The position numbers and the translations under genes were made by a program. DNA of 64,000 bases from an uncultured virus (IMG/VR IMGVR_UViG_3300021962_000081) (taxonomy: Duplodnaviria; Heunggongvirae; Uroviricota; Caudoviricetes), in IMG/VR virus record IMGVR_UViG_3300021962_000081; one strand, 5' to 3'. Below, one piece after another: positions 1 through 64,000 of the stretch (positions are counted from its first letter, which is position 1; every line of letters begins with the position of its first letter). The notes under the pieces are model-generated. The model was not told where the DNA came from, did no database searches, and saw nothing but the letters and a program-made list of their open reading frames with translations.

Positions 1-1
1 T

Positions 2-2050
2 ATTGGCGTTGCTTATGGCGGTACTGGTGTTACTTCTTCATCTGGTCCTAACTCAGTCGTACTACGTGATGCTAATTCTAATATTACAATTAATCGCCTT
101 AATCAAGGCACTCAAACCATCACTGCAGCTGCAGGTGTAACTAATCTAACAGCAGCTTCTCAATACAATCAAACGCTAGTTGGTACAGGTACACAAACAT
201 TTAGATTGCCTGACGCTACAACATTAACAGATACCACTGCTTTCCAATTTAATAATAATGCTACTGGAATACTTACTATTACTGATTATGCTGCGGCTAC
301 AGTAGGTACTGTTGCTCCTGGTGGTGCTGCAAATATTGCTTTATTAGATAACACTACAGTAGGTGGTACTTGGGACGTGCACGGATATATTCCAGAGAAC
401 GTTACTTGGGGTACAAACGCATTATCTTTAGGATCTACTGTAATTACAGGTGGAACTTGGAATGGTGGAACCATAGGAACAGCTTATGGTGGCACAGGAT
501 TAACTACTTTTACAGCAGCTAATTCTGCGCTTTATTCTACATCCTCTAGTGCACTTACTGCAGGAACATTACCCGTAGCAGCAGGTGGATCAGGCGCTAC
601 TACATTTACTGCAAATGGCGTAGTTTATGGTAATGGAACTTCAGCTTTAGGTGTGACATCAGCAGGAACTACTGGACAAGTTTTAGTAGGTAATACAGGA
701 TCAGCACCATCATGGGCTACAGTATCAAGTTCATTAGTTAGCTCATTCCAAACATCATTAAGCGGATTAACGCCAAGCACTGCTACAACAGGTGCTGTAA
801 CCTTAGCAGGTACATTAGGCCCTACATCAGGCGGTACTGGATTAACATCATATACTCAAGGTGATCTTGTTTATGCTACAGCTGCAAACACATTAGGTAC
901 ATTAGCAGACGTAGCTACAGGTAATGCTTTAATTTCAGGTGGCGTAGGCGCAGATCCTTTATGGGGTAAGATTGGCTTATCTACACATGTATCAGGCACA
1001 CTTCCTATTGGAAATGGTGGTACAGGACAAACCACAGCAAGCGCTGCTTTTGATGCATTAAACCCCATGACTACTGTTGGGGATATGATTTATGAAGGTT
1101 CAGGCCCTACTGCTGTAAGATTACCTATCGGATCTACAAATCAAGTTTTAACAGTTGTAGGTGGTATTCCTTCATGGCAAACACCTTCATCAGGTGGTGT
1201 CACAACAATTAGTTTTGGTTCAACAGGACTAACACCATCAACCGCAACTTCAGGCGCTGTCACTGTAGCAGGTACACTCGGTGCTACATCTGGTGGTACA
1301 GGACAGTCAACTTATGCTACAGGTGATATTCTTTATGCCTCTGCTTCAAACACATTATCTAAATTAGCAGCAGGTACAAATGGATATGTTTTAACCTTAG
1401 CTGGTGGTGTTCCATCATGGGCATCAAGTACATCTTCTGGTGTGTCATTTGTAGTCACAGACTTTACTGCTACTGCAGGACAAACAACGTTCACAGTGAC
1501 CTACACTGTAGGTTTAGTAGAAGTTTATAGAAACGGTGTTAAGTTAGCTGTTGCTGATTATACTGCGTCTAATGGTACTACAATCGTTTTAGCTACAGGC
1601 GCTAATGCAGGTGATATTATTGAAGTTGTAGCATTTGGTGCAGTGAATACTGCAGCGGTTATTACAGCAGAAGACTTTAGTGGTACAGGATCTCAAACAG
1701 TCTACACGATGTCTGTCACCCCTGCTAACTCAGAATCAGTAATTATAGCTATATCAGGTGTTGTTCAAGACCCAAGTAATTATACTGTATCAGGTACAAC
1801 ATTAACATTTTCAACAGCACCACCATTAGGTACTAATAATATTTCATGCCGTTATTTAGGACTACCTACTACAACGACAGGAACTGGGGCTGTAATTAAC
1901 GCAACTAATGGTATAATTCTAAATAGTCAGACCATCTCAGCTTCGTATACAATACCTGTAGGAAGTAATGCTATGAGTACGGGTCCAGTAACTGCAGCAA
2001 GTGGTGTAACTGTAACTGTTTCAGCAGGCAGTAGGTATATAGTTATTTAA
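2..2050 (+). CDS. Long tail fibre protein, 5'-truncated by the window edge
   Basis: The frame of ORF 206..2050 is open back to position 2 (IGVAYGGTG...). It has repeated L.v..GGTG fibre motifs, two F.a..gQT.F/Y domains and a C-terminal SYTIP.GSNAMS.GP domain. Confidence 0.85.
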   Translation: MGVAYGGTGVTSSSGPNSVVLRDANSNITINRLNQGTQTITAAAGVTNLTAASQYNQTLVGTGTQTFRLPDATTLTDTTAFQFNNNATGILTITDYAAATVGTVAPGGAANIALLDNTTVGGTWDVHGYIPENVTWGTNALSLGSTVITGGTWNGGTIGTAYGGTGLTTFTAANSALYSTSSSALTAGTLPVAAGGSGATTFTANGVVYGNGTSALGVTSAGTTGQVLVGNTGSAPSWATVSSSLVSSFQTSLSGLTPSTATTGAVTLAGTLGPTSGGTGLTSYTQGDLVYATAANTLGTLADVATGNALISGGVGADPLWGKIGLSTHVSGTLPIGNGGTGQTTASAAFDALNPMTTVGDMIYEGSGPTAVRLPIGSTNQVLTVVGGIPSWQTPSSGGVTTISFGSTGLTPSTATSGAVTVAGTLGATSGGTGQSTYATGDILYASASNTLSKLAAGTNGYVLTLAGGVPSWASSTSSGVSFVVTDFTATAGQTTFTVTYTVGLVEVYRNGVKLAVADYTASNGTTIVLATGANAGDIIEVVAFGAVNTAAVITAEDFSGTGSQTVYTMSVTPANSESVIIAISGVVQDPSNYTVSGTTLTFSTAPPLGTNNISCRYLGLPTTTTGTGAVINATNGIILNSQTISASYTIPVGSNAMSTGPVTAASGVTVTVSAGSRYIVI

Positions 2051-2059
2051 GGATAAAAA

Positions 2060-3163
2060 TTGGCATCTCAAATAAATGCAAGTAATTCTGGGTTTGGTGG
2101 CATAGTCTCTACTGGAGATTCTAGTGGTCAACTACAACTTCAAGCTGCAGGGACTACTGTAGCGACACTTACATCAACTGGGATGACTGTTGCAGGGAGA
2201 TTAAATTTACCAACATGGACAACTGCTACAAGACCTGGAAGCGCTGTTGCTGGAACACAAGGTTTTAATACTACTACTAGCATAATTGAATATTATAATG
2301 GATCATCTTGGCAAGGCGTTGCTCCTATCTCTTTAGTTTCCATTACAGCATCATATTTAATTGTAGCGGGTGGTGGTTCAGGTGGAGGTAATACTGGTGG
2401 AGGCGGTGGAGCTGGAGGACTATTAACAGGTTCAACTACTTTAACATCTGGTACAACATATTCATTTACTGTTGGTGCTGGTGGTGCAGCTATAGTAAGC
2501 ACTGCTTTAGGTAATGCGGGTAGTAACTCTACTGGGTTTGGTCTAACTGCGATTGGTGGTGGTTACGGTGGTGCATATTCAGGATTAGGTGGTGGAGGCT
2601 CTGGTGGTTCTGGAGGCGGAGGCGGAAACTCTCCTCTTACATCAGGTGGTGCTGGAACCGCAGGACAAGGTTATGCAGGAGGCACTCCAGCAAGTAGTTC
2701 TAACCCTTATGCGACAGCTGGTGGAGGTGGAGCTGGTGGTGTTGGAGCTGCTAGTACAGGCACTACAGTTGCTGGTGCAGGTGGTGTTGGAGCAATTACT
2801 ACAATTATTACAACCGCTATAGCAACCTCAGCATCAGTAGGTCAAGTAGTAAGCTCTTCAGTTTATTTTGCTGGTGGTGGAGGTGGGTCAGGATATTCAG
2901 GCGTAACTGGTGGTGCTGGTGGTAATGGTGGTGGAGGATCTGGAATTACTGGTGGTAATTCTGTTTCAGGTACAGCTAACTCGGGTGGCGGTGGTGGTGG
3001 TAATGGCAATACAGGCTACTCTGGTGCGGGTGGTTCTGGTGTGGTTATTGTTTCTATTCCAACTGCTTTATACACAGGCACTACAACAGGCAGCCCCACA
3101 GTTGTAACTAGTGGATCAAATACAATACTTATATTTAAATCATCTGGATCATACACAGCATAG
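2060..3163 (+). CDS. Glycine-rich tail-associated/receptor-binding protein (paralog 1)
   Basis: WTTATRP..G..GFNTT..E.YNG..W motif, then a YLIVAGGG..GGGG domain ending FKSSGSYTA. Confidence 0.75.
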   Translation: MASQINASNSGFGGIVSTGDSSGQLQLQAAGTTVATLTSTGMTVAGRLNLPTWTTATRPGSAVAGTQGFNTTTSIIEYYNGSSWQGVAPISLVSITASYLIVAGGGSGGGNTGGGGGAGGLLTGSTTLTSGTTYSFTVGAGGAAIVSTALGNAGSNSTGFGLTAIGGGYGGAYSGLGGGGSGGSGGGGGNSPLTSGGAGTAGQGYAGGTPASSSNPYATAGGGGAGGVGAASTGTTVAGAGGVGAITTIITTAIATSASVGQVVSSSVYFAGGGGGSGYSGVTGGAGGNGGGGSGITGGNSVSGTANSGGGGGGNGNTGYSGAGGSGVVIVSIPTALYTGTTTGSPTVVTSGSNTILIFKSSGSYTA

Positions 3164-3171
3164 GATAAAAC

Positions 3172-3759
3172 ATGGCAAGCATAGTAGTCTATTGGATCCA
3201 CTTAGAAGACCATACTGATATGTTCAGTCAAGGTTATATTGGGGTGTCTAAAAATACTTCTAAACGCTTTGAAGAGCATAAGAATAGACCTTCCAATGTA
3301 CATTTAAAGAATGCTATTAAAAAATATGGTTGGGATAATTTAGTAAAGACGATTGTTTTGATTGCTGATGAAGCATATTGTTTGCTTATGGAAACTAAAT
3401 TAAGAGCTGAAGATAAAATTGGCTGGAATGTAGTTAAAGGCGGTGGTATGCCACCAAGCACATTAGGTAAAAAATTTACTGTATCAGAAGAAACTCGTAA
3501 AAAAATTAGTCTTGCAAATAAAGGGCATAGACATAACCCAGAAACTGAAGCTTTAGTAACTCAAAACCTTTTAATTCATGGAGTCAATACAAGATTTTCC
3601 AAGGGCGTTACACCATGGAATAAAGGATTGCAAATAGGTAAAGAAGCAACAAAACATTTACATATTAAACTAACTTGCCCACATTGTAATAAAATAGGCA
3701 ACTTAGGTGGAATGAAAAGATGGCATATGGATAATTGTAGATTAAAGGAAATAGCATAA
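3172..3759 (+). CDS. GIY-YIG family homing endonuclease with NUMOD3-like DNA-binding motifs
   Basis: VYWI...GYIGVS..SKRFEEH, E(TKL), GWN(VVKGG); SEETRKKISLANKG and PWNKG motifs; C-terminal CPHC...WH..NC. Confidence 0.85.
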   Translation: MASIVVYWIHLEDHTDMFSQGYIGVSKNTSKRFEEHKNRPSNVHLKNAIKKYGWDNLVKTIVLIADEAYCLLMETKLRAEDKIGWNVVKGGGMPPSTLGKKFTVSEETRKKISLANKGHRHNPETEALVTQNLLIHGVNTRFSKGVTPWNKGLQIGKEATKHLHIKLTCPHCNKIGNLGGMKRWHMDNCRLKEIA

Positions 3760-4799
3760 TGGCGAGTATAGTGGTAAGTGGCGATGTGTCGGGAACCGTA
3801 ACATTATCAGCCCCAGCAACGGCAGGTACAACTACGCTTACTCTTCCTACTACAAACGGCATTTTTGTAACTGCTAATTCATCTACAGGTGGAGCTTTTA
3901 TTCCTGCTGGAACTACTGCAGAAAGACCAACGAGTCCTACGACAGGCCAACTAAGATATAATACAACTTTAAATTTAGTAGAAACATATAATGGTACTTC
4001 ATGGGTAGCAGTTGGAGACCAAACAAATACTTATTCAAGTTCTTATTTGTTAGTTGCTGGTGGCGGTGCTGGTGGTGGAGAGCCATCTAATTTTGGCTCT
4101 GGTGGCGGTGGAGGAGCTGGAGGATTATTAACTGGCACATCAACATTAACTAAAGGAACAACATATTCGTTTGTTGTTGGTTCTGGCGGAGCTGGTACAA
4201 GAAATACTGGAGCTAATGGTAATAATACAACTGGACTTGGATTAACAGCGATTGGCGGTGGTGGCGGTGGTAATTCAACTAGTGGAACAGCTGGTTTATC
4301 TGGTGGATCTGGAGGAGCAGGTTCTAGTGGTTCTGGAGCTGCTGGAGCTGGAACTTCTGGTCAAGGTAACGCTGGAGGAGCTGGTGGATCTGCTCCTAGT
4401 GGAGGTGGAGGTGGAGCTGGTGCAGTGGGAGGATCTGGTACAGCTGGAACAGCTGCTGGAGGAGTCGGGTTAGCATCTTCTATTACTGGATCATCTGTTT
4501 TTTACGCTGGAGGCGGAGGCGGTTCTAATGAATCAGCAGCTACTGGAGGAGCTGGAGGTAATGGTGGCGGTGGAGCTGGCGGAGCTAACGGAACTTCTGG
4601 AACTGCTAATACAGGCGGTGGTGGTGGCGGTGCATATCAAGATGGTTCTGGCACTGGCGGTTCTGGTGGGTCAGGCGTAGCAATTCTATCCGTACCAACT
4701 GCAAATTACACAGGCACAACTACAGGATCACCTACAGTCACAACAAGCGGATCTAATACAATTATTACATTTACAAGTTCAGGAAGCTATACAGCATAA
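3759..4799 (+). CDS. Glycine-rich tail-associated/receptor-binding protein (paralog 2)
   Basis: PAGTTAERP.SP..GQLRYNTT motif plus Gly-rich domain ending FTSSGSYTA. Confidence 0.75.
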   Translation: MASIVVSGDVSGTVTLSAPATAGTTTLTLPTTNGIFVTANSSTGGAFIPAGTTAERPTSPTTGQLRYNTTLNLVETYNGTSWVAVGDQTNTYSSSYLLVAGGGAGGGEPSNFGSGGGGGAGGLLTGTSTLTKGTTYSFVVGSGGAGTRNTGANGNNTTGLGLTAIGGGGGGNSTSGTAGLSGGSGGAGSSGSGAAGAGTSGQGNAGGAGGSAPSGGGGGAGAVGGSGTAGTAAGGVGLASSITGSSVFYAGGGGGSNESAATGGAGGNGGGGAGGANGTSGTANTGGGGGGAYQDGSGTGGSGGSGVAILSVPTANYTGTTTGSPTVTTSGSNTIITFTSSGSYTA

Positions 4800-4808
4800 G
4801 GATATTTA

Positions 4809-5825
4809 ATGGCACTCATACTTACAGGAACCGCAGGAGCAAGTACACTAGATAGTTCTACAGGATTAGCTGTGGCTACTTGGACTACAGGTACACGTCC
4901 TTCATCACCTGTGACTGGACAGATTGGATACAATACAACTACAGCACAAATTGAAGTTTATAATGCTACCTATAATAGTTGGGTAAATGCAGGTACATCT
5001 GGAATAACATATTCTGCTTCTTATTTAGTAGTAGCTGGTGGTGGTGCTGGTAGTGCTGCTACAACAAGTCCAGGATGGCTTGTAGGATCAGGTGGTGGTG
5101 CAGGAGGATTATTAACAGGCACAAGTACATTATCTTCTGGTGTTACATATACAATTACTGTTGGAGCTGGAGGTGCTGGTAATTCAACAGGAAGTGGAGC
5201 TTCAGGAGCTAATTCAGTTCTATCTGGTACAGGAATAACTACTATTACTTCTATTGGAGGTGGGTTTGGATCAAATCCAAGTGCAACTGCTGGAGGTAAT
5301 GGAGGTTCTGGAGGTGCTCCTGGAGGAAGTGGGTCAGTTGGCTCTGGAACTACTGGACAGGGAAATAATTCAGGAACTTCTACAGAATCAACTCCAAATT
5401 ATGGTCAAGGCGGTGGTGGTGGAGCTGGTGCAGTTGGAGGCAACGGAACTTCAACAACAGGTGGCAATGGTGGTGCAGGAGTTGCATCATCTATAACAGG
5501 ATCTTCTGTCACTTATGCAGGAGGCGGTGGTGGTGGAACTTATAATGGTGGAACACGAGGAACTGGAGGATCTGGAGGGGGAGGTAATGCAGGAGATAAT
5601 CCAACAGGTAATGGATATAATGGTACTGCAAATACAGGCGGTGGAGGTGGAGGAGCTTCATCTTCTTCTGTAAATCAATCTGGCGGATCAGGAGGATCAG
5701 GTGTAGTTATTTTATCCGTACCTACAGCAAACTATTCTGGTACTACAACAGGTTCACCTACAATTACAACATCAGGCTCAAATACTATAATTAGATTTAC
5801 TGCATCTGGCAGTTATACAGCTTAA
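4809..5825 (+). CDS. Glycine-rich tail-associated/receptor-binding protein (paralog 3)
   Basis: WTTGTRPSSP..GQIGYNTT plus Gly-rich domain ending FTASGSYTA. Confidence 0.75.
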   Translation: MALILTGTAGASTLDSSTGLAVATWTTGTRPSSPVTGQIGYNTTTAQIEVYNATYNSWVNAGTSGITYSASYLVVAGGGAGSAATTSPGWLVGSGGGAGGLLTGTSTLSSGVTYTITVGAGGAGNSTGSGASGANSVLSGTGITTITSIGGGFGSNPSATAGGNGGSGGAPGGSGSVGSGTTGQGNNSGTSTESTPNYGQGGGGGAGAVGGNGTSTTGGNGGAGVASSITGSSVTYAGGGGGGTYNGGTRGTGGSGGGGNAGDNPTGNGYNGTANTGGGGGGASSSSVNQSGGSGGSGVVILSVPTANYSGTTTGSPTITTSGSNTIIRFTASGSYTA

Positions 5826-5843
5826 TTTTTAAAGGAGACAACA

Positions 5844-6194
5844 ATGTCACATTTTGCAAAAGTAGTAGACGGTAAGGTTACACAGGTCATCGTGGCTGAA
5901 CCAGAATTTTTTGATACATTCGTAGATTCAAGTCCTGGTACTTGGATTCAAACAAGCTATAATACGCATGGTAATCAACACCCAGAAGGCAGACCTTTAA
6001 GAGGAAACTACGCTGGAATTGGTTACACATACGATGCAACTAACGATGTATTCGTAGCCCCTAAACCTTTTAATTCTTGGGCTCTTAATGAAGATACTTG
6101 GTTATGGGAAGCACCTGTTGCAATGCCAGATGATGGTAAAGTATATAACTGGGATGAAGCATCAACTTCTTGGAAAGAAGTAGACTTAGGATAA
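5844..6194 (+). CDS. Probable tail-fibre assembly chaperone
   Basis: MSHFAKV..WIQTSYNT..LRGNYAGIGYTYD..PKPF.SW..W..P..P.DG..Y.WDE family, typically found beside Gly-rich fibre genes; AGGAG RBS. Confidence 0.6.
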   Translation: MSHFAKVVDGKVTQVIVAEPEFFDTFVDSSPGTWIQTSYNTHGNQHPEGRPLRGNYAGIGYTYDATNDVFVAPKPFNSWALNEDTWLWEAPVAMPDDGKVYNWDEASTSWKEVDLG

Positions 6195-6197
6195 CAT

Positions 6198-7169
6198 ATG
6201 ACAAATGCGGTGAATCTATCAGCACTAGGTTCTAACGGAGGAACGTCCATATCAACATGGACTACAGGAACTCGTCCAGCTTCGCCTATTACAGGGCAGA
6301 TGGGGTATAACACAACAATAGGACAAATGGAATTTTATAGTGGAACAGCTTGGGTTGGAACATATGCTTCACCTACATATTCAGCTTCTTATTTAGTTGT
6401 TGCTGGTGGTGGCGGTTCTGGATATGACCGTGGAGGTGGTGGTGGAGCTGGTGGATTATTAACAAGTACTGCTACATTGTCTGTTGGGGTTTCATATTCT
6501 ATTACAGTAGGTGCGGGCGGTGCTGGCGGAGTTGGTACTACAGGAAGTAACGGAAGTAACTCTGTTTTATCAGGTACAGGAATAACTACTCAAACTGCTA
6601 TAGGTGGTGGGGGTGGAGGTTCAGGTGCTGTTGGAGCAGGTGCTTCTGGTGGCTCAGGTGGAGGCGGTGTTGGTTATAGTGCATGGGCAGGTGGGTCAGG
6701 AACTTCTGGACAAGGAAATGCAGGTGGAACAGGTTTAGGAAGTTCTATTATACCTGCTGCTGCAGGTGGTGGTGGTGGAGCAGGAGCTGTTGGTGCCAAC
6801 GGTTCAAATTCTCCAAATTCAGGCGGTAATGGCGGTGTAGGTATTGCTTCATCTATTACAGGTTCTTCTGTTTATTATGCTGGAGGCGGTGGTGGAGGAA
6901 ATAATACAGGAGGAACAGGAGGTTCTGGCGGTAATGGCGGAGGTGGCAATGCTGGAGCTACGGGGGTTGCTGGTACTGCTAATACAGGTGGAGGTGCTGG
7001 TGGACCAACAACAAATAGTGTTAATGGCTCTGCTGGTGGATCTGGCGTTGTTATATTAAGTGTTCCCACTGCAAACTATTCTGGTACAACCACAGGTTCT
7101 CCCACTATAACAACATCAGGCTCAAACACAATTATTAAATTTACAAGCTCAGGCACATACACAGCATAA
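6198..7169 (+). CDS. Glycine-rich tail-associated/receptor-binding protein (paralog 4)
   Basis: WTTGTRPASP..GQMGYNTT plus Gly-rich domain ending FTSSGTYTA. Confidence 0.75.
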   Translation: MTNAVNLSALGSNGGTSISTWTTGTRPASPITGQMGYNTTIGQMEFYSGTAWVGTYASPTYSASYLVVAGGGGSGYDRGGGGGAGGLLTSTATLSVGVSYSITVGAGGAGGVGTTGSNGSNSVLSGTGITTQTAIGGGGGGSGAVGAGASGGSGGGGVGYSAWAGGSGTSGQGNAGGTGLGSSIIPAAAGGGGGAGAVGANGSNSPNSGGNGGVGIASSITGSSVYYAGGGGGGNNTGGTGGSGGNGGGGNAGATGVAGTANTGGGAGGPTTNSVNGSAGGSGVVILSVPTANYSGTTTGSPTITTSGSNTIIKFTSSGTYTA

Positions 7170-7178
7170 GGATAAATC

Positions 7179-7391
7179 ATGGCTCTTACAAAAGTCCAGT
7201 CACAGATGATAGGTAACGGTACAAGTAGTACCGCATTTAACCCTGGAACACCGTTATACGAAAATACTCTGACTATTACAACAAGCTACACTATAACAGC
7301 TGGTAGTTCAGCCATGTCGGTCGGGCCCCTAACTATAAATTCTGGGGTCGCAATAACTATACCCTCAACGAGCAAATGGGTTGTGCTGTAA
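7179..7391 (+). CDS. Small fibre adaptor/hub protein
   Basis: C-terminal ~45 aa (YEN..TITTSYTITAGSSAMSVGP.TI.SGV.ITIP..S.WVVL) resemble the C-terminus of the 2..2050 fibre. Confidence 0.6.
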   Translation: MALTKVQSQMIGNGTSSTAFNPGTPLYENTLTITTSYTITAGSSAMSVGPLTINSGVAITIPSTSKWVVL

Positions 7392-7408
7392 ATTAAAAGG
7401 AATAGATA

Positions 7409-7987
7409 ATGTCATCAATTAGCATAGCGGGAGATACAAGCGGTTCAGTAATTTTGCAAGCACCTAGTGTTGCAGGGTCAACTACGCTTACACTTCCATC
7501 AACGAGTGGTAATGTATTAACATCTGCTAGTTCTTTAGCAGCGAGTCAATTGCCAGCAGGAAGTGTATTACAAGTAGTGTCATCAACAACAAGTACAAGA
7601 ACTACATCAACAAGTGCCTCTTATGTTGATGCAAATTTATCTGCATCAATAACACCATCAAGTGCAACAAATAATATTTTAGTTATTGTTACATATACAT
7701 TAGCTAACGATAATTCTTCATATGCATCATGGTCACAACTTTTAAGAGGATCAACTCAAATAGCACAAAGAACTTATTATACAGCTGCTTCTAATTCTTA
7801 TGCATCTATAAGTGCTAGTTTATCTGTTTTGGATAGTCCAGCAACTACATCATCTACTACATATAAAATGCAAATTAGAAATGATGGTGCTGGAACTGCT
7901 ACATTTAATGGGCCTACTATAATGTCTTATAGTTCTGGGGTACCGACTAATTACTCAACTATTACACTTATGGAAATAAAAGCATGA
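7409..7987 (+). CDS. Short tail fibre/receptor-binding protein
   Basis: GSVLQVV...SITPSS..N.ILV...LDSPATTSSTTYK.Q...STITLMEI fibre-tip family; N-terminus shared with 3759..4799. Confidence 0.7.
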   Translation: MSSISIAGDTSGSVILQAPSVAGSTTLTLPSTSGNVLTSASSLAASQLPAGSVLQVVSSTTSTRTTSTSASYVDANLSASITPSSATNNILVIVTYTLANDNSSYASWSQLLRGSTQIAQRTYYTAASNSYASISASLSVLDSPATTSSTTYKMQIRNDGAGTATFNGPTIMSYSSGVPTNYSTITLMEIKA

Positions 7988-8250
7988 TGGATAAACATTC
8001 AGCCATATACAAACTTAATCCTAACGTAGTCACTATTCGTGGTGATGTTGCATATGACAAAGACGAACAAGAAGTAGCATACGATAATGACGCTGTAGAA
8101 GCTCTTATGGCTGCAGAAGCATACAAAGAAAAAAGAGCCCAAGAATACCCAGCTATCGCAGACCAACTAGATTATATTTATCACAACGGGATAGATGCTT
8201 GGAAAGAAGACATGATTGACCCCGTAAAAAATAAGTACCCAAAAGGATAA
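7984..8250 (+). CDS. Probable chaperone of the preceding fibre
   Basis: Y..KRA.EYP.IADQLD.IYH.G..AWK...VK.KYPK motif. Confidence 0.6.
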   Translation: MMDKHSAIYKLNPNVVTIRGDVAYDKDEQEVAYDNDAVEALMAAEAYKEKRAQEYPAIADQLDYIYHNGIDAWKEDMIDPVKNKYPKG

Positions 8251-8253
8251 AAC

Positions 8254-9231
8254 ATGGCATCAACAATAAATTCTACAACAAGCTCTGGCGTAGTTATAAC
8301 TTCTGATAACACAGGACAGCTTCAACTACAAAGTGCGGGTACTACTTATCTTACATTAAGCGCTACTGCAGGAACTCAAATTTCTTCTTGGACAACAGCA
8401 GGTAGACCATCAAGTCCTGGAAATGGAAGTATTGGATATAACACAACTACTAATACATGGGAAGCATATAACAATGGTGGATGGATTCCATCAAATTCTA
8501 GTATAGTTACAAACTATCAATCATTTACTTCAAGTACTACATGGACTGTGCCTTCTGGAGTTAGATTTGTTAATGTACTTATAGTCGGAGGCGGAGGTGG
8601 TGGTGGTACTACAGGAGGCGGAGGTGGTGGAGGCGGAGGCGTAGTTTTTGTTCCAAATTACCCAGTTACTCCTGCAGCAAGTATTACCGTAACAGTAGGT
8701 AGCGGTGGTTCTCCAGCTTCTAATGGAGGTTATTCTCAATTTAATAATGATATGATTGCTTGGGGCGGTGGTGGAGGATCTACATTAACCGATACTTCTT
8801 TTGGAAATGTTAATGGTCCTAAATTAGGTGCAAGTGGTGGTGGAGCTGGAGCTACATCTACTGCTCTTGGAACGCCAGCACCAGGAAGTGCTCAAGGTAG
8901 TTCTGGAGGATGGGCACCAATTGCTGGACCATATCCTGCTGGCGGTGGAGGTGGGGCTGGTAGCGTTGGCGGTAATGGTGTTGGATCAACAAATGGACCT
9001 GGTGGAACTGGGGCTTTTTATAAAATGTTCGCATCTTATGGTCAAAGTGGTTGGTTTGGCGGTGGTGGTGGTGGTGGATACACAGGAAATACATTAGGCG
9101 CTGCTGGTTTAGGCGGAGGAGGTGCTGGAGCAGTTGCAGGTACAGCTAATACAGGCGGTGGAGGCGGAGGTGTTTATACAGCAGGCACCAATGGCGGTTC
9201 AGGTGTAGTTATTGTTGCATGGTATCAATAA
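8254..9231 (+). CDS. Glycine-rich tail-associated/receptor-binding protein (paralog 5)
   Basis: N-terminus similar to 2060..3163; WTTAGRPSSP motif; FTSS.TWTVP.GV..V.VLIVGGGG domain. Confidence 0.75.
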   Translation: MASTINSTTSSGVVITSDNTGQLQLQSAGTTYLTLSATAGTQISSWTTAGRPSSPGNGSIGYNTTTNTWEAYNNGGWIPSNSSIVTNYQSFTSSTTWTVPSGVRFVNVLIVGGGGGGGTTGGGGGGGGGVVFVPNYPVTPAASITVTVGSGGSPASNGGYSQFNNDMIAWGGGGGSTLTDTSFGNVNGPKLGASGGGAGATSTALGTPAPGSAQGSSGGWAPIAGPYPAGGGGGAGSVGGNGVGSTNGPGGTGAFYKMFASYGQSGWFGGGGGGGYTGNTLGAAGLGGGGAGAVAGTANTGGGGGGVYTAGTNGGSGVVIVAWYQ

Positions 9232-9270
9232 ATATGTGTAAAAGAATTAATTTTGAAGGAATAAAATAAT

Positions 9271-10398
9271 ATGTCACTTATCGTAGACGGCACCACGGGA
9301 GTAACCTTTAACGACTCATCTCTACAAGGAGCTGCAGCGTCACCTTATGTGCTAAAGAACCGTATTATAAATGGGGATATGAGGATTGACCAGAGAAATG
9401 CTGGTGCTAGTGGAACAGCAAATGCCTACACCGTAGATAGATTTTATTATTATGGCGCACAAGCATCAAAAGGAACTTGGCAACAAAATGCAGGTTCAGT
9501 AACGCCACCAGCAGGGTTTACAAACTATTTAGGATTTACATCTTCTTCCGCATATTCTGTTATTTCAACAGATACTTTTACATTTAATCAAGCAATCGAA
9601 GGGTTAAATTGTGCAGATTTAGGATGGGGTTCTGCCAATGCTAAAACAGTTACTCTATCTTTTTGGGTAAGAAGTTCTTTAACAGGAACATTTTGTGGCT
9701 CTATTCAAAATTCTGCATCAAATAGAAGTTATGGTTATACATATACCATTTCATCTGCGAATACTTGGGAACAAAAATCAATAACCATTTCTGGAGACAC
9801 AACTGGAACGTGGCTTACCACTAACGGTGTTGGAATTAGGATTTATTTTACTTTAGCAGCTGGTTCAGGTTACCAAACTGCAACACCTAATACTTGGCAA
9901 GCAAACGATGCAACTTATACAGTTTCTGGCGCAACATCAGTCGTAGGCACTAACGGTGCTACATGGTACATCACAGGTGTCCAACTAGAAATAGGCACAT
10001 CAGCAACACCGTTTGAACGCAGAATGATTACAAATGAGTTAAATTTATGTAAGAGATACTATGAAAAATCTTATGATTATTCTGTAGTTCCAGGAACAAC
10101 AACTAATGTAGGAAGATGGAATGCTGGGGGAACTGATACAGGACGAACAACAGGACGTATTTCTGGTAATCATATAGTATTCCAAGTTGAAAAAAGAGCA
10201 ATACCAACTGTAACATCATATGATGCTGTTGGAAATTCTGGAAAATGCACTAGATTTACATTGGGTACGGCTGATAATAATAATCAAGGCGTATATATTG
10301 CAGACTCATCAACAAACGGATGGTTTCCATTTGCAGATCCGAGTGGAACTAATGACTCAGGATGTGGAGTGCATTGGGTAGCTTCAGCTGAATTATAG
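9271..10398 (+). CDS. Tail fibre with carbohydrate-binding-like domain
   Basis: [15 protein letters not shown]...VTLSFWV.S...ITGVQLE.G..ATPFE.R....EL..C.RYYE family. Confidence 0.7.
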
Positions 10399-10406
10399 GA
10401 GATGAT

Positions 10407-10565
10407 ATGTATAAACTAATTAAAGATATTTTTAGTAGTGAAGTTAAGTCTGTTCAAAGACTTTCAGATAACGCTTGCATTCCATTTGCACCAGCTAACA
10501 CAGACTACCAAGCATACCTAAAATGGCTTGAAGAAGGCAATACGCCTCTACCTGCGGACGAATAA
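10407..10565 (+). CDS. Small tail-fibre chaperone-like protein (52 aa, not in ORF track)
   Basis: MYKL...[36 protein letters not shown]; stop overlaps the next ATG. Confidence 0.7.
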
Positions 10566-11467
10566 TGTTTGGTAATTCCGCCTTTGCCGTAGCCCCTTTT
10601 GCAACCCTAGGTGCGGGTACAGCATTCTCGTTTTCTATAATTGAGAATGTTAACATGGCTGACTTAAACAGCCAAGTTTTTGCCGCCACCGCATCAGTGA
10701 CAGAAAATGTTGTGATGGACGATATTGATGCTACATCAGGTGATTTCTTTGGTACTATAAATGAGTTTGTAACAATGAACGATGTAGAAACTATTGCAGC
10801 TCAGTTTGCATCAAGCATTACAGAGAATTCAAATTTAGCAGATGTTAACGACATAACAGCGCAGTTCGCAACAAGCAAGACAGAAAATGTAGTCATGGAT
10901 GATGTAAGAATAGACTATTTTGCAGCATTAGAGTCTAGAGTAGAACCATTTACTATGGCAGATATTGTTTCCATCGCTGCACAGTTTTCTGCTAGTTTGA
11001 ATGAAAACAGCAACCTAGCTGATATAAACGCTATCTCTGCTCAGTTTAATGTAAGCCGTACTGAAAATATCACTATGGCTGACGCAGCAAGCATTATAGC
11101 TAACTTTGTAGTAAGTCAAGCTGAAGATGTCACAATGGCAGATATAGAGACTATTATCTCTGTATTTACATTTGTTATTACAGAAAACTTAAATGCAGCT
11201 GATGCTAATTCTGTAATTTCTAACTTTAATGTTTCACTCACTGAAAACTCTAATTTAGCGGATTCAGCAGCGGTAGCAGCTCAATTCCAAGCTTCTATCA
11301 TAGAAACATTATCAATGCTAGACTCCCAATTCCCTCGTGGATGGTTTAAAATAAACGATGACCAAGCTGTTACCTGGTCAGCTATTAACAACACTCAGTC
11401 AACATCTTGGACTGAAATTAATAATTTCCAACCTAGCTCATGGGTTGTAATAGACGATACTCAATAA
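10565..11467 (+). CDS. Virion protein built of ~12 tandem 20-aa repeats
   Basis: 60-nt periodicity visible in the DNA; consensus AQF.AS.TEN..MAD. Confidence 0.65.
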   Translation: MFGNSAFAVAPFATLGAGTAFSFSIIENVNMADLNSQVFAATASVTENVVMDDIDATSGDFFGTINEFVTMNDVETIAAQFASSITENSNLADVNDITAQFATSKTENVVMDDVRIDYFAALESRVEPFTMADIVSIAAQFSASLNENSNLADINAISAQFNVSRTENITMADAASIIANFVVSQAEDVTMADIETIISVFTFVITENLNAADANSVISNFNVSLTENSNLADSAAVAAQFQASIIETLSMLDSQFPRGWFKINDDQAVTWSAINNTQSTSWTEINNFQPSSWVVIDDTQ

Positions 11468-11476
11468 GGACATATT

Positions 11477-12517
11477 ATGGCATCTACGTATTCAAGCTCC
11501 CTAAAGCTCACTCTCATTGGAGATGGTGAACAGGCTGGTACCTGGGGATCAACTACCAATAACAACTGGAACTTGATAGAACAAGCCGTAACAGGTGTTG
11601 ATGGTATTGATTTAACAGGCCTTACAACTTATACCCTTAGTAATCTTAATGGTACTACAGATGAATCTAGAAACTTAACTTTAGTATTTATAGGTACTCC
11701 AGCTTCTACAGTCACCGTTTCAGCCCCATTACAAGATAAATTTTATATTGTAAGAAATGCTACAGGACAAACAATTACAATGTCTGCCTCTGGCGGATCT
11801 GTATCATTATCTATTCCATCAGGTGTAACTGCACAAATATATTGTGATGCAACAAATGAATCTGGTACAGGTACTGGATTCTATGCTGCACAAACAGGAA
11901 CTGCTAGTAACTTTACAGTAAACGGTAATCTATCTGTTTTAGGTAATCAAACTAATACAGGTAACTTTTTAGCTGCTGGTGTTTTAGGTGCTTATATATC
12001 CGCTTCATTTACTGGTGGTATTAGTAATGGATCTGGTTTAGCAGGTACTATTCTTAACGTATCTGCAGTCACAAGTGGCACAATATTTATTGGCCAAAGA
12101 ATATCTGGTACTGGTATTACATCAGGTACATTTGTGACTGGATTTGGCACAGGCTCTGGAGGTATTGGTACTTATACAGTTAATACATCTCAATTAGTAG
12201 GTGCTGGTACAACGATTACAGGTGCAGCTAGTGCAATTGCTACAACGCCAGCATCTGGTGACAACTCAGTAAATATTGCAACTACAGCATTCGTACAATC
12301 TACTGTAGGTGTTCTTGGTACTATGGCATCTCAAAATGCTAGTGCAGTAGCGATTACTGGAGGCACAATTGCAGGTGTAGCTATCTCAGGCGCAACGATT
12401 GCATCAAGTACTATAGGCGGCCTTACTTTAGGTACAAACGGTACAGGCACTAAAACAATTTCAACAAGTACTCCAACTGGTGGTTCAGATGGAGACATCT
12501 GGTATCAGGTAAGTTAA
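11477..12517 (+). CDS. Tail fibre (proximal/anchor type)
   Basis: MASTYS..L.L...[13 protein letters not shown]-terminus; P..GDNS..IATTAFV fibre repeat; P.GG.DGDIWYQ end. Confidence 0.7.
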
Positions 12518-12519
12518 TT

Positions 12520-12753
12520 ATGGAAAACATTAATCCATCAGAAGCAACAGAATATGAAATAGCAAGATACTTAGGAGAAGCGCCTGCAGGATTTACCGTT
12601 TCAGATCAAGTAGCAGCACAAAGAATTTCTATTTGTAATGAATGTCCAGAAAAGGTTGAAACTTTGGGCGTTGATAAATGTAACTTATGTAACTGTATTA
12701 TTAAATTAAAAACAAAACTAACTCACACAAACTGCCCTATAGATAAGTGGTAA
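12520..12753 (+). CDS. Small Cys-rich (Zn-binding) protein
   Basis: R..IC..CP...C..C.C...KT......CP..KW. Confidence 0.65.
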   Translation: MENINPSEATEYEIARYLGEAPAGFTVSDQVAAQRISICNECPEKVETLGVDKCNLCNCIIKLKTKLTHTNCPIDKW

Positions 12754-12754
12754 T

Positions 12755-14776
12755 ATGCCAAAACTTTATGTAAAAGATAGTGGCACTTGGAAACAAGTGC
12801 AACAATTATATGTTAAACAATTAGGTGTTTGGAAAGGTGTTGTTGTAGGCCTAGTCACACAAAGTGGTATAGGTAAACAATTTTATCCAGACACAGTAGG
12901 CCCTGTCACTTATAGCTCTGCAGGAACATATACTTACACAGTTCCAGCTACAGTGACATCAATAAGTATTGCTGCTACAGGTGGTGGTGGTGCAGGTCAA
13001 GTATCTTATTTTAATTCTGGTTCTTGGACTCAAGTTGCTGGTGCAGCTGGTGGAAACACCACGGTTAGTGGCAGTGGATTTTCAGTCACAGCTAATGGAG
13101 GTGGTGGTGGATCATCAGGAGGCTCTGGAGGTACAGTTACTATCTCAGGTGCATCATCTACTACATTAAACCAAACAGGTGGTAGTAAATCTTCTGGTAC
13201 AGGCGGCAGTTCATATTATGGATCAGGTTCTTCACAAGGTGGAGACTTTTCTAAACCCGCTACACCTTCTTTTGGTGCTGGTGGTGGCGCTGGTTACCAA
13301 TTTGATGGACCTCAAAATTATGGTGGCTCAGGAGGTGGTACAGGTATTGCAGTATTTGCAGTCACTCCAGGTCAAACAATTAATATTACAGTAGGCGCAG
13401 GCGCAACAGGTGCTAATGTTGACTATACAAAAGGTTCTAATCACGGATCATATGCAGGTAATGGTGGATCAGGTTTTGTATCTATTACTCCACTTGCTGC
13501 TAATGTTGCTGTTTATAATAGTGCAGGTTCATATACTTACACAGTACCTGCAGGTGTTAATTCATTAAACGTAGCTGTCACTGGAGGTGGTGGAGGTGGC
13601 GCTGCAGGCAACGATGGTGGTTACGTACACTATGGTTGGGCAGGCGGTGGTGGTGGATCAGGTTATTATTCTACAAGTACCGTAGCTGTAACTCCAGGTG
13701 AAAATTTATCAATCACTGTAGGTACTGCAGGATCTGGAGGAGCAGGTGGTTGCGGACCAGGTGGTGCTTCGGGTGGGTCTGGTGGTACATCTTCACTCAG
13801 TAGAGGTGCTACAGTTCTTTTATCAGCTGCAGGCGGTAGTGGTGGTACATCTCCTGGAGGCACAGGTGGTACAGGGGGTGCTGGTGGTAATCCAGGTTCT
13901 AATGGATCTAGTACACAAGGTACAGGTAGTGGCGGTAATGGTGGTGCTTCTACTTATAGCGCTGGAGGAGCAGGTGGCCCAGGCGGTGGTTGTGGAAGTG
14001 GTGCAGGCTCTGCTGGATCTCAAGGTTCAGGCGGAGGTGGTGGTGGTGCACAAAACGGTTCATGTTGCGGACATCCTGGCGGTGCTGGTGGAGCTGGTAC
14101 TGTAATAGTTTCTCCAGTTAATCCTAATTCAATTACATACGCATCTTCTGGATCATATTCATTTACTGTTCCTGCAGGAGTTACATCTATCACTATGACA
14201 GCTGTTGGTGCAGGTGGTGGTGGTGGATGGCCTTCATCAGGTAGGTCAGGTTTTTCACAAGGTGGTGGCGGTGGAGGCGGTGGTGGTGGTGGCACTTCAT
14301 CATCTACTTTAGCAGTTACTCCAGGTGAAACATTATCAATTACAGTTGGTGCAGCAGGGGCTGCAGGAAACAGTGGTTCTGGAACTCAAGGTGGTACGGG
14401 TAGTACAGGTGGAACTTCTTCTGTAAACAGAGGCGCTACAGTATTAGTCACAGCTAATGGCGGTGCAGGCGGTGTAGGAGGTAATGGTAATCCTAACGTA
14501 GGTGGTGCTGGAGGTGCTGGTGGTACTGGATCAACTTCAAACGGAGTTAATGGCGTTGCAGGATTACCTGCTGATGGTGCTGGATGGTCAACTGGTGGTG
14601 TTGGTGGTGCTTCCTCAGTAGGATCTGGAGGAACAGCTGGAAGATTTAGCACGCCAGGTGGTGCTGGAATTAATGGTGGCGGTGGAGGCGGTGGATCATC
14701 TTCTGGATTTAGTCCTAATGATGTTGAAATAGGCGGAGCTGCTGGTGGCGATGGACTTGTAAAATTTACTTATTAA
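12755..14776 (+). CDS. Glycine-rich virion protein with three tandem Gly-rich domains
   Basis: Three Y.S.G.Y..TVPA.V.S....GGGG...VTPG....ITVG units; N-terminal YVK..G.WK repeats. Confidence 0.75.
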   Translation: MPKLYVKDSGTWKQVQQLYVKQLGVWKGVVVGLVTQSGIGKQFYPDTVGPVTYSSAGTYTYTVPATVTSISIAATGGGGAGQVSYFNSGSWTQVAGAAGGNTTVSGSGFSVTANGGGGGSSGGSGGTVTISGASSTTLNQTGGSKSSGTGGSSYYGSGSSQGGDFSKPATPSFGAGGGAGYQFDGPQNYGGSGGGTGIAVFAVTPGQTINITVGAGATGANVDYTKGSNHGSYAGNGGSGFVSITPLAANVAVYNSAGSYTYTVPAGVNSLNVAVTGGGGGGAAGNDGGYVHYGWAGGGGGSGYYSTSTVAVTPGENLSITVGTAGSGGAGGCGPGGASGGSGGTSSLSRGATVLLSAAGGSGGTSPGGTGGTGGAGGNPGSNGSSTQGTGSGGNGGASTYSAGGAGGPGGGCGSGAGSAGSQGSGGGGGGAQNGSCCGHPGGAGGAGTVIVSPVNPNSITYASSGSYSFTVPAGVTSITMTAVGAGGGGGWPSSGRSGFSQGGGGGGGGGGGTSSSTLAVTPGETLSITVGAAGAAGNSGSGTQGGTGSTGGTSSVNRGATVLVTANGGAGGVGGNGNPNVGGAGGAGGTGSTSNGVNGVAGLPADGAGWSTGGVGGASSVGSGGTAGRFSTPGGAGINGGGGGGGSSSGFSPNDVEIGGAAGGDGLVKFTY

Positions 14777-14777
14777 T

Positions 14778-14846
14778 ATGAAAATTATTATTGGTGTTTT
14801 AATCGTATTTTGTTTACTTTGGTGCGTGCATCATTTAGGAGTTTAG
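14778..14846 (+). CDS. Possible 22-aa hydrophobic membrane peptide upstream of the lysis genes
   Basis: MKIIIGVLIVFCLLWCVHHLGV fills the gap between flanking genes; no clear RBS. Confidence 0.35.
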   Translation: MKIIIGVLIVFCLLWCVHHLGV

Positions 14847-14847
14847 A

Positions 14848-15333
14848 ATGTTAAGTATATTATCATCAATATTAGGTTTTGCTACAGCAGGACTTCCTAA
14901 TATATTACAATTCTTTCAACAAAAAGGAGATCAAAAGCATGAAAGAGAAATGGCAAAACTTCAAACAGAACGTGAGCTTGAACTTGCAAAAGCTGGTTTC
15001 TTATCTCAAGAAAAAATTGAAGCAATTAAATTAGATGAAATAGAAGCACAAACATATGCTGAGGAACGTGTAGCGCTATATGATCATGATAAAACATTAA
15101 TTAATAAATCATCACAAAGTATAGTAGATTTAAATGCAAAAGTAAGACCTTATGTTGCTTTTATTTTTGTAGGCGAATTAGTTTTAATTAACCTTTTATC
15201 TCTTGGTTGGGCTATGTGGTCAGGCGTTGATTTTTTAATAGCATCACAAGAAGTATTTTCTACAGATGAAATGGCTATCGTAGCATCAATTATTGGATTC
15301 TATTTTGGTTCAAGAACTTGGGAAAAGAAATAA
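14848..15333 (+). CDS. Holin-like membrane protein (GTA 3TM-holin-like)
   Basis: D.KHE..M..LQ coiled region, VRP.V, two hydrophobic segments, IIGFYFGSR; directly upstream of the lysozyme. Confidence 0.65.
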   Translation: MLSILSSILGFATAGLPNILQFFQQKGDQKHEREMAKLQTERELELAKAGFLSQEKIEAIKLDEIEAQTYAEERVALYDHDKTLINKSSQSIVDLNAKVRPYVAFIFVGELVLINLLSLGWAMWSGVDFLIASQEVFSTDEMAIVASIIGFYFGSRTWEKK

Positions 15334-15783
15334 GTGAATGTATCAAAAGCTTGTATACGTCTTATTAAACATCATGAAGGCATTCGCAATAAGCCTTATA
15401 AATGCCCTGCTGGGCTTTGGACTGTTGGCGTGGGTCACCTTATTGGCAACGGCAAATCATTGCCTGAATCTTGGAATAAAACTTTTACAATGGAAGAAAT
15501 AGATGGAATTCTTAAATCAGATCTCAGGCGCTTCGAGCTTGGAGTACGTAAGATGCTACCTAACGTGCCTCTTAGACAACATGAGTTTGACGCTCTTGTC
15601 AGCTTTTGCTTTAATTTGGGTTTGGGATGCTTTCAGCGTTCAACCATCCGTCAAGCGATTCTTCGTGGCGATAAAAAGGCGGCTATGGAATCGTTAGTAA
15701 AATACTGTCGTGCAGGTGGTAAAATACTGCGAGGTCTGAAAATTCGTAGATTAGATGAACGTGCACTCTTTGAAGGTAAATAA
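15334..15783 (+). CDS. Endolysin, GH24 phage lysozyme
   Basis: IKHHEG.R..PY.CPAG.WTVGVGH, EFDALVSF.FNLG, GL..RR..E..LF. Confidence 0.92.
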   Translation: MNVSKACIRLIKHHEGIRNKPYKCPAGLWTVGVGHLIGNGKSLPESWNKTFTMEEIDGILKSDLRRFELGVRKMLPNVPLRQHEFDALVSFCFNLGLGCFQRSTIRQAILRGDKKAAMESLVKYCRAGGKILRGLKIRRLDERALFEGK

Positions 15784-18002
15784 TGCCATTACAAAAATTA
15801 ACATATAGAGCTGGAATTAACCGTGAAGGAACTGACTACTCCAATGAGGGTGGTTTCTATGACGGTGATAAAGTACGTTTCCGTTCAGGCCAAGCTGAAA
15901 AGATTGGTGGCTGGGTACAAGTAGATACAGATCAATTTCAAGGTATTGCACGATCATTATGGACATGGACTGATACTGATGGATTGGCTAATTACTTAGC
16001 TTTAGGTACAAGTAAAAAGTACTACATATTCTATGGCGGTATTTATTATGACATTACTCCATTAGTTCAAACAGATGGAACAGCACTTCCTCCTCCAAAT
16101 CAATTAGGTGCTAATCCTATTTCAACCGTTTCTGGTTCTAACGTAGTTACCATTACTGATGGTAATTACAACCCAGCGATTGGTGATTACGTTACAATCT
16201 CATCTACATCAACTGTAGGTGGATTAACTATTAGTGGTGAGTATGTAGTTAAAACAGTTCCAACAACTACTACATTTACTATAGAGGCTGCATCTAATGC
16301 ATCATCTACAGCATCTGGTGGTGGTACAGTTGTCTTACAATTTCAATACCCAATTGGTAATGACATCGCTACGATTGGTACAGGATGGAGTGCTGGCCCA
16401 TGGACTGGTGCTGTAGCGACTACAGGCTACACATTAACTAATCCATTTGACACAATTAATCTTTCAACAACTGTTACTGTTAACCAAACAGGACATGGAT
16501 TAACCACTGGCGATTGGATTTATTTTAGCTCTGTGCAAAATAATGTGTCTGGTATTTTAAATACTATATTAGAGCAAGCATTTCAAGTAACTGTAACTGG
16601 TCCAAACGCTTATACGATATCTACTGTATTTGGATCTGCTAGCTATCCTGCCAATGCAACAGCAACAGGTTTAGGCGGTACAGTGGTTGTTAGAATACCA
16701 GTCACTCCTACTCGTGGATGGGGAACAGGATTTACATCTGGTATTACGCAACAATTAAGACTTTGGTCACAAGATAACTATTCATCTAATTTAGCTTATG
16801 CTCCTCGTGGTGGACCAATATTTTATTGGCTAGACTCAGCTGGTGTTTCAGCCCGTGGACAATACTTAGCTGCATTATCTACAGCAGCTGGATTTAGCGG
16901 TGCTTATGTTCCAAAAACAACTAACCAAATACTAACATCAGCTACAGAACAATTCTTAGTAGCGTTAGGGTCTAACGGGTATGAAGTTAGTAATCCTAAT
17001 ACAGCATTTAATCCTATGATTGTAAGATGGTCTGATCAAGGTAATCCATATGAATGGGTACCCTCACCAACCAATCAGTCAGGTGAATTTACATTAGCTA
17101 ACGGATCTTTTATTGTTACTGGATTAACTACACGTCAAGAAATTCTTGTATGGACTAACTCTTGTTTATATTCAATGCAGTATATTGGTTATCCTTATGT
17201 ATGGTCATTCCAAGTATTGATGGACAATATATCTATCATTGCCCCAAATGCAGCTGTATCTGTAAACAACGTAACTTACTGGATGGGTAAAGATAAGTTC
17301 TATATGTATACTGGTGTGGTTTCAACCTTACCATGTTCATTACGTCAATTTATATTTGAAGATATAAATGTTGACCAATCTTATCAGATATTCGCTGGAT
17401 CAAACGAAGGTTATAACGAAGTATGGTGGTTCTATGTAAGTAAGAATAGCGGTGGTACAACGGTAGATCGTTATGTTATTTACAATTACCTTGATAAAGT
17501 ATGGACATATGGCACTATGGCAAGAACGGCATGGTTACAATATGGTATCCAACCAAACCCAGTTGCGGCTGATTACAACCGCAGACTTTTATATCATGAG
17601 GTAGGTAATGATGATGTTTCTACTGCAAGCCCACAACCTATTGAAGCTTATATCCAATCCTCTGACTTTGGTATTGAAGCTGGTGAGCATCTTGGTTTTG
17701 TATGGCGTTTGTTGCCTGATGTCAATTTCAATGGTTCAACCGTTAATAATCCAAGCGTTACAATGACATTGTTTGGCCGTCAAAATTCTGGTGGTGCTCC
17801 ATATGGATCAGATATAGATACGGTGACAAGTGCTCAAAATTACTCAACAGTAACTCAATATATTATTCCTCAATTTACAGGTCAAGTTTATACACGTATC
17901 CGTGGCCGTCAATTATCTTTTGAGATTAGATCAACTGATCTTGGTGTAGCTTGGCAATTAGGTGTACCTCGTATTGATGTTAAGCCAGATGGAAAACGAT
18001 AA
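15783..18002 (+). CDS. Tail hub / DNA stabilisation protein (P22 gp10-like)
   Basis: PMIVRWSDQ, YWMG...FY.Y.G....LPC, EVWWFY, W..G.M.RTAW, R.RGRQ, W.LG..R.D..PDG.R motifs. Confidence 0.75.
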   Translation: MPLQKLTYRAGINREGTDYSNEGGFYDGDKVRFRSGQAEKIGGWVQVDTDQFQGIARSLWTWTDTDGLANYLALGTSKKYYIFYGGIYYDITPLVQTDGTALPPPNQLGANPISTVSGSNVVTITDGNYNPAIGDYVTISSTSTVGGLTISGEYVVKTVPTTTTFTIEAASNASSTASGGGTVVLQFQYPIGNDIATIGTGWSAGPWTGAVATTGYTLTNPFDTINLSTTVTVNQTGHGLTTGDWIYFSSVQNNVSGILNTILEQAFQVTVTGPNAYTISTVFGSASYPANATATGLGGTVVVRIPVTPTRGWGTGFTSGITQQLRLWSQDNYSSNLAYAPRGGPIFYWLDSAGVSARGQYLAALSTAAGFSGAYVPKTTNQILTSATEQFLVALGSNGYEVSNPNTAFNPMIVRWSDQGNPYEWVPSPTNQSGEFTLANGSFIVTGLTTRQEILVWTNSCLYSMQYIGYPYVWSFQVLMDNISIIAPNAAVSVNNVTYWMGKDKFYMYTGVVSTLPCSLRQFIFEDINVDQSYQIFAGSNEGYNEVWWFYVSKNSGGTTVDRYVIYNYLDKVWTYGTMARTAWLQYGIQPNPVAADYNRRLLYHEVGNDDVSTASPQPIEAYIQSSDFGIEAGEHLGFVWRLLPDVNFNGSTVNNPSVTMTLFGRQNSGGAPYGSDIDTVTSAQNYSTVTQYIIPQFTGQVYTRIRGRQLSFEIRSTDLGVAWQLGVPRIDVKPDGKR

Positions 18003-18670
18003 TGGATGTATTTGAATTAAGGCCAGTGGTTGCGCCAAGCTTACCTAATGCTACCTCTGATTACCAACAACAATATGAAGATCAGTATTCTAACGTATTA
18101 CGTTTATACTTTAACCAATTAACTAATTTTACTAGAGCGATTACAACTTCTAATGGTGGAGCAGCGTTAACCTTTCCTCATATTGGCGCTTCTGATACTA
18201 CAGATCAGTATGCTACGGCTAGTAACACACCGACTATAGTTAAATGGAATACATTAGATACTGGAAGTGGATTTACATTAAACCCATCTTATTCAGCAAC
18301 AGCTGGTTATTCTGGCATTTATAAAATAGATTATAGTTTACAATATGCTAATACGGCTAATGCAGCTCATGATGTAGTTATTTGGTTGCGTATTAATGGA
18401 GTCGATGTTGCAGGTTCAGCCAGTAAAGTTACTATGCCAGCTCGTAAAAGTGCGGGTGTCCCTAGTTATGTATTAGCTGTATCTTTTGTAGAGTTTGCTT
18501 TAGATGCTGGAGACGATATTGAACTTTATTGGGCAACTGATTTAGCTTATAATCCAGTAGGTCCTGTTGATGGAGTTTACATGGAATATGCACCAGCTCA
18601 AACAGTACCTTATCCACATCCTTCAATTCCCTCTGCACTAGGGGCTATTACGTTTATATCTGCTGGGTAA
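18002..18670 (+). CDS. Tail-associated virion protein
   Basis: P.LP.A..Y...LRLYFNQL N-terminus and a beta-rich C-terminal domain; coupled to the hub gene. Confidence 0.55.
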   Translation: MDVFELRPVVAPSLPNATSDYQQQYEDQYSNVLRLYFNQLTNFTRAITTSNGGAALTFPHIGASDTTDQYATASNTPTIVKWNTLDTGSGFTLNPSYSATAGYSGIYKIDYSLQYANTANAAHDVVIWLRINGVDVAGSASKVTMPARKSAGVPSYVLAVSFVEFALDAGDDIELYWATDLAYNPVGPVDGVYMEYAPAQTVPYPHPSIPSALGAITFISAG

Positions 18671-18739
18671 TTATGCAGAAAAACAATGATTTTTAATAGA
18701 AATAGTTTAAAATGTCAATATTAACATTATGGTGAAATT

Positions 18740-20383
18740 ATGAGTCTAGCTTTAGCAGCCAAACATTTAGAATCTCAAGGTCGTAACAAGGATACTAAGC
18801 TTGTTCACATGACCCCTGATGAGCTTAAAGCTCTTAACAGGTTATCTGTAGACCATACGGGTAAACCGTTATCTACCAATCCTAAAACAGGTCTTCCTGA
18901 AGCTGGATTCTTAGATTCTATTTTACCTACAGTTGTTGGCTTTGGCTTAAATGCAATTACTGGTGGTACACTTAGCCCTCTACTTATTGCTGGTGGTGTT
19001 GGTCTTGCAACTGCAGCATTATCTGGTGATATTGGTCAAGGTATTATGGCTGGTCTTGGTGCATGGTCAGGCGCTGGATTAAGTGAAGGTTTAGCTAAAG
19101 TAGGTGGTGCAGCACAAACATCAGCATCTACATTAGGCGATGACGCATTAGGACTAACCAACACATACGTTAATCCAGAATTAGCAACTAACGCAATCAT
19201 GGATACTACTGGCTATAGTAAAGCATTATTAAGCCCAACAGGAAATTTAGGTAAAGGTATTTCTGGAACAGGTTTAAGTGCAGCTGATATAGTTCAAGCC
19301 AATACTGCTGGACAAGCAAATCAAATTGCAAATCAAGTCACTAGAAATATATCAACTACACAAGGCCCAGGCGCAAGCATAGGTAATTTTAGGAATCTTT
19401 ATGCTGGTGCAAACGCTCCTGGCACAACAATGCAAGGCATTAAAAATGTAATGAATGACCCAGCAGCCAGAGCAAAACTTTGGGAAACCAATAAGATGGA
19501 TATTATTGGATCAGCTACTCCATTTGTGACTGGTGCATTAGGAGCATTTGAACAACCTACACTTACTGCACAAGAAGAAGAAGAAAATCCATTTGGATTA
19601 AAACGTATTACTAAAGACTTTAAAGGCTCTTTCCCAACAAGACCTGATCCATATTACACAGCAGTATATCCAGACTACTCAGCAAGACCATATGGTGCTA
19701 AAGATGGTGGCCTTATGGATATTGATAGATACAAATCTAAAGGTAAAGTAGACATTGAAAAACAATTAAGCTCTTTAGAAAATATTAACAAGGGTATTGA
19801 TTTACTATCTCCTACATTAGAGCTTGCTCCAATTATTGCACGTGATCCAGGTGATGCTATGGGTGGCCCAGGTATCGTTCAATATGAACAAGAGTATGCA
19901 GGCATGAGTCCAGATAAAAGAGCTTATGCTATGCTAAAAGATATTAGAAAACGTACATTAAAAGATGACTTAGCTTCTGGTCTTGAGCCTATGGGTTCTT
20001 TAGGTGTATTAGATTTTACACCAGCAGCTAAACGACAAGCTATGTTAGAAGAACAGGCTAGACAACAAATCGTCCAAGATGCTAAACGTGGCGGTTTAAT
20101 GGATAGTCATTTAGGTGATTACTCAGATGGTGGTCGTTTATTAAAAGGACCAGGTGATGGCGTATCTGATTCAATTCCTGCTACAATAGGTGGCAAACAA
20201 GCAGCGAGATTAGCTGAAGGTGAATTTGTTATTCCAGCAAGAATTGTATCTGAATTAGGTAATGGCTCTACAGATGCTGGTGCTAAACGTTTATATGCTA
20301 TGATGGATCGTATTAAAGCTAAACGTAGAAAAGCAAAAGATATCGCAGCAGATACTAAAGCTTATAAATTATTACCAGCATAG
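18740..20383 (+). CDS. Internal virion (ejection) protein
   Basis: GR..DT.LVHM.P.E, NP.TGLPEA, GPGDG.SDSIPA, RLAEGEFV.PA..VS.LGNGS..AG motifs. Confidence 0.65.
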   Translation: MSLALAAKHLESQGRNKDTKLVHMTPDELKALNRLSVDHTGKPLSTNPKTGLPEAGFLDSILPTVVGFGLNAITGGTLSPLLIAGGVGLATAALSGDIGQGIMAGLGAWSGAGLSEGLAKVGGAAQTSASTLGDDALGLTNTYVNPELATNAIMDTTGYSKALLSPTGNLGKGISGTGLSAADIVQANTAGQANQIANQVTRNISTTQGPGASIGNFRNLYAGANAPGTTMQGIKNVMNDPAARAKLWETNKMDIIGSATPFVTGALGAFEQPTLTAQEEEENPFGLKRITKDFKGSFPTRPDPYYTAVYPDYSARPYGAKDGGLMDIDRYKSKGKVDIEKQLSSLENINKGIDLLSPTLELAPIIARDPGDAMGGPGIVQYEQEYAGMSPDKRAYAMLKDIRKRTLKDDLASGLEPMGSLGVLDFTPAAKRQAMLEEQARQQIVQDAKRGGLMDSHLGDYSDGGRLLKGPGDGVSDSIPATIGGKQAARLAEGEFVIPARIVSELGNGSTDAGAKRLYAMMDRIKAKRRKAKDIAADTKAYKLLPA

Positions 20384-20392
20384 GAAAAGATT

Positions 20393-20929
20393 ATGGGTGC
20401 AGGCGTAGGTGGTGCAGGAAAAGGTGGAGGTTTGATGGCAAATGTTATTCAACAAGTTGCCGCACAAAATCCACAACAACCAAACAATTTTACATACTCA
20501 CCACCACAGCCTAATCCATACAATATTGATTATGCAAAATACACTTCACAGCCTACAAACTCAAATATTGCTGGTGGAGCTTTTAATACTGGTGTAAATA
20601 GCGATAGTGGTATAGCTGCTATATTAGCTGGACTATATAGCTCTGGTGTTTTTAATCAACAAAACACAAATCCATACGCACCACAAGGTACAGTAGGTTC
20701 ATTTAGCGGCATTCCTTATGGCCAACAACAAGAGTCTATGTTTAGCCATCAAGGATTAAGAATGACTCCATATGGCGGATATCAAGGACAATCTTGGAAT
20801 CCTTATGGTAATTACTATACATCAAGTAATACGTCTAATAATAATACTGCGCCTCCTCCTAGAACTACAGGACCAGATGCGTTACAACAATTATCATTTA
20901 TGATGAATAGAAACAACACACAGATCTAA
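20393..20929 (+). CDS. Low-complexity Q/N/P/Y-rich hypothetical protein
   Basis: ORF with RBS in the internal-protein operon. Confidence 0.5.
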   Translation: MGAGVGGAGKGGGLMANVIQQVAAQNPQQPNNFTYSPPQPNPYNIDYAKYTSQPTNSNIAGGAFNTGVNSDSGIAAILAGLYSSGVFNQQNTNPYAPQGTVGSFSGIPYGQQQESMFSHQGLRMTPYGGYQGQSWNPYGNYYTSSNTSNNNTAPPPRTTGPDALQQLSFMMNRNNTQI

Positions 20930-21348
20930 TGGAAGTCTCTTTAGTCCCTAAAGAATACATTGATCGTGTATGGCCTGATATAGATGCATATGCAGCAAGG
21001 TGCGCTAAGTATACTTATGGTCGTTATACTGCTGATGATATGCGTCAAGGCGTTATTAACAATCCAGCACAGCAATTATGGATTGCGTTTGATGAAAGAG
21101 GTATTGTAGGTTTTTGGATTACAGAGATCTATGACTATCCTCAAAAAAGAGTTTTGATGTTGCACTTTGTAGGTGGTAAAGATTTTCATAGTTGGAGAGT
21201 CGTAGGCTTTCCTATACTGTTGAGATTCTGCAAGGATCATGGTTGTGAAGTTATGGAGTCCTACGGTAGACCAGGTTGGAAGAAGTTCTGGGAAGCTGAA
21301 GGATATAAAGCAAGGTTTGTTTTTTATGAATTACCAGTGGATAATTAA
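20929..21348 (+). CDS. GNAT-like acetyltransferase-fold protein of the internal virion operon
   Basis: LWIA....GF.ITEI..YP.K......GG...GC...E..GR.GW pattern. Confidence 0.55.
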   Translation: MEVSLVPKEYIDRVWPDIDAYAARCAKYTYGRYTADDMRQGVINNPAQQLWIAFDERGIVGFWITEIYDYPQKRVLMLHFVGGKDFHSWRVVGFPILLRFCKDHGCEVMESYGRPGWKKFWEAEGYKARFVFYELPVDN

Positions 21349-21350
21349 TT

Positions 21351-23903
21351 ATGTTTAACAATAAATTTAGAATCGGTGTATTACAACATCCTGGATATAA
21401 CAAAGGTAAAGGCGGAGGAGGCGGTGGATCACCTGCACCTACCTCAACAACTTCCTATTCTACTAACGTTCCAGAATACGCAAGACCATATGTTGAGAAT
21501 ATGCTTAATGCTACTCAAGCACAAATCTACGATTCTAGTATGGGTGGATTTAATAAGTATGTTCCATATTCTACTGATCCTACAAAGTATGTAGCTGGTT
21601 TTTCTCCATTACAAAGTTATGCACAATCTGGTGCAGCAGGCCTAACACTTCCATCTAATTATGGTATAGCTACAGGACAGACTTTAGGTACTGGTGCTCA
21701 ATTAGGAACTCTTGCTCCACAAATGGGTATGGCTGGTGCTAACTATGGTGCTATGGCTACAAGTCCATACGCTATAAATGCATACATGAATCCATACCTA
21801 AGATCTTCTTTAGCTCCACAATTAGAAGAAGCTCGTAGACAATATGATATTACTGGCGCACAACAGCAATCCGCAGCAACTCGTGCTGGTGGTTTTGGTG
21901 GATCTCGTGAAGCTTTAATGGCTGCTGAGAACAGACGTAACATGGCTCAGCAAATGAACCAAATGATTGGTCAAGGTTATAACCAAGCATTTAATCAAGC
22001 ACAACAAGCTCAACAATTTGGTGCTAACTTAGGCCTTCAAGGTCAACAAGCTCAAGCGGGTGCGTTGGCACAGCAACTTGCTGCTGCTAATCAATTGGCA
22101 GGGCTTGGTGGTCAACAGTTACAAGCTCAACAAGGTATATACAATCTTCAAAATCAATTTGGTCAACAACAACAGCAACAACAACAAAACATTATCAACC
22201 AAGCGATTCAAAACTACGCAACAGAACAACAATATCCATTCATGCAATTGGGTATTCTCAACTCTATGCTTCGTGGTTTACCAATGCAACAATCTTCTAC
22301 ACAAATGTATCAAGCACCTCCAAATCCTATTTCACAATTGGCAGGTCTTGGCACAGCAGGTCTTGGCGCATTAGGTATGTATAACGCAGCCACGGGATCT
22401 AAACGTGGTGGCTTACAAGAAGTGAAAAAGATGGCAGCAGGTGGTAACGCTATCCCAATGAAGAGCTATACTGATGATCAATTACAAAATGTAATCAAAA
22501 GTCCAGCATCATCATTGATGGCTGATATGTATGCTCAATCATTATTAAATAACCGTGCTTATTTAAAAGCTAATCCTATGGCAGCGAATGTCATGAATCA
22601 ACCATTACCTACTTCACCTATGCCAGCTCCATATCAAATGGCTATGGCACCACAAACTCGTGTAGGTTTAGATGCTATTGGTACGGGTGATACAGTACAA
22701 ATGGCTGGTGGTGGTATCTTAGCTTTTGCTGAAGAAGGCGAAGTTCCAGAACCAACATCTAGTAAGTTTGGTGATCTTATGAGATCAATTTACAAAAAAA
22801 CCATTACACCAGCTAACACATCTTCACCTGAATTAGACATTGATGCAAAAATTAATGAGCTTGCACAGGAAAGAGCTAAGTATGGTATTAATCCATTTAA
22901 GGCTGTAAAAGAATCTGAAAGATTAGAGAAGAAATCTAAACAACAAGAATATACAGACAAGATAGATTCATTATTAGAAATGAAAAGAAATTTAGGTGGC
23001 TCTTCAAGAACGCCTTCAAATATTCCTGGCTCTAATGTATTAGGAAGCGTACAATCACAAGGCACAGATGTACCTTTATCTTATGATTATAACAACCCAA
23101 CTGAAGCGCTTATTGGTAACAGACCTATTCCATCTATTATTTCTAAAGCAAAAGATGAAGATCCATTAGCAAAAGCTGAAAAAGAAACTGTTAAGACTAA
23201 CAAAAAAGGCGCTCCATCTGTATCTACTAAAGAAGAACCAGATGAATTAACATCAATGATTAGAGAGCTATATAAAACAGCTACAGTTAAAGATGCTACA
23301 AAAGATGAAATTAATCAAATCAAAGCAGATATGGCAGCACGTAAAAAAGCTATGGGTGCAGAAGCGCTTACTCGTTTTGGTTTAGGTATGATGGCTGGAT
23401 CATCTCCATACGCACTTACTAATGTTGGTAAAGCTGGTTCAGAAGCTCTTGATTACATGAGCAAGCAAATGGGCCTCAATCAAGCTGATACTAAACTATT
23501 ATTAGAACAAGCCGTTGAAGCACAAAAAGCAGATGAAGCTCGTAGACTTGGGCTAGCTGGCGTATTACAAACAGCTAAGACAGCAAAAGAAAATAAAGAG
23601 CTACAAATGCTTGGTATAAACGCTCAATTAGCTCAAACAGCGCAAGCAAAAGATGATGCTAATAAACTTGCATATACTAAGTTATACGGAGATCTTAAGA
23701 AAGATTACGCTACACAACTTTACAGAGCTAATAAAGATCGTGCTCAAGAATTAACTGACGATCAAATTGATGTTCTTGCAGATAAAATGGCTAGACAAAC
23801 ATTAGCAAGTAGCCCTGATGCTGCAAAATATTTAGGATTAACATCAGCAATACCAAAAGCAACAAAAACAATCCCCTTTGGTCAATTACCAACAGGTAAA
23901 TAA
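21351..23903 (+). CDS. Internal virion / DNA ejection protein
   Basis: PEYARPY, YMNPY, GGFGGSR..L..AE, Q/A/G-rich helical stretches. Confidence 0.65.
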   Translation: MFNNKFRIGVLQHPGYNKGKGGGGGGSPAPTSTTSYSTNVPEYARPYVENMLNATQAQIYDSSMGGFNKYVPYSTDPTKYVAGFSPLQSYAQSGAAGLTLPSNYGIATGQTLGTGAQLGTLAPQMGMAGANYGAMATSPYAINAYMNPYLRSSLAPQLEEARRQYDITGAQQQSAATRAGGFGGSREALMAAENRRNMAQQMNQMIGQGYNQAFNQAQQAQQFGANLGLQGQQAQAGALAQQLAAANQLAGLGGQQLQAQQGIYNLQNQFGQQQQQQQQNIINQAIQNYATEQQYPFMQLGILNSMLRGLPMQQSSTQMYQAPPNPISQLAGLGTAGLGALGMYNAATGSKRGGLQEVKKMAAGGNAIPMKSYTDDQLQNVIKSPASSLMADMYAQSLLNNRAYLKANPMAANVMNQPLPTSPMPAPYQMAMAPQTRVGLDAIGTGDTVQMAGGGILAFAEEGEVPEPTSSKFGDLMRSIYKKTITPANTSSPELDIDAKINELAQERAKYGINPFKAVKESERLEKKSKQQEYTDKIDSLLEMKRNLGGSSRTPSNIPGSNVLGSVQSQGTDVPLSYDYNNPTEALIGNRPIPSIISKAKDEDPLAKAEKETVKTNKKGAPSVSTKEEPDELTSMIRELYKTATVKDATKDEINQIKADMAARKKAMGAEALTRFGLGMMAGSSPYALTNVGKAGSEALDYMSKQMGLNQADTKLLLEQAVEAQKADEARRLGLAGVLQTAKTAKENKELQMLGINAQLAQTAQAKDDANKLAYTKLYGDLKKDYATQLYRANKDRAQELTDDQIDVLADKMARQTLASSPDAAKYLGLTSAIPKATKTIPFGQLPTGK

Positions 23904-23905
23904 AT

Positions 23906-26900
23906 ATGCCTATAGATGTACAAATGCCAGATGGCACCGTTATAACGGGCGTGCCTGATGGGATTACACAAGCTGATCTACTAGCCCGTTATACCTCTTA
24001 CCAAAAGGTACCAGAGGTTAGCCCTGACACGGGCTTTACAGGCGGATTCAAGTCAGCTGCAGCTAGACTAAAAGGTGAAGCTGCTCTTACTGCAGGTAAG
24101 CTTGGCATTATGGATAAAGCTAAGGCAGAGCAGTATTTAAAAGAAAAAGAAGAAGAAGCGCAACGTTCATTTAAACCCACAGAAAAAACCTGGGCTGAAG
24201 CTCCCCTAGAAAAACTTAAAGAAACTGCAGGACAGTCTGCTGCCTATATGGCTGCACCATTAGCTGTTGCTGGCGGTGTTGCATTACTTCCAGAAGCGCT
24301 TGTTGGCGCTGGAGCATTAGGATTAACTACAGCTGGTTTAACAGGTGCTGGAGTGTCTTATGGTCAGTTCGTAGGTAGCAACTTAGGCCGTCAAGTTGAT
24401 GAAGGCAAATCATTAGAAGAAGCAAGCTTACTTAAAGCTGGTGCAGCAGCAGTACCTCAAACAGCATTAGATGTTGTGGGATTTAAGTTTATTCCTGGAA
24501 TACGTAATATATTTGCAAAAGCTGGAGTAGATGTATCTAAAGACGTTGCTGAAGATGTTGTTAAGAAAAGCCTATTAAAAACAGCTGGAGAGTATACACT
24601 TAAAACTGGTAAGGTCATGGGTGTTGAAGGTTTAACAGAATCTGGCCAACAAATATTTGAAAGATTACAAGCTGGATTAAGCTTAACTGATCCAGAAGCT
24701 AGAAGAGAATACTTTGAAAACTTTATCGGTGGTGCAGTATTAGGTGGCGCTTTATCTATTCCAGGTCAGGCATATGAAAAAGCTAAAACAAAATATGAAG
24801 ACAAGCAGATTGATAAGGTGCTAGATGTATTAAATCCAAAACCAGATACAACAGAAGCACCTACACCAACAACTCCAACCCCAGCTCCAGAGCCTACCAA
24901 TGTCATGCCAGCTGATCAAGTCATCACGCTTGCACAAAAGAGACTTAATGAATTAGAAACAAAAATGAGTGGAACACCTGACCAGGAAATTATTGGTCCA
25001 GATGGCGAGCCTATGGTTATGAGAGGTCAATCAGCTCAAGTGATTAATGATCAAGAAAGAGCTGAATACGACTTCTTAAAACAAAACATCAACAATGCAC
25101 CTGCTATTGCTAACAATTATGGCATTTCAATTGGAGAGCCAAAGGTTGAAGCTCAAGTAGCAGCTACACCAGAAACAATATTTACGCCAGAGACATCACC
25201 TAAAACAATATCCAAGGTTCAAGATACATCTCAAGATACACAAGCTATGCTTGATGAGTTAGCTGGTAAAGAAATAGAACTTACCGCAGATCAGTTTGCA
25301 GATGAAACTCAAAAGCCAACAAAGATTGCAGAAGAACCTTCAGGTCCTATTACAGAAGAAGACAAAGAGTTTACTCCAGTAGGTGGCAGACTTATTAATA
25401 AAGCAGATGCTGACCGATTAGCTCGTGAATCAGCTATTGCATTACAACAAAACTTAGCTACTCAAGAAGAAGAAAAACAAAAACAACTCAAACAAGAAGC
25501 TCGTGAAGAAAAATTTAGAGAGCCTCCTACACAAACATTATCTGCAAGGCTAGTTCAAGAGGGTGGTATCAGCCGTGCTCAAAAAAGAGATATGCTTGGC
25601 GAGACAGGTAAGATTGAAGGTTACGATCATGTCTTTAGAGAAAAAGGTGGTGACTTATTAACACTTGTTAAAGATGGCAAGCTTGATGATTACTTACCGC
25701 CAGATATTAGAACTACTGCAACAACACCAGATGGACTTTTTGATGCACGTCCAGGATATAACTATATCTCTGACCTAATCAAGACTGGTGAAAAAATCCA
25801 TACATATGATTATGAAATGGCTAAGCTTCAACATGAAAACATGGTCTATGAAAAGAACTTAGCTAAACAACAGATGACACCTAATGAAGCAGCAAGAGCA
25901 GCAGCTGCTGAAATCCAAGACAAAATATTTATGTCTGAAGGTAAGATTGAGGGATCTACTAATCCAGTAGAAGCTGATGCTATTGTTAGAAAAGTATTAG
26001 GTAAAGAAGGTCAAAAGCTTCTTGATAATAATAAACTCAAACTTATTGCAACAGCTAATGATTTAGATGCAAGATTACTTGCTCAAATATCTCCTAATAC
26101 ACGTGCCTTTTATGATCCAGTCACAGATACATCATACATCATTACAGATCGTGTAAAACCTGGCGAACTTAGACCTATGATACTTCATGAGGTTGGTGTT
26201 CACTATGGCATGAAAAAAATGCTTGGAGATAAAGCTTATAAGAACTTACTAGCTAACATACTTAAGTTAAGACGTACAGACAAAGCAGTACAAGATGCAT
26301 TTAACACAGTATCTCAAACTGAATCCTATGCAAAACTATTAGAGAATGAAAGTACTATTCCTGAATTTCTAGAAGAAGTATTAGCTCACTTAGGTGAAAC
26401 TGCTCCTACACATAATTTATGGAAGCGTATTGTTCAGGCAGTTAAAACATTCTTAATTAAGAATAACATCATTAAGAAACTTTCTTTATCTGAAGTGCAA
26501 GATTTAGTCACTGCATCTTTAAGAACCGCAGCCAATACAAAGATTGACCCAAAACAAATACAAGTATCAGATAAGATCTTAGCTTCTAAAATTGTAGAAA
26601 AAGTTAAGAAGATAGCTGGTTGGACAGATGATCGACTAGATAAACTAATGGACAACGGCACTTATTCGCAAAATGAAAAATTTGCTAGGAAGTATGCTGT
26701 CATGATGACTCCTGATGAATTTTTAGGTTTAACCACCAATAAAGATATGATGGGAACCTTAGAAAAAGAAGCGGACGAAATGGGCCCTCTTGATATTAAC
26801 ACTATGCGTGAATATGATCTTCCTATGTTCTTAGATATAAAAGGTCCTCGCACCATAGATATGGAAGATAAATGGGGTTCTAAAGTTGATGAGTCTGATG

Positions 26901-29900
26901 TTGGTTTAGAAGTAAGAGGACATGAAGGTAGACATAGAGCTATTCTTATGAAACGAGCTGGTGTAGAAAGATTTCCAGTTGTGTTAAATCCTGAAGGTGG
27001 CGGCCAAGTAGAAAGAGAAACTATAAGAGTATTAAAACTTTTCCCTCAGTATGCAGAAGGCCGTGCTTCTGTTGTAAGAAATATTATTCCTATTAATAGA
27101 ACAAACGAAGCAGAATTAAAAGGAATGTTAAGTGAATCTAATATTAAGTATTCACAACGACCACCATTAAACATTATGGGTCAAGAAGTATTACCTCAAT
27201 GGCATGGACCACAAGAATCTAAAATAGATGAATGGTTATATAGGCTTCAAAACAAACAGATCGATACTAAGCGTGTTCAAGAAGCTATTGGTAATATTGA
27301 AGAGGCATGGAATGTATATGAAAAAGAACAACTATATCATGGTCGAACTGCAGCAGGTATTCGTAACTTCCTACTAAAAGAACTTCTACCAATTATAAAA
27401 GAGATTGAGCGATTAAAGATTAGTCCTCAAGAAGTACGTACTTACTTGCATAATCGTCATGCAGAAGAACGCAATATTCAAATGAATAAGATTAATCCTG
27501 GAACTTACAATCCAGAGACTGGAAGAACTGATCCAAATAAGCTTCTTGATATAGGTTCTGGTATATCTACTGCTGATGCAAGAGCTTATCTAGCAGGCTT
27601 AGATCCAGCTAAAAAGAAAACACTAGAAGATGTTGCTGAAAAATTTGATCAGATGATCAAAGGCACACAACAAATTTTAGTTAATTCTGGTGCTGAGTCT
27701 GCAGAGACTATAGCAAAGTGGAATAAGACTTATAAGCACTACGTTCCATTATTCAGGGTTGAAGATGAAATGGCTAGACCTTCTGGTTTAGGTGGCACAG
27801 GCCAAGGATTTGCTGTAAGCGGTCCATCAAGTAAACGTGCTATGGGTTCAGAAAAGGAAGTTCAAGATATTTTAAGTAACATCATAGCCCAGCGTGAGCG
27901 TGCTTTAATTCGTGCTGAAAAGATTAGAGTAGGTCGTGCTTTATATGGCCTAGCTTTACAGAATCCTAATCCTAAATTCTGGATGGTAATTAATCCTGAT
28001 GCAATTAAAAGTAAGAGACAAGCTATTGCCGAGTTAACACGCATGGGTATACCTGATGCTGCGCAAGTGGTTGAGAATCTTATGGCCGAACCTAAAGAAC
28101 GTTATCTTAAAAAGGTAAGGGCTGCCGAAGAAGGTTTTGAGCTTGATGAAGACTTTGACTTTGATTCTGGGTTACCAGTTAACCAAAGCAAAGAAGTTGT
28201 GGCATCTAAAGTAAACGTAATGTCACGGTATAAAGACTTTGTATTCCCAGTACGCATTAATGGTAAGGATAGATATATATTCTTTAATAAGAATGACCCA
28301 AGAGCCTTGCGTATGGTTCAATCATTAAAGAATTTAGATGTAGAGAATTTAGGTTTTATTGAAAGTATTGCTGGTAAATTTACCCGTTGGTTTAAGAACG
28401 TTAATACACAATACAATCCAGTCTTTGGCCTAGTCAACTTCGTTCGTGATACTGGTGGCGCATTACTTAACTTAACCAATACAGAGATTGCAGGAGATCA
28501 GGCTAAAGTAATTGCAGGTGCTTTCAAGGCTATGGGCGGGATCTTAAATGTACACAGAGCTGAACGTAAAGGTGCTCCAGCACCTACTGGACCATGGGCT
28601 CAACTATATCAAGAAGCTCGTGCTCAAGGTTTCCAAACAGGTTATCGTGATTCATTGATTCGTAATCAAGAAGAAATGCAAATCATTGAACATACGTTAG
28701 AACAGTTTAAAGATAGCAATACTAAGAAAGCATTCTATTCAGTCATTGGTGGTCTAACAGACTTCAACGACATGATGGAAAATGCAATTCGTTTATCTGC
28801 ATATAAGGCTGCTATTGATAGAGGCTTTTCAAAACAAAAGGCAGCGATTATTGCTAAGAACTTAACAGTTAATTTTGACAAGAAGGGTGCTTGGACAGCT
28901 CAAGTAAACGCACTCTACGCATTCTTTAATGCTTCCGTACAAGGTACTGAACGTATCTATAGAACGATCATGGGCCCTAAAGGCAAGATGATTATTGGCG
29001 GTGGTATCTTAGCTGGTATGGTTCAAGCTATGATGATGGCCGCTGCAGGATACGATGAAGATGATCCACCAGAGTTTGTTCGTGAAAAGAACTTTATTAT
29101 TCCATTACCTGATGGTACATACATTACAGTGCCATATCCATTAGGCTTTAACATATTACCTAACTCAGGCCGTATTGTAATGGACTTTATGTTACATGGT
29201 GGACGTGATCCAGCTAAGCACGCAGTATCTTTATTGTCGTCCGCTATGAATTCATTTAACCCATTAGGTAGCACAGGTTTCTCTATGCAAACAATCATGC
29301 CTACAGTGCTTGATCCTATCGCAGCATTAGCTGAGAACAGAGATGCGTTTGGTAGACCTATTGCTCGCAAAGATCGTGCCACTGCACCTACGCCAGGTTA
29401 TACAAGATCAAGAGATACTTCTACTGAAATCAGTAAAGGACTATCATATTTCCTTAACCTAGCTTCAGGTGGATCTAAATACCAAAAAGGTTATATCAGT
29501 CCTACTGCAGATGAAATTGATTTCCTTGCAGGTCAAGTAGGTGGTGGTTTATATCGTGAGGTGACTAAAGCTGGTAAAGCTGTTAGCTCTGTATTTACAG
29601 GTGAAGAAGTGCCTTCATACCAAAGACCAGTTGTAGGTCGTTTTGTAGGTGAAACAGGATCACAAGCTGCGATAGCTCAAACATTCTATCAAAACATTAC
29701 TCGCATGACTGACCACGAGAATGAAGTTAAAGGCCGTAAAAAGAACCAAGAGAATGTAGAATCTTATTTAAAAGAATATCCAGAAGCTAGATTGTGGAGA
29801 AGAGCTAATACTATTGAAAATGAGATCAATGAGCTTAATAAGAAGAAACGTTTATTTATAGAAAAAGGATTCCCTAAAGAACGTATTCAAGCTATTGATG

Positions 29901-29962
29901 CTAAGAAGGCATTAAAAATGCAAAAGTTTAATGAACAGGTTAAGGCTGCACGTCCCGAATAA
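23906..29962 (+). CDS. Large polyvalent protein (zincin-like HExxH domain, ParB-like motif, C-terminal LPD38-like region)
   Basis: ILHEVGVHYG...EEVLAH; HEGRHRA; YVPL.R; NLTVNF.KKG, LYAFFNASVQG, ENRDAFGRPI; 2018 aa. Confidence 0.7.
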   Translation: MPIDVQMPDGTVITGVPDGITQADLLARYTSYQKVPEVSPDTGFTGGFKSAAARLKGEAALTAGKLGIMDKAKAEQYLKEKEEEAQRSFKPTEKTWAEAPLEKLKETAGQSAAYMAAPLAVAGGVALLPEALVGAGALGLTTAGLTGAGVSYGQFVGSNLGRQVDEGKSLEEASLLKAGAAAVPQTALDVVGFKFIPGIRNIFAKAGVDVSKDVAEDVVKKSLLKTAGEYTLKTGKVMGVEGLTESGQQIFERLQAGLSLTDPEARREYFENFIGGAVLGGALSIPGQAYEKAKTKYEDKQIDKVLDVLNPKPDTTEAPTPTTPTPAPEPTNVMPADQVITLAQKRLNELETKMSGTPDQEIIGPDGEPMVMRGQSAQVINDQERAEYDFLKQNINNAPAIANNYGISIGEPKVEAQVAATPETIFTPETSPKTISKVQDTSQDTQAMLDELAGKEIELTADQFADETQKPTKIAEEPSGPITEEDKEFTPVGGRLINKADADRLARESAIALQQNLATQEEEKQKQLKQEAREEKFREPPTQTLSARLVQEGGISRAQKRDMLGETGKIEGYDHVFREKGGDLLTLVKDGKLDDYLPPDIRTTATTPDGLFDARPGYNYISDLIKTGEKIHTYDYEMAKLQHENMVYEKNLAKQQMTPNEAARAAAAEIQDKIFMSEGKIEGSTNPVEADAIVRKVLGKEGQKLLDNNKLKLIATANDLDARLLAQISPNTRAFYDPVTDTSYIITDRVKPGELRPMILHEVGVHYGMKKMLGDKAYKNLLANILKLRRTDKAVQDAFNTVSQTESYAKLLENESTIPEFLEEVLAHLGETAPTHNLWKRIVQAVKTFLIKNNIIKKLSLSEVQDLVTASLRTAANTKIDPKQIQVSDKILASKIVEKVKKIAGWTDDRLDKLMDNGTYSQNEKFARKYAVMMTPDEFLGLTTNKDMMGTLEKEADEMGPLDINTMREYDLPMFLDIKGPRTIDMEDKWGSKVDESDVGLEVRGHEGRHRAILMKRAGVERFPVVLNPEGGGQVERETIRVLKLFPQYAEGRASVVRNIIPINRTNEAELKGMLSESNIKYSQRPPLNIMGQEVLPQWHGPQESKIDEWLYRLQNKQIDTKRVQEAIGNIEEAWNVYEKEQLYHGRTAAGIRNFLLKELLPIIKEIERLKISPQEVRTYLHNRHAEERNIQMNKINPGTYNPETGRTDPNKLLDIGSGISTADARAYLAGLDPAKKKTLEDVAEKFDQMIKGTQQILVNSGAESAETIAKWNKTYKHYVPLFRVEDEMARPSGLGGTGQGFAVSGPSSKRAMGSEKEVQDILSNIIAQRERALIRAEKIRVGRALYGLALQNPNPKFWMVINPDAIKSKRQAIAELTRMGIPDAAQVVENLMAEPKERYLKKVRAAEEGFELDEDFDFDSGLPVNQSKEVVASKVNVMSRYKDFVFPVRINGKDRYIFFNKNDPRALRMVQSLKNLDVENLGFIESIAGKFTRWFKNVNTQYNPVFGLVNFVRDTGGALLNLTNTEIAGDQAKVIAGAFKAMGGILNVHRAERKGAPAPTGPWAQLYQEARAQGFQTGYRDSLIRNQEEMQIIEHTLEQFKDSNTKKAFYSVIGGLTDFNDMMENAIRLSAYKAAIDRGFSKQKAAIIAKNLTVNFDKKGAWTAQVNALYAFFNASVQGTERIYRTIMGPKGKMIIGGGILAGMVQAMMMAAAGYDEDDPPEFVREKNFIIPLPDGTYITVPYPLGFNILPNSGRIVMDFMLHGGRDPAKHAVSLLSSAMNSFNPLGSTGFSMQTIMPTVLDPIAALAENRDAFGRPIARKDRATAPTPGYTRSRDTSTEISKGLSYFLNLASGGSKYQKGYISPTADEIDFLAGQVGGGLYREVTKAGKAVSSVFTGEEVPSYQRPVVGRFVGETGSQAAIAQTFYQNITRMTDHENEVKGRKKNQENVESYLKEYPEARLWRRANTIENEINELNKKKRLFIEKGFPKERIQAIDAKKALKMQKFNEQVKAARPE

Positions 29963-30308
29963 TCTCTGATATTGTCACTTCGCAGTACCCGTCCTTAGCA
30001 ACTTCCATCCTTGTTACACACAACTTGTCTATTTGAGAATCATTCTCATATACACTAGCGTGTTCAAGGGCATCTAACAAAGGCTTTAAAATGTTGTCTA
30101 CATCCCTCTTTCTGTTGTCGGGAGGGTACAGGTATACCTCCATGTGCAATCGTTCGTTTAAGACCCCTTGGCGTGCGTTTAAAGAGCATAAAAACACGGC
30201 TTCTCTAAACTCTTTTCCCTTCTTTCCGAGAAATTTCTTAGATCCGAGTTGGCCCCAGTAATGATTTACGGTAGGAGGATAGGGTAATTTTAGTTTTATT
30301 GTTTTCAT
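29940..30308 (-). CDS. rusA: RusA-family Holliday junction resolvase
   Basis: LPYPPTVNHYW...PPD.RKRDVDN.LK.LLDAL......DSQID; likely start is the ATG at 30308 (MKTIKL). Confidence 0.9.
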   Translation of the reverse strand: MKTIKLKLPYPPTVNHYWGQLGSKKFLGKKGKEFREAVFLCSLNARQGVLNERLHMEVYLYPPDNRKRDVDNILKPLLDALEHASVYENDSQIDKLCVTRMEVAKDGYCEVTISEIIRDVQP

Positions 30309-30315
30309 ATCGTGT

Positions 30316-30345
30316 ATTATAACAGATGAATTAATATGGGTACAA
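30316..30345 (-). promoter_or_regulatory. Sigma70-like promoter for rusA, probably leaderless
   Basis: Minus strand TTGTAC-N18-TATAAT, with 7 nt between the -10 box and the ATG; no SD. Confidence 0.5.
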
Positions 30346-30349
30346 CCTA

Positions 30350-30378
30350 TTGACATATATTTTATACTATGCCACTAT
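30350..30378 (+). promoter_or_regulatory. Sigma70-like promoter of the middle operon
   Basis: TTGACA-N17-CACTAT with extended TG. Confidence 0.6.
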
Positions 30379-30408
30379 GTTGTTTCATTATATACGAGGG
30401 TATGTGTA

Positions 30409-30543
30409 ATGCAAGTTCTCACAGCAGTTATTCAAGCTATATGTCTTTTGTTAGGTTATTCTGACAAACACGATGCATTTATGAAAGATTGCCTTACTCG
30501 TCATAATCAAACCGAATGTCAACAATTATGGAGTCAACAATGA
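30409..30543 (+). CDS. Small hypothetical protein (44 aa), first gene of the middle operon
   Basis: MQVLTAVIQAICLLLGY...; CGAGGG RBS; ATGA overlap with the next gene. Confidence 0.5.
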   Translation: MQVLTAVIQAICLLLGYSDKHDAFMKDCLTRHNQTECQQLWSQQ

Positions 30544-30824
30544 AAAGATTTTTAGTATTAGCTGAAGTAGAAATGGAAGATACTCAATATCATGATCTTA
30601 ACAAGAAAGGTATTGAGCAAACAGATTTTATCAACTCAGTCTTAGCAGATCATGGTCGTGATCGTGGTTTAAAGATTAAGATGCGTTGCATTGAAACTGA
30701 ATATCATTTACTTGATGATGTATGTAAAGCAGCTGACACAATTGCAACTGACAAAGCTTTTGATGAATTAGAAGAAGCTATGTTAAAAGTGAATATGTGT
30801 GCAGGAGGTAATTGTGAAGCGTAA
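30540..30824 (+). CDS. Hypothetical protein
   Basis: ORF; start moved to the ATG at 30540 (GGAG RBS, ATGA overlap). Confidence 0.55.
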   Translation: MKRFLVLAEVEMEDTQYHDLNKKGIEQTDFINSVLADHGRDRGLKIKMRCIETEYHLLDDVCKAADTIATDKAFDELEEAMLKVNMCAGGNCEA

Positions 30825-31041
30825 TCATATAAAAGCATTTCCACGTACAAACGACTGCAACCAACTAGGCATGGATCTTCGTGATTATTTTGCAGCCCAT
30901 GCTATGAAAGAAATGTTTGATGCGGGATGGATAGACTCTGGAATGATTGAAGAGGTTGATTTAGATAACTTAGCAAAATGGTCTTATATAATGGCAGATG
31001 TAATGTTAAAGGCTAGAGATGAAAATAACCAATCAGTTTAA
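30814..31041 (+). CDS. Conserved phage protein (GM.LRDYFAA family)
   Basis: AFP....GMDLRDYFAAHAM...Y.MAD.ML.AR; GGAGG then GTG start. Confidence 0.7.
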   Translation: MKRNHIKAFPRTNDCNQLGMDLRDYFAAHAMKEMFDAGWIDSGMIEEVDLDNLAKWSYIMADVMLKARDENNQSV

Positions 31042-31894
31042 CTTACCTAAACCATTTGAGAATATAGCTAAGAATCCTAGCTACTCAAAAGGTAAGGCTC
31101 ATATATCTGCAACAAGCTTACTTAATAGTCCTAAGATTGTTACGCTATTAAAGAAGTATGATGATGAGTTAGAGCAAGATGTATCAGATATGATCTGGTC
31201 TATCTTTGGTTCAGCAGTTCATAACGTACTTGAAAAAGGTGCTGATGAACATAACTTAGTGGAACAAAGGTTTTTTGCTGAAATAGATGGTTGGCATATC
31301 TCTGGTGCTATTGATCTTCAAGTGGTAGATCCTGATGGCATTCATATTAAAGACTACAAGACTACATCTGTTTGGGCGGTGATGAATGATAAGCCTGAAT
31401 GGGAACAGCAACTTAATATCTATGCATGGTTAGTTTACAAGAATAAACAAGTGCCTATTAAATCATTACAGATTGTTGGCATCTTAAAAGATTGGAGTAA
31501 ACGTGAGGCTGAACGTAAGCCTGAGTATCCACAAAAGAATGTAGCTATTGTAGATATTCCGCTATGGACATTTGAAGAACAAGAAGCTTTTGTAAGAGGC
31601 CGTATTGCTAAACATAGTGCATCTGAATTTGCTATGGAAACAAATGGTGACCTGCCAGACTGCACGCCACAAGAGATGTGGGAAAAGCCACCTGTATGGG
31701 CAGTGATTAAAGTAGGTAATACAAGAGCCAAGTCTCTACATGAAACAGCAGAGTTAGCTGATGCTGCGCTACAAGAATTAGGTAAAGGTTATGAAGTGCA
31801 AGTTAGAAAAGGTGATAGAACAAGATGCAAGGAGTATTGTTTAGTAAATAAATGGTGCAAGCAATACGCAGACTACTTAAAGGATCAAGCATGA
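31019..31894 (+). CDS. PD-(D/E)XK exonuclease (Cas4/RecB-like)
   Basis: GSAVH, ISGAIDL, DYKTT, QLNIY, C-terminal RC..YC....C. Confidence 0.8.
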   Translation: MKITNQFNLPKPFENIAKNPSYSKGKAHISATSLLNSPKIVTLLKKYDDELEQDVSDMIWSIFGSAVHNVLEKGADEHNLVEQRFFAEIDGWHISGAIDLQVVDPDGIHIKDYKTTSVWAVMNDKPEWEQQLNIYAWLVYKNKQVPIKSLQIVGILKDWSKREAERKPEYPQKNVAIVDIPLWTFEEQEAFVRGRIAKHSASEFAMETNGDLPDCTPQEMWEKPPVWAVIKVGNTRAKSLHETAELADAALQELGKGYEVQVRKGDRTRCKEYCLVNKWCKQYADYLKDQA

Positions 31895-32133
31895 CCAAAG
31901 AACAATCAGATGGGTCTACAGCAAGCTATTATGAATTACCCAGCGGTGCTACTGAATTACAAGAATTAATTAGTGCTAAGAATATGAATGCACAGATTGG
32001 TGAGATATTTAGAGCTTGTTATAGATATGGACAAGTAGCTCATAGTCCAGAGATAAGAGATATAAAGAAGATTTTATTCTATGCGAAAGCTGAATTAGAA
32101 CGATTAAATAAACTAGAAAAGGAAAATGTATGA
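31891..32133 (+). CDS. DUF3310-like (T7 gp1.7-like) protein
   Basis: ASYY.LP....LQ.LI....N...G.IFRA.YR.G.......DI.K..FY. Confidence 0.5.
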   Translation: MTKEQSDGSTASYYELPSGATELQELISAKNMNAQIGEIFRACYRYGQVAHSPEIRDIKKILFYAKAELERLNKLEKENV

Positions 32134-32810
32134 GTGTATATAGAAAACTACAGGAGGCTAGGTTAGAACTTCAATCTACCTCACTAAAGAAGTCTGGCAA
32201 GAATAAGTTTGCTAACTTTGAATATTTTGAACTAGGTGATTTCTTACCTACTATTCAGAATATATTTTTGAAACATGGACTATGTGGAGCGATTACTTTC
32301 TACACTGATATTGCCATATTGACTATTGTTGATACTGACAAACCAGAAGATAAGATTGAATTTAAGAGCCCTATGTCCACAGCTGAGTTAAAAGGATGTC
32401 ACGCCATTCAAAATCTTGGGGCTGTGCAGACTTACTTGAGGCGGTATCTTTGGGTGGCAGCTATGGAGATCGTTGAACACGATTCTCTTGATGCTGTGAC
32501 AGGAAAAGATGAGCCAAAAAAAGCTAAACCTACAGTTGAAAGTCCACGCATTGTAGGTGACAAAGGCGAGTGGCAAATAGATGCACCAGCTGACCCATTA
32601 GGTCAAGACGTTAAGGGTTGGTTGGAATTAATTAGGAATGCAACATATATGTTTTTAGATATGTGTAACAAACCTGAGGATGTGTTAATGATATTTAAGA
32701 AAAACAAAGTATTATTTGACACGGTTAAATTAACTGACCCATCATTCTTTTCAGACATGATGACTAAGTTTACAGAAGTAAAAACAAAACTAGAAAAGGA
32801 AGCAGTATGA
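32130..32810 (+). CDS. erf: ERF-family single-strand annealing protein
   Basis: KKSG.N.F..F.YFEL.D, Q.LGA.QTY.RRY, EHD.LD. Confidence 0.85.
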   Translation: MSVYRKLQEARLELQSTSLKKSGKNKFANFEYFELGDFLPTIQNIFLKHGLCGAITFYTDIAILTIVDTDKPEDKIEFKSPMSTAELKGCHAIQNLGAVQTYLRRYLWVAAMEIVEHDSLDAVTGKDEPKKAKPTVESPRIVGDKGEWQIDAPADPLGQDVKGWLELIRNATYMFLDMCNKPEDVLMIFKKNKVLFDTVKLTDPSFFSDMMTKFTEVKTKLEKEAV

Positions 32811-32971
32811 ATATAAAACTTGAATTAACTCAAGAAGAAACAGGATTCTTAATGGGAGTTTTAGCAGAACTACCTACTAAGACAGGTGCATGGACTTTAA
32901 TTCAAAAAATTAAAGAACAAGCAGAACCACAAGTACCACAAACAACTAAAGAGGAGATATTAAATGGCTGA
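32807..32971 (+). CDS. Small hypothetical protein (54 aa)
   Basis: MNIKLELTQEE...LAELP.K...LIQKIKEQAEPQ; ATGA overlap; AAGGA RBS. Confidence 0.6.
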   Translation: MNIKLELTQEETGFLMGVLAELPTKTGAWTLIQKIKEQAEPQVPQTTKEEILNG

Positions 32972-33233
32972 GCAAAGACCAAATAGCGGAACGCTAGGAA
33001 AGAACAGATACAAAGAAGGTAAAGAAAATAGACCTGATCTTACAGGCAACATTCATGTTGATCGTAATCTATTAATTGATTTACTTACTAAACATAAAGA
33101 TAAGCCTCTTATTCAGTTAAGACTATCTGCATGGAACAAACAAAACAATGACACAGGCGAAGGCTTTTTAGGTATTGCAGTATCAGAACCTACACCTCCG
33201 AAGCAAGAAGCTGGTAAGAATCCTTGGGAGTAA
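32964..33233 (+). CDS. Putative ssDNA-binding protein (DUF736-like)
   Basis: NSG.L..N..K....RPD.TG...LSAW......FL; follows erf. Confidence 0.55.
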   Translation: MAEQRPNSGTLGKNRYKEGKENRPDLTGNIHVDRNLLIDLLTKHKDKPLIQLRLSAWNKQNNDTGEGFLGIAVSEPTPPKQEAGKNPWE

Positions 33234-33658
33234 CCATGGAAACCATTCAGTTTGAAGGTGTTAAGGTTGCCCTTAAACAAGATAAAACTGGATACGTATT
33301 AACATTATCTATGCATCCTGACGATATCCCTGAAACACTACTCAGGGATTTTGTTGGGGCTAGATATCAAGTTGTTATGGTAAGGTTAGATAACCACGAA
33401 ACTCCGATTGATCGTCAAGAAGAGTTTGCTGCTGATCGTGCTATAAGGATTTCTGGTATGTTATGTCGTGATCCAAAGTTTTGGGAATTCCTTTACTCAA
33501 GAAGTGATATCTCTACTAAAGATTATGAATCTGCAACTCAATGGTTAAGATTCTATTTAGATTTAGAATCAAGATCTCAACTTAAAACTAACATTGAAGC
33601 TCAAAATAAACTTGATGCTTTATACAGGGAATATATTGCATGGAAACCGATAAGCTAA
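33224..33658 (+). CDS. Conserved hypothetical phage protein
   Basis: FE.VKVALKQ.K.GYVL.L..HPD, G.LCRD..F, SR.QLK.N. Confidence 0.6.
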   Translation: MGVTMETIQFEGVKVALKQDKTGYVLTLSMHPDDIPETLLRDFVGARYQVVMVRLDNHETPIDRQEEFAADRAIRISGMLCRDPKFWEFLYSRSDISTKDYESATQWLRFYLDLESRSQLKTNIEAQNKLDALYREYIAWKPIS

Positions 33659-33924
33659 TACCGTATTCAGTTTACCTGCCAAGTGATTTACATAAGAAAT
33701 TAAAAGCACTGGCTCGTGACCGTAAAGCTTCTGAACTTATTCGCAATGCAATACAGATGATTATTGATGGCAATACTGCATACAATAGCGGATACAACAA
33801 AGCTTTAAAAGACACTATAAAAGTGATTAACAATAATGAAAGTGCTATCACTATATCAGTGCATGGTATCTTAATTGCTGACAACTTAATCTCTGATATT
33901 AAAACATTGGAGGTAAGCAAATGA
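33640..33924 (+). CDS. Ribbon-helix-helix DNA-binding protein
   Basis: YSVYLP.DLH.KLK.LA....ASELIR.AI. Confidence 0.65.
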   Translation: METDKLIPYSVYLPSDLHKKLKALARDRKASELIRNAIQMIIDGNTAYNSGYNKALKDTIKVINNNESAITISVHGILIADNLISDIKTLEVSK

Positions 33925-34441
33925 AGCTAACTAAAAAACAACAAGTTGAGATTATAGAAGCAAGGCTTGTGTTAAGTATGCTTAGATTTCATTCTAATTT
34001 ACCTTGGATTGTTAGAAAGCTATTTAGCAAACAAGCATTAGATTGGTATGAGAAAGGCAAAGATGATGCGTTAGCTGATTACAATTGGCTTAAAGCTAAA
34101 TTGAAGAGGATGGAGAAGATTAAATGACAGACAAAGAACAACTAGAAGCTGTCTATGCTGGCATGGCTATGATGGGTTATCTTATTCGTGGCACACCCAT
34201 ACATAAGATCCCTGAAGAAGCTAAGGCTATGGCTAAAGCTATGATGGAAGATGAGGTGAGCGTTGGCCTTCCTCCGATCAAACGCAGAGCCAAGAAATGA
34301 ATGAGAAAAGATATTGCTCATCATGTCTTTCATTCAAGCCAGCATCCACAGGTAAATTAGTCTATACTGCAAGTAAACATATTAAACGATTCAAATGTGC
34401 TGTATGTTTAAGTAAAATGGTCAAACCAAATAAGGACTTAT

Positions 34442-34645
34442 ATGTTTCAAGAACTCATAAAGATAGCTGAAGAAGTATATACATTAGACAAACAACTTGG
34501 CATTCGCTTAGGTAAATGTCTAGAATCTTTAGGTAAAAAGATTACTGAACACAACGCAGAAACCAAAGCTACTAATGCTAAGATTCGTAAACTAGAAGGT
34601 AAGATTAAGTCTTTTGAATCTGCTATGCGTAGGAGAATGCACTAA
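34442..34645 (+). CDS. Hypothetical coiled-coil protein
   Basis: ORF with AAGGA RBS among small middle genes. Confidence 0.5.
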   Translation: MFQELIKIAEEVYTLDKQLGIRLGKCLESLGKKITEHNAETKATNAKIRKLEGKIKSFESAMRRRMH

Positions 34646-34822
34646 TGGAAAACTATAAACAATGGATGGAACAGAAGCTTACATCTGAAGATATGGAGAA
34701 GCTTCCTAAGGTAGTTAAGCCGCTTACAAGAGAAAAGATTATAGATATACTTAAAGAAAATCAGTGGGATGTTGATGAGCCAGATGATCTTATTCAGTTT
34801 GCAAGATTCATAGAAGAAGCTC

Positions 34823-35116
34823 ATGGCATTGTATAGGAATAAGAAGTTATTAGAAGTAGTAAGAGAATCTCCATGCCAAGTTTGCGGTATTGAAGATGGT
34901 ACAGTAGTCGCAGCACACTCTAATCAATCCAGAGATGGTAAATCTATATCCATGAAGAGTTCTGATTATCGCATAGCCGCAATGTGTTACAAATGCCATG
35001 CCAATCTAGATCAAGGAAGTAAGATGACTAGAGAAGAAAGAGTAGAAATGTGGGAAGATGCCCACAGAAGAACAATAGGTTGGTTATTCGAAAAAGAACA
35101 CTTGGAGGTTAAATGA
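34823..35116 (+). CDS. DUF1364/YbcO-like HNH-type Zn-binding nuclease
   Basis: PCQVCG....VVAAHSN....GK....K..D......C..CH..LD. Confidence 0.7.
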   Translation: MALYRNKKLLEVVRESPCQVCGIEDGTVVAAHSNQSRDGKSISMKSSDYRIAAMCYKCHANLDQGSKMTREERVEMWEDAHRRTIGWLFEKEHLEVK

Positions 35117-35566
35117 TAGTTGACACTTTAATATTAATTCTAGTAGGATGGGTAGCAATTCTTACCTATAAGCTTGTTCGATATGAAAAAGATATGGCAT
35201 TATATCAAGCTAGAATATTACAACTTATGGCTAGAACTAATATGCTTAAAAGAGAAGGCCGTCCCATGACTAAAAAAGAAGCTATTAAGATTGCCGATGA
35301 AATGTTTGATATTGTAGAAGGAAAAGATGATGAAAGCTGATGCATGGTTGTTACAAGAGTTCGATGAAAAAGGCAATATTGTCTGGTCATCTATCATGCC
35401 TATAAGGCCAAAAGAGCTGTCTTGGTTTAAAGACCTGCCTAGCAAGAAACATAATATTGTCCTGACTCCTCTGTATGCAGATCATACCCAAGCAGAAAAG
35501 TTTAGCGGTGTGAAGTCCTACAAAGAGTCCACACAGCGTTTGATAGAAGCCAATCAAGGACTATAA

Positions 35567-35914
35567 ATGACCACCCGTCTTATCAACGATTATACAGTTA
35601 AGGTAACGTATGATATGTTGAGAAAGATGCCCCCATTCAATGACTGGAAACTTCCAGCCCCACACAAAATTATTTTTGAAACAAACACTGATCCAACTAT
35701 CTGCGGTGAGTTTGATGTAGAGCCAATGATTATGAGGATTAGCACGCACCACCAAGAAACCTATGTCAACATGATGAGAACCGTTGCACATGAAATGGTT
35801 CATCTAAAGCTTTACTTAGATGGTAAAACACATTATGATAAGCATGATCAAACATTTAGGAAATTGATGTTTCAATTCAATGCTTTATACGGGTTTGATA
35901 GGAAAGAATTATAA
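35567..35914 (+). CDS. SprT-like zinc metalloprotease-domain protein
   Basis: TVAHEMVH...H...F. Confidence 0.65.
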   Translation: MTTRLINDYTVKVTYDMLRKMPPFNDWKLPAPHKIIFETNTDPTICGEFDVEPMIMRISTHHQETYVNMMRTVAHEMVHLKLYLDGKTHYDKHDQTFRKLMFQFNALYGFDRKEL

Positions 35915-35930
35915 ACTTACGAGGGAAACC

Positions 35931-36635
35931 ATGAAATATAAATCAGTATTAGTTATATCAGATCTACATATTCCGTACCACCACCCAGATGCTTTTGCTT
36001 TTCTCACCGCACTCAAAAAACAATACAAGCCAGACCATGTAGTCAACATAGGTGATGAATTAGATATGCACGCTATGTCTATGCATGATAGCGATCCAGA
36101 CTTATACTCTGCTGGTCATGAGTTGGCTGCCTCTATATCTTATATTCAGAAGCTTGAAAAGATATTTCCTAAGATGACTATCGTTCACTCTAATCATTCA
36201 TCTATGTTATTTAGACGTGCATTAAAACATGGTGTGCCTAAAGGTTACCTTAAACATTACAATGATTATCTTGGTGTAGGTAATGGTTGGCAGTGGGTTG
36301 ATGATCACACAATTACTTTGTCAGATGGTTCACGTTGTTTCTTTACTCACGGATTATCTGCTGACGTTCTTAAAGTAGCCATGCAGTATGGTATGAATAC
36401 GGTTCAGGGCCACTATCATACGAAGTTCAGCATTGGCTACTACTCTAATCCAGATGCACTAGTCTGGGGTATGCAAGTTGGTTGTTTAATCAATCAGAAG
36501 TCTATGGCATTCCAATATGCTAAAAACTTTAAGACTAGATTCATTGTAGGTTGTGGCATGATCATCAATGGTCAGCCTAAACTCATGCCTATGATGCTTA
36601 ATGCAAATGGTAAATGGATTGGTAAACTTTTGTAG
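35931..36635 (+). CDS. Calcineurin-like metallophosphoesterase
   Basis: SDLH, GDELD, SNH, HG, GHYH motifs; start at ATG 35931 after CGAGGGA. Confidence 0.85.
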   Translation: MKYKSVLVISDLHIPYHHPDAFAFLTALKKQYKPDHVVNIGDELDMHAMSMHDSDPDLYSAGHELAASISYIQKLEKIFPKMTIVHSNHSSMLFRRALKHGVPKGYLKHYNDYLGVGNGWQWVDDHTITLSDGSRCFFTHGLSADVLKVAMQYGMNTVQGHYHTKFSIGYYSNPDALVWGMQVGCLINQKSMAFQYAKNFKTRFIVGCGMIINGQPKLMPMMLNANGKWIGKLL

Positions 36636-36815
36636 GAGATATTATGCATTACATAATGATAGTAATCATGTTTGGCAATATGTCTGTTGAAACCTATAGT
36701 GTAGAATTTGATTCACAACTTACTTGTGAGAATGCAAAAACCGCTATAATAGAAAAGTATGATAATGTTAAACGACCAGGGATTACCCCTGTCATTATGT
36801 GTTTAAGGAAATAGT

Positions 36816-37028
36816 ATGGCAAGTGAAGCAGGAAAAGGCAGTAAACAAAGACCCACTAATAGAGAAGCCTATGACGAGGCATATGATCGTATATGGGGCA
36901 AGAAGAAGAATCAATCCTATAAAGATAAACCATACAAAGATGGCGTAGCTTATGATTCAGATTCAGAAATGCTTCGTGATATTAGATATGATGTAAAGTA
37001 TATACCAGACGATCACTATGAAGAGTGA
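36816..37028 (+). CDS. Small conserved phage protein
   Basis: GKGSK.RP....Y...YDRIW motif. Confidence 0.55.
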   Translation: MASEAGKGSKQRPTNREAYDEAYDRIWGKKKNQSYKDKPYKDGVAYDSDSEMLRDIRYDVKYIPDDHYEE

Positions 37029-37179
37029 GGTTCAGTCGCCTTGCATTAAAGTTTGTAAGCTGGAAAACAATCACTGCGTAGGCTGTGGTAGATCTAAGCA
37101 TGACATTACTTATTGGAATGAATACAGTAATGAGAAGAAGTTCCAGATAGTAAGAAAACTTAAGAAGAAAAAAAGATGA
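37018..37179 (+). CDS. DUF1289-like Cys-rich (putative Fe-S) protein, 53 aa, not in ORF track
   Basis: SPCIKVCKL....CVGCGRS..DI..W. Confidence 0.7.
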   Translation: MKSEVQSPCIKVCKLENNHCVGCGRSKHDITYWNEYSNEKKFQIVRKLKKKKR

Positions 37180-37280
37180 ACAAATTAGACCCTATCGTTC
37201 ACGGAATAGTCATTGCCGCCATGATGTATGGAATGTATGGTGTCATTAAACTATTCATAATGATGTATCAATACTTCTAA

Positions 37281-37895
37281 TTACCAAAACATAGTTAATA
37301 CGCCATTCAAGCGTATCAAATGTCCTTGTAATGTAATCCTGTATTCCCCATTCACATAAGTTTTTAATCCAGCAATCCTATGTAGCATAGTGCCATCATG
37401 GCCTATAAATTCTTTCTCTTCATAGGCTATATGTTTCTGTTTCCCATCTTCAATATAATCCAACCCACCCCCACCGCTTGGCATTTTGATTGCTACGGTG
37501 AATGCATAGGGATCAACTGATCCTAAGTCTAATGTAAGATGCGGGTAGTCTTGATGCCAAAGACCTGCATGGTTAAGCAGGAATGGACTTGACATAAAGA
37601 TGTGGAAGGAAGGTATTGCTAGGCGATCACTGATTGCAATAGGCTCACCGAACTGATTCGATAAGTGATCAATAATGATACCATATAAGCTATCAAATTC
37701 TTTTAAAAGTATTGGGTTTAGAGTCTTGATTTCCTCATGGTAAGCTGGGGTCTTGCCATCTAGGTAAGAGCACCTTCCAAGAGTGTAGAACGGGAATTCA
37801 TCTGATCTTGATATCCAGTGATGTTGCAGTCTAAAGACTTTATCGGCTATATCATCAACATCTATATCAAGTTTATGGCGTACAAAAGGGGACAT
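37281..37895 (-). CDS. 2OG-Fe(II) oxygenase superfamily protein
   Basis: H-x-D (WHQD), FTVAI..P..GGGL, distal H (LHRI), R (YRITLQG). Confidence 0.7.
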   Translation of the reverse strand: MSPFVRHKLDIDVDDIADKVFRLQHHWISRSDEFPFYTLGRCSYLDGKTPAYHEEIKTLNPILLKEFDSLYGIIIDHLSNQFGEPIAISDRLAIPSFHIFMSSPFLLNHAGLWHQDYPHLTLDLGSVDPYAFTVAIKMPSGGGGLDYIEDGKQKHIAYEEKEFIGHDGTMLHRIAGLKTYVNGEYRITLQGHLIRLNGVLTMFW

Positions 37896-37904
37896 AAGTC
37901 CCCT
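37883..37904 (-). terminator. Hairpin/terminator after pqqA, overlapping the oxygenase RBS and start codon
   Basis: Minus strand AGGGGAC-TTAT-GTCCCCT-TTTG. Confidence 0.55.
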
Positions 37905-37939
37905 ATTATACTACTAATAGCAATCTGTTACGATAACCA

Positions 37940-38011
37940 TTACTTGTTCATTACGTACATAGTTACTTCAAAGCCAAATCTCATTTCAGTAGCTGCTGGT
38001 TTTGTCCACAT
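37940..38011 (-). CDS. pqqA: PQQ precursor peptide PqqA (23 aa, not in ORF track)
   Basis: MWTKPAATEMRFGFEVTMYVMNK with the E-x3-Y motif; AGGAGA RBS upstream. Confidence 0.95.
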   Translation of the reverse strand: MWTKPAATEMRFGFEVTMYVMNK

Positions 38012-38128
38012 AATATTCTCCTATATGTTTATATTTTGCTATTTTGTATACACGTTATTGTGTATATGTTTATATTATGCCCATTTATATACATATCCAT
38101 CAGTAAAACCATGAATCCAGCCTAATAC

Positions 38129-38149
38129 TATATAACATTTAGTTATATA
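38129..38149. promoter_or_regulatory. Perfect 8-bp inverted repeat (possible operator) between divergent units
   Basis: TATATAAC-N5-GTTATATA. Confidence 0.35.
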
Positions 38150-38180
38150 CAAGTATTTCTATATAATTTTTACAAATATG

Positions 38181-38209
38181 TTGACAGGAATAGTCAGGTT
38201 TGCTATAGT
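38181..38209 (+). promoter_or_regulatory. Near-consensus sigma70 promoter
   Basis: TTGACA-N17-TATAGT with extended TG. Confidence 0.8.
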
Positions 38210-38215
38210 TTCGTT

Positions 38216-38322
38216 GTGAGTCCCTTTCCTCACGGCTTTTCTTTATCTACTCTCTCTGATAAAGTCTCGGTGTCCCTCGCACCTTAAAACCCTTAGGCTG
38301 ATCACCTAGGGGTTTTTCTTTT
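38216..38322 (+). ncRNA. Putative sRNA with three pyrimidine-loop hairpins and a terminator
   Basis: Promoter directly upstream; hairpins GTGAG/CTCAC, CTTTATC/GATAAAG, GGTG/CACC; no ATG in the unit. Confidence 0.7.
38286..38322 (+). terminator. Intrinsic terminator of the sRNA
   Basis: AAAACCCTTAGG-CTGATCA-CCTAGGGGTTTT followed by TCTTTT. Confidence 0.8.
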
Positions 38323-38329
38323 GTACCTC

Positions 38330-38358
38330 TTGCTTTTTTAATCCAATAGGTGTAAATT
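38330..38358 (+). promoter_or_regulatory. Probable sigma70 promoter of the replication operon
   Basis: TTGCTT-N17-TAAATT. Confidence 0.5.
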
Positions 38359-38364
38359 TATAAA

Positions 38365-38675
38365 TGAGAGATTAGAGAAGAAAAGTTGATGATGTATTTC
38401 TACGTCATTATCTTTCTATACTCAATCTATCCGTACTCCAAACGTTATCAGTGCACCTACATGGGTGGCTTGGAACGAAACATAGGCCTTGTTTACACCC
38501 GCAAGCGAGCCTCGTGAACTTAAATGGGTATCACACAAGATGCATAGGACTGGGGTGACTTGCCTACTATGCACCGATTGAACATTAACTCTGTGTAGGA
38601 TTGGTATTGAGTGTGCTTCTGTTGCTCTCTATGGATCAAAGGTGATACTTCTCACCCTAGGCGGAGCTATGTCTA
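38365..38675 (+). ncRNA. Candidate large structured RNA (or replication-origin element)
   Basis: At least 7 nested helices, including a long-range ACATAG/CTATGT closing stem; no ORF of 60 aa or more. Confidence 0.5.
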
Positions 38676-39037
38676 AAAACAATGAAAGGATCATATGAGT
38701 TTTGAGAAAAGAAAACAAGATGGCTTTTTAACTAAGAAGCTTGCAGAAGAATTAAAGTTGTATCATACTACTCCTGAGGAACTAGATCCCGTTAGAAAGA
38801 TGGCAATAGATTATCTGCTCTCTGATAGCTGGAAGAATTACAAAACATATAAGGGAATCCCACAATGAACTTCACACACGCAGTAGTAGATGATGGCGAT
38901 ATCATCAGAAAATATCGTTGGTCAAAACGAGAAGCTAAATGGTATAAAGATACGCACCCTGATATAGATGTGATAGAGTTACCTAAAGAACCAAAGGAAG
39001 TATTTAACATTAACGATTACGAGGAAGCACCATACTA

Positions 39038-39205
39038 ATGAGCGAAGTCTATCATAAAAAATATTTAACGACTGAACAGGTCATAGCAATCAAGAAGGCA
39101 TTAAAGACCATGCCTATTCCAAAAGTAGCTAAAGAATTTAATCTTAACAAACACAATGTAAGAAATATCTATCTTGGTATTTCATATAGAAACGTGGGTG
39201 AGTAA
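39038..39205 (+). CDS. Small helix-turn-helix protein (55 aa)
   Basis: LT.EQV.AIK.....MPI.KVAKEFNL....VRNI..G.SYR. Confidence 0.55.
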   Translation: MSEVYHKKYLTTEQVIAIKKALKTMPIPKVAKEFNLNKHNVRNIYLGISYRNVGE

Positions 39206-39364
39206 CATGGCTGAGACAAAGAAAACAATCATAGTTGAAAATGTTTTAGTTAAGGGGTATATTAAACACGCTAATGGAAAAAAGACTTTGTTTGAATTTA
39301 ACAAACAAGACTTTAACCCAAAAGCATTCGAGAAAATATTTGAGGAAGTGGGGAATAAATTTTA

Positions 39365-39592
39365 ATGTATACCGCAATTGATGACAGGAAGATGGCCAAT
39401 AAAATATTGTTTTATATTGTAGGATGTCCAAATGCTACGATAGATGACATCATTAATAATTGCCATACTAACTACCGCAGATTAAAGAAGTTAGAAGCAG
39501 AGGGATATATCGTATTACCAAAACCAACAGCGAGAGGACAAAGAAATAAGCAATACTATGAGGACAAAGCCATTCAATCAAGCGGTGCATGA
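39365..39592 (+). CDS. Small winged-helix-like protein
   Basis: KIL.YI...P.AT..DI.......YRRLKKLE.EGYI. Confidence 0.45.
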   Translation: MYTAIDDRKMANKILFYIVGCPNATIDDIINNCHTNYRRLKKLEAEGYIVLPKPTARGQRNKQYYEDKAIQSSGA

Positions 39593-39980
39593 TGCTTGTG
39601 ATCCGCCAGCAAGGGAAGCAGTAAGTAAGTATATCAAAGCCACATGGGGAATGAATGCGTGGCACAATCCTAATCAGTATGCAGTTGATCTCATTATCGA
39701 AAAAGATAAAGAGTTAATCGGCTATGCTGAAATTGAAATGAGAGATTGGGATCATTGTCCCTTCAAAACAATCCATATACCCAAGCGAAAAGATAAACTA
39801 TTCAACAACGATAAGAAGACTATTTATTTTGTTGTGTCAAGAGGTATGGAACGTGCATGGTATATAGATTCACAAGTGATTAAAGATTCAGCAGTCGCTG
39901 AGATACCTAACAAAGCAGTAAGTCAAGGGGAATATTTTTACGATGTTCCTACATACCTATTCACTGAAGTAAATTTGTAG
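39558..39980 (+). CDS. PD-(D/E)XK-like nuclease
   Basis: YAVDL......YAEIEMR.W...TIHIP.RK. Confidence 0.5.
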   Translation: MRTKPFNQAVHDACDPPAREAVSKYIKATWGMNAWHNPNQYAVDLIIEKDKELIGYAEIEMRDWDHCPFKTIHIPKRKDKLFNNDKKTIYFVVSRGMERAWYIDSQVIKDSAVAEIPNKAVSQGEYFYDVPTYLFTEVNL

Positions 39981-39993
39981 CATAGAATTATAA

Positions 39994-40290
39994 ATGAGAG
40001 ACAAGCCACAATATACAGATTTAGAACATAGGATATTAGAGTTATCTGATGTCATTGATATGTTAAATGAAGAGAACATTAAGCTCAAAGATATTGTTGC
40101 CTCTCACCAATGGAATGCAACAGAGTTTGAACAAGATTATATATTGCATGAGATCACTCAACTCAGAAAAGATATAGCAGTGCTAGAGAAGAGCGAAGCA
40201 AGTGCAATAGCAAGTAGAGATATGTTTCAAAATAGAAATGCAGAATTACTAAAACAATTAGCGTATTACAAGAGGCTTCACAAAGCCTAG
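39994..40290 (+). CDS. Coiled-coil protein upstream of the helicase
   Basis: L.EEN..LKD...SRD.FQ.RNAEL..Q. Confidence 0.55.
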   Translation: MRDKPQYTDLEHRILELSDVIDMLNEENIKLKDIVASHQWNATEFEQDYILHEITQLRKDIAVLEKSEASAIASRDMFQNRNAELLKQLAYYKRLHKA

Positions 40291-40327
40291 CCCACGCCAG
40301 AGGGAATCTGGAAGTTAAAGGATAATA

Positions 40328-41815
40328 ATGTTAGAACTAAGAGAACACCAAAAGGGTGTTATTGATGCATTGCGTCAAGGATTTAAAGATGGTCATAGGG
40401 CTCAACTACTCTACGCACCCACAGGATTTGGAAAGACAGAGGTAGCTATCTACTTGATGGAAGCTACAAGAAAGAAAGATAACCGATCAGGCATGATCTT
40501 AGATCGTATAGTCTTAGTAGATCAAACATCACAACGACTAGAGAAGTATAATATTTTTCATGGCGTTCACCAAGCTGACCATTGGAAATATAATACATCA
40601 GAACTCATTCAAATATGCTCTTCTCAAACATTAGAGCGCAGACAAGACTTTCCAAAGATGGACTTGTTGATTATAGATGAATGTCATATTGCAAGAAGAC
40701 AGATCACAGAACTGATTAAGAAGAACCCAAAGCTCAGAGTGATTGGACTTACCGCTACACCCTTCACAAAAGGACTTGGTGATATCTATACCAATGTTGT
40801 ATGCGGATCAACGACACAATCCCTCGTGATTAATAAATGGTTAGCCCCTCTCAAAGTTTATATTGCCAAAGAAATTGACATGAAGGGCGCTAAAAAGATT
40901 GCGGGTGAATGGTCTCCTGATGTTGTTACAGAACGAGGCATGAGAATAACAGGGGATATTGTTCAGGAATGGATTAAAAAGACCCATGAGATATTCGGCA
41001 GGCCACGCAAGACCATAGTCTTTTGCGCTGGAGTAGCACATGGTCAAGACTTGGTTAAGCAGTTTGCCGAGAAGGGATACAATTTTGTATCTATCTCATA
41101 TAAAGAAACAAGCGAATTCAAGAAGGAGGTGATCGAGAACTTTAGCAAGCCCGATACAGACATTCATGGATTAATTGCTACTGATATTTTAACTCGTGGC
41201 TTTGATGTCCCTGATGTAATGATCGGAGTATCCGCTAGGCCATTCAGTAAATCCCTATCCTCACATATTCAACAGATGGGTAGGGTGATGCGCCCTTCGC
41301 CTGATAAAGAGTTTGCCTTATGGTTAGACCACTCAGGTAATTATGTCCGCTTCCGTAATGAATGGGAAGAAGTCTATCAAGAAGGTGTTAAAGACTTAGA
41401 CCCTAGCAAGATAGAACACGCACATAAAGAACCCACAGAACGAGAAAAGAAAGAAGCTAAGTGTCCCGCTTGCTCTGCGTTATGGGAACATGGATCAGAG
41501 GAATGTTATGCTTGCGGTTATGTCAGGAAGAAAAAACAATTCGGATCAATAGCGGGTGAGATGCACGAACTAGGTATGAATGGTCGTGATAAGCTAGAGA
41601 ACCGCCAACAATTCTTCTCTGAGTTGTTATACGTTGCTAAGAATAAGAATTATAGTCCTAATTGGGCAAGCCATAAGTATAGGGAAAAGTATGGTGTATG
41701 GCCTAGAGATTTAGTATATCGAACTGACACCCCATCTATTGCTACTATGAATTGGATCAAACATAGAATGATCGCTTATAGTAAAGCTAATAAAAAAGAT
41801 AGGAAGGTAGCATGA
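40328..41815 (+). CDS. Superfamily II DNA helicase (SSL2/RadD-like) with Zn finger
   Basis: APTGFGKT, DECH, GLTATP, RGFDVPD, QQMGRVMR, CPAC..C..CG. Confidence 0.92.
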   Translation: MLELREHQKGVIDALRQGFKDGHRAQLLYAPTGFGKTEVAIYLMEATRKKDNRSGMILDRIVLVDQTSQRLEKYNIFHGVHQADHWKYNTSELIQICSSQTLERRQDFPKMDLLIIDECHIARRQITELIKKNPKLRVIGLTATPFTKGLGDIYTNVVCGSTTQSLVINKWLAPLKVYIAKEIDMKGAKKIAGEWSPDVVTERGMRITGDIVQEWIKKTHEIFGRPRKTIVFCAGVAHGQDLVKQFAEKGYNFVSISYKETSEFKKEVIENFSKPDTDIHGLIATDILTRGFDVPDVMIGVSARPFSKSLSSHIQQMGRVMRPSPDKEFALWLDHSGNYVRFRNEWEEVYQEGVKDLDPSKIEHAHKEPTEREKKEAKCPACSALWEHGSEECYACGYVRKKKQFGSIAGEMHELGMNGRDKLENRQQFFSELLYVAKNKNYSPNWASHKYREKYGVWPRDLVYRTDTPSIATMNWIKHRMIAYSKANKKDRKVA

Positions 41816-42645
41816 GGTTCGAAGATTTTGCAAGGATACATGGTCTCATCGTTGATCGTGTGATCCCACATAGACAAGTTAGAACACCCACAGAAGATAA
41901 ACCAAGAAGTAAAAACGGATCGTATAAGTTCTTAGGCCATGTTGGTTTTGTAATTAATTGGGCTACGATGGAAGAGCCAGCAATTTGGTTTTCTGATGAT
42001 AAAACCGCCTCAGTCGAGGTGTTTAAAAAGAGTTCAATCGATCACACTAAAGAGCGTGAACGTCTAGCTAAGAAAGCAAGTGAGAAAGCGGGTTGGATAC
42101 TACACCAATGCAAACAAGAAAACCACCCATACCTAGCATCTAAAGGATTTCCTAATGAGTTAGGTAATGTATGGACTAAAGATAATGAACGCATATTAGT
42201 TATACCCATGCGGATCGACAAAAGACTCGTTGGTTGTCAACTCATCGATGACAAGGGGGTCAAGAAGTTCCTGTATGGTCAGACTACTAAGGGGGCAACC
42301 CTCACCATGAACGCAAAAGGGTATCCCATCTTCTGTGAGGGGTATGCGACTGCCCTTAGCATCAGAGAAGCCATGATCGCTAACAATGTCAAGTATTCGA
42401 TCCACGTTTGCTTTAGTGCATCTAACATGAAGTTCGTAGCAGGGCAATTCCCCTATGGACTCATCGTTGCCGACAACGATCACTCCCATGTTGGTGAGAC
42501 TACCGCTAGGAAAACAGGCAAGCCTTATTGGATTTCGCCCGCAATCTCCGAAGATTTTAATGATTTTCATAAACGAGTAGGCCTCTTTAAAGCCTCTCAA
42601 TCCCTTAAAAAGAAGTTAATAGAGATAGGTAGCTTGGTGTTCTAA
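41812..42645 (+). CDS. Toprim-domain primase-like protein
   Basis: HPYL..KG, LVIPM, Q.I...G.KKFL.G, CEGYATALSI, ADND, DFND. Confidence 0.85.
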   Translation: MRFEDFARIHGLIVDRVIPHRQVRTPTEDKPRSKNGSYKFLGHVGFVINWATMEEPAIWFSDDKTASVEVFKKSSIDHTKERERLAKKASEKAGWILHQCKQENHPYLASKGFPNELGNVWTKDNERILVIPMRIDKRLVGCQLIDDKGVKKFLYGQTTKGATLTMNAKGYPIFCEGYATALSIREAMIANNVKYSIHVCFSASNMKFVAGQFPYGLIVADNDHSHVGETTARKTGKPYWISPAISEDFNDFHKRVGLFKASQSLKKKLIEIGSLVF

Positions 42646-42660
42646 ACTACCTATTATAGA
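42618..42660. terminator. Probable bidirectional terminator between convergent operons
   Basis: ATAGGTAG...CTACCTAT inverted repeat at the primase/hydrolase junction. Confidence 0.45.
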
Positions 42661-43041
42661 TCAATAAAAGTAAAGATTATTGACTTGCGCTAACAAAGGT
42701 TTCTTAAATACATTCTTGCTTGGGTGTATTCTATGGTCATGGAAAAACTGAGAATGCCCAACGGGATTGTAAGTATAGCCCTTTTGTTTTGTTAGAAATT
42801 TAACTGCCTGTAATTTATAAGTTAGTAATTGAATATGTGTTGGCTCTTTGGCCTTTCCTTGTTGGATCAAGGATATATACTCGAATTGTTTTGGCTCGTA
42901 AACTACATCACACACTCGACTAATCGTCTTGGCTCTGTTCATAACGACATTATAAACTGCCATCTGATTATCAAAGTTAGCACCCGCTTCACCGAATAAT
43001 ACAAGGGCTAAGCAAGTGCTTGCTAGTTCTAGTTCTACCAT
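42661..43041 (-). CDS. Cell wall hydrolase (SleB/Hydrolase_2 family)
   Basis: CLA..LF.EA......Q.AV..VV.NR......C.VV..P.QF. Confidence 0.8.
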   Translation of the reverse strand: MVELELASTCLALVLFGEAGANFDNQMAVYNVVMNRAKTISRVCDVVYEPKQFEYISLIQQGKAKEPTHIQLLTYKLQAVKFLTKQKGYTYNPVGHSQFFHDHRIHPSKNVFKKPLLAQVNNLYFY

Positions 43042-43143
43042 AAATAGTCCTCTTTGTTATTATGGAACGCACAGATTATCAGTATTATCAAGGCTTTCAA
43101 AGCATACATGGTCATCAATGTATGCTAAAATAAGCCTTACGGG

Positions 43144-43383
43144 CTATCCCTTTACCTCAACAACCCTGAAATCTTCAGCGTCAGGAACGTCTTCCATCTC
43201 ACCATTCCTAACTGCTTTACGCATCTGTTTAAAGAAATACTTTAAATCTTCCTCTGCGTCTTCCTCTGTATCATAAGTAGTTGGTATTGTATTTCCATGC
43301 TCATCTTCATGAGACCAAGTATTAGTCCAACCACCACATAAACAAAACTCTTGAATTTCATAGCGCATCATCTTCCTCCTCAT
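43144..43383 (-). CDS. Small acidic early protein
   Basis: YEIQ....GGWTN.W...P.TYDT...A; in the leftward early operon. Confidence 0.55.
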   Translation of the reverse strand: MRRKMMRYEIQEFCLCGGWTNTWSHEDEHGNTIPTTYDTEEDAEEDLKYFFKQMRKAVRNGEMEDVPDAEDFRVVEVKG

Positions 43384-43830
43384 CTACCATAAAATTAATT
43401 GATCTAATACCCTCAAATATCTGCATAACCTCGTAATCAATATCTAATTTATCTAATGCTTCAAAAAGTTCTTTTGGTGTCATATATCCCCCTAGTTAGT
43501 TAAGGCTTCATGTTTCAAAGCCATGTTGTCAATACAATTATTCATTCTTCTATCTGCTTCAATAGCTATGCTAACCATAAGATCAATGTAGTCATCACCC
43601 TCAACGCCCTCAATCTCATCTGCATCTTGCATAGCTTCTAATACGCTTTTATATATTGCTAATGCTCTGTTGTTCATAGCTTTTCCTCCGTATATACATC
43701 TTTATATTTAGCGGTAATAACTAACATCTCATGTCTTGGGTCAGCTTCGCATACTTTACATATCTCAACCCATACATCTTCATGGTGAAAGTCATCAGGG
43801 TATAGCTTTAAATGAAAAAATTCACTCATG

Positions 43831-43989
43831 TTATTCCTCCACATCATCTATTGTAAAATTATCGTAATCACAAGGCTCTAATTGAGTTGCCATGTCATAA
43901 AACTTCTGAATAGCTTCCTCTTTAGTTTCTGCCTCAATATCCTCTTTATAAAACACTTGCTCACTTGCTCTAATTCTAAATGTTTTCAT
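43831..43989 (-). CDS. DpnD/PcfM-like small protein (paralog)
   Basis: MKTFRIRASEQVFYKEDIEAETKEEAIQKFY; GGAG RBS. Confidence 0.6.
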   Translation of the reverse strand: MKTFRIRASEQVFYKEDIEAETKEEAIQKFYDMATQLEPCDYDNFTIDDVEE

Positions 43990-44203
43990 CTTTTAACTCC
44001 TCTACCTTTCTTTTATCCTCATAATAATCTACAACTTCAAAACCATGTTTGTTTGGCAAAGTTTCCATATATTCAGCGTGATTAAAAAAATCTATATCGT
44101 CAAACAATTGATCTACTTCATCAATGCTTTCTGCTTCAATATGGTAAACAACATTAACTATTTCCTGACGCTTTTCAGGCACGATAACTTTAAATGTTTT
44201 CAT
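43976..44203 (-). CDS. DpnD/PcfM-like small protein (paralog)
   Basis: MKTFKVIV...VVYHIEAESIDEV. Confidence 0.55.
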   Translation of the reverse strand: MKTFKVIVPEKRQEIVNVVYHIEAESIDEVDQLFDDIDFFNHAEYMETLPNKHGFEVVDYYEDKRKVEELKDENI

Positions 44204-44367
44204 TGTTGGCTCTCCCCTATAAATGTTATATCTGCATCTCTGATATCACTAGGCTCTAAATCGCTATATACCTCCCAAAACTTTTCACTAGCCTCATCAC
44301 GATCATTAGCCTCTACAATTTTTTTATACACATGAGTTTCCCTTGCTTCAATATAAAATTTACGCAC
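44200..44367 (-). CDS. DpnD/PcfM-like small protein (paralog)
   Basis: GTG start; MRKFYIEARETHVYKKIVEANDRDEASEKFW; AAGGAG RBS. Confidence 0.6.
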   Translation of the reverse strand: MRKFYIEARETHVYKKIVEANDRDEASEKFWEVYSDLEPSDIRDADITFIGESQQ

Positions 44368-44524
44368 CTTTTATCTCCTTAATTAAAACATCATCTAAAT
44401 ATTTAGCATCAACAGGATCAATACTTCCCTCACCATCATAAAGTTTTGCAAGGGCTTTATCCTCTGTGTCCGCTTCCATTATGTAATATTGCCACAATGT
44501 CTCTCTAATCATAAATTTAGGCAT
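44360..44524 (-). CDS. DpnD/PcfM-like small protein (paralog)
   Basis: MPKFMIRETLWQYYIMEADTEDKALAKLY; GAGGAG RBS. Confidence 0.55.
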   Translation of the reverse strand: MPKFMIRETLWQYYIMEADTEDKALAKLYDGEGSIDPVDAKYLDDVLIKEIKGA

Positions 44525-44595
44525 TTTTTAACTCCTCTAGTTAAGATTATCAAATGATAATCAGATAGCACCCATAAGGCGCTATCGGGTATCAC

Positions 44596-44862
44596 TTAAA
44601 TAACAGGGATAATGCTTAGGTTTTCATCAGATGTATATAATGCCCCTCCGTCATTACCTTCATCATCTTTCTGAGGAATTATGTATGAGCCATCAGTAAA
44701 TTTAATAATGATAGGCTTGCTATACCACATAAAATCATTCATTTCCTCATCATTCATGTATCTAACTGATTGAATAGTCTTGCCTACTAAAAAATCACTA
44801 GCCTTTTTATTCCATTTATTAGTGATATCTAAATTGTATTGTTTTCTTTCTTGCGGTGTCAT
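44596..44862 (-). CDS. Conserved phage early protein
   Basis: LVGKTI..VRYM..E....W.......F.DG....P..DDEGN.GGAL. Confidence 0.65.
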   Translation of the reverse strand: MTPQERKQYNLDITNKWNKKASDFLVGKTIQSVRYMNDEEMNDFMWYSKPIIIKFTDGSYIIPQKDDEGNDGGALYTSDENLSIIPVI

Positions 44863-45028
44863 ACTGCCTCCTCTATAAGTTCTAGTTCTGAAGTTCTATA
44901 TATAAGTGTATTATCGGGTGCTTCAAACTCGCTATCGTCATCAGTAATAACAACCTTTGTCCCCCAATCGTAGCGTATGATTGTCCCTGTAATATCTTGG
45001 TCTTTTACTTTTACCCTGTCCCCAATAT

Positions 45029-45328
45029 TCATACTGAACCCCCATAAAACTTTTCAAAGTCTTCAGAGTAAAAGGTTCTAGTGCAACCCCTTGATACCCT
45101 AATCCAACCATCTTCATCATAATCATTGTTGGTCATAGCAAACTCTATTGTGATAGAAGTAATTAATGACGGATCGCCATCATCTACTTCATCAGCTTCA
45201 GTTTCATACTCATCTACTTCCGCCTTATCTACTACAAAATCATGGTGTGCAAAAAAATACTGCCCTACATTTACACCCATACATTTTGAAAATTCATCTA
45301 TATCATTTTCTTTCAAGTAAATACTCAT
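45029..45328 (-). CDS. Acidic hypothetical early protein
   Basis: ORF with GAGG RBS, very D/E-rich. Confidence 0.55.
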   Translation of the reverse strand: MSIYLKENDIDEFSKCMGVNVGQYFFAHHDFVVDKAEVDEYETEADEVDDGDPSLITSITIEFAMTNNDYDEDGWIRVSRGCTRTFYSEDFEKFYGGSV

Positions 45329-46140
45329 CTCACTTCCTCCTCGATGTTATCTTTATAAAATTTCTCTATCTCTTTATCAGGCATATTGACCCAACCTTTC
45401 CAACCATTTCTGATAATATCTTCCATACTACTCCACTCTGCACCTTCGTGAAGCCAATCAGTTTCATATTTAATACAAGCCTCTCTCATTTCATCTATTG
45501 TCATACTGCCTCCCATTTCTTAATTTGATCTAATAAATCCTCTGCCAATTCAAGCCTACCTTCAAAAATACCCCCTGAATTATCTGTGAGATATTCATTT
45601 CCCAAAGCGTCTTCAGCGTCTTCTGATACATTAATACAATAATTTTTTATTAGCTTTATAATTGCCTCATGCTTATTCATATTGCCCCCTTTATTCTATT
45701 TGGTCTTTTTTATATACATATGCTTGAATGCCTCTGTCATTTAATGCCTCTATAATGTCGTCTAAAAAATCACCACTACTTTCAAAAACATCACTTACTT
45801 CTATTACATAATCTTCTGTTTTTTTCTTATTCATACCGCCTCCCAATCGCTATCAATTTCATAAGCCAAAACCCACTCAAAAAAGTCATCTTCGTTATCT
45901 TTCCACATATAAGCAAAGTCTTTATCGTCATATCTTAATTGCTGAAATTCATTGTAAAGCCTATGATTTTTGTAAGTCATATTGCCCCCTCTGTTTGTTT
46001 AACATCACTATGTTGTTTGCGCCAAGCCTTGACCATAGAATACCGCATGGCCTCTCTTAAAGTTCTTGGTGTCTGCCATTGATAGTAATTGTATTTAAAG
46101 AATTGCTTAGCCTTTTCTTGATCTGTTTTCATAGTTCCCC

Positions 46141-46581
46141 CTACCATGATGATTGATAATAAAAATCCCAATTATCTTTGATATCCTCATCAGAGATAAG
46201 CTTTTCTAAAGCGGGTATTGTTCGTCTAATCTGTTCTAGTTCCCATTCTTTTCCGTCATTATCATCAGCTTGAAGCGGGAATATATCCTCAGCTATTGAC
46301 GGATTTTTATCTACCTTTCTCAAGGTATCCAATAGATTTCCTAATAAATCTCTTGAAACAAAATACTCCCCACAATTATCCTCGCCACCTTGAGCATTCA
46401 TAACGAACCAATGATGAATAGCCCATGCCTTGCGCCAATAAAAAGCCTCTTTTCTTACTTCATTCGTATGACCTAATGACGCACCGCCTATCATTTCATC
46501 AATCTTATTTGCTAAGGCTTGATCGTGTTCGTTAAAACTCCACAAATAACGCTTAGCTGATAAATACATATCTAGTCCCAT
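46141..46581 (-). CDS. Conserved phage early protein (MGLDMYL family)
   Basis: MGLDMYL...YWRKA.AIH.WF......DNC..Y...FYYQSSW. Confidence 0.7.
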   Translation of the reverse strand: MGLDMYLSAKRYLWSFNEHDQALANKIDEMIGGASLGHTNEVRKEAFYWRKAWAIHHWFVMNAQGGEDNCGEYFVSRDLLGNLLDTLRKVDKNPSIAEDIFPLQADDNDGKEWELEQIRRTIPALEKLISDEDIKDNWDFYYQSSW

Positions 46582-46584
46582 TTT

Positions 46585-46797
46585 TTACTCCTTAAAATAT
46601 ACATCGCAAGTTAATTTCCAATTATCAAAATACCCTTTTCTTTCTATACCAAACTCCATCAACTTATCTTCAAACATGGCCAATATTTCCTCATACATAT
46701 TTTGGCTAATATCTGATAAATCAGCTTGAAGCCCATGCTTTTCAACATAAGCTTCTGCCTTAGCTTGCATTTCCTCATTTTCAACATTTATAGTCAT
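46585..46797 (-). CDS. Acidic hypothetical early protein
   Basis: ORF with GAAAGGGG RBS. Confidence 0.55.
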   Translation of the reverse strand: MTINVENEEMQAKAEAYVEKHGLQADLSDISQNMYEEILAMFEDKLMEFGIERKGYFDNWKLTCDVYFKE

Positions 46798-47445
46798 AAT
46801 TTTCCCCTTTCAAAGTTAATAAAAACAAAACCGCCTCATGCGAAGTAATGACGCAAACTTTTCTATGCGCCTACTTATCCCATAAAGCGATAATTTCACC
46901 TGATTTAATCAGATCAGCAACCCATAACCCGAAATCAGTAGAGCGATAAAAAGCATTGAAGCCCCTGTCCTGATGTCTTAGTTGTTGAAACCTATCAACC
47001 AAGTTATCAAAATCAACCATTTGTAATTTTTCCATGATTAAGCCTCAGGGTGCTTATGTTCCCAAACACCCTTCCCTAAGTTAATTAATGTCTGCGCCTC
47101 ATTTGGATATAATCCATGATGCTCAGCAAATTTATCAATAGTAAGATAATCGTTTCTATAATCTAAATATGCATCAATAAGGATATCTCTTAATTCTTTA
47201 TTCCATTTGATCATGATTAGCCCTCTCTTTTAAAATGTCTCTGATAATTTCCGCCTCATGCTCGGTAATGCTAAGCCAATTCGTATTTCCGCTTTCTGCA
47301 TTAATTTTCAGGCTTAAAGCCTCGCCCTTAGTGTTGAATATCTTGTTGAATTGCTGGTCGATATAATCCATAAAGAACCCCTTCAAAAGTTTATAAATTG
47401 GCCTAATTTAAGCCCCTAAGCGCCCTAAGATAAGGCGCTTAAAGA

Positions 47446-47859
47446 TTAAACTACATGAGGCGTTTGTTGTGCTAGCGTGTCGCATTCCTCTTTATTAATC
47501 AAGCCTAAGCGCCTTAAATCGTGCATTATTGAATAGTTAGTATGGAAAACCATATCCATACCGCAACCGCCAATTCTGAAGTAGTCGCTATCATTAATTT
47601 TTCTGTATCCTAAAGCGTCAAAGAATTGATAAAAATTATAAAGAAAATGTCTATTCTCGCCCTTGCTCATCTCTAAGAATTTAATAGTGCGGGACATTCC
47701 GCTTTTTGAAACCGAACCGATAGAACAGATCATTCTAGCCTCTTTAATTGCGCTTATATATCTTTTGGCGTGATCTATGAAAGTTTCGGAAGTCATTCCA
47801 TAGGTGTTCTTTTTATTGTAATTTTTTACTATTACTTCTATTTCTGTTGTGTTTATCAT
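47446..47859 (-). CDS. Conserved phage early protein
   Basis: VSKSGMSR.IK...GCGMDMVFH..Y motif; start moved to the ATG after the AAGGGG RBS. Confidence 0.65.
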   Translation of the reverse strand: MINTTEIEVIVKNYNKKNTYGMTSETFIDHAKRYISAIKEARMICSIGSVSKSGMSRTIKFLEMSKGENRHFLYNFYQFFDALGYRKINDSDYFRIGGCGMDMVFHTNYSIMHDLRRLGLINKEECDTLAQQTPHVV

Positions 47860-48557
47860 TTTGAAGCCCCTTTTTGTTGTTTTTTCATTTTCAAAACTAC
47901 CTCGCAAGCCTGAAGTCTTAGATTATCATCATCAGAATTTAAGAAGCCCCCAAGCGTGTTTAACGCTTTTTTCATGTTCCGAAGTTCCCATTCAGGCCTA
48001 GCGGATAGATCAACGATATATTCTTGAAGCGTCATTTTTAACCCCCTTTTTTAAGTAAAGATATGCTTAATAAAGCATGATGATCGAAAGCCCTAGCGTC
48101 TTTATAGATAGTATCGAAAAGCCTATTAATAGCCATAACCTCATTTTTTGCTAAAACATAAGTTTTATATTGTTTATTATCTTTAATATATAAAGCCCTA
48201 TATTTATTCATTTTGAGGCCTCAGATATTAAAGAGGCCAAGCGCTCAGCGAACCATTCATTTATTAAAGTTAAAGCGTCTTTTTCAGGTATATTATAAAT
48301 TGAAGCGATAATATCAGGGCTTGCTATTATGCCCTGATCATGCGCCTTGTCTAACATTCTGAAAATCCAATCCCGTTTAAAAATAGCCTGTTCATTCATA
48401 AGAAGCCCCCTTGATAGCTAGAAAAGCATAAGCCCCCGCCACGATAAAGCATAATAGCGAAGCGAAAAGGCCTATAAACTCTAATGCATATAGGCCTAAG
48501 ATTGATAGAAGCGTAGATTGTAAAGCCCTCAATAGTTCATACATGGTTAAGCCCTCT

Positions 48558-48752
48558 CTAATAGTTATTATTGACATAATCAAGCAAGGAAGCCTTGATT
48601 GATTGAGTATCGATGTTCTGATAGTCGTTATTGATAAGATTGGTTAAAAGGCTAGTGTAGTTCTCATCATCTAATAGTAAATGACTATCGACTAAGGCCT
48701 CATTGACTACTGCGCTATGTATTGCATTAGCTAAACTATAATTAATGTTCAT
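48558..48752 (-). CDS. First gene of the leftward early operon (hypothetical)
   Basis: GAAAGGGG RBS directly downstream of the promoter. Confidence 0.55.
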   Translation of the reverse strand: MNINYSLANAIHSAVVNEALVDSHLLLDDENYTSLLTNLINNDYQNIDTQSIKASLLDYVNNNY

Positions 48753-48800
48753 ATATTGCCCCTTTCGTTGATAAATAAGGCCTCTCTAAGCCTTAAAGAT

Positions 48801-48829
48801 ATTAGATCAAATAATTAAAAATAATGCAA
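48801..48829 (-). promoter_or_regulatory. Sigma70-like early promoter (leftward)
   Basis: Minus strand TTGCAT-N17-TCTAAT with extended TG and AT-rich upstream sequence. Confidence 0.6.
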
Positions 48830-49086
48830 GTTATTTATACAATTTTATCAATTGACTAAAAGCCCCCTGAAAATAGCATGGATAGCGAAGCGAAAAAGCC
48901 CGATATGTGTTCTAAACGTATAGGGAAAGCATATAAGAGAGTATATGAATTGGTTAATAGGATAACCTTACCTGATATAAGATCGTGGCTCAAAATCGAT
49001 TTATGTAAGCCGAAAAGATAGCAATATATAAAAAAACAATATATAATACCCTTTTCTTATATGTTCCTGTTATATACCTATTAAAT

Positions 49087-49980
49087 ATGAAGCTAACCCG
49101 TAAACAGATTAAAGAAGGCCTTGAGGCTATGCCAATAGATACCTTACTTATCGGAAGCCCTAAAACCTTGACCCATAAACAAAAAGAATTCGCCAAAGGT
49201 GTAGCGATGGGTAAACCAAAGGCGCAAGCTTATCGGGAAGCCTATGACACCAAAACAACCGCCAACGCTCAGGCCGTAGAAGCTCATAGGCTATCAAATA
49301 ACCCTCACATTTCACTAATGATAGAGGCGATGAAGGTAGGTTTAGAGGCTCAAAAATATCTTTTACCCGCTCATTTAAGAGCCTTAACCATACAAAAGCT
49401 TACAGAAAAGGCGCTTGATCCCGAAGTCAATCACGCTCAACAGATAAAAGCCCTTGAATTATTAGGGAAGATTACAGAAGTAGCCCTTTTCACAGAGCGA
49501 AAAGAGATAACCGCAACCGATACAAGCGCTAAGGCTAAGGATAGGCTTATAGATACCCTAGCGAAAGCGATCAGATCATCATCAAATATTAGTTTGGATA
49601 AGAAGCAACAAGCAGACGATCTATTAAGAGAGATAACAGGCGGTTCTTTAGATAACCCTAACCCTGAAACTATTGACCAAGCGCCTGAGGATAACATTGA
49701 CCAAGATCATATAACCGAAGATCATCTATCAACCGAACCTGAGGCGGAAGAAAAGGCGGAAGGCTTGACCCCACCCGATGCTACCCCCCAAATTGCAGGA
49801 AATTTTGAGGATGACCTAAGCCATACTATTCCAGACAAACAATCACCAACTTTAACGGAAACACCCCCCTTATCCTTTACAGAATCAGAGTGGGGAGGGG
49901 GTGATAATTTTTGGGACAAGTTTGAAGATAAGCCTACAGAAACACCCCCCCTTGATAAATATGGGTCCCCTCATGACTAG
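49087..49980 (+). CDS. terS: Terminase small subunit with long acidic C-terminal tail
   Basis: LT.KQ..FA..VA.G...AQAYR.AY...EA.RL..NP.I; IKALELLGK; upstream of terL. Confidence 0.75.
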   Translation: MKLTRKQIKEGLEAMPIDTLLIGSPKTLTHKQKEFAKGVAMGKPKAQAYREAYDTKTTANAQAVEAHRLSNNPHISLMIEAMKVGLEAQKYLLPAHLRALTIQKLTEKALDPEVNHAQQIKALELLGKITEVALFTERKEITATDTSAKAKDRLIDTLAKAIRSSSNISLDKKQQADDLLREITGGSLDNPNPETIDQAPEDNIDQDHITEDHLSTEPEAEEKAEGLTPPDATPQIAGNFEDDLSHTIPDKQSPTLTETPPLSFTESEWGGGDNFWDKFEDKPTETPPLDKYGSPHD

Positions 49981-50143
49981 GGGTATATATATTTTTTTAA
50001 TCTGTATGGGTTTATATGGATGTACTCAGTTCGCTGCTTCTGTAGGAGGCACCTTTGTGGGTAATATAGCCTCAGATAAGTTTATTAAGAGCACTGAAGG
50101 TAAGCCTGCTAAGGTTGTTGATAAGAGTAGGGGTAAGAAGTGA
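49973..50143 (+). CDS. Small lipoprotein
   Basis: MTRGIYIFLICMGLYGC signal peptide with lipobox-like Cys. Confidence 0.5.
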   Translation: MTRGIYIFLICMGLYGCTQFAASVGGTFVGNIASDKFIKSTEGKPAKVVDKSRGKK

Positions 50144-50358
50144 CCTACGAGAGGATTGATGTCTCTATGGTCTATACTCATGTCATATGGTACTTTGTCT
50201 TTACTATCTATATTAATACTGTCTTATTTGCTTTATATGCAATATGGGCTGACCTAAAGGGTTATAGGGGGCGGAAAGAAGATTGGGCGATGGTTGGATT
50301 GGTTTTAACATGGATTGCTTTGGCTTTTATGGTTTATTACGTTACGGAGTCTTTATGA
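50140..50358 (+). CDS. Two-TM membrane protein
   Basis: Two hydrophobic segments. Confidence 0.5.
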   Translation: MTYERIDVSMVYTHVIWYFVFTIYINTVLFALYAIWADLKGYRGRKEDWAMVGLVLTWIALAFMVYYVTESL

Positions 50359-50583
50359 AAAATTATGAATACGAACTTGATAAGTCTACTGGAGAAATAG
50401 TTAAGAGATATGTCGATATGATTAATAATGATGGATTCAAAAAGAATAAACTTCCCTATAGTCCAGAGTTTACCTATTGGTATGAAAGAATCTACTTACA
50501 GAGCCCTAGTCTTTGTGCGTTACAGTATGACGATGAAAAGATGTGGGAAGCATGGAAGGCAGCTAAAGAACTTGGAGTTAGAA

Positions 50584-50808
50584 ATGTGGAATTATAGAAT
50601 AATGAAAAGTAAATGTCCTAGGACAGGGGAACTTTACTATACACTTAATGAGGTTTTTTATCATGATGATGGTAGGTTAAAAGCTTATAGCGAACGTGAT
50701 GAGGTTATGGGTGACACCAAAGAGGAAATCATTAGTATTTTAGAAATGATGTTATCTGACGCTAAGAAGGATAGGCCTATATTAACTGAGGCTGACTTTA
50801 AAGTATGA
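50584..50808 (+). CDS. Conserved phage protein (MWNYR family)
   Basis: MWNYRIM......Y.L.EVFY..DG....Y; GGAG RBS. Confidence 0.6.
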   Translation: MWNYRIMKSKCPRTGELYYTLNEVFYHDDGRLKAYSERDEVMGDTKEEIISILEMMLSDAKKDRPILTEADFKV

Positions 50809-51029
50809 CCCCAGCACAAAAAGAGATATTCCTAATAGTAGACGAGTTCTGGAAGACCTATGGCTTTGGTCCGACTATAGATGATGTGATGCGTCTAACG
50901 GGCGAAAAAGGTAGGGGTAATGTGGCCCGTAAGATGCAAATACTTATTGAGATAGGGGTTTGCAAAGGGGTTAAGGGAAGAGCTAGGTCAATCCGTCCAG
51001 CAGGGCTAAGGGTAAGAGATCTTGAGTGA
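50805..51029 (+). CDS. Stand-alone LexA-like DNA-binding domain protein
   Basis: MT..Q.EI...V..F....GFGPT..D....G......V......L...G........RSI; no peptidase domain. Confidence 0.75.
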   Translation: MTPAQKEIFLIVDEFWKTYGFGPTIDDVMRLTGEKGRGNVARKMQILIEIGVCKGVKGRARSIRPAGLRVRDLE

Positions 51030-52515
51030 TAAAGTCGTAGAACTGATTAATATGTTGTCTCCTGAAGAACAGGCCATGATCTTTGAACAGGTCAGGGAGT
51101 ATGACAATGCTGTGATTCGTGAAGAAGGCAGTGAAGACTTTATGAAGTTTGTAACTACGATGTGGCCTGGATTTATTCATGGAAGACACCATGCATTGAT
51201 GGCGAGGAAGTTTGAACAGATCGCTAATGGTGAGATCAAACGATTAATCATTAATATGCCTCCTAGACATACAAAGTCTGAGTTTGCATCCTTTTTACTC
51301 CCTGCATGGTTCTTAGGAAGGTTTCCAAACAAGAAGATTATTCAATGTTCTAATACAGCTGAACTTGCAGTTGGGTTTGGACGAAAGGTGCGAAATCTGG
51401 TAGACTCTGAGGTATATGGCAAAATATTCCCAAACGTGGCCCTTCGCTCTGACTCTAAAGCTGCTGGCCGTTGGTCTACTAATGCCAATGGTGAGTATTT
51501 TGCTATTGGTGTTGGTGGTACTGTCACTGGTAAAGGAGCTGATCTTCTCATCATTGACGATCCTCATTCGGAGCAAGAAGCAGCGTTAGCCGCTGGAGAT
51601 CCATCGGTATACGATAAAGTATTTGAGTGGTACACCTCAGGTCCACGTCAGCGTTTACAACCTGGAGGTTCGATTGTAGTGGTGATGACCCGTTGGGCTA
51701 AACGAGACCTAACAGGCAGGATTCTACAATCTATGGTGGATCGTGATGGTGATGAATGGGAAATCATTGAACTCCCAGCCATCCTTCCAAATGAAAAACC
51801 TTTATGGCCAGAGTTTTGGTCTTTTGATGAATTAAGTAAATTAAGAATAGAGTTGCCGTTAAGTAAATGGCAAGCTCAGTACCAACAAGACCCAACCTCT
51901 GAAGAAGGTGCGCTAGTTAAGCGTGAATGGTGGCAAGAGTGGGAAGCAGAAAACCCACCTTACTGTCAGTTTATTATTCAGTCATGGGATACGGCTTTTA
52001 CCAAGAATGAACGTTCTGACTATTCAGCTTGTACCACTTGGGGAGTGTTTTATAAAGATGAAAACGAAAATGATCCTCATATTATTCTTCTTGATGCTTT
52101 TAAAGAGCGGATGGAATTTCCAGAACTTAAAGCAAGAGCGCTTGAATACTATCAAGAATGGCAACCTGATGCCTTTATTATCGAAGCAAAAGCCTCTGGA
52201 GCCCCGTTAGTATTTGAATTAAGAAGGATGGGAATACCCGTTCAAGAGTTTACACCGACCCGTGGAAACGATAAAATAAGCAGATTAAACTCTGTAACAG
52301 ATTTATTCGCTTCTGGCAAGGTATGGGCACCACGCAAAAGGTGGGCCGAAGAAGTCATAGAAGAGATGGCAGCCTTTCCGAATTCAGACCACGATGACTT
52401 AGTGGACTCTTCAACCCAAGCTCTTATTCGGTTTAGAAAGGGAGGATTCGTTAATCTTCCAACAGACGAACCAGATGAACCAAGAGAATTTAGACGCAAA
52501 GTAGCATATTACTAA
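51022..52515 (+). CDS. terL: Terminase large subunit
   Basis: MPPRHTKSE Walker A, LLIIDDP, MTRW, SWDTA, E.KASG, HDDLVD nuclease motif. Confidence 0.95.
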   Translation: MSDKVVELINMLSPEEQAMIFEQVREYDNAVIREEGSEDFMKFVTTMWPGFIHGRHHALMARKFEQIANGEIKRLIINMPPRHTKSEFASFLLPAWFLGRFPNKKIIQCSNTAELAVGFGRKVRNLVDSEVYGKIFPNVALRSDSKAAGRWSTNANGEYFAIGVGGTVTGKGADLLIIDDPHSEQEAALAAGDPSVYDKVFEWYTSGPRQRLQPGGSIVVVMTRWAKRDLTGRILQSMVDRDGDEWEIIELPAILPNEKPLWPEFWSFDELSKLRIELPLSKWQAQYQQDPTSEEGALVKREWWQEWEAENPPYCQFIIQSWDTAFTKNERSDYSACTTWGVFYKDENENDPHIILLDAFKERMEFPELKARALEYYQEWQPDAFIIEAKASGAPLVFELRRMGIPVQEFTPTRGNDKISRLNSVTDLFASGKVWAPRKRWAEEVIEEMAAFPNSDHDDLVDSSTQALIRFRKGGFVNLPTDEPDEPREFRRKVAYY

Positions 52516-52524
52516 GGAAAAATT

Positions 52525-55017
52525 ATGGCAATCGACAAAGCATTATACGAAGCACCACAAGGTCTAGCAGCAATTGATCAAGCACCTCCAGTTGAAATTG
52601 AAATTGAAGATCCAGAATCTGTCAGTATTAAAATGGATGGATTAGAAATTGATCTTGAAAAAGCAGAAGACACTGAAGAGTTTAACAAAAACTTAGCAGA
52701 AGAATTAACTGAAGGTGAGTTAACGCTTTTAGCAGGTGATCTCATTGGTGATTTTGATGGTGACGTAGCGTCAAGAAAAGACTGGATTCAAACTTATGTC
52801 GATGGTTTAGAATTACTTGGTCTTAAAATTGAAGAACGCTCAGAGCCATGGGATGGTGCGTGTGGAGTCTATCACCCAATCTTAGCTGAAGCAGTCACTA
52901 AATTCCAATCAGAAACAATCATGGATACTTTCCCAGCATCTGGTCCAGTTAAGGGCGAGATCATTGGAAAAGAAACACAAGAGAAAAAAGATGCCATGGA
53001 GCGTGTCGTTGATGACATGAACTATGAGCTTACAGAAAAGATGACAGAGTATCGTTCAGAACATGAACGTATGCTATGGGGTACAGCGTTATCTGGTAAC
53101 GGATTTAAGAAAGTCTACGTAGATCCAGGTCTTGATCGTCAAGTATCTATCTATGTTCCTTCAGAAGATTTAGTTGTACCTTATGGTGCATCTAATCTTG
53201 AAACAGCAGAGCGTGTATCACACGTTATGCGTAAAACAGAAAATGAATTACTAAGACTTCAACTTGATGGATTCTATCGTGATGTTGAATTAGGCGCACC
53301 ACAAAATACATTAGATGAAGTTGAGAAGAAGATTGCAGAGAAGTTAGGCTTCCGTGCAACAACTGATTCTAGATATAAATTGATTGAAATGCAGGTTGAT
53401 TTAGATCTTCCTGGATTTGAACATAAAGATGACAAAGGTAATAAGACTGGTTTAAAACTTCCATACATTGTCACTATTGAATACGGCAGCATGACAGTAT
53501 TAGCTGTACGTAGAAACTGGGAACCAGATGATGAGACATATCAAAAACGTCAGCACTTTGTTCACTATCCATACATTCCAGGCTTTGGCTTCTATGCATT
53601 TGGTCTTATTCACTTAATCGGTGGATTTGCTAAGTCTGGTACATCTATCTTACGTCAATTAGTAGACGCTGGATCACTTGCTAACCTTCCAGGTGGATTT
53701 AAGACTCGTGGTTTACGAGTCAAAGGTGATGATACACCAATTGCTCCAGGTGAATTTAGAGATGTAGACGTACCTTCTGGCACGATGAAAGACAACATCA
53801 TGCCTTTACCATACAAAGAACCATCACAAACACTCATTCAACTACTCAATCAGATTATTGAAGAGGGTAGAAGATTCGCAGCAGCAGGTGATTTGAAGGT
53901 TTCTGACATGAGTGCTAACTCTCCAGTAGGCACAACGCTTGCAATTTTAGAAAGAACACTCAAAGTGATGTCAGCTATTCAAGCTCGTATGCACTTTTCA
54001 ATGAAAAATGAGTTTAAATTACTCAAAAAGATCATTGCAAGCTACGCTCCAGCTGATTATTCATACCAACCAGCGACAGGAACTAAGAAAGCTCGTAGAT
54101 CTGACTACGAAATGGTCAACATTATCCCTGTTTCTGACCCAAATGCAGCCACAATGTCACAAAAAGTGGTGCAATACCAAGCTGTTTTACAACTTTCACA
54201 AACAGCACCTCAACTTTACAACTTACCATACCTACATCGTCAGATGTTAGACGTATTAGGCATCAAAAATGCTGAAAAATTGGTACCGTTACCTGAAGAT
54301 GAGAAGCCATTAGACCCAATCACTGAGAATATGAACGCTTTAAAGAACAAACCTATGAAAGCTTTCATGTATCAAGACCATCAAGCGCATATTCAGATTC
54401 ATATGGCGTTATTAAACGATCCAAAGGTAAGAGAATTGATTGGTCAAAACCCACAAGCACCATTAATTGCACAGGCATTACAAGCTCATATCACAGAACA
54501 TATTGGTATGGAGTATAAACGTCAAATGGAGCTTGCTATGGGCGTTAATATCCCATACAACGACCTTGATGACAGTGATGATGCAACTAAATTATCACCA
54601 GAACAAGAACTTCAAATTGCTAGATTGGCAGTTCCAGCAGCACAGAACTTACTCAATCAAAATCAAACTGAAGTGGCAGCACGCAATGCTCAACAAGCAG
54701 CGCAAGATCCTGTGGTTCAAATGCAACTCAAAGAACTTCAATTGAAAGCACAAGAAGTTGATATCAAGATGAAGAAAATGCAAATTGATGCAGCTGCTAA
54801 AGCTGATCAGTTAGAAGTTGAACGCTCAAGAATTGCTGCGCAAAAAGAAATTGCAGGAATGCAAGCAACAATCAAAGCACAATCTGACAAAGCATCTATT
54901 GCTTCCAAAGAAAAAATAGAAGGCTTTAAGATGGGCTCTGATTTAGGTAAAGCAAAAGCTCAAATGGCTATGCAAGAAAAACAAAAACCACAACCTTCAA
55001 ACAAGGAAACTAAATGA
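52525..55017 (+). CDS. Portal protein
   Basis: Follows terL; 830 aa; HP.LAEA...FQ, G..FKKVY.D, Y.PGFGFY.FGL, LRQLVDAG.L.NLPGG. Confidence 0.85.
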   Translation: MAIDKALYEAPQGLAAIDQAPPVEIEIEDPESVSIKMDGLEIDLEKAEDTEEFNKNLAEELTEGELTLLAGDLIGDFDGDVASRKDWIQTYVDGLELLGLKIEERSEPWDGACGVYHPILAEAVTKFQSETIMDTFPASGPVKGEIIGKETQEKKDAMERVVDDMNYELTEKMTEYRSEHERMLWGTALSGNGFKKVYVDPGLDRQVSIYVPSEDLVVPYGASNLETAERVSHVMRKTENELLRLQLDGFYRDVELGAPQNTLDEVEKKIAEKLGFRATTDSRYKLIEMQVDLDLPGFEHKDDKGNKTGLKLPYIVTIEYGSMTVLAVRRNWEPDDETYQKRQHFVHYPYIPGFGFYAFGLIHLIGGFAKSGTSILRQLVDAGSLANLPGGFKTRGLRVKGDDTPIAPGEFRDVDVPSGTMKDNIMPLPYKEPSQTLIQLLNQIIEEGRRFAAAGDLKVSDMSANSPVGTTLAILERTLKVMSAIQARMHFSMKNEFKLLKKIIASYAPADYSYQPATGTKKARRSDYEMVNIIPVSDPNAATMSQKVVQYQAVLQLSQTAPQLYNLPYLHRQMLDVLGIKNAEKLVPLPEDEKPLDPITENMNALKNKPMKAFMYQDHQAHIQIHMALLNDPKVRELIGQNPQAPLIAQALQAHITEHIGMEYKRQMELAMGVNIPYNDLDDSDDATKLSPEQELQIARLAVPAAQNLLNQNQTEVAARNAQQAAQDPVVQMQLKELQLKAQEVDIKMKKMQIDAAAKADQLEVERSRIAAQKEIAGMQATIKAQSDKASIASKEKIEGFKMGSDLGKAKAQMAMQEKQKPQPSNKETK

Positions 55018-55202
55018 ATGAATATGAAGTTATATTAAGGGAAATAGATATACAGGTTAGAAATTTAGAAGAACATTTAGGAACAGGCATGGCCAAAGAC
55101 TATGCTGAGTACCAAAATATATGTGGAAAGATATCAGGTCTACTTTCTACACGAAGATACATACAAGACCTTCAAAAAAATATGGAGAACTCAGATGAGT
55201 GA
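55014..55202 (+). CDS. Small conserved protein
   Basis: L..G.AKDYAEY...CG.I.GL. Confidence 0.6.
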   Translation: MNEYEVILREIDIQVRNLEEHLGTGMAKDYAEYQNICGKISGLLSTRRYIQDLQKNMENSDE

Positions 55203-55605
55203 AATACTAATCGGATCAAACCCCGATGATGTAAACGCAACAACATCTCTGCCCCAAACTGCAGAGGAAAAAGCAAAGCAACTCCCAGAGGTTTCAGGTT
55301 ATAGAATTTTATGTGCTATACCAGAAGCTGATGACAAGTTTGATAGTGGACTGGTAAAGTCTGCTGAAACAATGAGAAATGAAGAAGTTTTATCTACAGT
55401 ATTCTTTGTAGTTAAAATGGGTCCAGATTGTTACAAGGATGAAAAAAGATTTCCTTCAGGTCCTTGGTGCAAAGTTGGAGACTTCATCTTAGCCCGCCCT
55501 AATTCAGGTACACGCCTGAAGATTCACAATAGGGAATTCCGAATAATCAATGATGATAGTGTCGAAGGTATCGTAGAAGATCCTCGTGGCATTAGTCGTA
55601 TTTAA
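55195..55605 (+). CDS. groES: Phage-encoded GroES/Cpn10-like co-chaperonin
   Basis: P...G.RIL......SGLV, V..MGP..Y, C.VGD.I....SG.......FRIINDD.V.GIV. Confidence 0.85.
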   Translation: MSEILIGSNPDDVNATTSLPQTAEEKAKQLPEVSGYRILCAIPEADDKFDSGLVKSAETMRNEEVLSTVFFVVKMGPDCYKDEKRFPSGPWCKVGDFILARPNSGTRLKIHNREFRIINDDSVEGIVEDPRGISRI

Positions 55606-55616
55606 GGAGAATATAA

Positions 55617-56579
55617 ATGGCTGATGATGATTTTAAATTTCCAGATGAAATGGAAAATGAAGTACCAGAAGTAGAGGCTGCAGCTGAACCTCAGGTTGAA
55701 ATCGAAGTAGTAGATGATCGACCAGTTGAGGATCAAAAGAATGCTCAACCTTTACCAGAAGCAATTGTAAAAGAGATTGATGAAGATGACCTAGAGAAGT
55801 ACAACGCTGAGGCTAAACAACGTCTTTTACAAATGAAAAAACTCATTAATGATGAGCGTAGAGCAAAAGAACAAGCATTACGTGAGCAACAAGAAGCAAT
55901 TCGTGTAGCACAATCATTAGTAGAAGAAACTAAAAAACTTAAAGGCCGTCTAACAGAAGGCGAAAAAGTATACGTTTCTAATGCTAAAGAAGGTGCAGAA
56001 CGACAACTAGAGCTAGCTAGAATCGCTTATAAAGAAGCGTATGATTCTGGTGACTCTGAAAAGGTTGTTGAAGCACAAGAAAAACTCACAGAAGCTAAGT
56101 TTAAACTTCACGAAGTTGAGTCTTATAGACCTCAATATGACGAAAGTGCTTTACAAACAGCTGAAAATGAGGTAAAAATACCAGAACAGTCACAACAACC
56201 GCAACGTTTGGATTCAAAAACCCAAGCCTGGTTGGACAAAAACAGCTGGTATGGTGTTGATGACGATATGAGTTTCCTCGCTATGGGTATTCATAGAAAA
56301 CTAGAACGCAACGGAGTCGTTACTGGCTCTGATGAATACTGGAACGCTATAGATACCGAAATGCGAAAACGATTCCCAGAAAAATTTGCTGGCGAAAATA
56401 CCCCAGAGACCAAAGACTCTGTTAAAAAACCATCAACGGTAGTAGCGCCTGCTACACGTTCTACATCCCCAAAAAAGATTAGACTGACGCAGACACAATT
56501 AGCTTTGGCTAAAAAGTTCAAACTTTCTCCAGAGCAATATGCGCTGGAATTAACTAAATTGGAGTCCCAAAATGGCTGA
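55617..56579 (+). CDS. Capsid scaffolding protein (probable)
   Basis: Acidic N-terminus, long coiled coil, W...N.W.G.D, LT.TQ..LAKK..L..EQYA. Confidence 0.65.
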   Translation: MADDDFKFPDEMENEVPEVEAAAEPQVEIEVVDDRPVEDQKNAQPLPEAIVKEIDEDDLEKYNAEAKQRLLQMKKLINDERRAKEQALREQQEAIRVAQSLVEETKKLKGRLTEGEKVYVSNAKEGAERQLELARIAYKEAYDSGDSEKVVEAQEKLTEAKFKLHEVESYRPQYDESALQTAENEVKIPEQSQQPQRLDSKTQAWLDKNSWYGVDDDMSFLAMGIHRKLERNGVVTGSDEYWNAIDTEMRKRFPEKFAGENTPETKDSVKKPSTVVAPATRSTSPKKIRLTQTQLALAKKFKLSPEQYALELTKLESQNG

Positions 56580-57018
56580 AAATAGAATTCCCCGTGAAGT
56601 AGATACCCGTCAACAGGAAGAGCGCCCTAAACAGTGGCAAGCTCCTGAATTGTTACCAGAACCCGATAAGCAACCTGGTTTTGCGTACAGATGGATTAGA
56701 GTTTCAATGCTGAACTCAGCAGACCCACGCAATCTAAGTACTAAACTTCGAGAAGGCTGGGAACCTGTAAGAGCAGAAGAGCAACCTAAATTTAAACTGT
56801 TAGTTGATCCCGATAGTCGTTATAAAGACAACATCGAGATTGGCGGATTATTACTTTGTAAGACACCTCTTGAATTAGTCGAACAAAGAACAGAGTACTA
56901 TGATAAGCAAACGCAATCTCAAACAGACGCTGTAGATAATAATCTTATGCGTCAAAACGATCCTAGAATGCCTCTCTTTAATGAGAGAAAATCTACGAGC
57001 AGTTTTGGCAAAGGTTAA
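56572..57018 (+). CDS. Conserved head-associated protein
   Basis: W..P..LP.P...G..YRWIR...REGWEPV...GGLLLCK. Confidence 0.6.
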   Translation: MAENRIPREVDTRQQEERPKQWQAPELLPEPDKQPGFAYRWIRVSMLNSADPRNLSTKLREGWEPVRAEEQPKFKLLVDPDSRYKDNIEIGGLLLCKTPLELVEQRTEYYDKQTQSQTDAVDNNLMRQNDPRMPLFNERKSTSSFGKG

Positions 57019-57041
57019 TTCATTAATTTAAGGAGATTTAT

Positions 57042-57665
57042 ATGGCATATCCAACCATTTCAGCTCCATACGGCTTTAAAGCGATTAATCGTTATGACGG
57101 TATTCCTTACGCTGGTGCTACTTTACAGTACCCAATTGCGTCAACATACAATACTGCAATCTATAACGGTGCATCAGTTAAAATCGTAGCGGGCGGTACA
57201 ATTGAATTATCAGGTGCAACAACTACAGGTACTATCATTGGTGTTGTAACTGGTTTTCAATATACAAACTCATCAGGTCAAACAGTTCAAGCTCAATACT
57301 ATCCAGGTACTAGCGTTACTAATGCTATTGCTTATGTAGTTGTTGATCCTACAGCTGAGTATAAAGTGACATTAACAGCTTCAGGTGCTCCAACAGTAGT
57401 GGTAGGTGCTAACGCAACTATCGTTGGTGCAAACTTAGCTGAAATCCAAAACGGTACAGGTTCTGCAACAACTGGCGATGCACAATCATCATGCGTTATC
57501 CCAGGTACTGGTACTGGTTCAGCAACAACATTACCATGGAGAGTAGTTGCAGTTGTGCCTGATACAGCATATGTATCATCTGGCGTAACTCTTTACCCAG
57601 AAGTAATTGTTAAAGTTAATAACCCACAGTTAACTGCCCTCACAGGCACTAACTACACAGCTTAA
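57042..57665 (+). CDS. Capsid cement/decoration protein (probable)
   Basis: APYGF..., beta-rich, directly upstream of the major capsid gene. Confidence 0.55.
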   Translation: MAYPTISAPYGFKAINRYDGIPYAGATLQYPIASTYNTAIYNGASVKIVAGGTIELSGATTTGTIIGVVTGFQYTNSSGQTVQAQYYPGTSVTNAIAYVVVDPTAEYKVTLTASGAPTVVVGANATIVGANLAEIQNGTGSATTGDAQSSCVIPGTGTGSATTLPWRVVAVVPDTAYVSSGVTLYPEVIVKVNNPQLTALTGTNYTA

Positions 57666-57681
57666 TTAAGGAGAATAAAAC

Positions 57682-58590
57682 ATGGCTATTTCACGTGCAC
57701 AGCTCCTAAAAGAGCTATTACCAGGTCTTAATGCGCTATTCGGTTTAGAGTACGCAAGATATGGCGAAGAACATAAAGAAATCTACGAAACAGAGACTTC
57801 AGAACGTTCATTCGAAGAAGAAACAAAACTTTCAGGCTTCTCAGCAGCACCAGTTAAAAACGAAGGCACTGCCATCGCTTATGACAATGCTCAAGAAGCA
57901 TGGACAGCTCGATACAATCATGAAACTATCGCTCTTGGCTTCAGCTTAACTGAAGAAGCTATTGAAGATAACTTATATGATTCTTTATCAGCTCGTTACA
58001 CAAAAGCTTTAGCAAGAGCTATGGCTTACACAAAACAAGTTAAGGCTGCTGCAGTTATTAATAACGGCTTCAGTGCTTCATACGCTGGTGGTGACGGCAA
58101 AGCTTTATTTGCTACTGACCATCCACTTGTTTCAGGCGGTACAAATAGTAACACTCCATCAACAGCAGCTGACTTGAACGAAACTTCATTGGAAAATGCA
58201 GTTATTCAAATCGCAGCTTGGACTGATGAGCGTGGTCTATTAATTGCAGCTAAACCTAAAAAACTTATCGTTCCACCAGCATTGCAATTCGTTGCAACTC
58301 GCTTGTTAGAAACTGAGTTACGTGTTGGTACAGCTGACAATGATATCAATGCTATTAAGAACAATGGTTCTATTCCAGAAGGTTACACAGTTAACCACTT
58401 CTTGACAGACACAAACGGTTGGTACTTAACAACTGATGTTCCTAATGGTATGAAACACTTTGTTCGTACTCCATTAAGCAATTCAATGGACGGTGACTTC
58501 GATACAGGTAACGTACGTTATAAATCACGTGAACGTTACTCATTCGGCTGGTCAGATCCGCTCGGTATGTTCGGTTCACCAGGTGCTTAA
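57682..58590 (+). CDS. Major capsid protein (Mu gpT-like, HK97 fold)
   Basis: MAISRAQLLKELLPGLNALFG.EY, DG..LF...HP, P.KLIVP..L, YK.RERYSFGWSD; followed by a strong terminator. Confidence 0.9.
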   Translation: MAISRAQLLKELLPGLNALFGLEYARYGEEHKEIYETETSERSFEEETKLSGFSAAPVKNEGTAIAYDNAQEAWTARYNHETIALGFSLTEEAIEDNLYDSLSARYTKALARAMAYTKQVKAAAVINNGFSASYAGGDGKALFATDHPLVSGGTNSNTPSTAADLNETSLENAVIQIAAWTDERGLLIAAKPKKLIVPPALQFVATRLLETELRVGTADNDINAIKNNGSIPEGYTVNHFLTDTNGWYLTTDVPNGMKHFVRTPLSNSMDGDFDTGNVRYKSRERYSFGWSDPLGMFGSPGA

Positions 58591-58608
58591 TTAAGCATTT
58601 GATGGTAG

Positions 58609-58640
58609 AAAAGGCTCTATTCGTAGGGCCTTTTTTATTT
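58609..58640 (+). terminator. Intrinsic terminator after the major capsid gene
   Basis: AAAAGGCTCTA-TTCG-TAGGGCCTTTT followed by TTATTT. Confidence 0.85.
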
Positions 58641-58698
58641 GCCTGCGTATATGAAAATACTAGCGTTTACGGGCAAAAGTATTGTAAAATAAACATAT

Positions 58699-58773
58699 CC
58701 AGGAATAACCTGGTTTATTAGACTGTCCTGGCAGACGCATAAAAGACTAATAAGCCTAACTTTTTATGAAGGA
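58699..58773 (+). promoter_or_regulatory. Structured, possibly pseudoknotted 5' leader of gene 58780
   Basis: GGTTTATTAG/CTAATAAGCC stem, plus CCAGGA/TCCTGG and CATAAAA/TTTTATG cross-pairings. Confidence 0.5.
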
Positions 58774-58779
58774 AAAATC

Positions 58780-59259
58780 ATGTCAAGAACCACATTCTCA
58801 GGTCCAGTCAAATCAGGTACCAATAGATACTCACCAAGCAAGAACGTTGGAACAACAGTATTAACACAATCTACAGCATTTGCATTTACAGCTGCAGGTA
58901 CTACAACTAATACATTCTACATTCCATCTGCTAGTAAAATCTTAAGCATTACATTTGATACTACAACAGCATTCACAGGCGGTACAGGCGCTGTTACAGT
59001 AGGTAATGTTGCTTCAGGTACACAATACGCTTCATCAACAACAGTAACTACAGGTGGTCGTGCAACTCCAACATTCACAGCTGCACAATTAACATCTATG
59101 TTATCAACTCCAGTTGATGTAGCTTCTAGCAACGGTAACGGTGCTTCATCAGCAATTGCAGTAACAGCAGTAGCAGGTGCAGGCGTAACAGCTGGATCAT
59201 TAGTAGTTACTATTACTTACATCCAATCAGACGACCGTGCAAACTCAGGCGACCAATAA
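58780..59259 (+). CDS. Virion structural protein
   Basis: MSRTTFSGPV.S N-terminus; T/A/G-rich beta protein. Confidence 0.6.
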   Translation: MSRTTFSGPVKSGTNRYSPSKNVGTTVLTQSTAFAFTAAGTTTNTFYIPSASKILSITFDTTTAFTGGTGAVTVGNVASGTQYASSTTVTTGGRATPTFTAAQLTSMLSTPVDVASSNGNGASSAIAVTAVAGAGVTAGSLVVTITYIQSDDRANSGDQ

Positions 59260-59266
59260 TTAATCT

Positions 59267-59291
59267 AAGGGGAGTTCTCTCCCCTTTGTTT
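59267..59291 (+). terminator. Intrinsic terminator
   Basis: AAGGGGAG-TTCT-CTCCCCTT followed by TGTTT. Confidence 0.7.
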
Positions 59292-59311
59292 ATAACTTAA
59301 GGAGATTAATT

Positions 59312-59602
59312 ATGGCAATGCAATATGATGTAAAATCTACGGCTATAGCTGCCGCTCAAACCAATTCTGCTGTATTCGCTGGCCCTGCTCGTATTAAGGG
59401 TATGGTTATTGGCGTTCCTACAGCTGGAGGCACTTTAACTCTAAGAGACGGCTCTGGTGGCACTGTAGTATTTTCAGTAGTAATTCCCTCAAACGCAGGC
59501 GGAGTATCTAACATCGTTATTCCTGGTGAAGGCATACGATGCGATAACGGTATTTATGCAACAACTCCAGCTAGTATGACAGTCACAGTATTTTATGGAT
59601 AG
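59312..59602 (+). CDS. Small virion protein
   Basis: MQYDVKS...R.KG...IPGEGI....GIY....VTVFYG. Confidence 0.6.
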   Translation: MAMQYDVKSTAIAAAQTNSAVFAGPARIKGMVIGVPTAGGTLTLRDGSGGTVVFSVVIPSNAGGVSNIVIPGEGIRCDNGIYATTPASMTVTVFYG

Positions 59603-59849
59603 CGCTTCTATGATGATGCTATGGAATCTTTTACTAACTGTTGTAGTTGGTATTATTGGCTATATTGTTAAAGATAAATTTGATGAGCTTACCCGTCTTA
59701 GTATATTACTTAATAAGACTCGTGAAGAAGTTGCTCGTGATAATGTTACTCAAGCTGAACTAGATAGAATTGTAACTCACTTGGATGTACGATTCTCTAA
59801 ACTAGAAGGCAAGATTGACGAACTTATAAGACAACATCATGCCCAGTAA
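59595..59849 (+). CDS. Single-TM plus coiled-coil protein
   Basis: WN..L..VV..IG, ILLNKTREE.AR..VT, RF.KLE.KID. Confidence 0.55.
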   Translation: MDSASMMMLWNLLLTVVVGIIGYIVKDKFDELTRLSILLNKTREEVARDNVTQAELDRIVTHLDVRFSKLEGKIDELIRQHHAQ

Positions 59850-60225
59850 ATCCAAAGCTCAACATAAACTTATGACAGCAGTAGCTCATAATAAAGCTTT
59901 TGCTAAAAAGGTTGGTATTCCACAATCTGTAGGTAAAGATTTTATGGAAGCTGACAAAGGTAAGAAGTTTAAAAAAGGCGGTGTATCTTTAGCTGTAGGA
60001 CGTGGTGAAAAACTACCTGTATCTAAAGGTGCTGGTTTAACAGCAAAAGGTCGTGCTAAGTATAATGCTGCTACAGGATCTAATTTAAAAGCGCCACAAC
60101 CACAAGGTGGGCCTCGTAAAAGATCATTCTGTGCTCGTATGTCAGGAATGCCTGGTCCAATGAAAGATGAAAAGGGCAGACCTACTCGTAAAGCAGCTTC
60201 TCTAAAACGCTGGAAATGTAATTAA
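59839..60225 (+). CDS. Basic small protein
   Basis: MPS.SK.Q...M.AVAHN..FAKK.GI.QSV; GLTAKGRA.YN; R.RSFCARM..LKRW.C. Confidence 0.65.
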   Translation: MPSKSKAQHKLMTAVAHNKAFAKKVGIPQSVGKDFMEADKGKKFKKGGVSLAVGRGEKLPVSKGAGLTAKGRAKYNAATGSNLKAPQPQGGPRKRSFCARMSGMPGPMKDEKGRPTRKAASLKRWKCN

Positions 60226-60234
60226 GGAACTAAT

Positions 60235-60666
60235 ATGAAAAAAAGATCAACTAATCCAAGAATGGCTATGATGATGGGACGTGCAATGAGACGACCAGCA
60301 CTAGCTGTAAACCCAGCAGTAGCTAGACCAGCTATCAATCCAATGGCTGCTATGGCTGCTGCACCAACAATGAAAAAAGGCGGGAAACTTAAACCTGTAG
60401 AAACAAGTAAGAATCCTGGACTATCAAAATTACCAACGGAGGTTAGAAATAAAATGGGCTACATGAAAAATGGCGGTATGGCAAAAGGATGTGCAACAAA
60501 ATCAGATGCAAAAATGATCGCTAAAAAAGAAGTTAAAGGTCATGAAAAATCTATGCATAAAATGAAATCAGGCGGCAAATGCTACGCTTCTGGTGGTAAG
60601 GCATCTCAATTAGCAAAAGCTAACGGTATTGCTGTTAAAGGCAAATCCAAAGGAAGGATTATTTAA
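60235..60666 (+). CDS. Basic protein with repeated MKxGG motifs
   Basis: MKKGG, MKNGG, MKSGG, YASGG; C-terminal GIAVKGKSKG. Confidence 0.6.
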   Translation: MKKRSTNPRMAMMMGRAMRRPALAVNPAVARPAINPMAAMAAAPTMKKGGKLKPVETSKNPGLSKLPTEVRNKMGYMKNGGMAKGCATKSDAKMIAKKEVKGHEKSMHKMKSGGKCYASGGKASQLAKANGIAVKGKSKGRII

Positions 60667-60668
60667 TC

Positions 60669-60953
60669 ATGGCTGTTATTGAAAAAATTAAGAAGTTTGT
60701 TAAAGACATTACTCCTCCTTCTGGTGAACAAAAAGCTAAGATTGAAGAAAAGCAAATGAAGGTTGAAGAAATGAAAGACCCTCAAGCTGCTCAAAAAAAT
60801 AAAGCTATGTATGATGTAAGCACAGAAGTTAAAAAGTTTGATGACAATTACAAACGTGGTGGCAAAACTAAATGCATGGCTAAAGGTGGTTCAGCATCAG
60901 CTCGTGCAGACGGTATTGCTATTCGTGGCAAAACTAAAGGAAAAATCTGCTAA
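60669..60953 (+). CDS. Basic protein with xxGG motifs
   Basis: YKRGG, MAKGG; RADGIAIRGKTKG. Confidence 0.6.
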   Translation: MAVIEKIKKFVKDITPPSGEQKAKIEEKQMKVEEMKDPQAAQKNKAMYDVSTEVKKFDDNYKRGGKTKCMAKGGSASARADGIAIRGKTKGKIC

Positions 60954-61201
60954 TGAGAGCCTCTCGTGGTATGGGTGATATTGCTCCATCTAAAATGCCT
61001 AAGGGTAAAAAGAAAGCCCGTAGAGATGATACGGACTTTACCCAATATGCCAAAGGTGGCAAGGTTGGTTTGTATGAAAATATTCATAGAAAACGTCAAC
61101 GTATAGCTGCTGGCTCTGGTGAAAAGATGAGAAAGCCTGGATCTAAAGGCGCACCGACAGCAAAACAATTTAAACAAGCTGCTAAAACAGCTAAGAAATA
61201 A
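60953..61201 (+). CDS. Basic protein
   Basis: MRASRGMG, YAKGG, GLYENIH.KR.RI.AGSGE.MR.PG.KGAP. Confidence 0.6.
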   Translation: MRASRGMGDIAPSKMPKGKKKARRDDTDFTQYAKGGKVGLYENIHRKRQRIAAGSGEKMRKPGSKGAPTAKQFKQAAKTAKK

Positions 61202-61209
61202 GGAATTAT

Positions 61210-61275
61210 ATGATTAAGAAATTTGCGCAAAAAATCCTCAAAAAACTTAAGAAATTGCGTATTTTGCAAAAGTAA
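61210..61275 (+). CDS. Putative 21-aa cationic amphipathic peptide
   Basis: MIKKFAQKILKKLKKLRILQK with TAAGGAA RBS; fills the intergenic gap. Confidence 0.45.
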   Translation: MIKKFAQKILKKLKKLRILQK

Positions 61276-61282
61276 ATAGATC

Positions 61283-62230
61283 ATGGCCACCACTACAGGT
61301 ACCAGCTTATTTAATCTAAACATGAATGACCTCATTGAAGAGGCATTTGAACGTTGTGGATTAGAATTAAGAACTGGTTATGATTTTAGAACTGCCAGAC
61401 GAAGCCTTAATCTATTAACGATTGAGTGGGCTAATCGTGGTATTAACCTTTGGACAATTGAAGAAGGTCAAATACCTATGGCTACAGGTCAGATTACATA
61501 CGCTCTTCCAGTAGATACTATTGACTTACTAAGCATGGTAACTAGAACAGGTAATGGTGGACCAAATCAACAAGATATTAACATCAATCGTATATCAGAA
61601 GATACTTATTCAACTATTCCTAATAAGTTGGCTACTGGTCGTCCTATCCAAGTATGGATCAATAGACAAACTGGGATGTCTAATGTAACCACTGTATATT
61701 TAGCTGCGTCTATTAGCGCTACAGATACAACCATCACATTAAGTGATGTATCTGCTATTGCATCAGCTGGATTTATTCAGATTGATAATGAAATTATTTA
61801 CTATCCTAATGTAGATACAGCTAACAATCAATTATTGAATTGTGCTCGTGGTCAAAATAATACAACTGCTGTATTTCATATAGCAACCACAAGCCCACGT
61901 AATTACATTACAGTGCAAAACTTACCAAGCATTAATGTATGGCCTACACCTAACTCTCCTGGTGATCAATATACATTTGTATACTGGAGAATGCGTAGAG
62001 TTCAAGATGCTGGCACGGGTACTACTATAAATGATATTCCATTTAGATTCTTGCCATGCATGGTTGCTGGATTAGCTTATTATTTAGCAATTAAGTCACC
62101 AGCAGTAGATCCAAATAGAGTAGCATTCTTACAATCAGATTATGAAAAACAATGGGATCTAGCATCTCAAGAGGACAGAGAAAAGGCACCGATTAGATTT
62201 GTGCCTAGAAATATGTCTTATATAAGGTAA
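61283..62230 (+). CDS. Head-tail connector/adaptor-like virion protein
   Basis: IEEAFERCG..R.GYD..TARRSLNL...EWANRG.NLWT, WP.P, P.RF.P.MV.GLAYY. Confidence 0.65.
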   Translation: MATTTGTSLFNLNMNDLIEEAFERCGLELRTGYDFRTARRSLNLLTIEWANRGINLWTIEEGQIPMATGQITYALPVDTIDLLSMVTRTGNGGPNQQDININRISEDTYSTIPNKLATGRPIQVWINRQTGMSNVTTVYLAASISATDTTITLSDVSAIASAGFIQIDNEIIYYPNVDTANNQLLNCARGQNNTTAVFHIATTSPRNYITVQNLPSINVWPTPNSPGDQYTFVYWRMRRVQDAGTGTTINDIPFRFLPCMVAGLAYYLAIKSPAVDPNRVAFLQSDYEKQWDLASQEDREKAPIRFVPRNMSYIR

Positions 62231-62233
62231 ATT

Positions 62234-62662
62234 ATGGCTACCAAGTATTCTAGTGGTAAACGCTCAATTGCCGAATGTGACCGATGTGGTCAACGTTATA
62301 AGCTTAAAGAATTAAGAAAGCTTATACTTAAAACAAAACAAATTAGTATCAAGGTATGCCCAGAGTGCTGGGAACCAGATCAACCACAGTTGTTACTTGG
62401 TATGTATCCTGTGAATGATCCACAAGCAGTTCGTGAACCAAGACCAGATGTATCTTATCAAGTATCTGGCAATACTGGATTGCAGATTGGACAAAACAAT
62501 TCCTACAGTATTCAAGATAATGGATATCCACAAGATGGTAGCCGTCAGATTGAATGGGGTTGGAATCCTGTTGGTGGAGCAAGTTCATTTGATACTTTAT
62601 TAACGCCTAACCACCTTATAAGTAATGTTATAATAGGCGATGTAACGATTGTCACAACTTAA
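62234..62662 (+). CDS. Conserved Zn-finger virion-region protein
   Basis: CDRCG..Y....L...VCPECWE.DQPQL...DPQA...PRPD. Confidence 0.65.
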   Translation: MATKYSSGKRSIAECDRCGQRYKLKELRKLILKTKQISIKVCPECWEPDQPQLLLGMYPVNDPQAVREPRPDVSYQVSGNTGLQIGQNNSYSIQDNGYPQDGSRQIEWGWNPVGGASSFDTLLTPNHLISNVIIGDVTIVTT

Positions 62663-62676
62663 TTAGGAGAAACAAA

Positions 62677-62871
62677 ATGGCATACAAAAAAGCAGCTGAT
62701 GGTATTACCAAAACAGGTAAAACTAAAGGCAAAAATCTAGGTGATTCAGGACCTACAGTTGGTATTCAATCTGGAAAAGGTTCAAAAGGAGCTTCTACAG
62801 TAACTTCATTATCTATGAAGAAACTTGGACGCAATTTAGCAAGAGCAATGAATCAAAAAAAAGGTAAATAA
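62677..62871 (+). CDS. Small basic protein
   Basis: ADGI.K.GKTKG; MK..GRNLAR..NQ. Confidence 0.6.
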   Translation: MAYKKAADGITKTGKTKGKNLGDSGPTVGIQSGKGSKGASTVTSLSMKKLGRNLARAMNQKKGK

Positions 62872-62873
62872 TC

Positions 62874-63206
62874 ATGACTAAAGAACGCAAAGTTCCAGTG
62901 TCACCAGCAGAAGCTTATCCTTTAGGTCACGCTAAAGAGAATAAAGACGCTAGTGCATATACTGGATTTAAATATCCTTCTGGTGGTGGTAATGATATTG
63001 GTGTTTACAAACAACCAATGATGAATCCTAACGGCACAGAACATGAATCAGTAGCTATGGCTGGTAACGGCATAAGCAAAATGAATATGTCTGTGGGTGG
63101 TGTTAGTAAAGGTAATTACGCAGAAGTAAACCCATACGGTGTTAAAGAAATGCGTGGTTATGGTGCAGCTACTAAAGGTCGTAAGATTAGCGGCAAACAA
63201 GGCTAA
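62874..63206 (+). CDS. Small basic protein
   Basis: C-terminal MRGYGAATKG motif. Confidence 0.55.
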   Translation: MTKERKVPVSPAEAYPLGHAKENKDASAYTGFKYPSGGGNDIGVYKQPMMNPNGTEHESVAMAGNGISKMNMSVGGVSKGNYAEVNPYGVKEMRGYGAATKGRKISGKQG

Positions 63207-63208
63207 TA

Positions 63209-64000
63209 ATGAATTACGTTCAACTGTATCAAGCGATTCAGGATTATGCAGAAACTACAGAAACACTTTTTGTAGCTAATATTCCTACGTTTGTTCAAGA
63301 AGCTGAAGAACGTATTTATAATTCAGTTCAAATTCCTGCATTACGTAAAAACGTAACAGGTACTTTGACAGCAAGTAATAAATACTTATCACTTCCAAAC
63401 GACTGGTTATCTACATATTCCCTAGCTATTATTAAAGCAGATGGAACGTATGAATATCTTTTAAACAAAGATGTAAACTATATTAGACAAGCTTTTCCAA
63501 GCCCAACAGATACAGGTACACCAACACATTACGCATTATTTGGATCTCAATATACTGCTACTAATGAGCTATCTTTAATATTAGGCCCAACACCTGATGC
63601 TAGTTATAATGCTGAATTGCATTATTTCTACTATCCACCTACCATTGTACAAGGTCAAATTAATTTAATTGCCTCTACAACTTTAGGTTCGTTATATGTA
63701 CCTGGTGTTTACAAAGAAGTTCCATTAACAGGCGGATCAGGATCTGGTGCTACAGCTACTATTGTAATTAACTCATCTGGTTCAGTAAGCTCAATTACAT
63801 TAAATGATGGTGGTCAGTTCTATGTAGTAGGGAATATATTAAGTGCTGCTACATCAAGCTTAGGTGGTTCTGGCTCTGGTTTTACAGCTACTGTAACTGG
63901 TATATCTAATACAACTGGAACTTCATGGTTAGGTGATAACTATGACCCAGTATTGTTTTATGGTTCAATGCGTGAAGCTATGATCTTCCAAAAACAAGAA
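63209..64000 (+). CDS. Phage head-tail adaptor protein, 3'-truncated by the window edge (not in ORF track)
   Basis: MNYVQLYQAIQDY.E...FV..AEERI...LRKNV.G...LNKDVNYIR..P...GPTPD..Y..ELHYFY.P; open to the window end. Confidence 0.75.
   Translation, partial: MNYVQLYQAIQDYAETTETLFVANIPTFVQEAEERIYNSVQIPALRKNVTGTLTASNKYLSLPNDWLSTYSLAIIKADGTYEYLLNKDVNYIRQAFPSPTDTGTPTHYALFGSQYTATNELSLILGPTPDASYNAELHYFYYPPTIVQGQINLIASTTLGSLYVPGVYKEVPLTGGSGSGATATIVINSSGSVSSITLNDGGQFYVVGNILSAATSSLGGSGSGFTATVTGISNTTGTSWLGDNYDPVLFYGSMREAMIFQKQE

What the first reader, a model, noticed from the sequence alone, without database searches (positions are those of the whole stretch)
38181..38322. Phage sRNA presenting three anti-Shine-Dalgarno-like loops, two matching specific phage RBSs
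Seen: a near-consensus promoter (TTGACA-17-TATAGT) and a strong terminator bracket ~105 nt with no start codon. This folds into three consecutive hairpins with loops UCCCUUUC (38221-28), UACUCUCUCU (38248-57) and UCCCUCG (38273-79). Loop 1 pairs (7 WC plus one G.U) with the GAAAGGGG RBS of the first early gene (minus strand 48759-66) and of early gene 46585..46797 (46804-11). Loop 3 pairs with CGAGGGA before the metallophosphoesterase (35920-26) and CGAGGG before the first middle-operon gene (30395-400). Most late genes use AGGA(G)-type RBSs instead. Established: C-rich loops that seed on SD sequences are how S. aureus RNAIII and RsaE repress translation. Inference: a multi-arm phage sRNA that silences early/middle or host mRNAs according to RBS type, acting as a translational timing switch. 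Matches of 6-8 nt can arise by chance.
Basis: partly seen in the sequence, partly recalled or inferred. Interest (0 to 1): 0.85.

Follow-up and report, generated by a model that had tools for sequence, protein, structure and literature searches.

The report
Phage sRNA pairing with neighbouring leader

Summary
The anatomy is confirmed. A near-consensus sigma-70 promoter, three hairpins and a strong terminator define a ~107-nt RNA (38216-38322). It has no Rfam match. I found 22 related loci in viral contigs and 10 further variants in metagenome contigs. All four helices co-vary (22 of 29 pairs, 0 of 500 shuffles).

The proposed RBS targets exist at the stated coordinates, but they are not more than chance. 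Motif counts equal shuffled expectation. Shuffled loops pair about as well. An anti-SD-like control gives the same early/late contrast. Cognate phage-sRNA pairs show no advantage.

A different target is strongly supported. sRNA nt 38230-38256 (hairpin-2 5' arm and loop) pairs with 38366-38392. That segment is the start of a transcript from a conserved second promoter, found in 22 of 22 loci. The complementarity is kept while the sequences change completely (cognate -28.8 vs non-cognate -21.5 kcal/mol, 0 of 10000 permutations; repeated on new loci).

The same segment also pairs in cis with 38408-38432. That helix closes the entry to a new ~225-nt structured RNA that precedes the helicase-primase operon.

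Best reading: a neighbour-encoded antisense-like regulator, working like P4 CI, P1 c4 or IsrK. The regulatory outcome and the role of the invariant C-rich loops remain open.

The parts
38181..38209 (+). P1, promoter of the sRNA (TTGACA-17-TATAGT, TG-extended); predicted start near 38216
   Evidence: 11 of 12 matches. A TTGAC(A/T)-17-TATAnT element stands at the same place in all homologues read.
38216..38233 (+). Hairpin 1, 5'-terminal, 5-bp stem, loop UCCCUUUC (38221-38228)
   Evidence: The loop is identical in the window and its 14 close homologues. It is also identical in 9 of the 10 new metagenome variants; the tenth, L307, has a CCUCC-type loop. All 5 stem pairs show compensatory change in the 23-sequence alignment. 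No partner was established.
38230..38256 (+). Region A: linker, 5' arm and loop of hairpin 2; pairs with the 5' end of the P2 transcript (region B)
   Evidence: Window duplex is -29.1 kcal/mol. Cognate vs non-cognate is -28.84 vs -21.50 kcal/mol, with 0 of 10000 permutations as low. Repeated on 10 new loci: -25.35 vs -20.36, 0 of 10000.
38241..38264 (+). Hairpin 2, 7-bp stem, CU-rich loop UACUCUCUCU (38248-38257); probable seed for region B
   Evidence: Five of 7 pairs co-vary. In most loci the best loop-to-leader duplex is this loop against leader nt 40-51 after the U-tract.
38269..38283 (+). Hairpin 3, 5-bp stem, loop CCCUC (38274-38278); the U.G closing pair marks the + strand
   Evidence: all 5 pairs co-vary; UG in 14 of 23. 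No partner was established.
38286..38322 (+). Intrinsic terminator of the sRNA (12-bp stem, 7-nt loop, U5CU4)
   Evidence: Seven of 12 pairs co-vary.
38330..38358 (+). P2, second promoter-like element (TTGCTT-17-TAAATT); predicted start about 38364-38366
   Evidence: TTGnnn-16/17-TAnnnT is present at the same position in 22 of 22 sRNA-bearing loci. It falls below the threshold of the generic scan (3 of 6 in the -35).
38366..38392 (+). Region B: purine-rich first ~27 nt of the P2 transcript; pairs with A (sRNA) or with A' (in cis)
38408..38432 (+). Region A': pyrimidine-rich cis partner of B; B:A' closes a 5' hairpin that abuts the core RNA
   Evidence: B x A' cognate -23.17 vs non-cognate -16.06 kcal/mol, 0 of 10000 permutations. 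It appears in the MFE fold of 38361-38705.
38434..38665 (+). Core: conserved multi-helix structured RNA with no Rfam family. It is followed by the SD GAAAGGA (38684-38690) and the ATG at 38695 of the first gene of the operon that holds the helicase (40328-41815) and primase (41812-42645).
   Evidence: Its lead motif is in 119 viral contigs. A two-block pattern is in 63 metagenome contigs. RNAalifold on 65 sequences gives 61 pairs, 32 with compensatory change. The tool run gives 25 pairs, 19 compensatory. Rfam finds nothing. Helicase and primase are named.

Best explanation
What is encoded (shown). Host RNA polymerase can read a near-consensus promoter (P1). The product is a ~107-nt RNA ending at its own terminator. 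It has a 5' hairpin, a central hairpin with a CU-rich loop, a third hairpin and the terminator hairpin. About 40 nt further on, a second conserved promoter (P2) starts a longer RNA. The first ~27 nt of that RNA (region B) are purine-rich. B is followed by a small hairpin, a pyrimidine-rich segment (A'), a ~225-nt conserved structured core, and then the replication operon.

What pairs (shown by covariation). B can pair with A' in cis, which closes a 5' helix abutting the core. B can also pair with the sRNA's central region A, meaning the hairpin-2 5' arm and loop.

Proposed mechanism (inferred). The sRNA acts in trans. It seeds with its hairpin-2 loop on the nascent 5' end of the P2 RNA. It extends to a ~25-bp imperfect duplex and displaces or pre-empts A'. 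This refolds the entry to the core and changes expression or stability of the leader-replication transcript.

Direction of the effect (a guess). By analogy with RNA regulators of replication genes, I expect repression that grows as the sRNA accumulates.

Open point. The invariant C-rich loops of hairpins 1 and 3 are under selection, but they have no established partner. They may add a second contact or act on other mRNAs.
For: The sRNA is real and conserved:
- Promoter, terminator and fold are as described.
- All 15 close sequences fold alone into the same four hairpins.
- In the 23-sequence alignment, 96.9% of cells are paired and 22 of 29 pairs have changes on both sides, against 7.4 +/- 1.8 in shuffles (0 of 500). 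Slid controls give at most 4 such pairs.

The A x B complementarity is kept while sequences diverge completely:
- The window has a ~25-bp duplex at -29.1 kcal/mol. L060 has 19 contiguous bp and L084 has 18.
- Over 22 loci, cognate -28.84 vs non-cognate -21.50 kcal/mol, with 0 of 10000 permutations as low. The cognate sRNA ranks first of 22 for 13 of 22 leaders.
- Against a shuffled B, at most 6 of 200 shuffles are as good in 18 of 22 loci.
- Repeat on 10 further variants from metagenome contigs: -25.35 vs -20.36, 0 of 10000.

Other support:
- B x A' co-varies as well: -23.17 vs -16.06, 0 of 10000.
- P2 is present in 22 of 22 loci, with B starting 6-9 nt after its -10.
- In sRNA-less relatives, the RNA's 5' end likewise pairs with the segment just before the core motif. 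I read this by eye in L034 and L037.
- The core lies before replication genes in both phage types.

Published precedents for same-strand, neighbour-targeting phage RNAs:
- IsrK binds one strand of a leader helix and frees the other (PMC4825925, abstract and passages read).
- P4 CI RNA pairs with sites up- and downstream of itself to stop transcription of the replication genes (same paper).
- c4 of P1/P7 (PMC12197685, passages read).
Against: - No expression data exist for the sRNA. None of the laid RNA-library contigs covers it.
- The duplex energies ignore the sRNA's own structure. Part of region A is the 5' arm of hairpin 2 and must open.
- Four of 22 loci are weak against a shuffled B: L094 42 of 200, L062 41 of 200, L038 and L098 17 of 200.
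- Related sequences share ancestry, so permutation counts overstate independence.
- The test for an RNA-strand signature in A x B was inconclusive: -28.84 as + strand RNAs vs -27.97 as minus-strand RNAs, and + was better in 12 of 22.
- No consequence of freeing A' could be shown. A' x first-ORF TIR gives p = 0.41 and sRNA body x TIR gives p = 0.12.
- Blocking B in the window changes the predicted accessibility of SD+AUG only from 0.56 to 0.60.
- Trans action and pairing inside a P1 read-through transcript cannot be told apart from sequence.
Confidence: 0.55

Rival explanations
1. This is a multi-arm anti-Shine-Dalgarno sRNA whose C-rich loops 1 and 3 bind G-rich RBSs of phage early/middle genes, or of host mRNAs, and so time translation. 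It could also be true in addition to the neighbour-leader pairing.
For: - The C-rich loops are the most conserved unpaired parts. UCCCUUUC is invariant in the close set. CCCUC, CCUCUC or CCUCC types stand in divergent members.
- G-rich RBSs are enriched in the minus-strand small-gene block here (7 of 22 vs 3 of 91), in G006 (6 of 21 vs 4 of 89) and in G003 (12 of 24 vs 0 of 18).
- sRNA loops against the TIR of the first gene after the core show a weak cognate advantage: -8.16 vs -7.46, with 310 of 10000 permutations as low.
- C-rich loops that bind SD regions are established for other sRNAs, for example the 6C sRNA (PMC6486639, title and abstract seen in a search listing).
Against: - Motif counts are at chance.
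- Shuffled loops do about as well, 39 of 200.
- An anti-SD-like control shows the same block contrast, so that block simply has stronger SDs.
- There is no cognate advantage in the 6x6 matrix.
- G002, G004 and G005 carry the sRNA but have no G-rich RBS class.
- G003 has the most G-rich RBSs, yet its loops are of the CCUCUC type.
- Host targets could not be tested because no host genome is known.
Confidence: 0.15
2. This is one long RNA rather than two. P1 transcripts that read through the terminator carry A, B and A' in cis. A x B would then be an intramolecular long-range helix, and the terminator a regulated attenuator. The short form may then act on the long form, as described for IsrK.
For: - In sRNA-less relatives, a terminator-like long stem plus U-run lies only about 10-20 nt before the core. 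No second promoter fits in between, so transcription there must pass it.
- The sRNA terminator and U-tract resemble that stem (D3).
- There is a published precedent: IsrK exists as a short and a read-through isoform (PMC4825925, abstract and passages read).
Against: - The terminator is strong (12 bp, U5CU4).
- A separate promoter-like element is conserved in 22 of 22 loci, with B placed at its predicted +1.
- One RNA-library contig of a relative covers 38386-38697. At its upstream end it carries 13 more letters and then letters that I recall as sequencing adapter, not sRNA sequence. This is a weak hint only.
Confidence: 0.2
3. The repeats act as DNA. A, B and A' would be inverted and direct DNA repeats bound by a phage regulator around P2, and the RNA complementarity would be a by-product.
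For: - The strand test for A x B is inconclusive.
- The region lies between divergent transcription units. It has other direct repeats upstream, 38022-38052 and 38063-38093.
Against: - The complementary stretches are 18-27 nt long, imperfect and bulged. They include G.U pairs (L084).
- They coincide with the loop and arm of a co-varying RNA hairpin and with the predicted +1 of a transcript.
- B x A' forms the closing stem of an RNA hairpin whose equivalent exists in relatives with unrelated sequences.
- No DNA-binding gene is found next to the sRNA in this window.
Confidence: 0.05

Closest known systems
P4 CI RNA, P1/P7 c4 RNA and Gifsy-1 IsrK. I recall these as the C4 antisense RNA family of Rfam; the mechanisms are from PMC4825925 and PMC12197685.
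   Same: - All are small phage RNAs encoded on the same strand as, and next to, the leader they act on.
- Their unpaired parts are complementary to sites in that leader.
- IsrK binds one strand of a leader helix and frees the other.
- P4 CI controls the replication genes.
   Different: - No sequence or structure match to any Rfam family.
- This RNA has its own promoter and intrinsic terminator. By recall, c4 and CI are instead cut out of the leader.
- The target is the extreme 5' end of a separately initiated transcript.
- That transcript holds a large conserved structured RNA that those systems lack.
- The outcome here is unknown.
Plasmid copy-control antisense RNAs (ColE1 RNA I/RNA II, R1 CopA/CopT, pT181 RNA I). 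This comparison is recalled from general knowledge and was not tested here.
   Same: - A ~100-nt RNA with several stem-loops.
- It binds the 5' part of a longer structured RNA of the replication region and changes how that RNA folds.
- Initial contact is through a loop.
   Different: - Those RNAs are made from the opposite strand of their target and are perfectly complementary.
- Here the regulator is a tandem, same-strand gene with imperfect, co-evolving complementarity.
- There is no evidence that the long RNA primes replication.
C-rich-loop, SD-binding sRNAs. The 6C sRNA is from PMC6486639 (listing seen).
   Same: Hairpin loops rich in C (UCCC or CCCU) that could pair with GGGA or GAGG in ribosome-binding sites.
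   Different: - No RBS complementarity beyond composition was found.
- The probable host is a methylotrophic proteobacterium, not a Gram-positive (inference).
- The supported pairing uses the CU-rich middle hairpin, not the C-rich loops.

Membership tests
Rfam C4 antisense RNA family (c4 / CI / IsrK) | Match to the family's covariance model | tested here: not met
   cmscan of the whole window at gathering scores gave 0 matches. cmscan of 37900-38720 at E up to 10 gave only 4 weak matches to unrelated families.
Rfam C4 antisense RNA family (c4 / CI / IsrK) | Same-strand position next to a leader that holds complementary target sites | tested here: met
   A (38230-38256) and B (38366-38392) lie on the + strand about 110 nt apart. 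Their complementarity co-varies.
Rfam C4 antisense RNA family (c4 / CI / IsrK) | Mature RNA produced by processing of the leader transcript (a recalled feature of c4 and CI) | not testable with these tools
   Here the RNA has its own promoter and terminator. No RNA ends were observed.
Trans-acting base-pairing sRNA (general class) | Own promoter and intrinsic terminator bracketing a non-coding stretch | tested here: met
   The feature is conserved in the homologues.
Trans-acting base-pairing sRNA (general class) | Conserved secondary structure with compensatory changes | tested here: met
   22 of 29 pairs have changes on both sides, and 0 of 500 shuffles reach this. The alignment was fitted to the model, which favours the structure. 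However, each of the window and its 14 close homologues also folds this way on its own.
Trans-acting base-pairing sRNA (general class) | Target complementarity maintained by co-evolution | tested here: met
   Cognate vs non-cognate energies in two sets of loci, with 0 of 10000 permutations in each.
Trans-acting base-pairing sRNA (general class) | A discrete transcript of the predicted size | tested here: inconclusive
   The one run search found only small shares. The four runs laid gave no contig over 38216-38279. Contigs cannot show small RNAs or ends.
Anti-Shine-Dalgarno sRNAs with C-rich loops (RNAIII / RsaE / 6C type) | C-rich unpaired loops | tested here: met
   Loops UCCCUUUC and CCCUC. 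They are conserved.
Anti-Shine-Dalgarno sRNAs with C-rich loops (RNAIII / RsaE / 6C type) | Loop complementarity to target RBSs beyond what composition gives | tested here: not met
   39 of 200 shuffled loops are as good. An anti-SD-like control gives the same contrast. There is no cognate advantage. Motif counts are at chance. Only phage genes were tested.
True cis-antisense replication control RNA (ColE1 RNA I type) | Transcribed from the strand opposite its target, giving perfect complementarity | tested here: not met
   Regulator and target are tandem on the + strand. The duplex is imperfect.

The most novel reading that the evidence does not exclude
The sRNA, the P2 5' helix and the ~225-nt core form an RNA-only control module for phage replication genes. 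The core would be a new class of large structured RNA, present in at least about 110 viral contigs and absent from Rfam. Its entry helix would be opened by a dedicated, co-evolving trans sRNA in one lineage. In sister phages that position is occupied by a Cro-like protein gene. The module would be either an RNA replacement for a protein switch or a phage counterpart of the ColE1 RNA I/RNA II primer control.
Probability: 0.25. Interest if true: 0.85.

Novelty: new variant of a known kind. Interest (0 to 1): 0.66.

Why it matters
Few phage sRNAs have a known target, and almost none come from uncultivated environmental phages. Here sequence comparison alone gives three things:
- a regulator-target pair with strong co-evolution;
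- the nucleotides to mutate;
- a simple reporter design, because both promoters look like ordinary sigma-70 promoters.

It also exposes a widespread, unannotated ~225-nt structured RNA that sits in front of the replication genes of at least two phage types. That RNA is a candidate new RNA class whose function could now be tested.

The work also shows that short loop-to-RBS matches, however tidy, were not the informative signal at this locus.

Tried and rejected
Database and expression searches:
- Rfam found nothing. The whole window at gathering scores gave 0 matches. The locus at E up to 10 gave 4 chance-level matches. Three sRNA-less loci at E up to 0.1 gave 0 matches.
- No tRNA or tmRNA was found.
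- The isolate phage collection holds no match to the sRNA (one 22-nt match at E = 6). It holds no match to a group-2 core.
- The window's own assembly is not held.
- The search of earlier findings by place and by sequence returned nothing.
- RNA evidence: the one run search found only small shares. Four runs were laid. Three RNA libraries gave one contig each, from relatives (roughly 85-97% alike), over parts of 38386-38724. None lay over the sRNA, so nothing follows for or against its expression.
- Host: the genome-contig scan with the core motif gave 74 loci. Only 2 are real by nhmmer, and both are short contigs of one Methylococcaceae MAG. This gives no reliable host or prophage.

Tests that gave no or weak support:
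- hp3-pattern scan: it returned the same loci as the hp1 scan plus 3 chance hits, and no hairpin-1 variants.
- RBS targeting: no support.
- C-rich loops against the G-rich hairpin loop of the core: cognate -8.69 vs non-cognate -8.90, with 7919 of 10000 permutations as low. GGGG does stand in that loop in 19 of 23 sRNA-bearing cores and in 0 of 42 sRNA-less cores, but shared ancestry confounds this.
- A' or the sRNA body against the first-ORF TIR: no cognate signal.
- Strand test on A x B: inconclusive (that script stopped with an error after printing this result and was rerun).

Technical points:
- MAFFT alignments of the sRNA misaligned hairpin 2. I replaced them with model-based alignments.
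- The alignment of the core included 4 chance rows (L072, L076, L078, L082). I dropped them. Four other chance loci (L050, L104, L109, L110) were dropped.
- A covariance model of the core was not attempted because its length exceeds the calibration limit.
Full report
**1. The observation**

- A TTGACA-17-TATAGT promoter with a TG extension lies at 38181-38209 (11 of 12 matches). It is the best of 15 promoter-like sites in 36500-40000.
- A 12-bp terminator hairpin at 38286-38316 is followed by a T-run.
- No ORF of 30 aa or more lies on the + strand between 38115 and 38385. The RNA has no AUG.
- The RNA 38216-38326 folds into hairpins 38216-38233 (loop UCCCUUUC), 38241-38264 (loop UACUCUCUCU) and 38269-38283 (loop CCCUC), plus the terminator.
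- The MFE is -32.9 kcal/mol, against -19.6 +/- 3.2 for 200 dinucleotide shuffles (z = -4.1; none as good).

**2. It is a conserved RNA gene, on the + strand**

Rfam has no family for it. The isolate phage collection has no match.

Finding relatives:
- An exact scan of IMG/VR with hairpin 1 found 16 loci. One is a chance hit (L016). One is the record nearest the window and is identical to it. The other 14 are distinct homologues.
- A scan with hairpin 3 found the same loci, minus two that have a different hairpin 3, plus 3 chance hits.
- Each of the 15 sequences folds on its own into the same four hairpins.

Covariation:
- A model built from the window and L007 aligned the 15 sequences. In that alignment 98% of cells are paired, and 7 pairs changed on both sides against 1.8 +/- 1.0 in shuffles (0 of 500).
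- Looking upstream of a conserved downstream motif (section 4) added eight divergent members. With 23 sequences, 22 of 29 pairs show compensatory change against 7.4 +/- 1.8 (0 of 500). Slid controls give at most 4. All four helices co-vary.
- These alignments are fitted to the model, which favours the structure. The single-sequence folds do not depend on it.

Strand: U.G pairs in hairpin 3 (14 of 23) and in the terminator (16 of 23) would be A.C on the other strand. This excludes the GGA-loop, minus-strand reading.

**3. The proposed RBS targets**

All four matches are at the stated coordinates. However, the supporting statistics fail.
- GAAAGGGR occurs 4 times in the window, one being the sRNA gene itself, against 3.44 +/- 1.63 expected. 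CGAGGG occurs 5 times, one being the gene itself, against 6.59 +/- 2.75 expected.
GGGG stands in -20..-3 of 7 of 22 genes of the minus-strand block 42661-48752, against 3 of 91 other genes (p = 3.6e-4). The same holds in G006 (6 of 21 vs 4 of 89) and G003 (12 of 24 vs 0 of 18). It does not hold in G002, G004 or G005, which also carry the sRNA.
- The mean best loop-to-TIR duplex is -8.42 kcal/mol for that block and -5.48 elsewhere. A recalled anti-SD-like 12-mer gives the same contrast (-7.31 / -4.84).
- Shuffled loops give -7.83 +/- 0.69, and 39 of 200 are as good as the real loops.
- A 6x6 matrix of sRNAs against RBS sets has no cognate advantage.

That block therefore simply has strong, G-rich SDs, and any CU-rich loop fits them. 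Host mRNAs could not be tested.

**4. What lies next to the sRNA**

The 370 nt between the terminator and the next gene (ATG 38695) are conserved at 74-84% among relatives, although the genes after them differ.

This stretch holds a second promoter-like element, TTGCTT-17-TAAATT at 38330-38358. The same element (TTGnnn-16/17-TAnnnT) is present in 22 of 22 sRNA-bearing loci at the same place.

It also holds a structured RNA.
- Its lead motif (from 38434) occurs in 119 IMG/VR contigs. Eighty were fetched, and eight of those proved to be chance hits.
- A two-block pattern occurs in 63 metagenome contigs.
- RNAalifold on 65 true members gives 61 pairs, 32 with compensatory change and 94% canonical. 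A long-range helix (38438-38447 with 38650-38661) closes several hairpins.
- The tool run, which included 4 chance rows, gave 25 pairs, 19 of them compensatory.
- Many U.G pairs fix the + strand. Rfam has nothing for it.

Only 22 of the 80 viral loci and 20 of the 63 metagenome loci carry the sRNA upstream. Some loci are cut at contig ends, so these are lower bounds.

The other loci have a different ~150-nt 5' domain. It follows a small gene that matches Cro/repressor-type PHROGs. The RNA there is followed by a replication-initiator gene (G008, a 35.6-kb record with terminal repeats).

In this window the RNA precedes small ORFs, an SF2 helicase (40328-41815) and a Toprim primase (41812-42645).

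**5. The supported target**

I scanned each sRNA's unpaired segments against its own downstream leader. In most loci the best site was the same: the hairpin-2 loop or central region against leader nt 40-51 after the U-tract. That is the predicted first bases of the P2 transcript.

Example duplexes:
- Window: sRNA 38230-38256 pairs with 38366-38392. This is about 25 bp with two 1-nt interruptions (-29.1 kcal/mol for 38229-38264 x 38356-38393).
- L060: 19 contiguous pairs between entirely different sequences.
- L084: 18 contiguous pairs.

Statistics:
- Over 22 loci, cognate pairs average -28.84 kcal/mol and non-cognate pairs -21.50. None of 10000 permutations is as low. The cognate sRNA is the best of 22 for 13 of 22 leaders.
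- Against mononucleotide shuffles of B, at most 6 of 200 are as good in 18 of 22 loci. The four weak loci are L094, L062, L038 and L098.
- Ten further, non-identical sRNA-leader pairs from metagenome contigs repeat the result: -25.35 vs -20.36, 0 of 10000.
- Small-scale co-changes are visible by eye there. In L291, UCUUCCUU faces AAGGAAGA. In L301, UUUUCCCUU faces AAGGGGAAAA.

The same segment B also pairs in cis with the pyrimidine-rich segment A' (38408-38432). Together they form a 5' hairpin that abuts the core. This pairing co-varies too: -23.17 vs -16.06, 0 of 10000. In sRNA-less relatives, the RNA's 5' end likewise pairs with the segment just before the core motif (read by eye in L034 and L037). 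The sRNA therefore carries a second copy of the partner of B.

**6. Mechanism**

Shown: the gene anatomy; the conservation and covariation of the sRNA; the conserved second promoter; and the two mutually exclusive, co-evolving pairings A x B and B x A'.

Inferred: the sRNA acts in trans, seeding with its hairpin-2 loop on the nascent 5' end of the P2 RNA. It prevents or displaces B:A', and this alters the leader and core upstream of the replication operon.

The direction of the effect is a guess. I favour repression, by analogy with RNA control of replication genes.

I could not find what the freed A' does.
- In the window's constrained fold, A' re-pairs with the SD/AUG region of the 38695 ORF. 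However, the predicted accessibility of that site barely changes (0.56 to 0.60).
- No cognate signal exists across loci (p = 0.41 and p = 0.12).

A read-through version, in which A x B forms inside one long P1 transcript as described for IsrK, remains possible.

The invariant C-rich loops have no established partner.
- The first-ORF SD (GAAAGGA, 38684-38690) fits loop 1 over 6 bp, with only a weak cognate signal (310 of 10000).
- The G-rich core loop shows none. This is despite GGGG standing there in 19 of 23 sRNA-bearing cores and in 0 of 42 sRNA-less cores.

**7. Expression data**

The single run search found only small shares. Contigs from three RNA libraries cover parts of 38386-38724 in relatives.

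One 361-nt contig spans 38386-38697 and continues into a downstream ORF. At its upstream end it carries 13 more letters and then letters that I recall as sequencing adapter. This is compatible with a 5' end near P2, but contigs cannot show ends. Nothing follows for the sRNA.

**8. Comparison with known systems**

The nearest known systems are the same-strand phage RNAs c4 (P1/P7), CI (P4) and IsrK (Gifsy-1).
- The IsrK paper (PMC4825925, abstract and passages read) describes a short terminated RNA that binds one strand of a helix in the longer leader and frees the other.
- The same paper recounts that P4 CI RNA pairs with seqA and seqC, up- and downstream of itself, to terminate transcription of the replication genes.
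- A 2025 review (PMC12197685, passages read) describes c4 as acting through loop sequences on the ant RBS. None of the passages I read, found with a few search terms, describes an RNA like the present one. I did not read its Table 1 or its supplementary table in full.

The present RNA works like these but is not a member of their family. It has no model match, it has its own promoter and terminator, and its target is the 5' end of a separate transcript that carries a large new structured RNA.

ColE1 RNA I/RNA II is a functional parallel that I recall from general knowledge. Those RNAs are true opposite-strand antisense.

**9. Host and setting**

The window is a phage. It encodes terminase, portal, major head protein, tail fibres, Erf, RusA, an exonuclease, a helicase and a primase. 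A near-complete relative is 63 kb (G006).

A 23-aa PqqA gene lies just upstream of the sRNA on the minus strand. Its DNA matches Methylophilales and Methylophilaceae phages. This points to a methylotroph host, by inference only.

**10. Verdict**

The sRNA is real and is a new family. A neighbour-leader target is well supported by co-evolution, and it ties the sRNA to a widespread, undescribed structured RNA in front of the replication genes.

Noticed in passing
window 38434-38665 (+): A ~225-nt multi-helix structured RNA with no Rfam family. Its lead motif is in 119 viral contigs, and a two-block pattern is in 63 metagenome contigs. It has 61 consensus pairs, 32 with compensatory change. In two phage types it sits directly before the replication genes. 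Its function is unknown.
   Followed up: partly
window 37943-38011 (-): A 23-aa PqqA peptide gene (Pfam PF08042, 42.4 bits against a cut-off of 21.1) with its own AGGAG RBS. Its DNA is 83-95% identical over about 75-85 nt to unannotated stretches of Methylophilales phages (Venkman, MEP301, MEP401/402). This looks like a phage-borne auxiliary gene for PQQ synthesis and gives a clue to a methylotroph host.
   Followed up: partly
window 42661-48752 (-), and the same block in G006 and G003: The block of small minus-strand genes uses G-rich RBSs (AAAGGGG, GAGGGGG) far more often than the rest of the genome: 7 of 22 vs 3 of 91 here, and 12 of 24 vs 0 of 18 in G003. Three other related records do not show this. 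The reason is unknown.
   Followed up: partly
window 38022-38052 and 38063-38093: Two 31-nt direct repeats (84% alike, 41 nt apart) lie in the AT-rich gap between pqqA and the sRNA promoter. A second pair lies at 38123-38148 and 38154-38179. They are candidate operator or origin repeats.
   Followed up: no
window 2060-9231 (+): Five paralogous genes match the same PHROG (phrog_2295, the C-terminal part of a 1183-position profile). A homing-endonuclease-like ORF (3172-3759) lies between the first two. This looks like a cassette array of tail-fibre-like genes.
   Followed up: no
window 23906-29962 (+): A 2018-aa protein with an LPD38 domain (Pfam PF18857). It gives strong matches to the ends of 3400-3900-position PHROG profiles and has an internal lysin-like stretch. 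It is probably a giant ejected virion protein.
   Followed up: no
L244 (G008) 17008-17259 and 18239-18763: In 35-kb relatives that lack the sRNA, the structured RNA lies between a Cro/repressor-like HTH gene and a replication-initiator gene. Its ~150-nt 5' domain contains a terminator-like long stem that resembles the sRNA's terminator.
   Followed up: partly

Follow-up and report, generated by a model that had tools for sequence, protein, structure and literature searches.

The window, that is, the whole stretch of 64,000 nucleotides analysed here, comes from an uncultured virus of the Caudoviricetes (IMG/VR record IMGVR_UViG_3300021962_000081). A preliminary description of this DNA had marked a densely base-paired, non-coding element of ~310 nt at 38365-38675, at the head of a replication operon. 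The following features lie around it:

31019-31894, + strand: exonuclease, left of the element
32130-32810, + strand: Erf annealing protein, left of the element
35880-36635, + strand: metallophosphoesterase, left of the element
37281-37895, - strand: uncharacterised protein of 204 aa
38181-38209, + strand: strong sigma-70-type promoter TTGACA-17-TATAGT, with TG before the second hexamer (11/12, the best in 37000-40000)
38213-38316, + strand: short hairpin-rich leader started by the 38181-38209 promoter
38213-38236 and 38286-38316, + strand: terminator-like hairpins in the short leader, the latter followed by a T-run (scan)
38330-38358, + strand: weak promoter-like site TTGCTT-17-TAAATT (8/12), with a predicted RNA start at ~38364-38366
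38367-38427, + strand: long 5' hairpin (fold), with the tip TGATGATGTA/TACGTCATTA
38431-38672, + strand: conserved core of ~240 nt, ten helices plus pseudoknots (alignment, RNAalifold, mutual information, pair counts)
38686-38697, + strand: ribosome-binding site AAAGGA and ATG, at the same site in close relatives
38695-38868, + strand: first operon gene
40328-41815, + strand: SF2 helicase
41812-42645, + strand: Toprim primase, beyond which the coding strand turns

The limits first given to the element were nearly right, as can be seen from the predicted RNA start, the 5' hairpin and the core in this list. Its placement at the head of a replication operon is borne out as well: the downstream genes lie on the same strand and end in the SF2 helicase and the Toprim primase. 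The core is part of a ~330-nt untranslated leader of this operon, and the ribosome-binding site follows 14 nt past the core. In two relatives a ribosome-binding site is kept after the RNA despite a different first gene. Several small ORFs on the + strand lie between 38695 and the SF2 helicase gene, and no intrinsic terminator was detected on the + strand of the window in 38700-42645. The core occurs once within the 64 kb.

The terminator at 38286-38316 is also present in three close relatives. The promoter-like site at 38330-38358 had been described as a second one upstream of the element. Although it scores only 8/12, and is missing from the promoter scan because this value falls below the scan threshold, its place is conserved in eight relatives. 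The TGATGATGTA/TACGTCATTA pairing noted at the outset is the tip of the long 5' hairpin, and a hairpin with a different sequence is kept in close relatives. Short ORFs of 42-43 aa (+ strand) and 50 aa (- strand) can be read inside the region.

A family of compactly folded phage RNAs

The + strand of 38365-38675 folds with -93.4 kcal/mol, compared to -79.2 ± 4.2 kcal/mol for 100 dinucleotide shuffles (z = -3.42), none of which was as good, whereas the - strand is ordinary (z = -0.70, with 25 of the 100 shuffles as good). This fold and the covariation across 75 homologues that is presented below establish the ~310-nt structured non-coding element as real. A blastn search with a 651-nt query gave a sole match among 50,697 GenBank phage records, MW202674.1 from an uncultured P22-like podovirus. 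The match comprises 130 of the 651 query bases with 77% identity, all 130 of them within the structured region, and the structured RNA is the only DNA-level match to the query in that record. Two further family members used as queries again found MW202674.1 alone. Its locus lies between divergent genes, where tiny hypothetical proteins have been annotated on the strand opposite to the RNA.

The census of IMG/VR was based on exact patterns only, namely two conserved 16-mers shared with MW202674.1 and a 21-mer pattern taken from a different conserved block. The 16-mers located 27 and 61 loci, 7 of the latter being chance matches as judged by eye, and the 21-mer pattern at least 120, with 3 chance matches judged in the same way among those listed. 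All patterns together gave at least 178 occurrences and at least 117 distinct cores. The conservation of the family is no search artefact, because the loci found through one block show conservation of the other block too. A joint stricter pattern, applied to one genome per species (185,579 bacterial and archaeal species), was present on two small MAG contigs from different phyla.

Near-duplicates were removed at >0.6 common 8-mers, giving 75 non-redundant members, and their MAFFT alignment (A2) has 324 columns, 53 of which are invariant. RNAalifold predicted 37 pairs on A2, 24 of them with compensatory changes, and the top pairs of a mutual-information scan were nearly all Watson-Crick. Both results were merged into a model with 50 pairs, 14 helices, pseudoknots and three lone tertiary pairs. 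On A2 the 50-pair model is 94.6% paired, versus 70.0 ± 0.5% when the 3' partners are shuffled (0/500 shuffles as good), and sliding the partners by 1-3 columns lowers the pairing to 32-41%. Its covariation score is 0.614 versus 0.188, and 41 of the 50 pairs show changes on both sides among the 75 members. The elements of the core in the coordinates of the window are given here, with what each was drawn from:

38432-38434 with 38442-38444, + strand: P1 (both-sided changes)
38437-38440 with 38471-38474, + strand: pseudoknot of the P1 loop (both-sided changes)
38454-38457 with 38464-38467, + strand: P3 (both-sided changes)
38441 with 38448 and 38463 with 38481, + strand: single covarying pairs of the 5' domain, 38432-38474 (both-sided changes)
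38484-38487 with 38509-38512, + strand: P4 (pair counts)
38488-38492 with 38501-38507, + strand: P5, loop end CACCC (pair counts)
38514-38518 with 38529-38534, + strand: P6, loop CTTAAATGGG (99.5% paired, compensatory changes in 5/5 pairs)
38540-38545 with 38569-38574, + strand: P7 hairpin, with GGTGA (38554-38558) in its loop (compensatory changes in 6/6 pairs; 80% of the cells paired, in a region where the MAFFT register is imperfect)
38554-38558 with 38652-38656, + strand: long-range helix GGTGA/TCACC, a pseudoknot to P7 (100% paired)
within 38576-38637, + strand: single-stranded GATTGAACATTA, invariant (alignment)
38588-38589 with 38595-38596, + strand: P8 mini-hairpin (pair counts)
38591 with 38603, + strand: lone covarying pair (pair counts)
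38599-38601 with 38635-38637 and 38605-38610 with 38626-38631, + strand: P9 hairpin (pair counts)

The exchange of bases within pairs is extensive, as in A2 columns 37-50 of the 5' domain (CG 36, AU 22, GC 12, UA 4), 67-98 (AU 46, UA 11, CG 7, GC 7) and 102-118 (AU 29, UA 23, GC 22, CG 1), in the lone pair 184-196 (CG 40, UA 35, with no member unpaired) and in the long-range pair 144-294 (AU 51, GC 23, CG 1). The long-range GGTGA/TCACC duplex reaches -6 kcal/mol or lower in 75/75 members, with a median of -8.4 kcal/mol versus -4.0 kcal/mol for a shuffled partner, and in some members the complementarity extends up to 9 bp. A local 3' hairpin was rejected as a strong alternative to this helix, its median being -4.6 kcal/mol versus -3.5 kcal/mol for a shuffled partner. 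A closing helix formed by the U-rich 5' and A-rich 3' flanks was rejected too, its average being -7.3 kcal/mol for the pairs of a locus and -7.0 kcal/mol for cross-locus pairs. The pseudoknotted body of the core holds ~60 nearly invariant bases, and the unpaired ones include GATTGAACATTA and ACAAG. In many relatives P8 is capped by TTCG or TCCG loops, which we take to be UNCG tetraloops, and the UAAAU-like sequences of the P3 and P6 loops presumably resemble T-loops.

The helices that had been proposed from the window sequence survive the comparison with the 75 homologues only in part: five of them hold, one is a plausible loop-loop contact, one is refuted and two are not supported. TCCA/TGGA and CACC/GGTG are supported by covariation, the former being in fact the pseudoknot of the P1 loop and the latter P3, as is TGCATAG/CTATGCA, which corresponds to P7. 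The proposed pairing GGTGA/TCACC can form, but TCACC pairs better with the GGTGA at 38554-38558, which covaries. In the composite helix CTTGT..ACCC/GGGT..ACAAG, the inner part would join the P5 loop to the P6 loop, and this contact is plausible as judged from the alignment (92.3% paired, with one-sided changes only). The outer part has to be abandoned: CTTGT/ACAAG is 35% paired, CTTG pairs instead with CAAG at 38504-38507, and ACAAG is invariant. TAGG/CCTA, which is paired in 72% of the cells, is incompatible with two of the covarying helices. For the long-range ACATAG/CTATGT closure the value is 74%: the model leaves room for its invariant A-U and U-A core, but not for the flanking pairs, which conflict with pairs that covary. 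Four of the proposed helices were tested jointly and are 67.8% paired versus 67.6% after shuffling, a value equalled by 181 of 500 shuffles.

Among the model pairs of A2 there are 133 G.U cells versus 35 A.C cells, and therefore the element is an RNA encoded on the + strand, as the G.U pairs seen in the window had suggested. No + frame is open across the ORF-bearing part in 40 of the 75 members, and the lengths of this part fall into all three classes modulo 3 (39, 26 and 10 members), so that codon-level conservation of the 42-43-aa ORF, which might have explained the region, is absent. Hence, we regard as negligible the probability that the region is not an RNA at all and owes its structure to a single-strand DNA origin, a protein-coding sequence, an attP site copied from a host RNA gene, or chance. 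The presence of short ORFs is all that could be put forward for it, against the excess of G.U, the single stable strand, the lack of a conserved frame and the failure of all 500 shuffles to equal the model. A single-strand origin (sso-type), which the preliminary description had considered, was rejected in view of the G.U advantage, the covarying pseudoknots and lone tertiary pairs, and the fact that only the + strand beats its shuffles. The lack of a reading frame conserved among the 75 members disposes of a protein-coding stretch. A fragment of a host RNA gene or an attP site was rejected because the motif pair is on only 2 MAG contigs among the 185,579 species' genomes; there is also no integrase nearby and no tRNA or tmRNA.

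Comparison with known RNAs agrees with the initial view that this structured RNA had not been described before and that it belongs with none of the tRNAs, tmRNAs, RNase P RNAs, introns or known riboswitches. Rfam 15, with 4227 models that include riboswitches, ribozymes, T-box, RNase P, 6S and tmRNA as well as ROOL, GOLLD, HEARO, OLE, raiA and C4 antisense RNA, gave no match at gathering thresholds in the whole window. A permissive scan of 37900-38900 gave four matches with E 1.2-9.6 and 14-17 bits, compared to thresholds of 39-80 bits. In 20 diverse members the same models produced three unrelated matches (miRNA and lncRNA models), all of them at least 42 bits below threshold, and ARAGORN found no tRNA or tmRNA gene in the window. 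Two 14-mers of the motif are present in no paper covered by a full-text search, and the occurrences of a 10-mer among the matches listed are unrelated. The IMG/VR survey of Fremin et al. 2023 (PMC10690425) is described as covering >10,000 candidate viral RNAs; the family was not found in those of its supplementary files that were searched, and may stand unnamed in the large ones. Reports on new non-coding elements (2026 preprints, NAR) describe other RNAs in the portions available. Thus, the segment 38431-38672 on the + strand is a member of a large, uncatalogued family of compactly folded phage RNAs.

Surroundings across the family

The flanks of 71 loci were surveyed. Nearly every member has a long hairpin directly 5' of the core, with a median of -44 kcal/mol over 122 nt and a sequence that differs by class, and in most members it carries a U-run 12-20 nt upstream of the core. 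After the hairpin, a T-run within 35 nt upstream of the core is found in 65/70 loci. Most classes leave no space for a promoter between this T-run and the core; their promoter lies ~115-130 nt upstream, and the core must therefore be made by read-through. The class of the window differs in having a separate terminator, a weak promoter and then a hairpin without a strong T-run. As regards a stand-alone RNA gene, it follows that the class of the window has a promoter of its own (38330-58), whereas most classes have none between T-run and core. A kissing loop in the leader was seen in six hand-checked cases, a wider count being confounded by the own arms of the long hairpin.

The neighbouring genes are less constant than the RNA. 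A gene of the P22_Cro/YdaS type lies just upstream on the same strand in 37/71 loci, and no flanking protein cluster exceeds this number. In 57 of 62 loci the three upstream ORFs include a divergent gene, in many cases that of Erf or SSB, and in 52 of 63 the strand of the RNA carries at least 70% of the downstream ORF length. The RNA stands next to a divergent early control region. Downstream families vary: the replication initiator phrog_270 is present in 23 loci and the SF2 helicase in 8, and ParB-like, acyltransferase, methylase and HNH proteins are also found. The phages that carry the family are uncultured, apparently mostly from freshwater and P22-like or lambdoid.

On the 3' side, the distance from core to gene ranges from ~14 nt to >200 nt. 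Past the core most members have an A-rich run; a small hairpin ~15 nt after the core is present in many relatives and absent in the window (the pattern written for this hairpin, which was too strict, found it in 10/71 loci). Of the 45 loci listed (47 scanned), one has a + strand terminator in the 150 nt that follow the core, and the downstream regions of the 47 loci (202,524 nt) contain 12 intrinsic terminators on the + strand versus 23 on the - strand. A good sigma-70-type promoter lies within 130 nt after the RNA in 12/71 loci, for instance TTGACA-17-TAATAT in MW202674.1.

Relatives of the element were also found in assembled contigs of three metatranscriptome studies. These contigs have 80-95% likeness to the window and shares of 0.05-0.11 of the sampled words, and they show presence, not level, ends or strand. 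A 361-nt contig of a relative, which covers 38386-38697, begins ~58 nt upstream of the core and extends into the next gene. At its start an adapter remnant and 13 further nt precede 38386, and therefore a molecule end near the predicted RNA start can be surmised, as weak evidence. Other contigs cover 38392-38541, 38215-38450, 38456-38593 and 38575-38959. Both edges of the core are crossed unbroken, which is compatible with partial cleavage. The contigs, which may include DNA, weakly indicate that the RNA is transcribed, and that it shares a transcript with the downstream gene.

Possible roles of the RNA

The preliminary description had left the choice between a ribozyme, a primer RNA and a leader, and the context favours the leader. 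A large catalytic RNA, self-cleaving or with another activity, might process the early transcript, for instance by cutting at its own 5' edge and so setting the cro-side and replication messages apart. It would account for the pseudoknotted core and the many invariant unpaired bases (GATTGAACATTA, ACAAG), as in ribozymes of glmS size. Phages are rich in small ribozymes, and the locus offers a natural processing point between two gene sets. We nevertheless regard this role as quite improbable, since no Rfam ribozyme family matches even at E up to 10 and the contigs from RNA libraries span both edges of the core, although partial cleavage is compatible with them. Priming of phage DNA replication, by an RNA that would act at an origin in the manner of ColE1 RNA II, seems very improbable to us. 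ColE1 RNA II is a structured primer made ahead of a replication function, with an A-rich stretch towards its end, and the family shares with it the position directly upstream of genes for a replication initiator, helicase or primase as well as, in most members, the A-rich run. RNA II, however, is not conserved in the junction- and loop-rich way of the family. The RNA stays constant while the proteins downstream change from replication initiator or helicase to ParB-like protein or acyltransferase; a primer would be expected to change along with the type of replication protein, and this makes it the less likely role. Moreover, its steadiest neighbour is a Cro-type regulator plus a terminator instead of a replication protein.

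Two further readings invoke a partner or a ligand. A new riboswitch, or a switch sensing another ligand or factor, might toggle the downstream genes by alternative pairings between the CACCY segments (P5 loop and 3' end) and the GGTG-like segments (P7 loop and 38641-38645). The position in a 5' leader suits this possibility. The two CACCY copies co-vary (A2 columns 83 and 299: CC 50, UU 21, UC 3), TCACC at the 3' end is able to pair with the one or the other GGTG segment, the complementarity being longer in several members, and the duplex of the P5 and P7 loops reaches -6 kcal/mol or lower in 35/75 members. All the same, a switch is clearly unlikely, as nothing resembling an expression platform is seen. 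No terminator follows the core, the members share no anti-Shine-Dalgarno sequence, and the distance to the gene is not fixed; the local 3' hairpin is a weak alternative, and the ~60 near-invariant bases exceed those of most aptamers. Known phage riboswitches belong, to our knowledge, to host classes, whereas the motif pair of this family is limited to the two MAG contigs in the bacterial and archaeal genomes. A stable trans-acting RNA, cut from the early transcript (e.g. at the upstream hairpin), is rather unlikely, but it deserves attention. Such an RNA would bind a tRNA-handling enzyme, RNA polymerase, the ribosome or a defence protein, or mimic its substrate, or it would assemble like the ornate phage RNAs. 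This is in line with a self-contained fold with 53 invariant columns in diverse members, with its independence of the neighbouring gene families and with the promoter that downstream genes have of their own after the RNA in some loci; the UAAAU of the P3 and P6 loops, if T-loop-like, would also fit. The early position counts in its favour as well, an early genome position being typical of host-takeover and anti-defence functions. On the other side, the 3' end is not closed by a terminator in all but one of the loci listed, the RNA keeps the orientation of the downstream genes, in the window the ribosome-binding site adjoins it, and the RNA-library contig of a relative continues into the next gene.

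Tentatively, and with considerable doubt, we think that the RNA is a cis-acting leader domain at the operon head, which would gate delayed-early expression by acting on the host machinery. The RNA would be placed at the border between immediate-early and delayed-early transcription, where the polymerase would have to read through the hairpin with the U-run in order to reach the core (the window has an extra weak promoter in between). Once transcribed, the core would fold into its pseudoknotted body and act on the machinery that handles the same transcript. By analogy with put and EAR, the elongating RNA polymerase would be the likeliest target, possibly with protection from Rho included, whereas the ribosome or the stability of the transcript are less likely ones. 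Escape from the early terminator would then commit the phage to expression of the replication genes. The high conservation amid unrelated neighbouring genes suggests a conserved partner, namely the host machinery. We count in favour of the leader the constant orientation with the downstream genes, the divergent upstream gene, the Cro-type neighbour, the T-run after the long hairpin, the replication genes downstream, the lack of a closing terminator, the nearness of the ribosome-binding site in the window and, as weak evidence, the contig that extends into the next gene. Against it we count that the core lies after the first terminator, unlike put or nut, and that the distance to the next gene is variable. 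In addition, the promoter behind the RNA in part of the loci implies that some downstream transcripts would lack the RNA, and intrinsic terminators, the kind covered by the scan, are not enriched downstream, so that they give no sign that antitermination is needed.

Known systems and significance

The closest known system is the put RNA of HK022 (putL/putR), presented as an RNA-only processive antiterminator of a lambdoid phage (PMC9378689). Like put, the family is a cis-encoded structured RNA in early operons of lambdoid or P22-like phages, with a put-like slot in the genome, after the early promoter or cro and ahead of the delayed-early genes. No phage protein is needed by put, and its conservation is explained by the binding of host RNA polymerase. 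In contrast, the core of ~240 nt, with ten helices plus pseudoknots, has no evident sequence likeness to put, and it stands after a terminator-like hairpin with a T-run, whereas put stands before the first terminator. With its two stem-loops, put is ~70 nt long, and a put-type arrangement of two stem-loops in ~70 nt before the first terminator is not found in this family. The slot is also that of lambda nutR-tR1, in which cro, a terminator and then the replication genes follow each other in a divergent early control region. The nut site consists of a short linear box with a single small hairpin, and it requires the N protein; here, a folded RNA of 240 nt comes after the terminator.

Structured leader or intra-operon RNAs are known from other bacteria and mobile elements, and the family resembles them in this respect. 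EAR (eps-associated RNA) is a structured RNA that drives polymerase read-through of the terminators of long operons. A read-through system of conjugative elements, conAn, is described as needing a protein partner (PMC8191782). Both differ from the present family in their Gram-positive hosts, sizes and folds, and no such Rfam match was obtained here. ROOL and GOLLD are reported as large ornate RNAs, common in phages and prophages, that form multimeric cages (bioRxiv 10.1101/2024.12.08.627333). The family is comparable to them in being phage-associated, elaborate, strongly conserved and found by comparative genomics before its function; unlike it, they are in Rfam, and neither model matches here. 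Both are 2-3 times longer than ~240 nt.

Large multi-helix, pseudoknotted RNAs with dozens of invariant bases are rare, and, once understood, such RNAs have nearly always been ribozymes, riboswitches or the cores of ribonucleoproteins. We would give somewhat less than an even chance to the idea that the family is a new class of RNA machine, whose ~60 invariant bases grip a host machine or catalyse, be it an RNA-only polymerase modifier several times the size of put, or a ribozyme or sensor that would allow the replication genes to follow the immediate-early ones. At least 117 distinct copies are present in a single viral collection, and no other DNA common to these otherwise dissimilar phages is as well conserved. 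It occupies a decision point of the early programme, and it has been found in no cultured phage among the 50,697 GenBank records and has no entry in RNA catalogues. An immediate consequence concerns annotation, as the region is represented in MW202674.1 by four tiny hypothetical proteins on the wrong strand. The family could also serve as a sensitive marker for a clade of uncultured phages. In our opinion, it is a defined target for structure determination and biochemistry, and it may represent a new route by which phages control transcription or hijack the host machinery.

Genes and sequence elements around the RNA

On the downstream side of the conserved structured RNA core that heads the replication operon, two small open reading frames follow one another in the window:

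38695-38868, + strand, 57-aa ORF, preceding the next one
38865-39038, + strand, another 57-aa ORF, with which the operon opens behind the RNA in several relatives

The second of these is the leading gene after the RNA in the related loci L092, L105, L130 and L147, as well as in one metatranscriptome contig. In the stretch 10-45 nt past the core, many relatives (e.g., L093, L104, L120 and L149) carry an A-rich run and then a small hairpin, whose stem is TAGG(G)/(C)CCTA and whose loop is also A-rich; we take this hairpin to resemble a boxB-type site, and the window lacks it. In some relatives there is also a good promoter after the core, with an AT-rich region upstream of it.

The divergent early control region beside the core is adjoined by this gene:

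37281-37895, - strand, 204-aa protein

A Pfam search with this protein gave no match, and its sole match was PHROG 24927, a family labelled as being of unknown function. Its cluster occupies the equivalent position in 6 of the 71 family loci with flanking sequence.

Database annotation and matches in species genomes

In the GenBank genome MW202674.1 (locus L001), the annotation places four tiny 'hypothetical protein' CDS (30-49 aa each) at 4881-5377 (2710-3206 of the locus), on the strand opposite to the RNA. They lie over the core and its hairpin leader and are very probably not genes. Only two matches to the family were found in species genomes, L211 and L212, both of them short contigs of metagenome-assembled genomes (MAGs), one assigned to Methylococcaceae and one to Sediminibacterium, whose phyla are unrelated. 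Both were probably swept into the MAG bins as phage contigs, and they are not informative on the host.

The leader upstream of the core

The region's strongest promoter (TTGACA-17-TATAGT) drives a unit of only ~100 nt, which contains three small hairpins and a terminator:

38181-38320, + strand, promoter and the ~100-nt unit that it drives
38286-38316, + strand, terminator of this unit, rated good

The unit has the look of a short leader that is terminated early, or of a separate small RNA. Its counterpart in other classes of the family is the leader of hairpin plus T-run that precedes the core. In relatives, the 170 nt leading up to the core contain a small 5' hairpin and the long terminator-like hairpin; the loop of the former can pair with a 6-8-nt bulge in the 3' arm of the latter. 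Loop and bulge co-vary in the six loci that were checked by hand (L104, L106, L093, L121, L114 and L164), with pairs such as CTAGAAC/GTTCTAG, CTGAAAC/GTTTCAG and CTGGAAT/ATTCCAG. The relatives' leader may thus form a kissing contact and act as a regulated attenuator in its own right.
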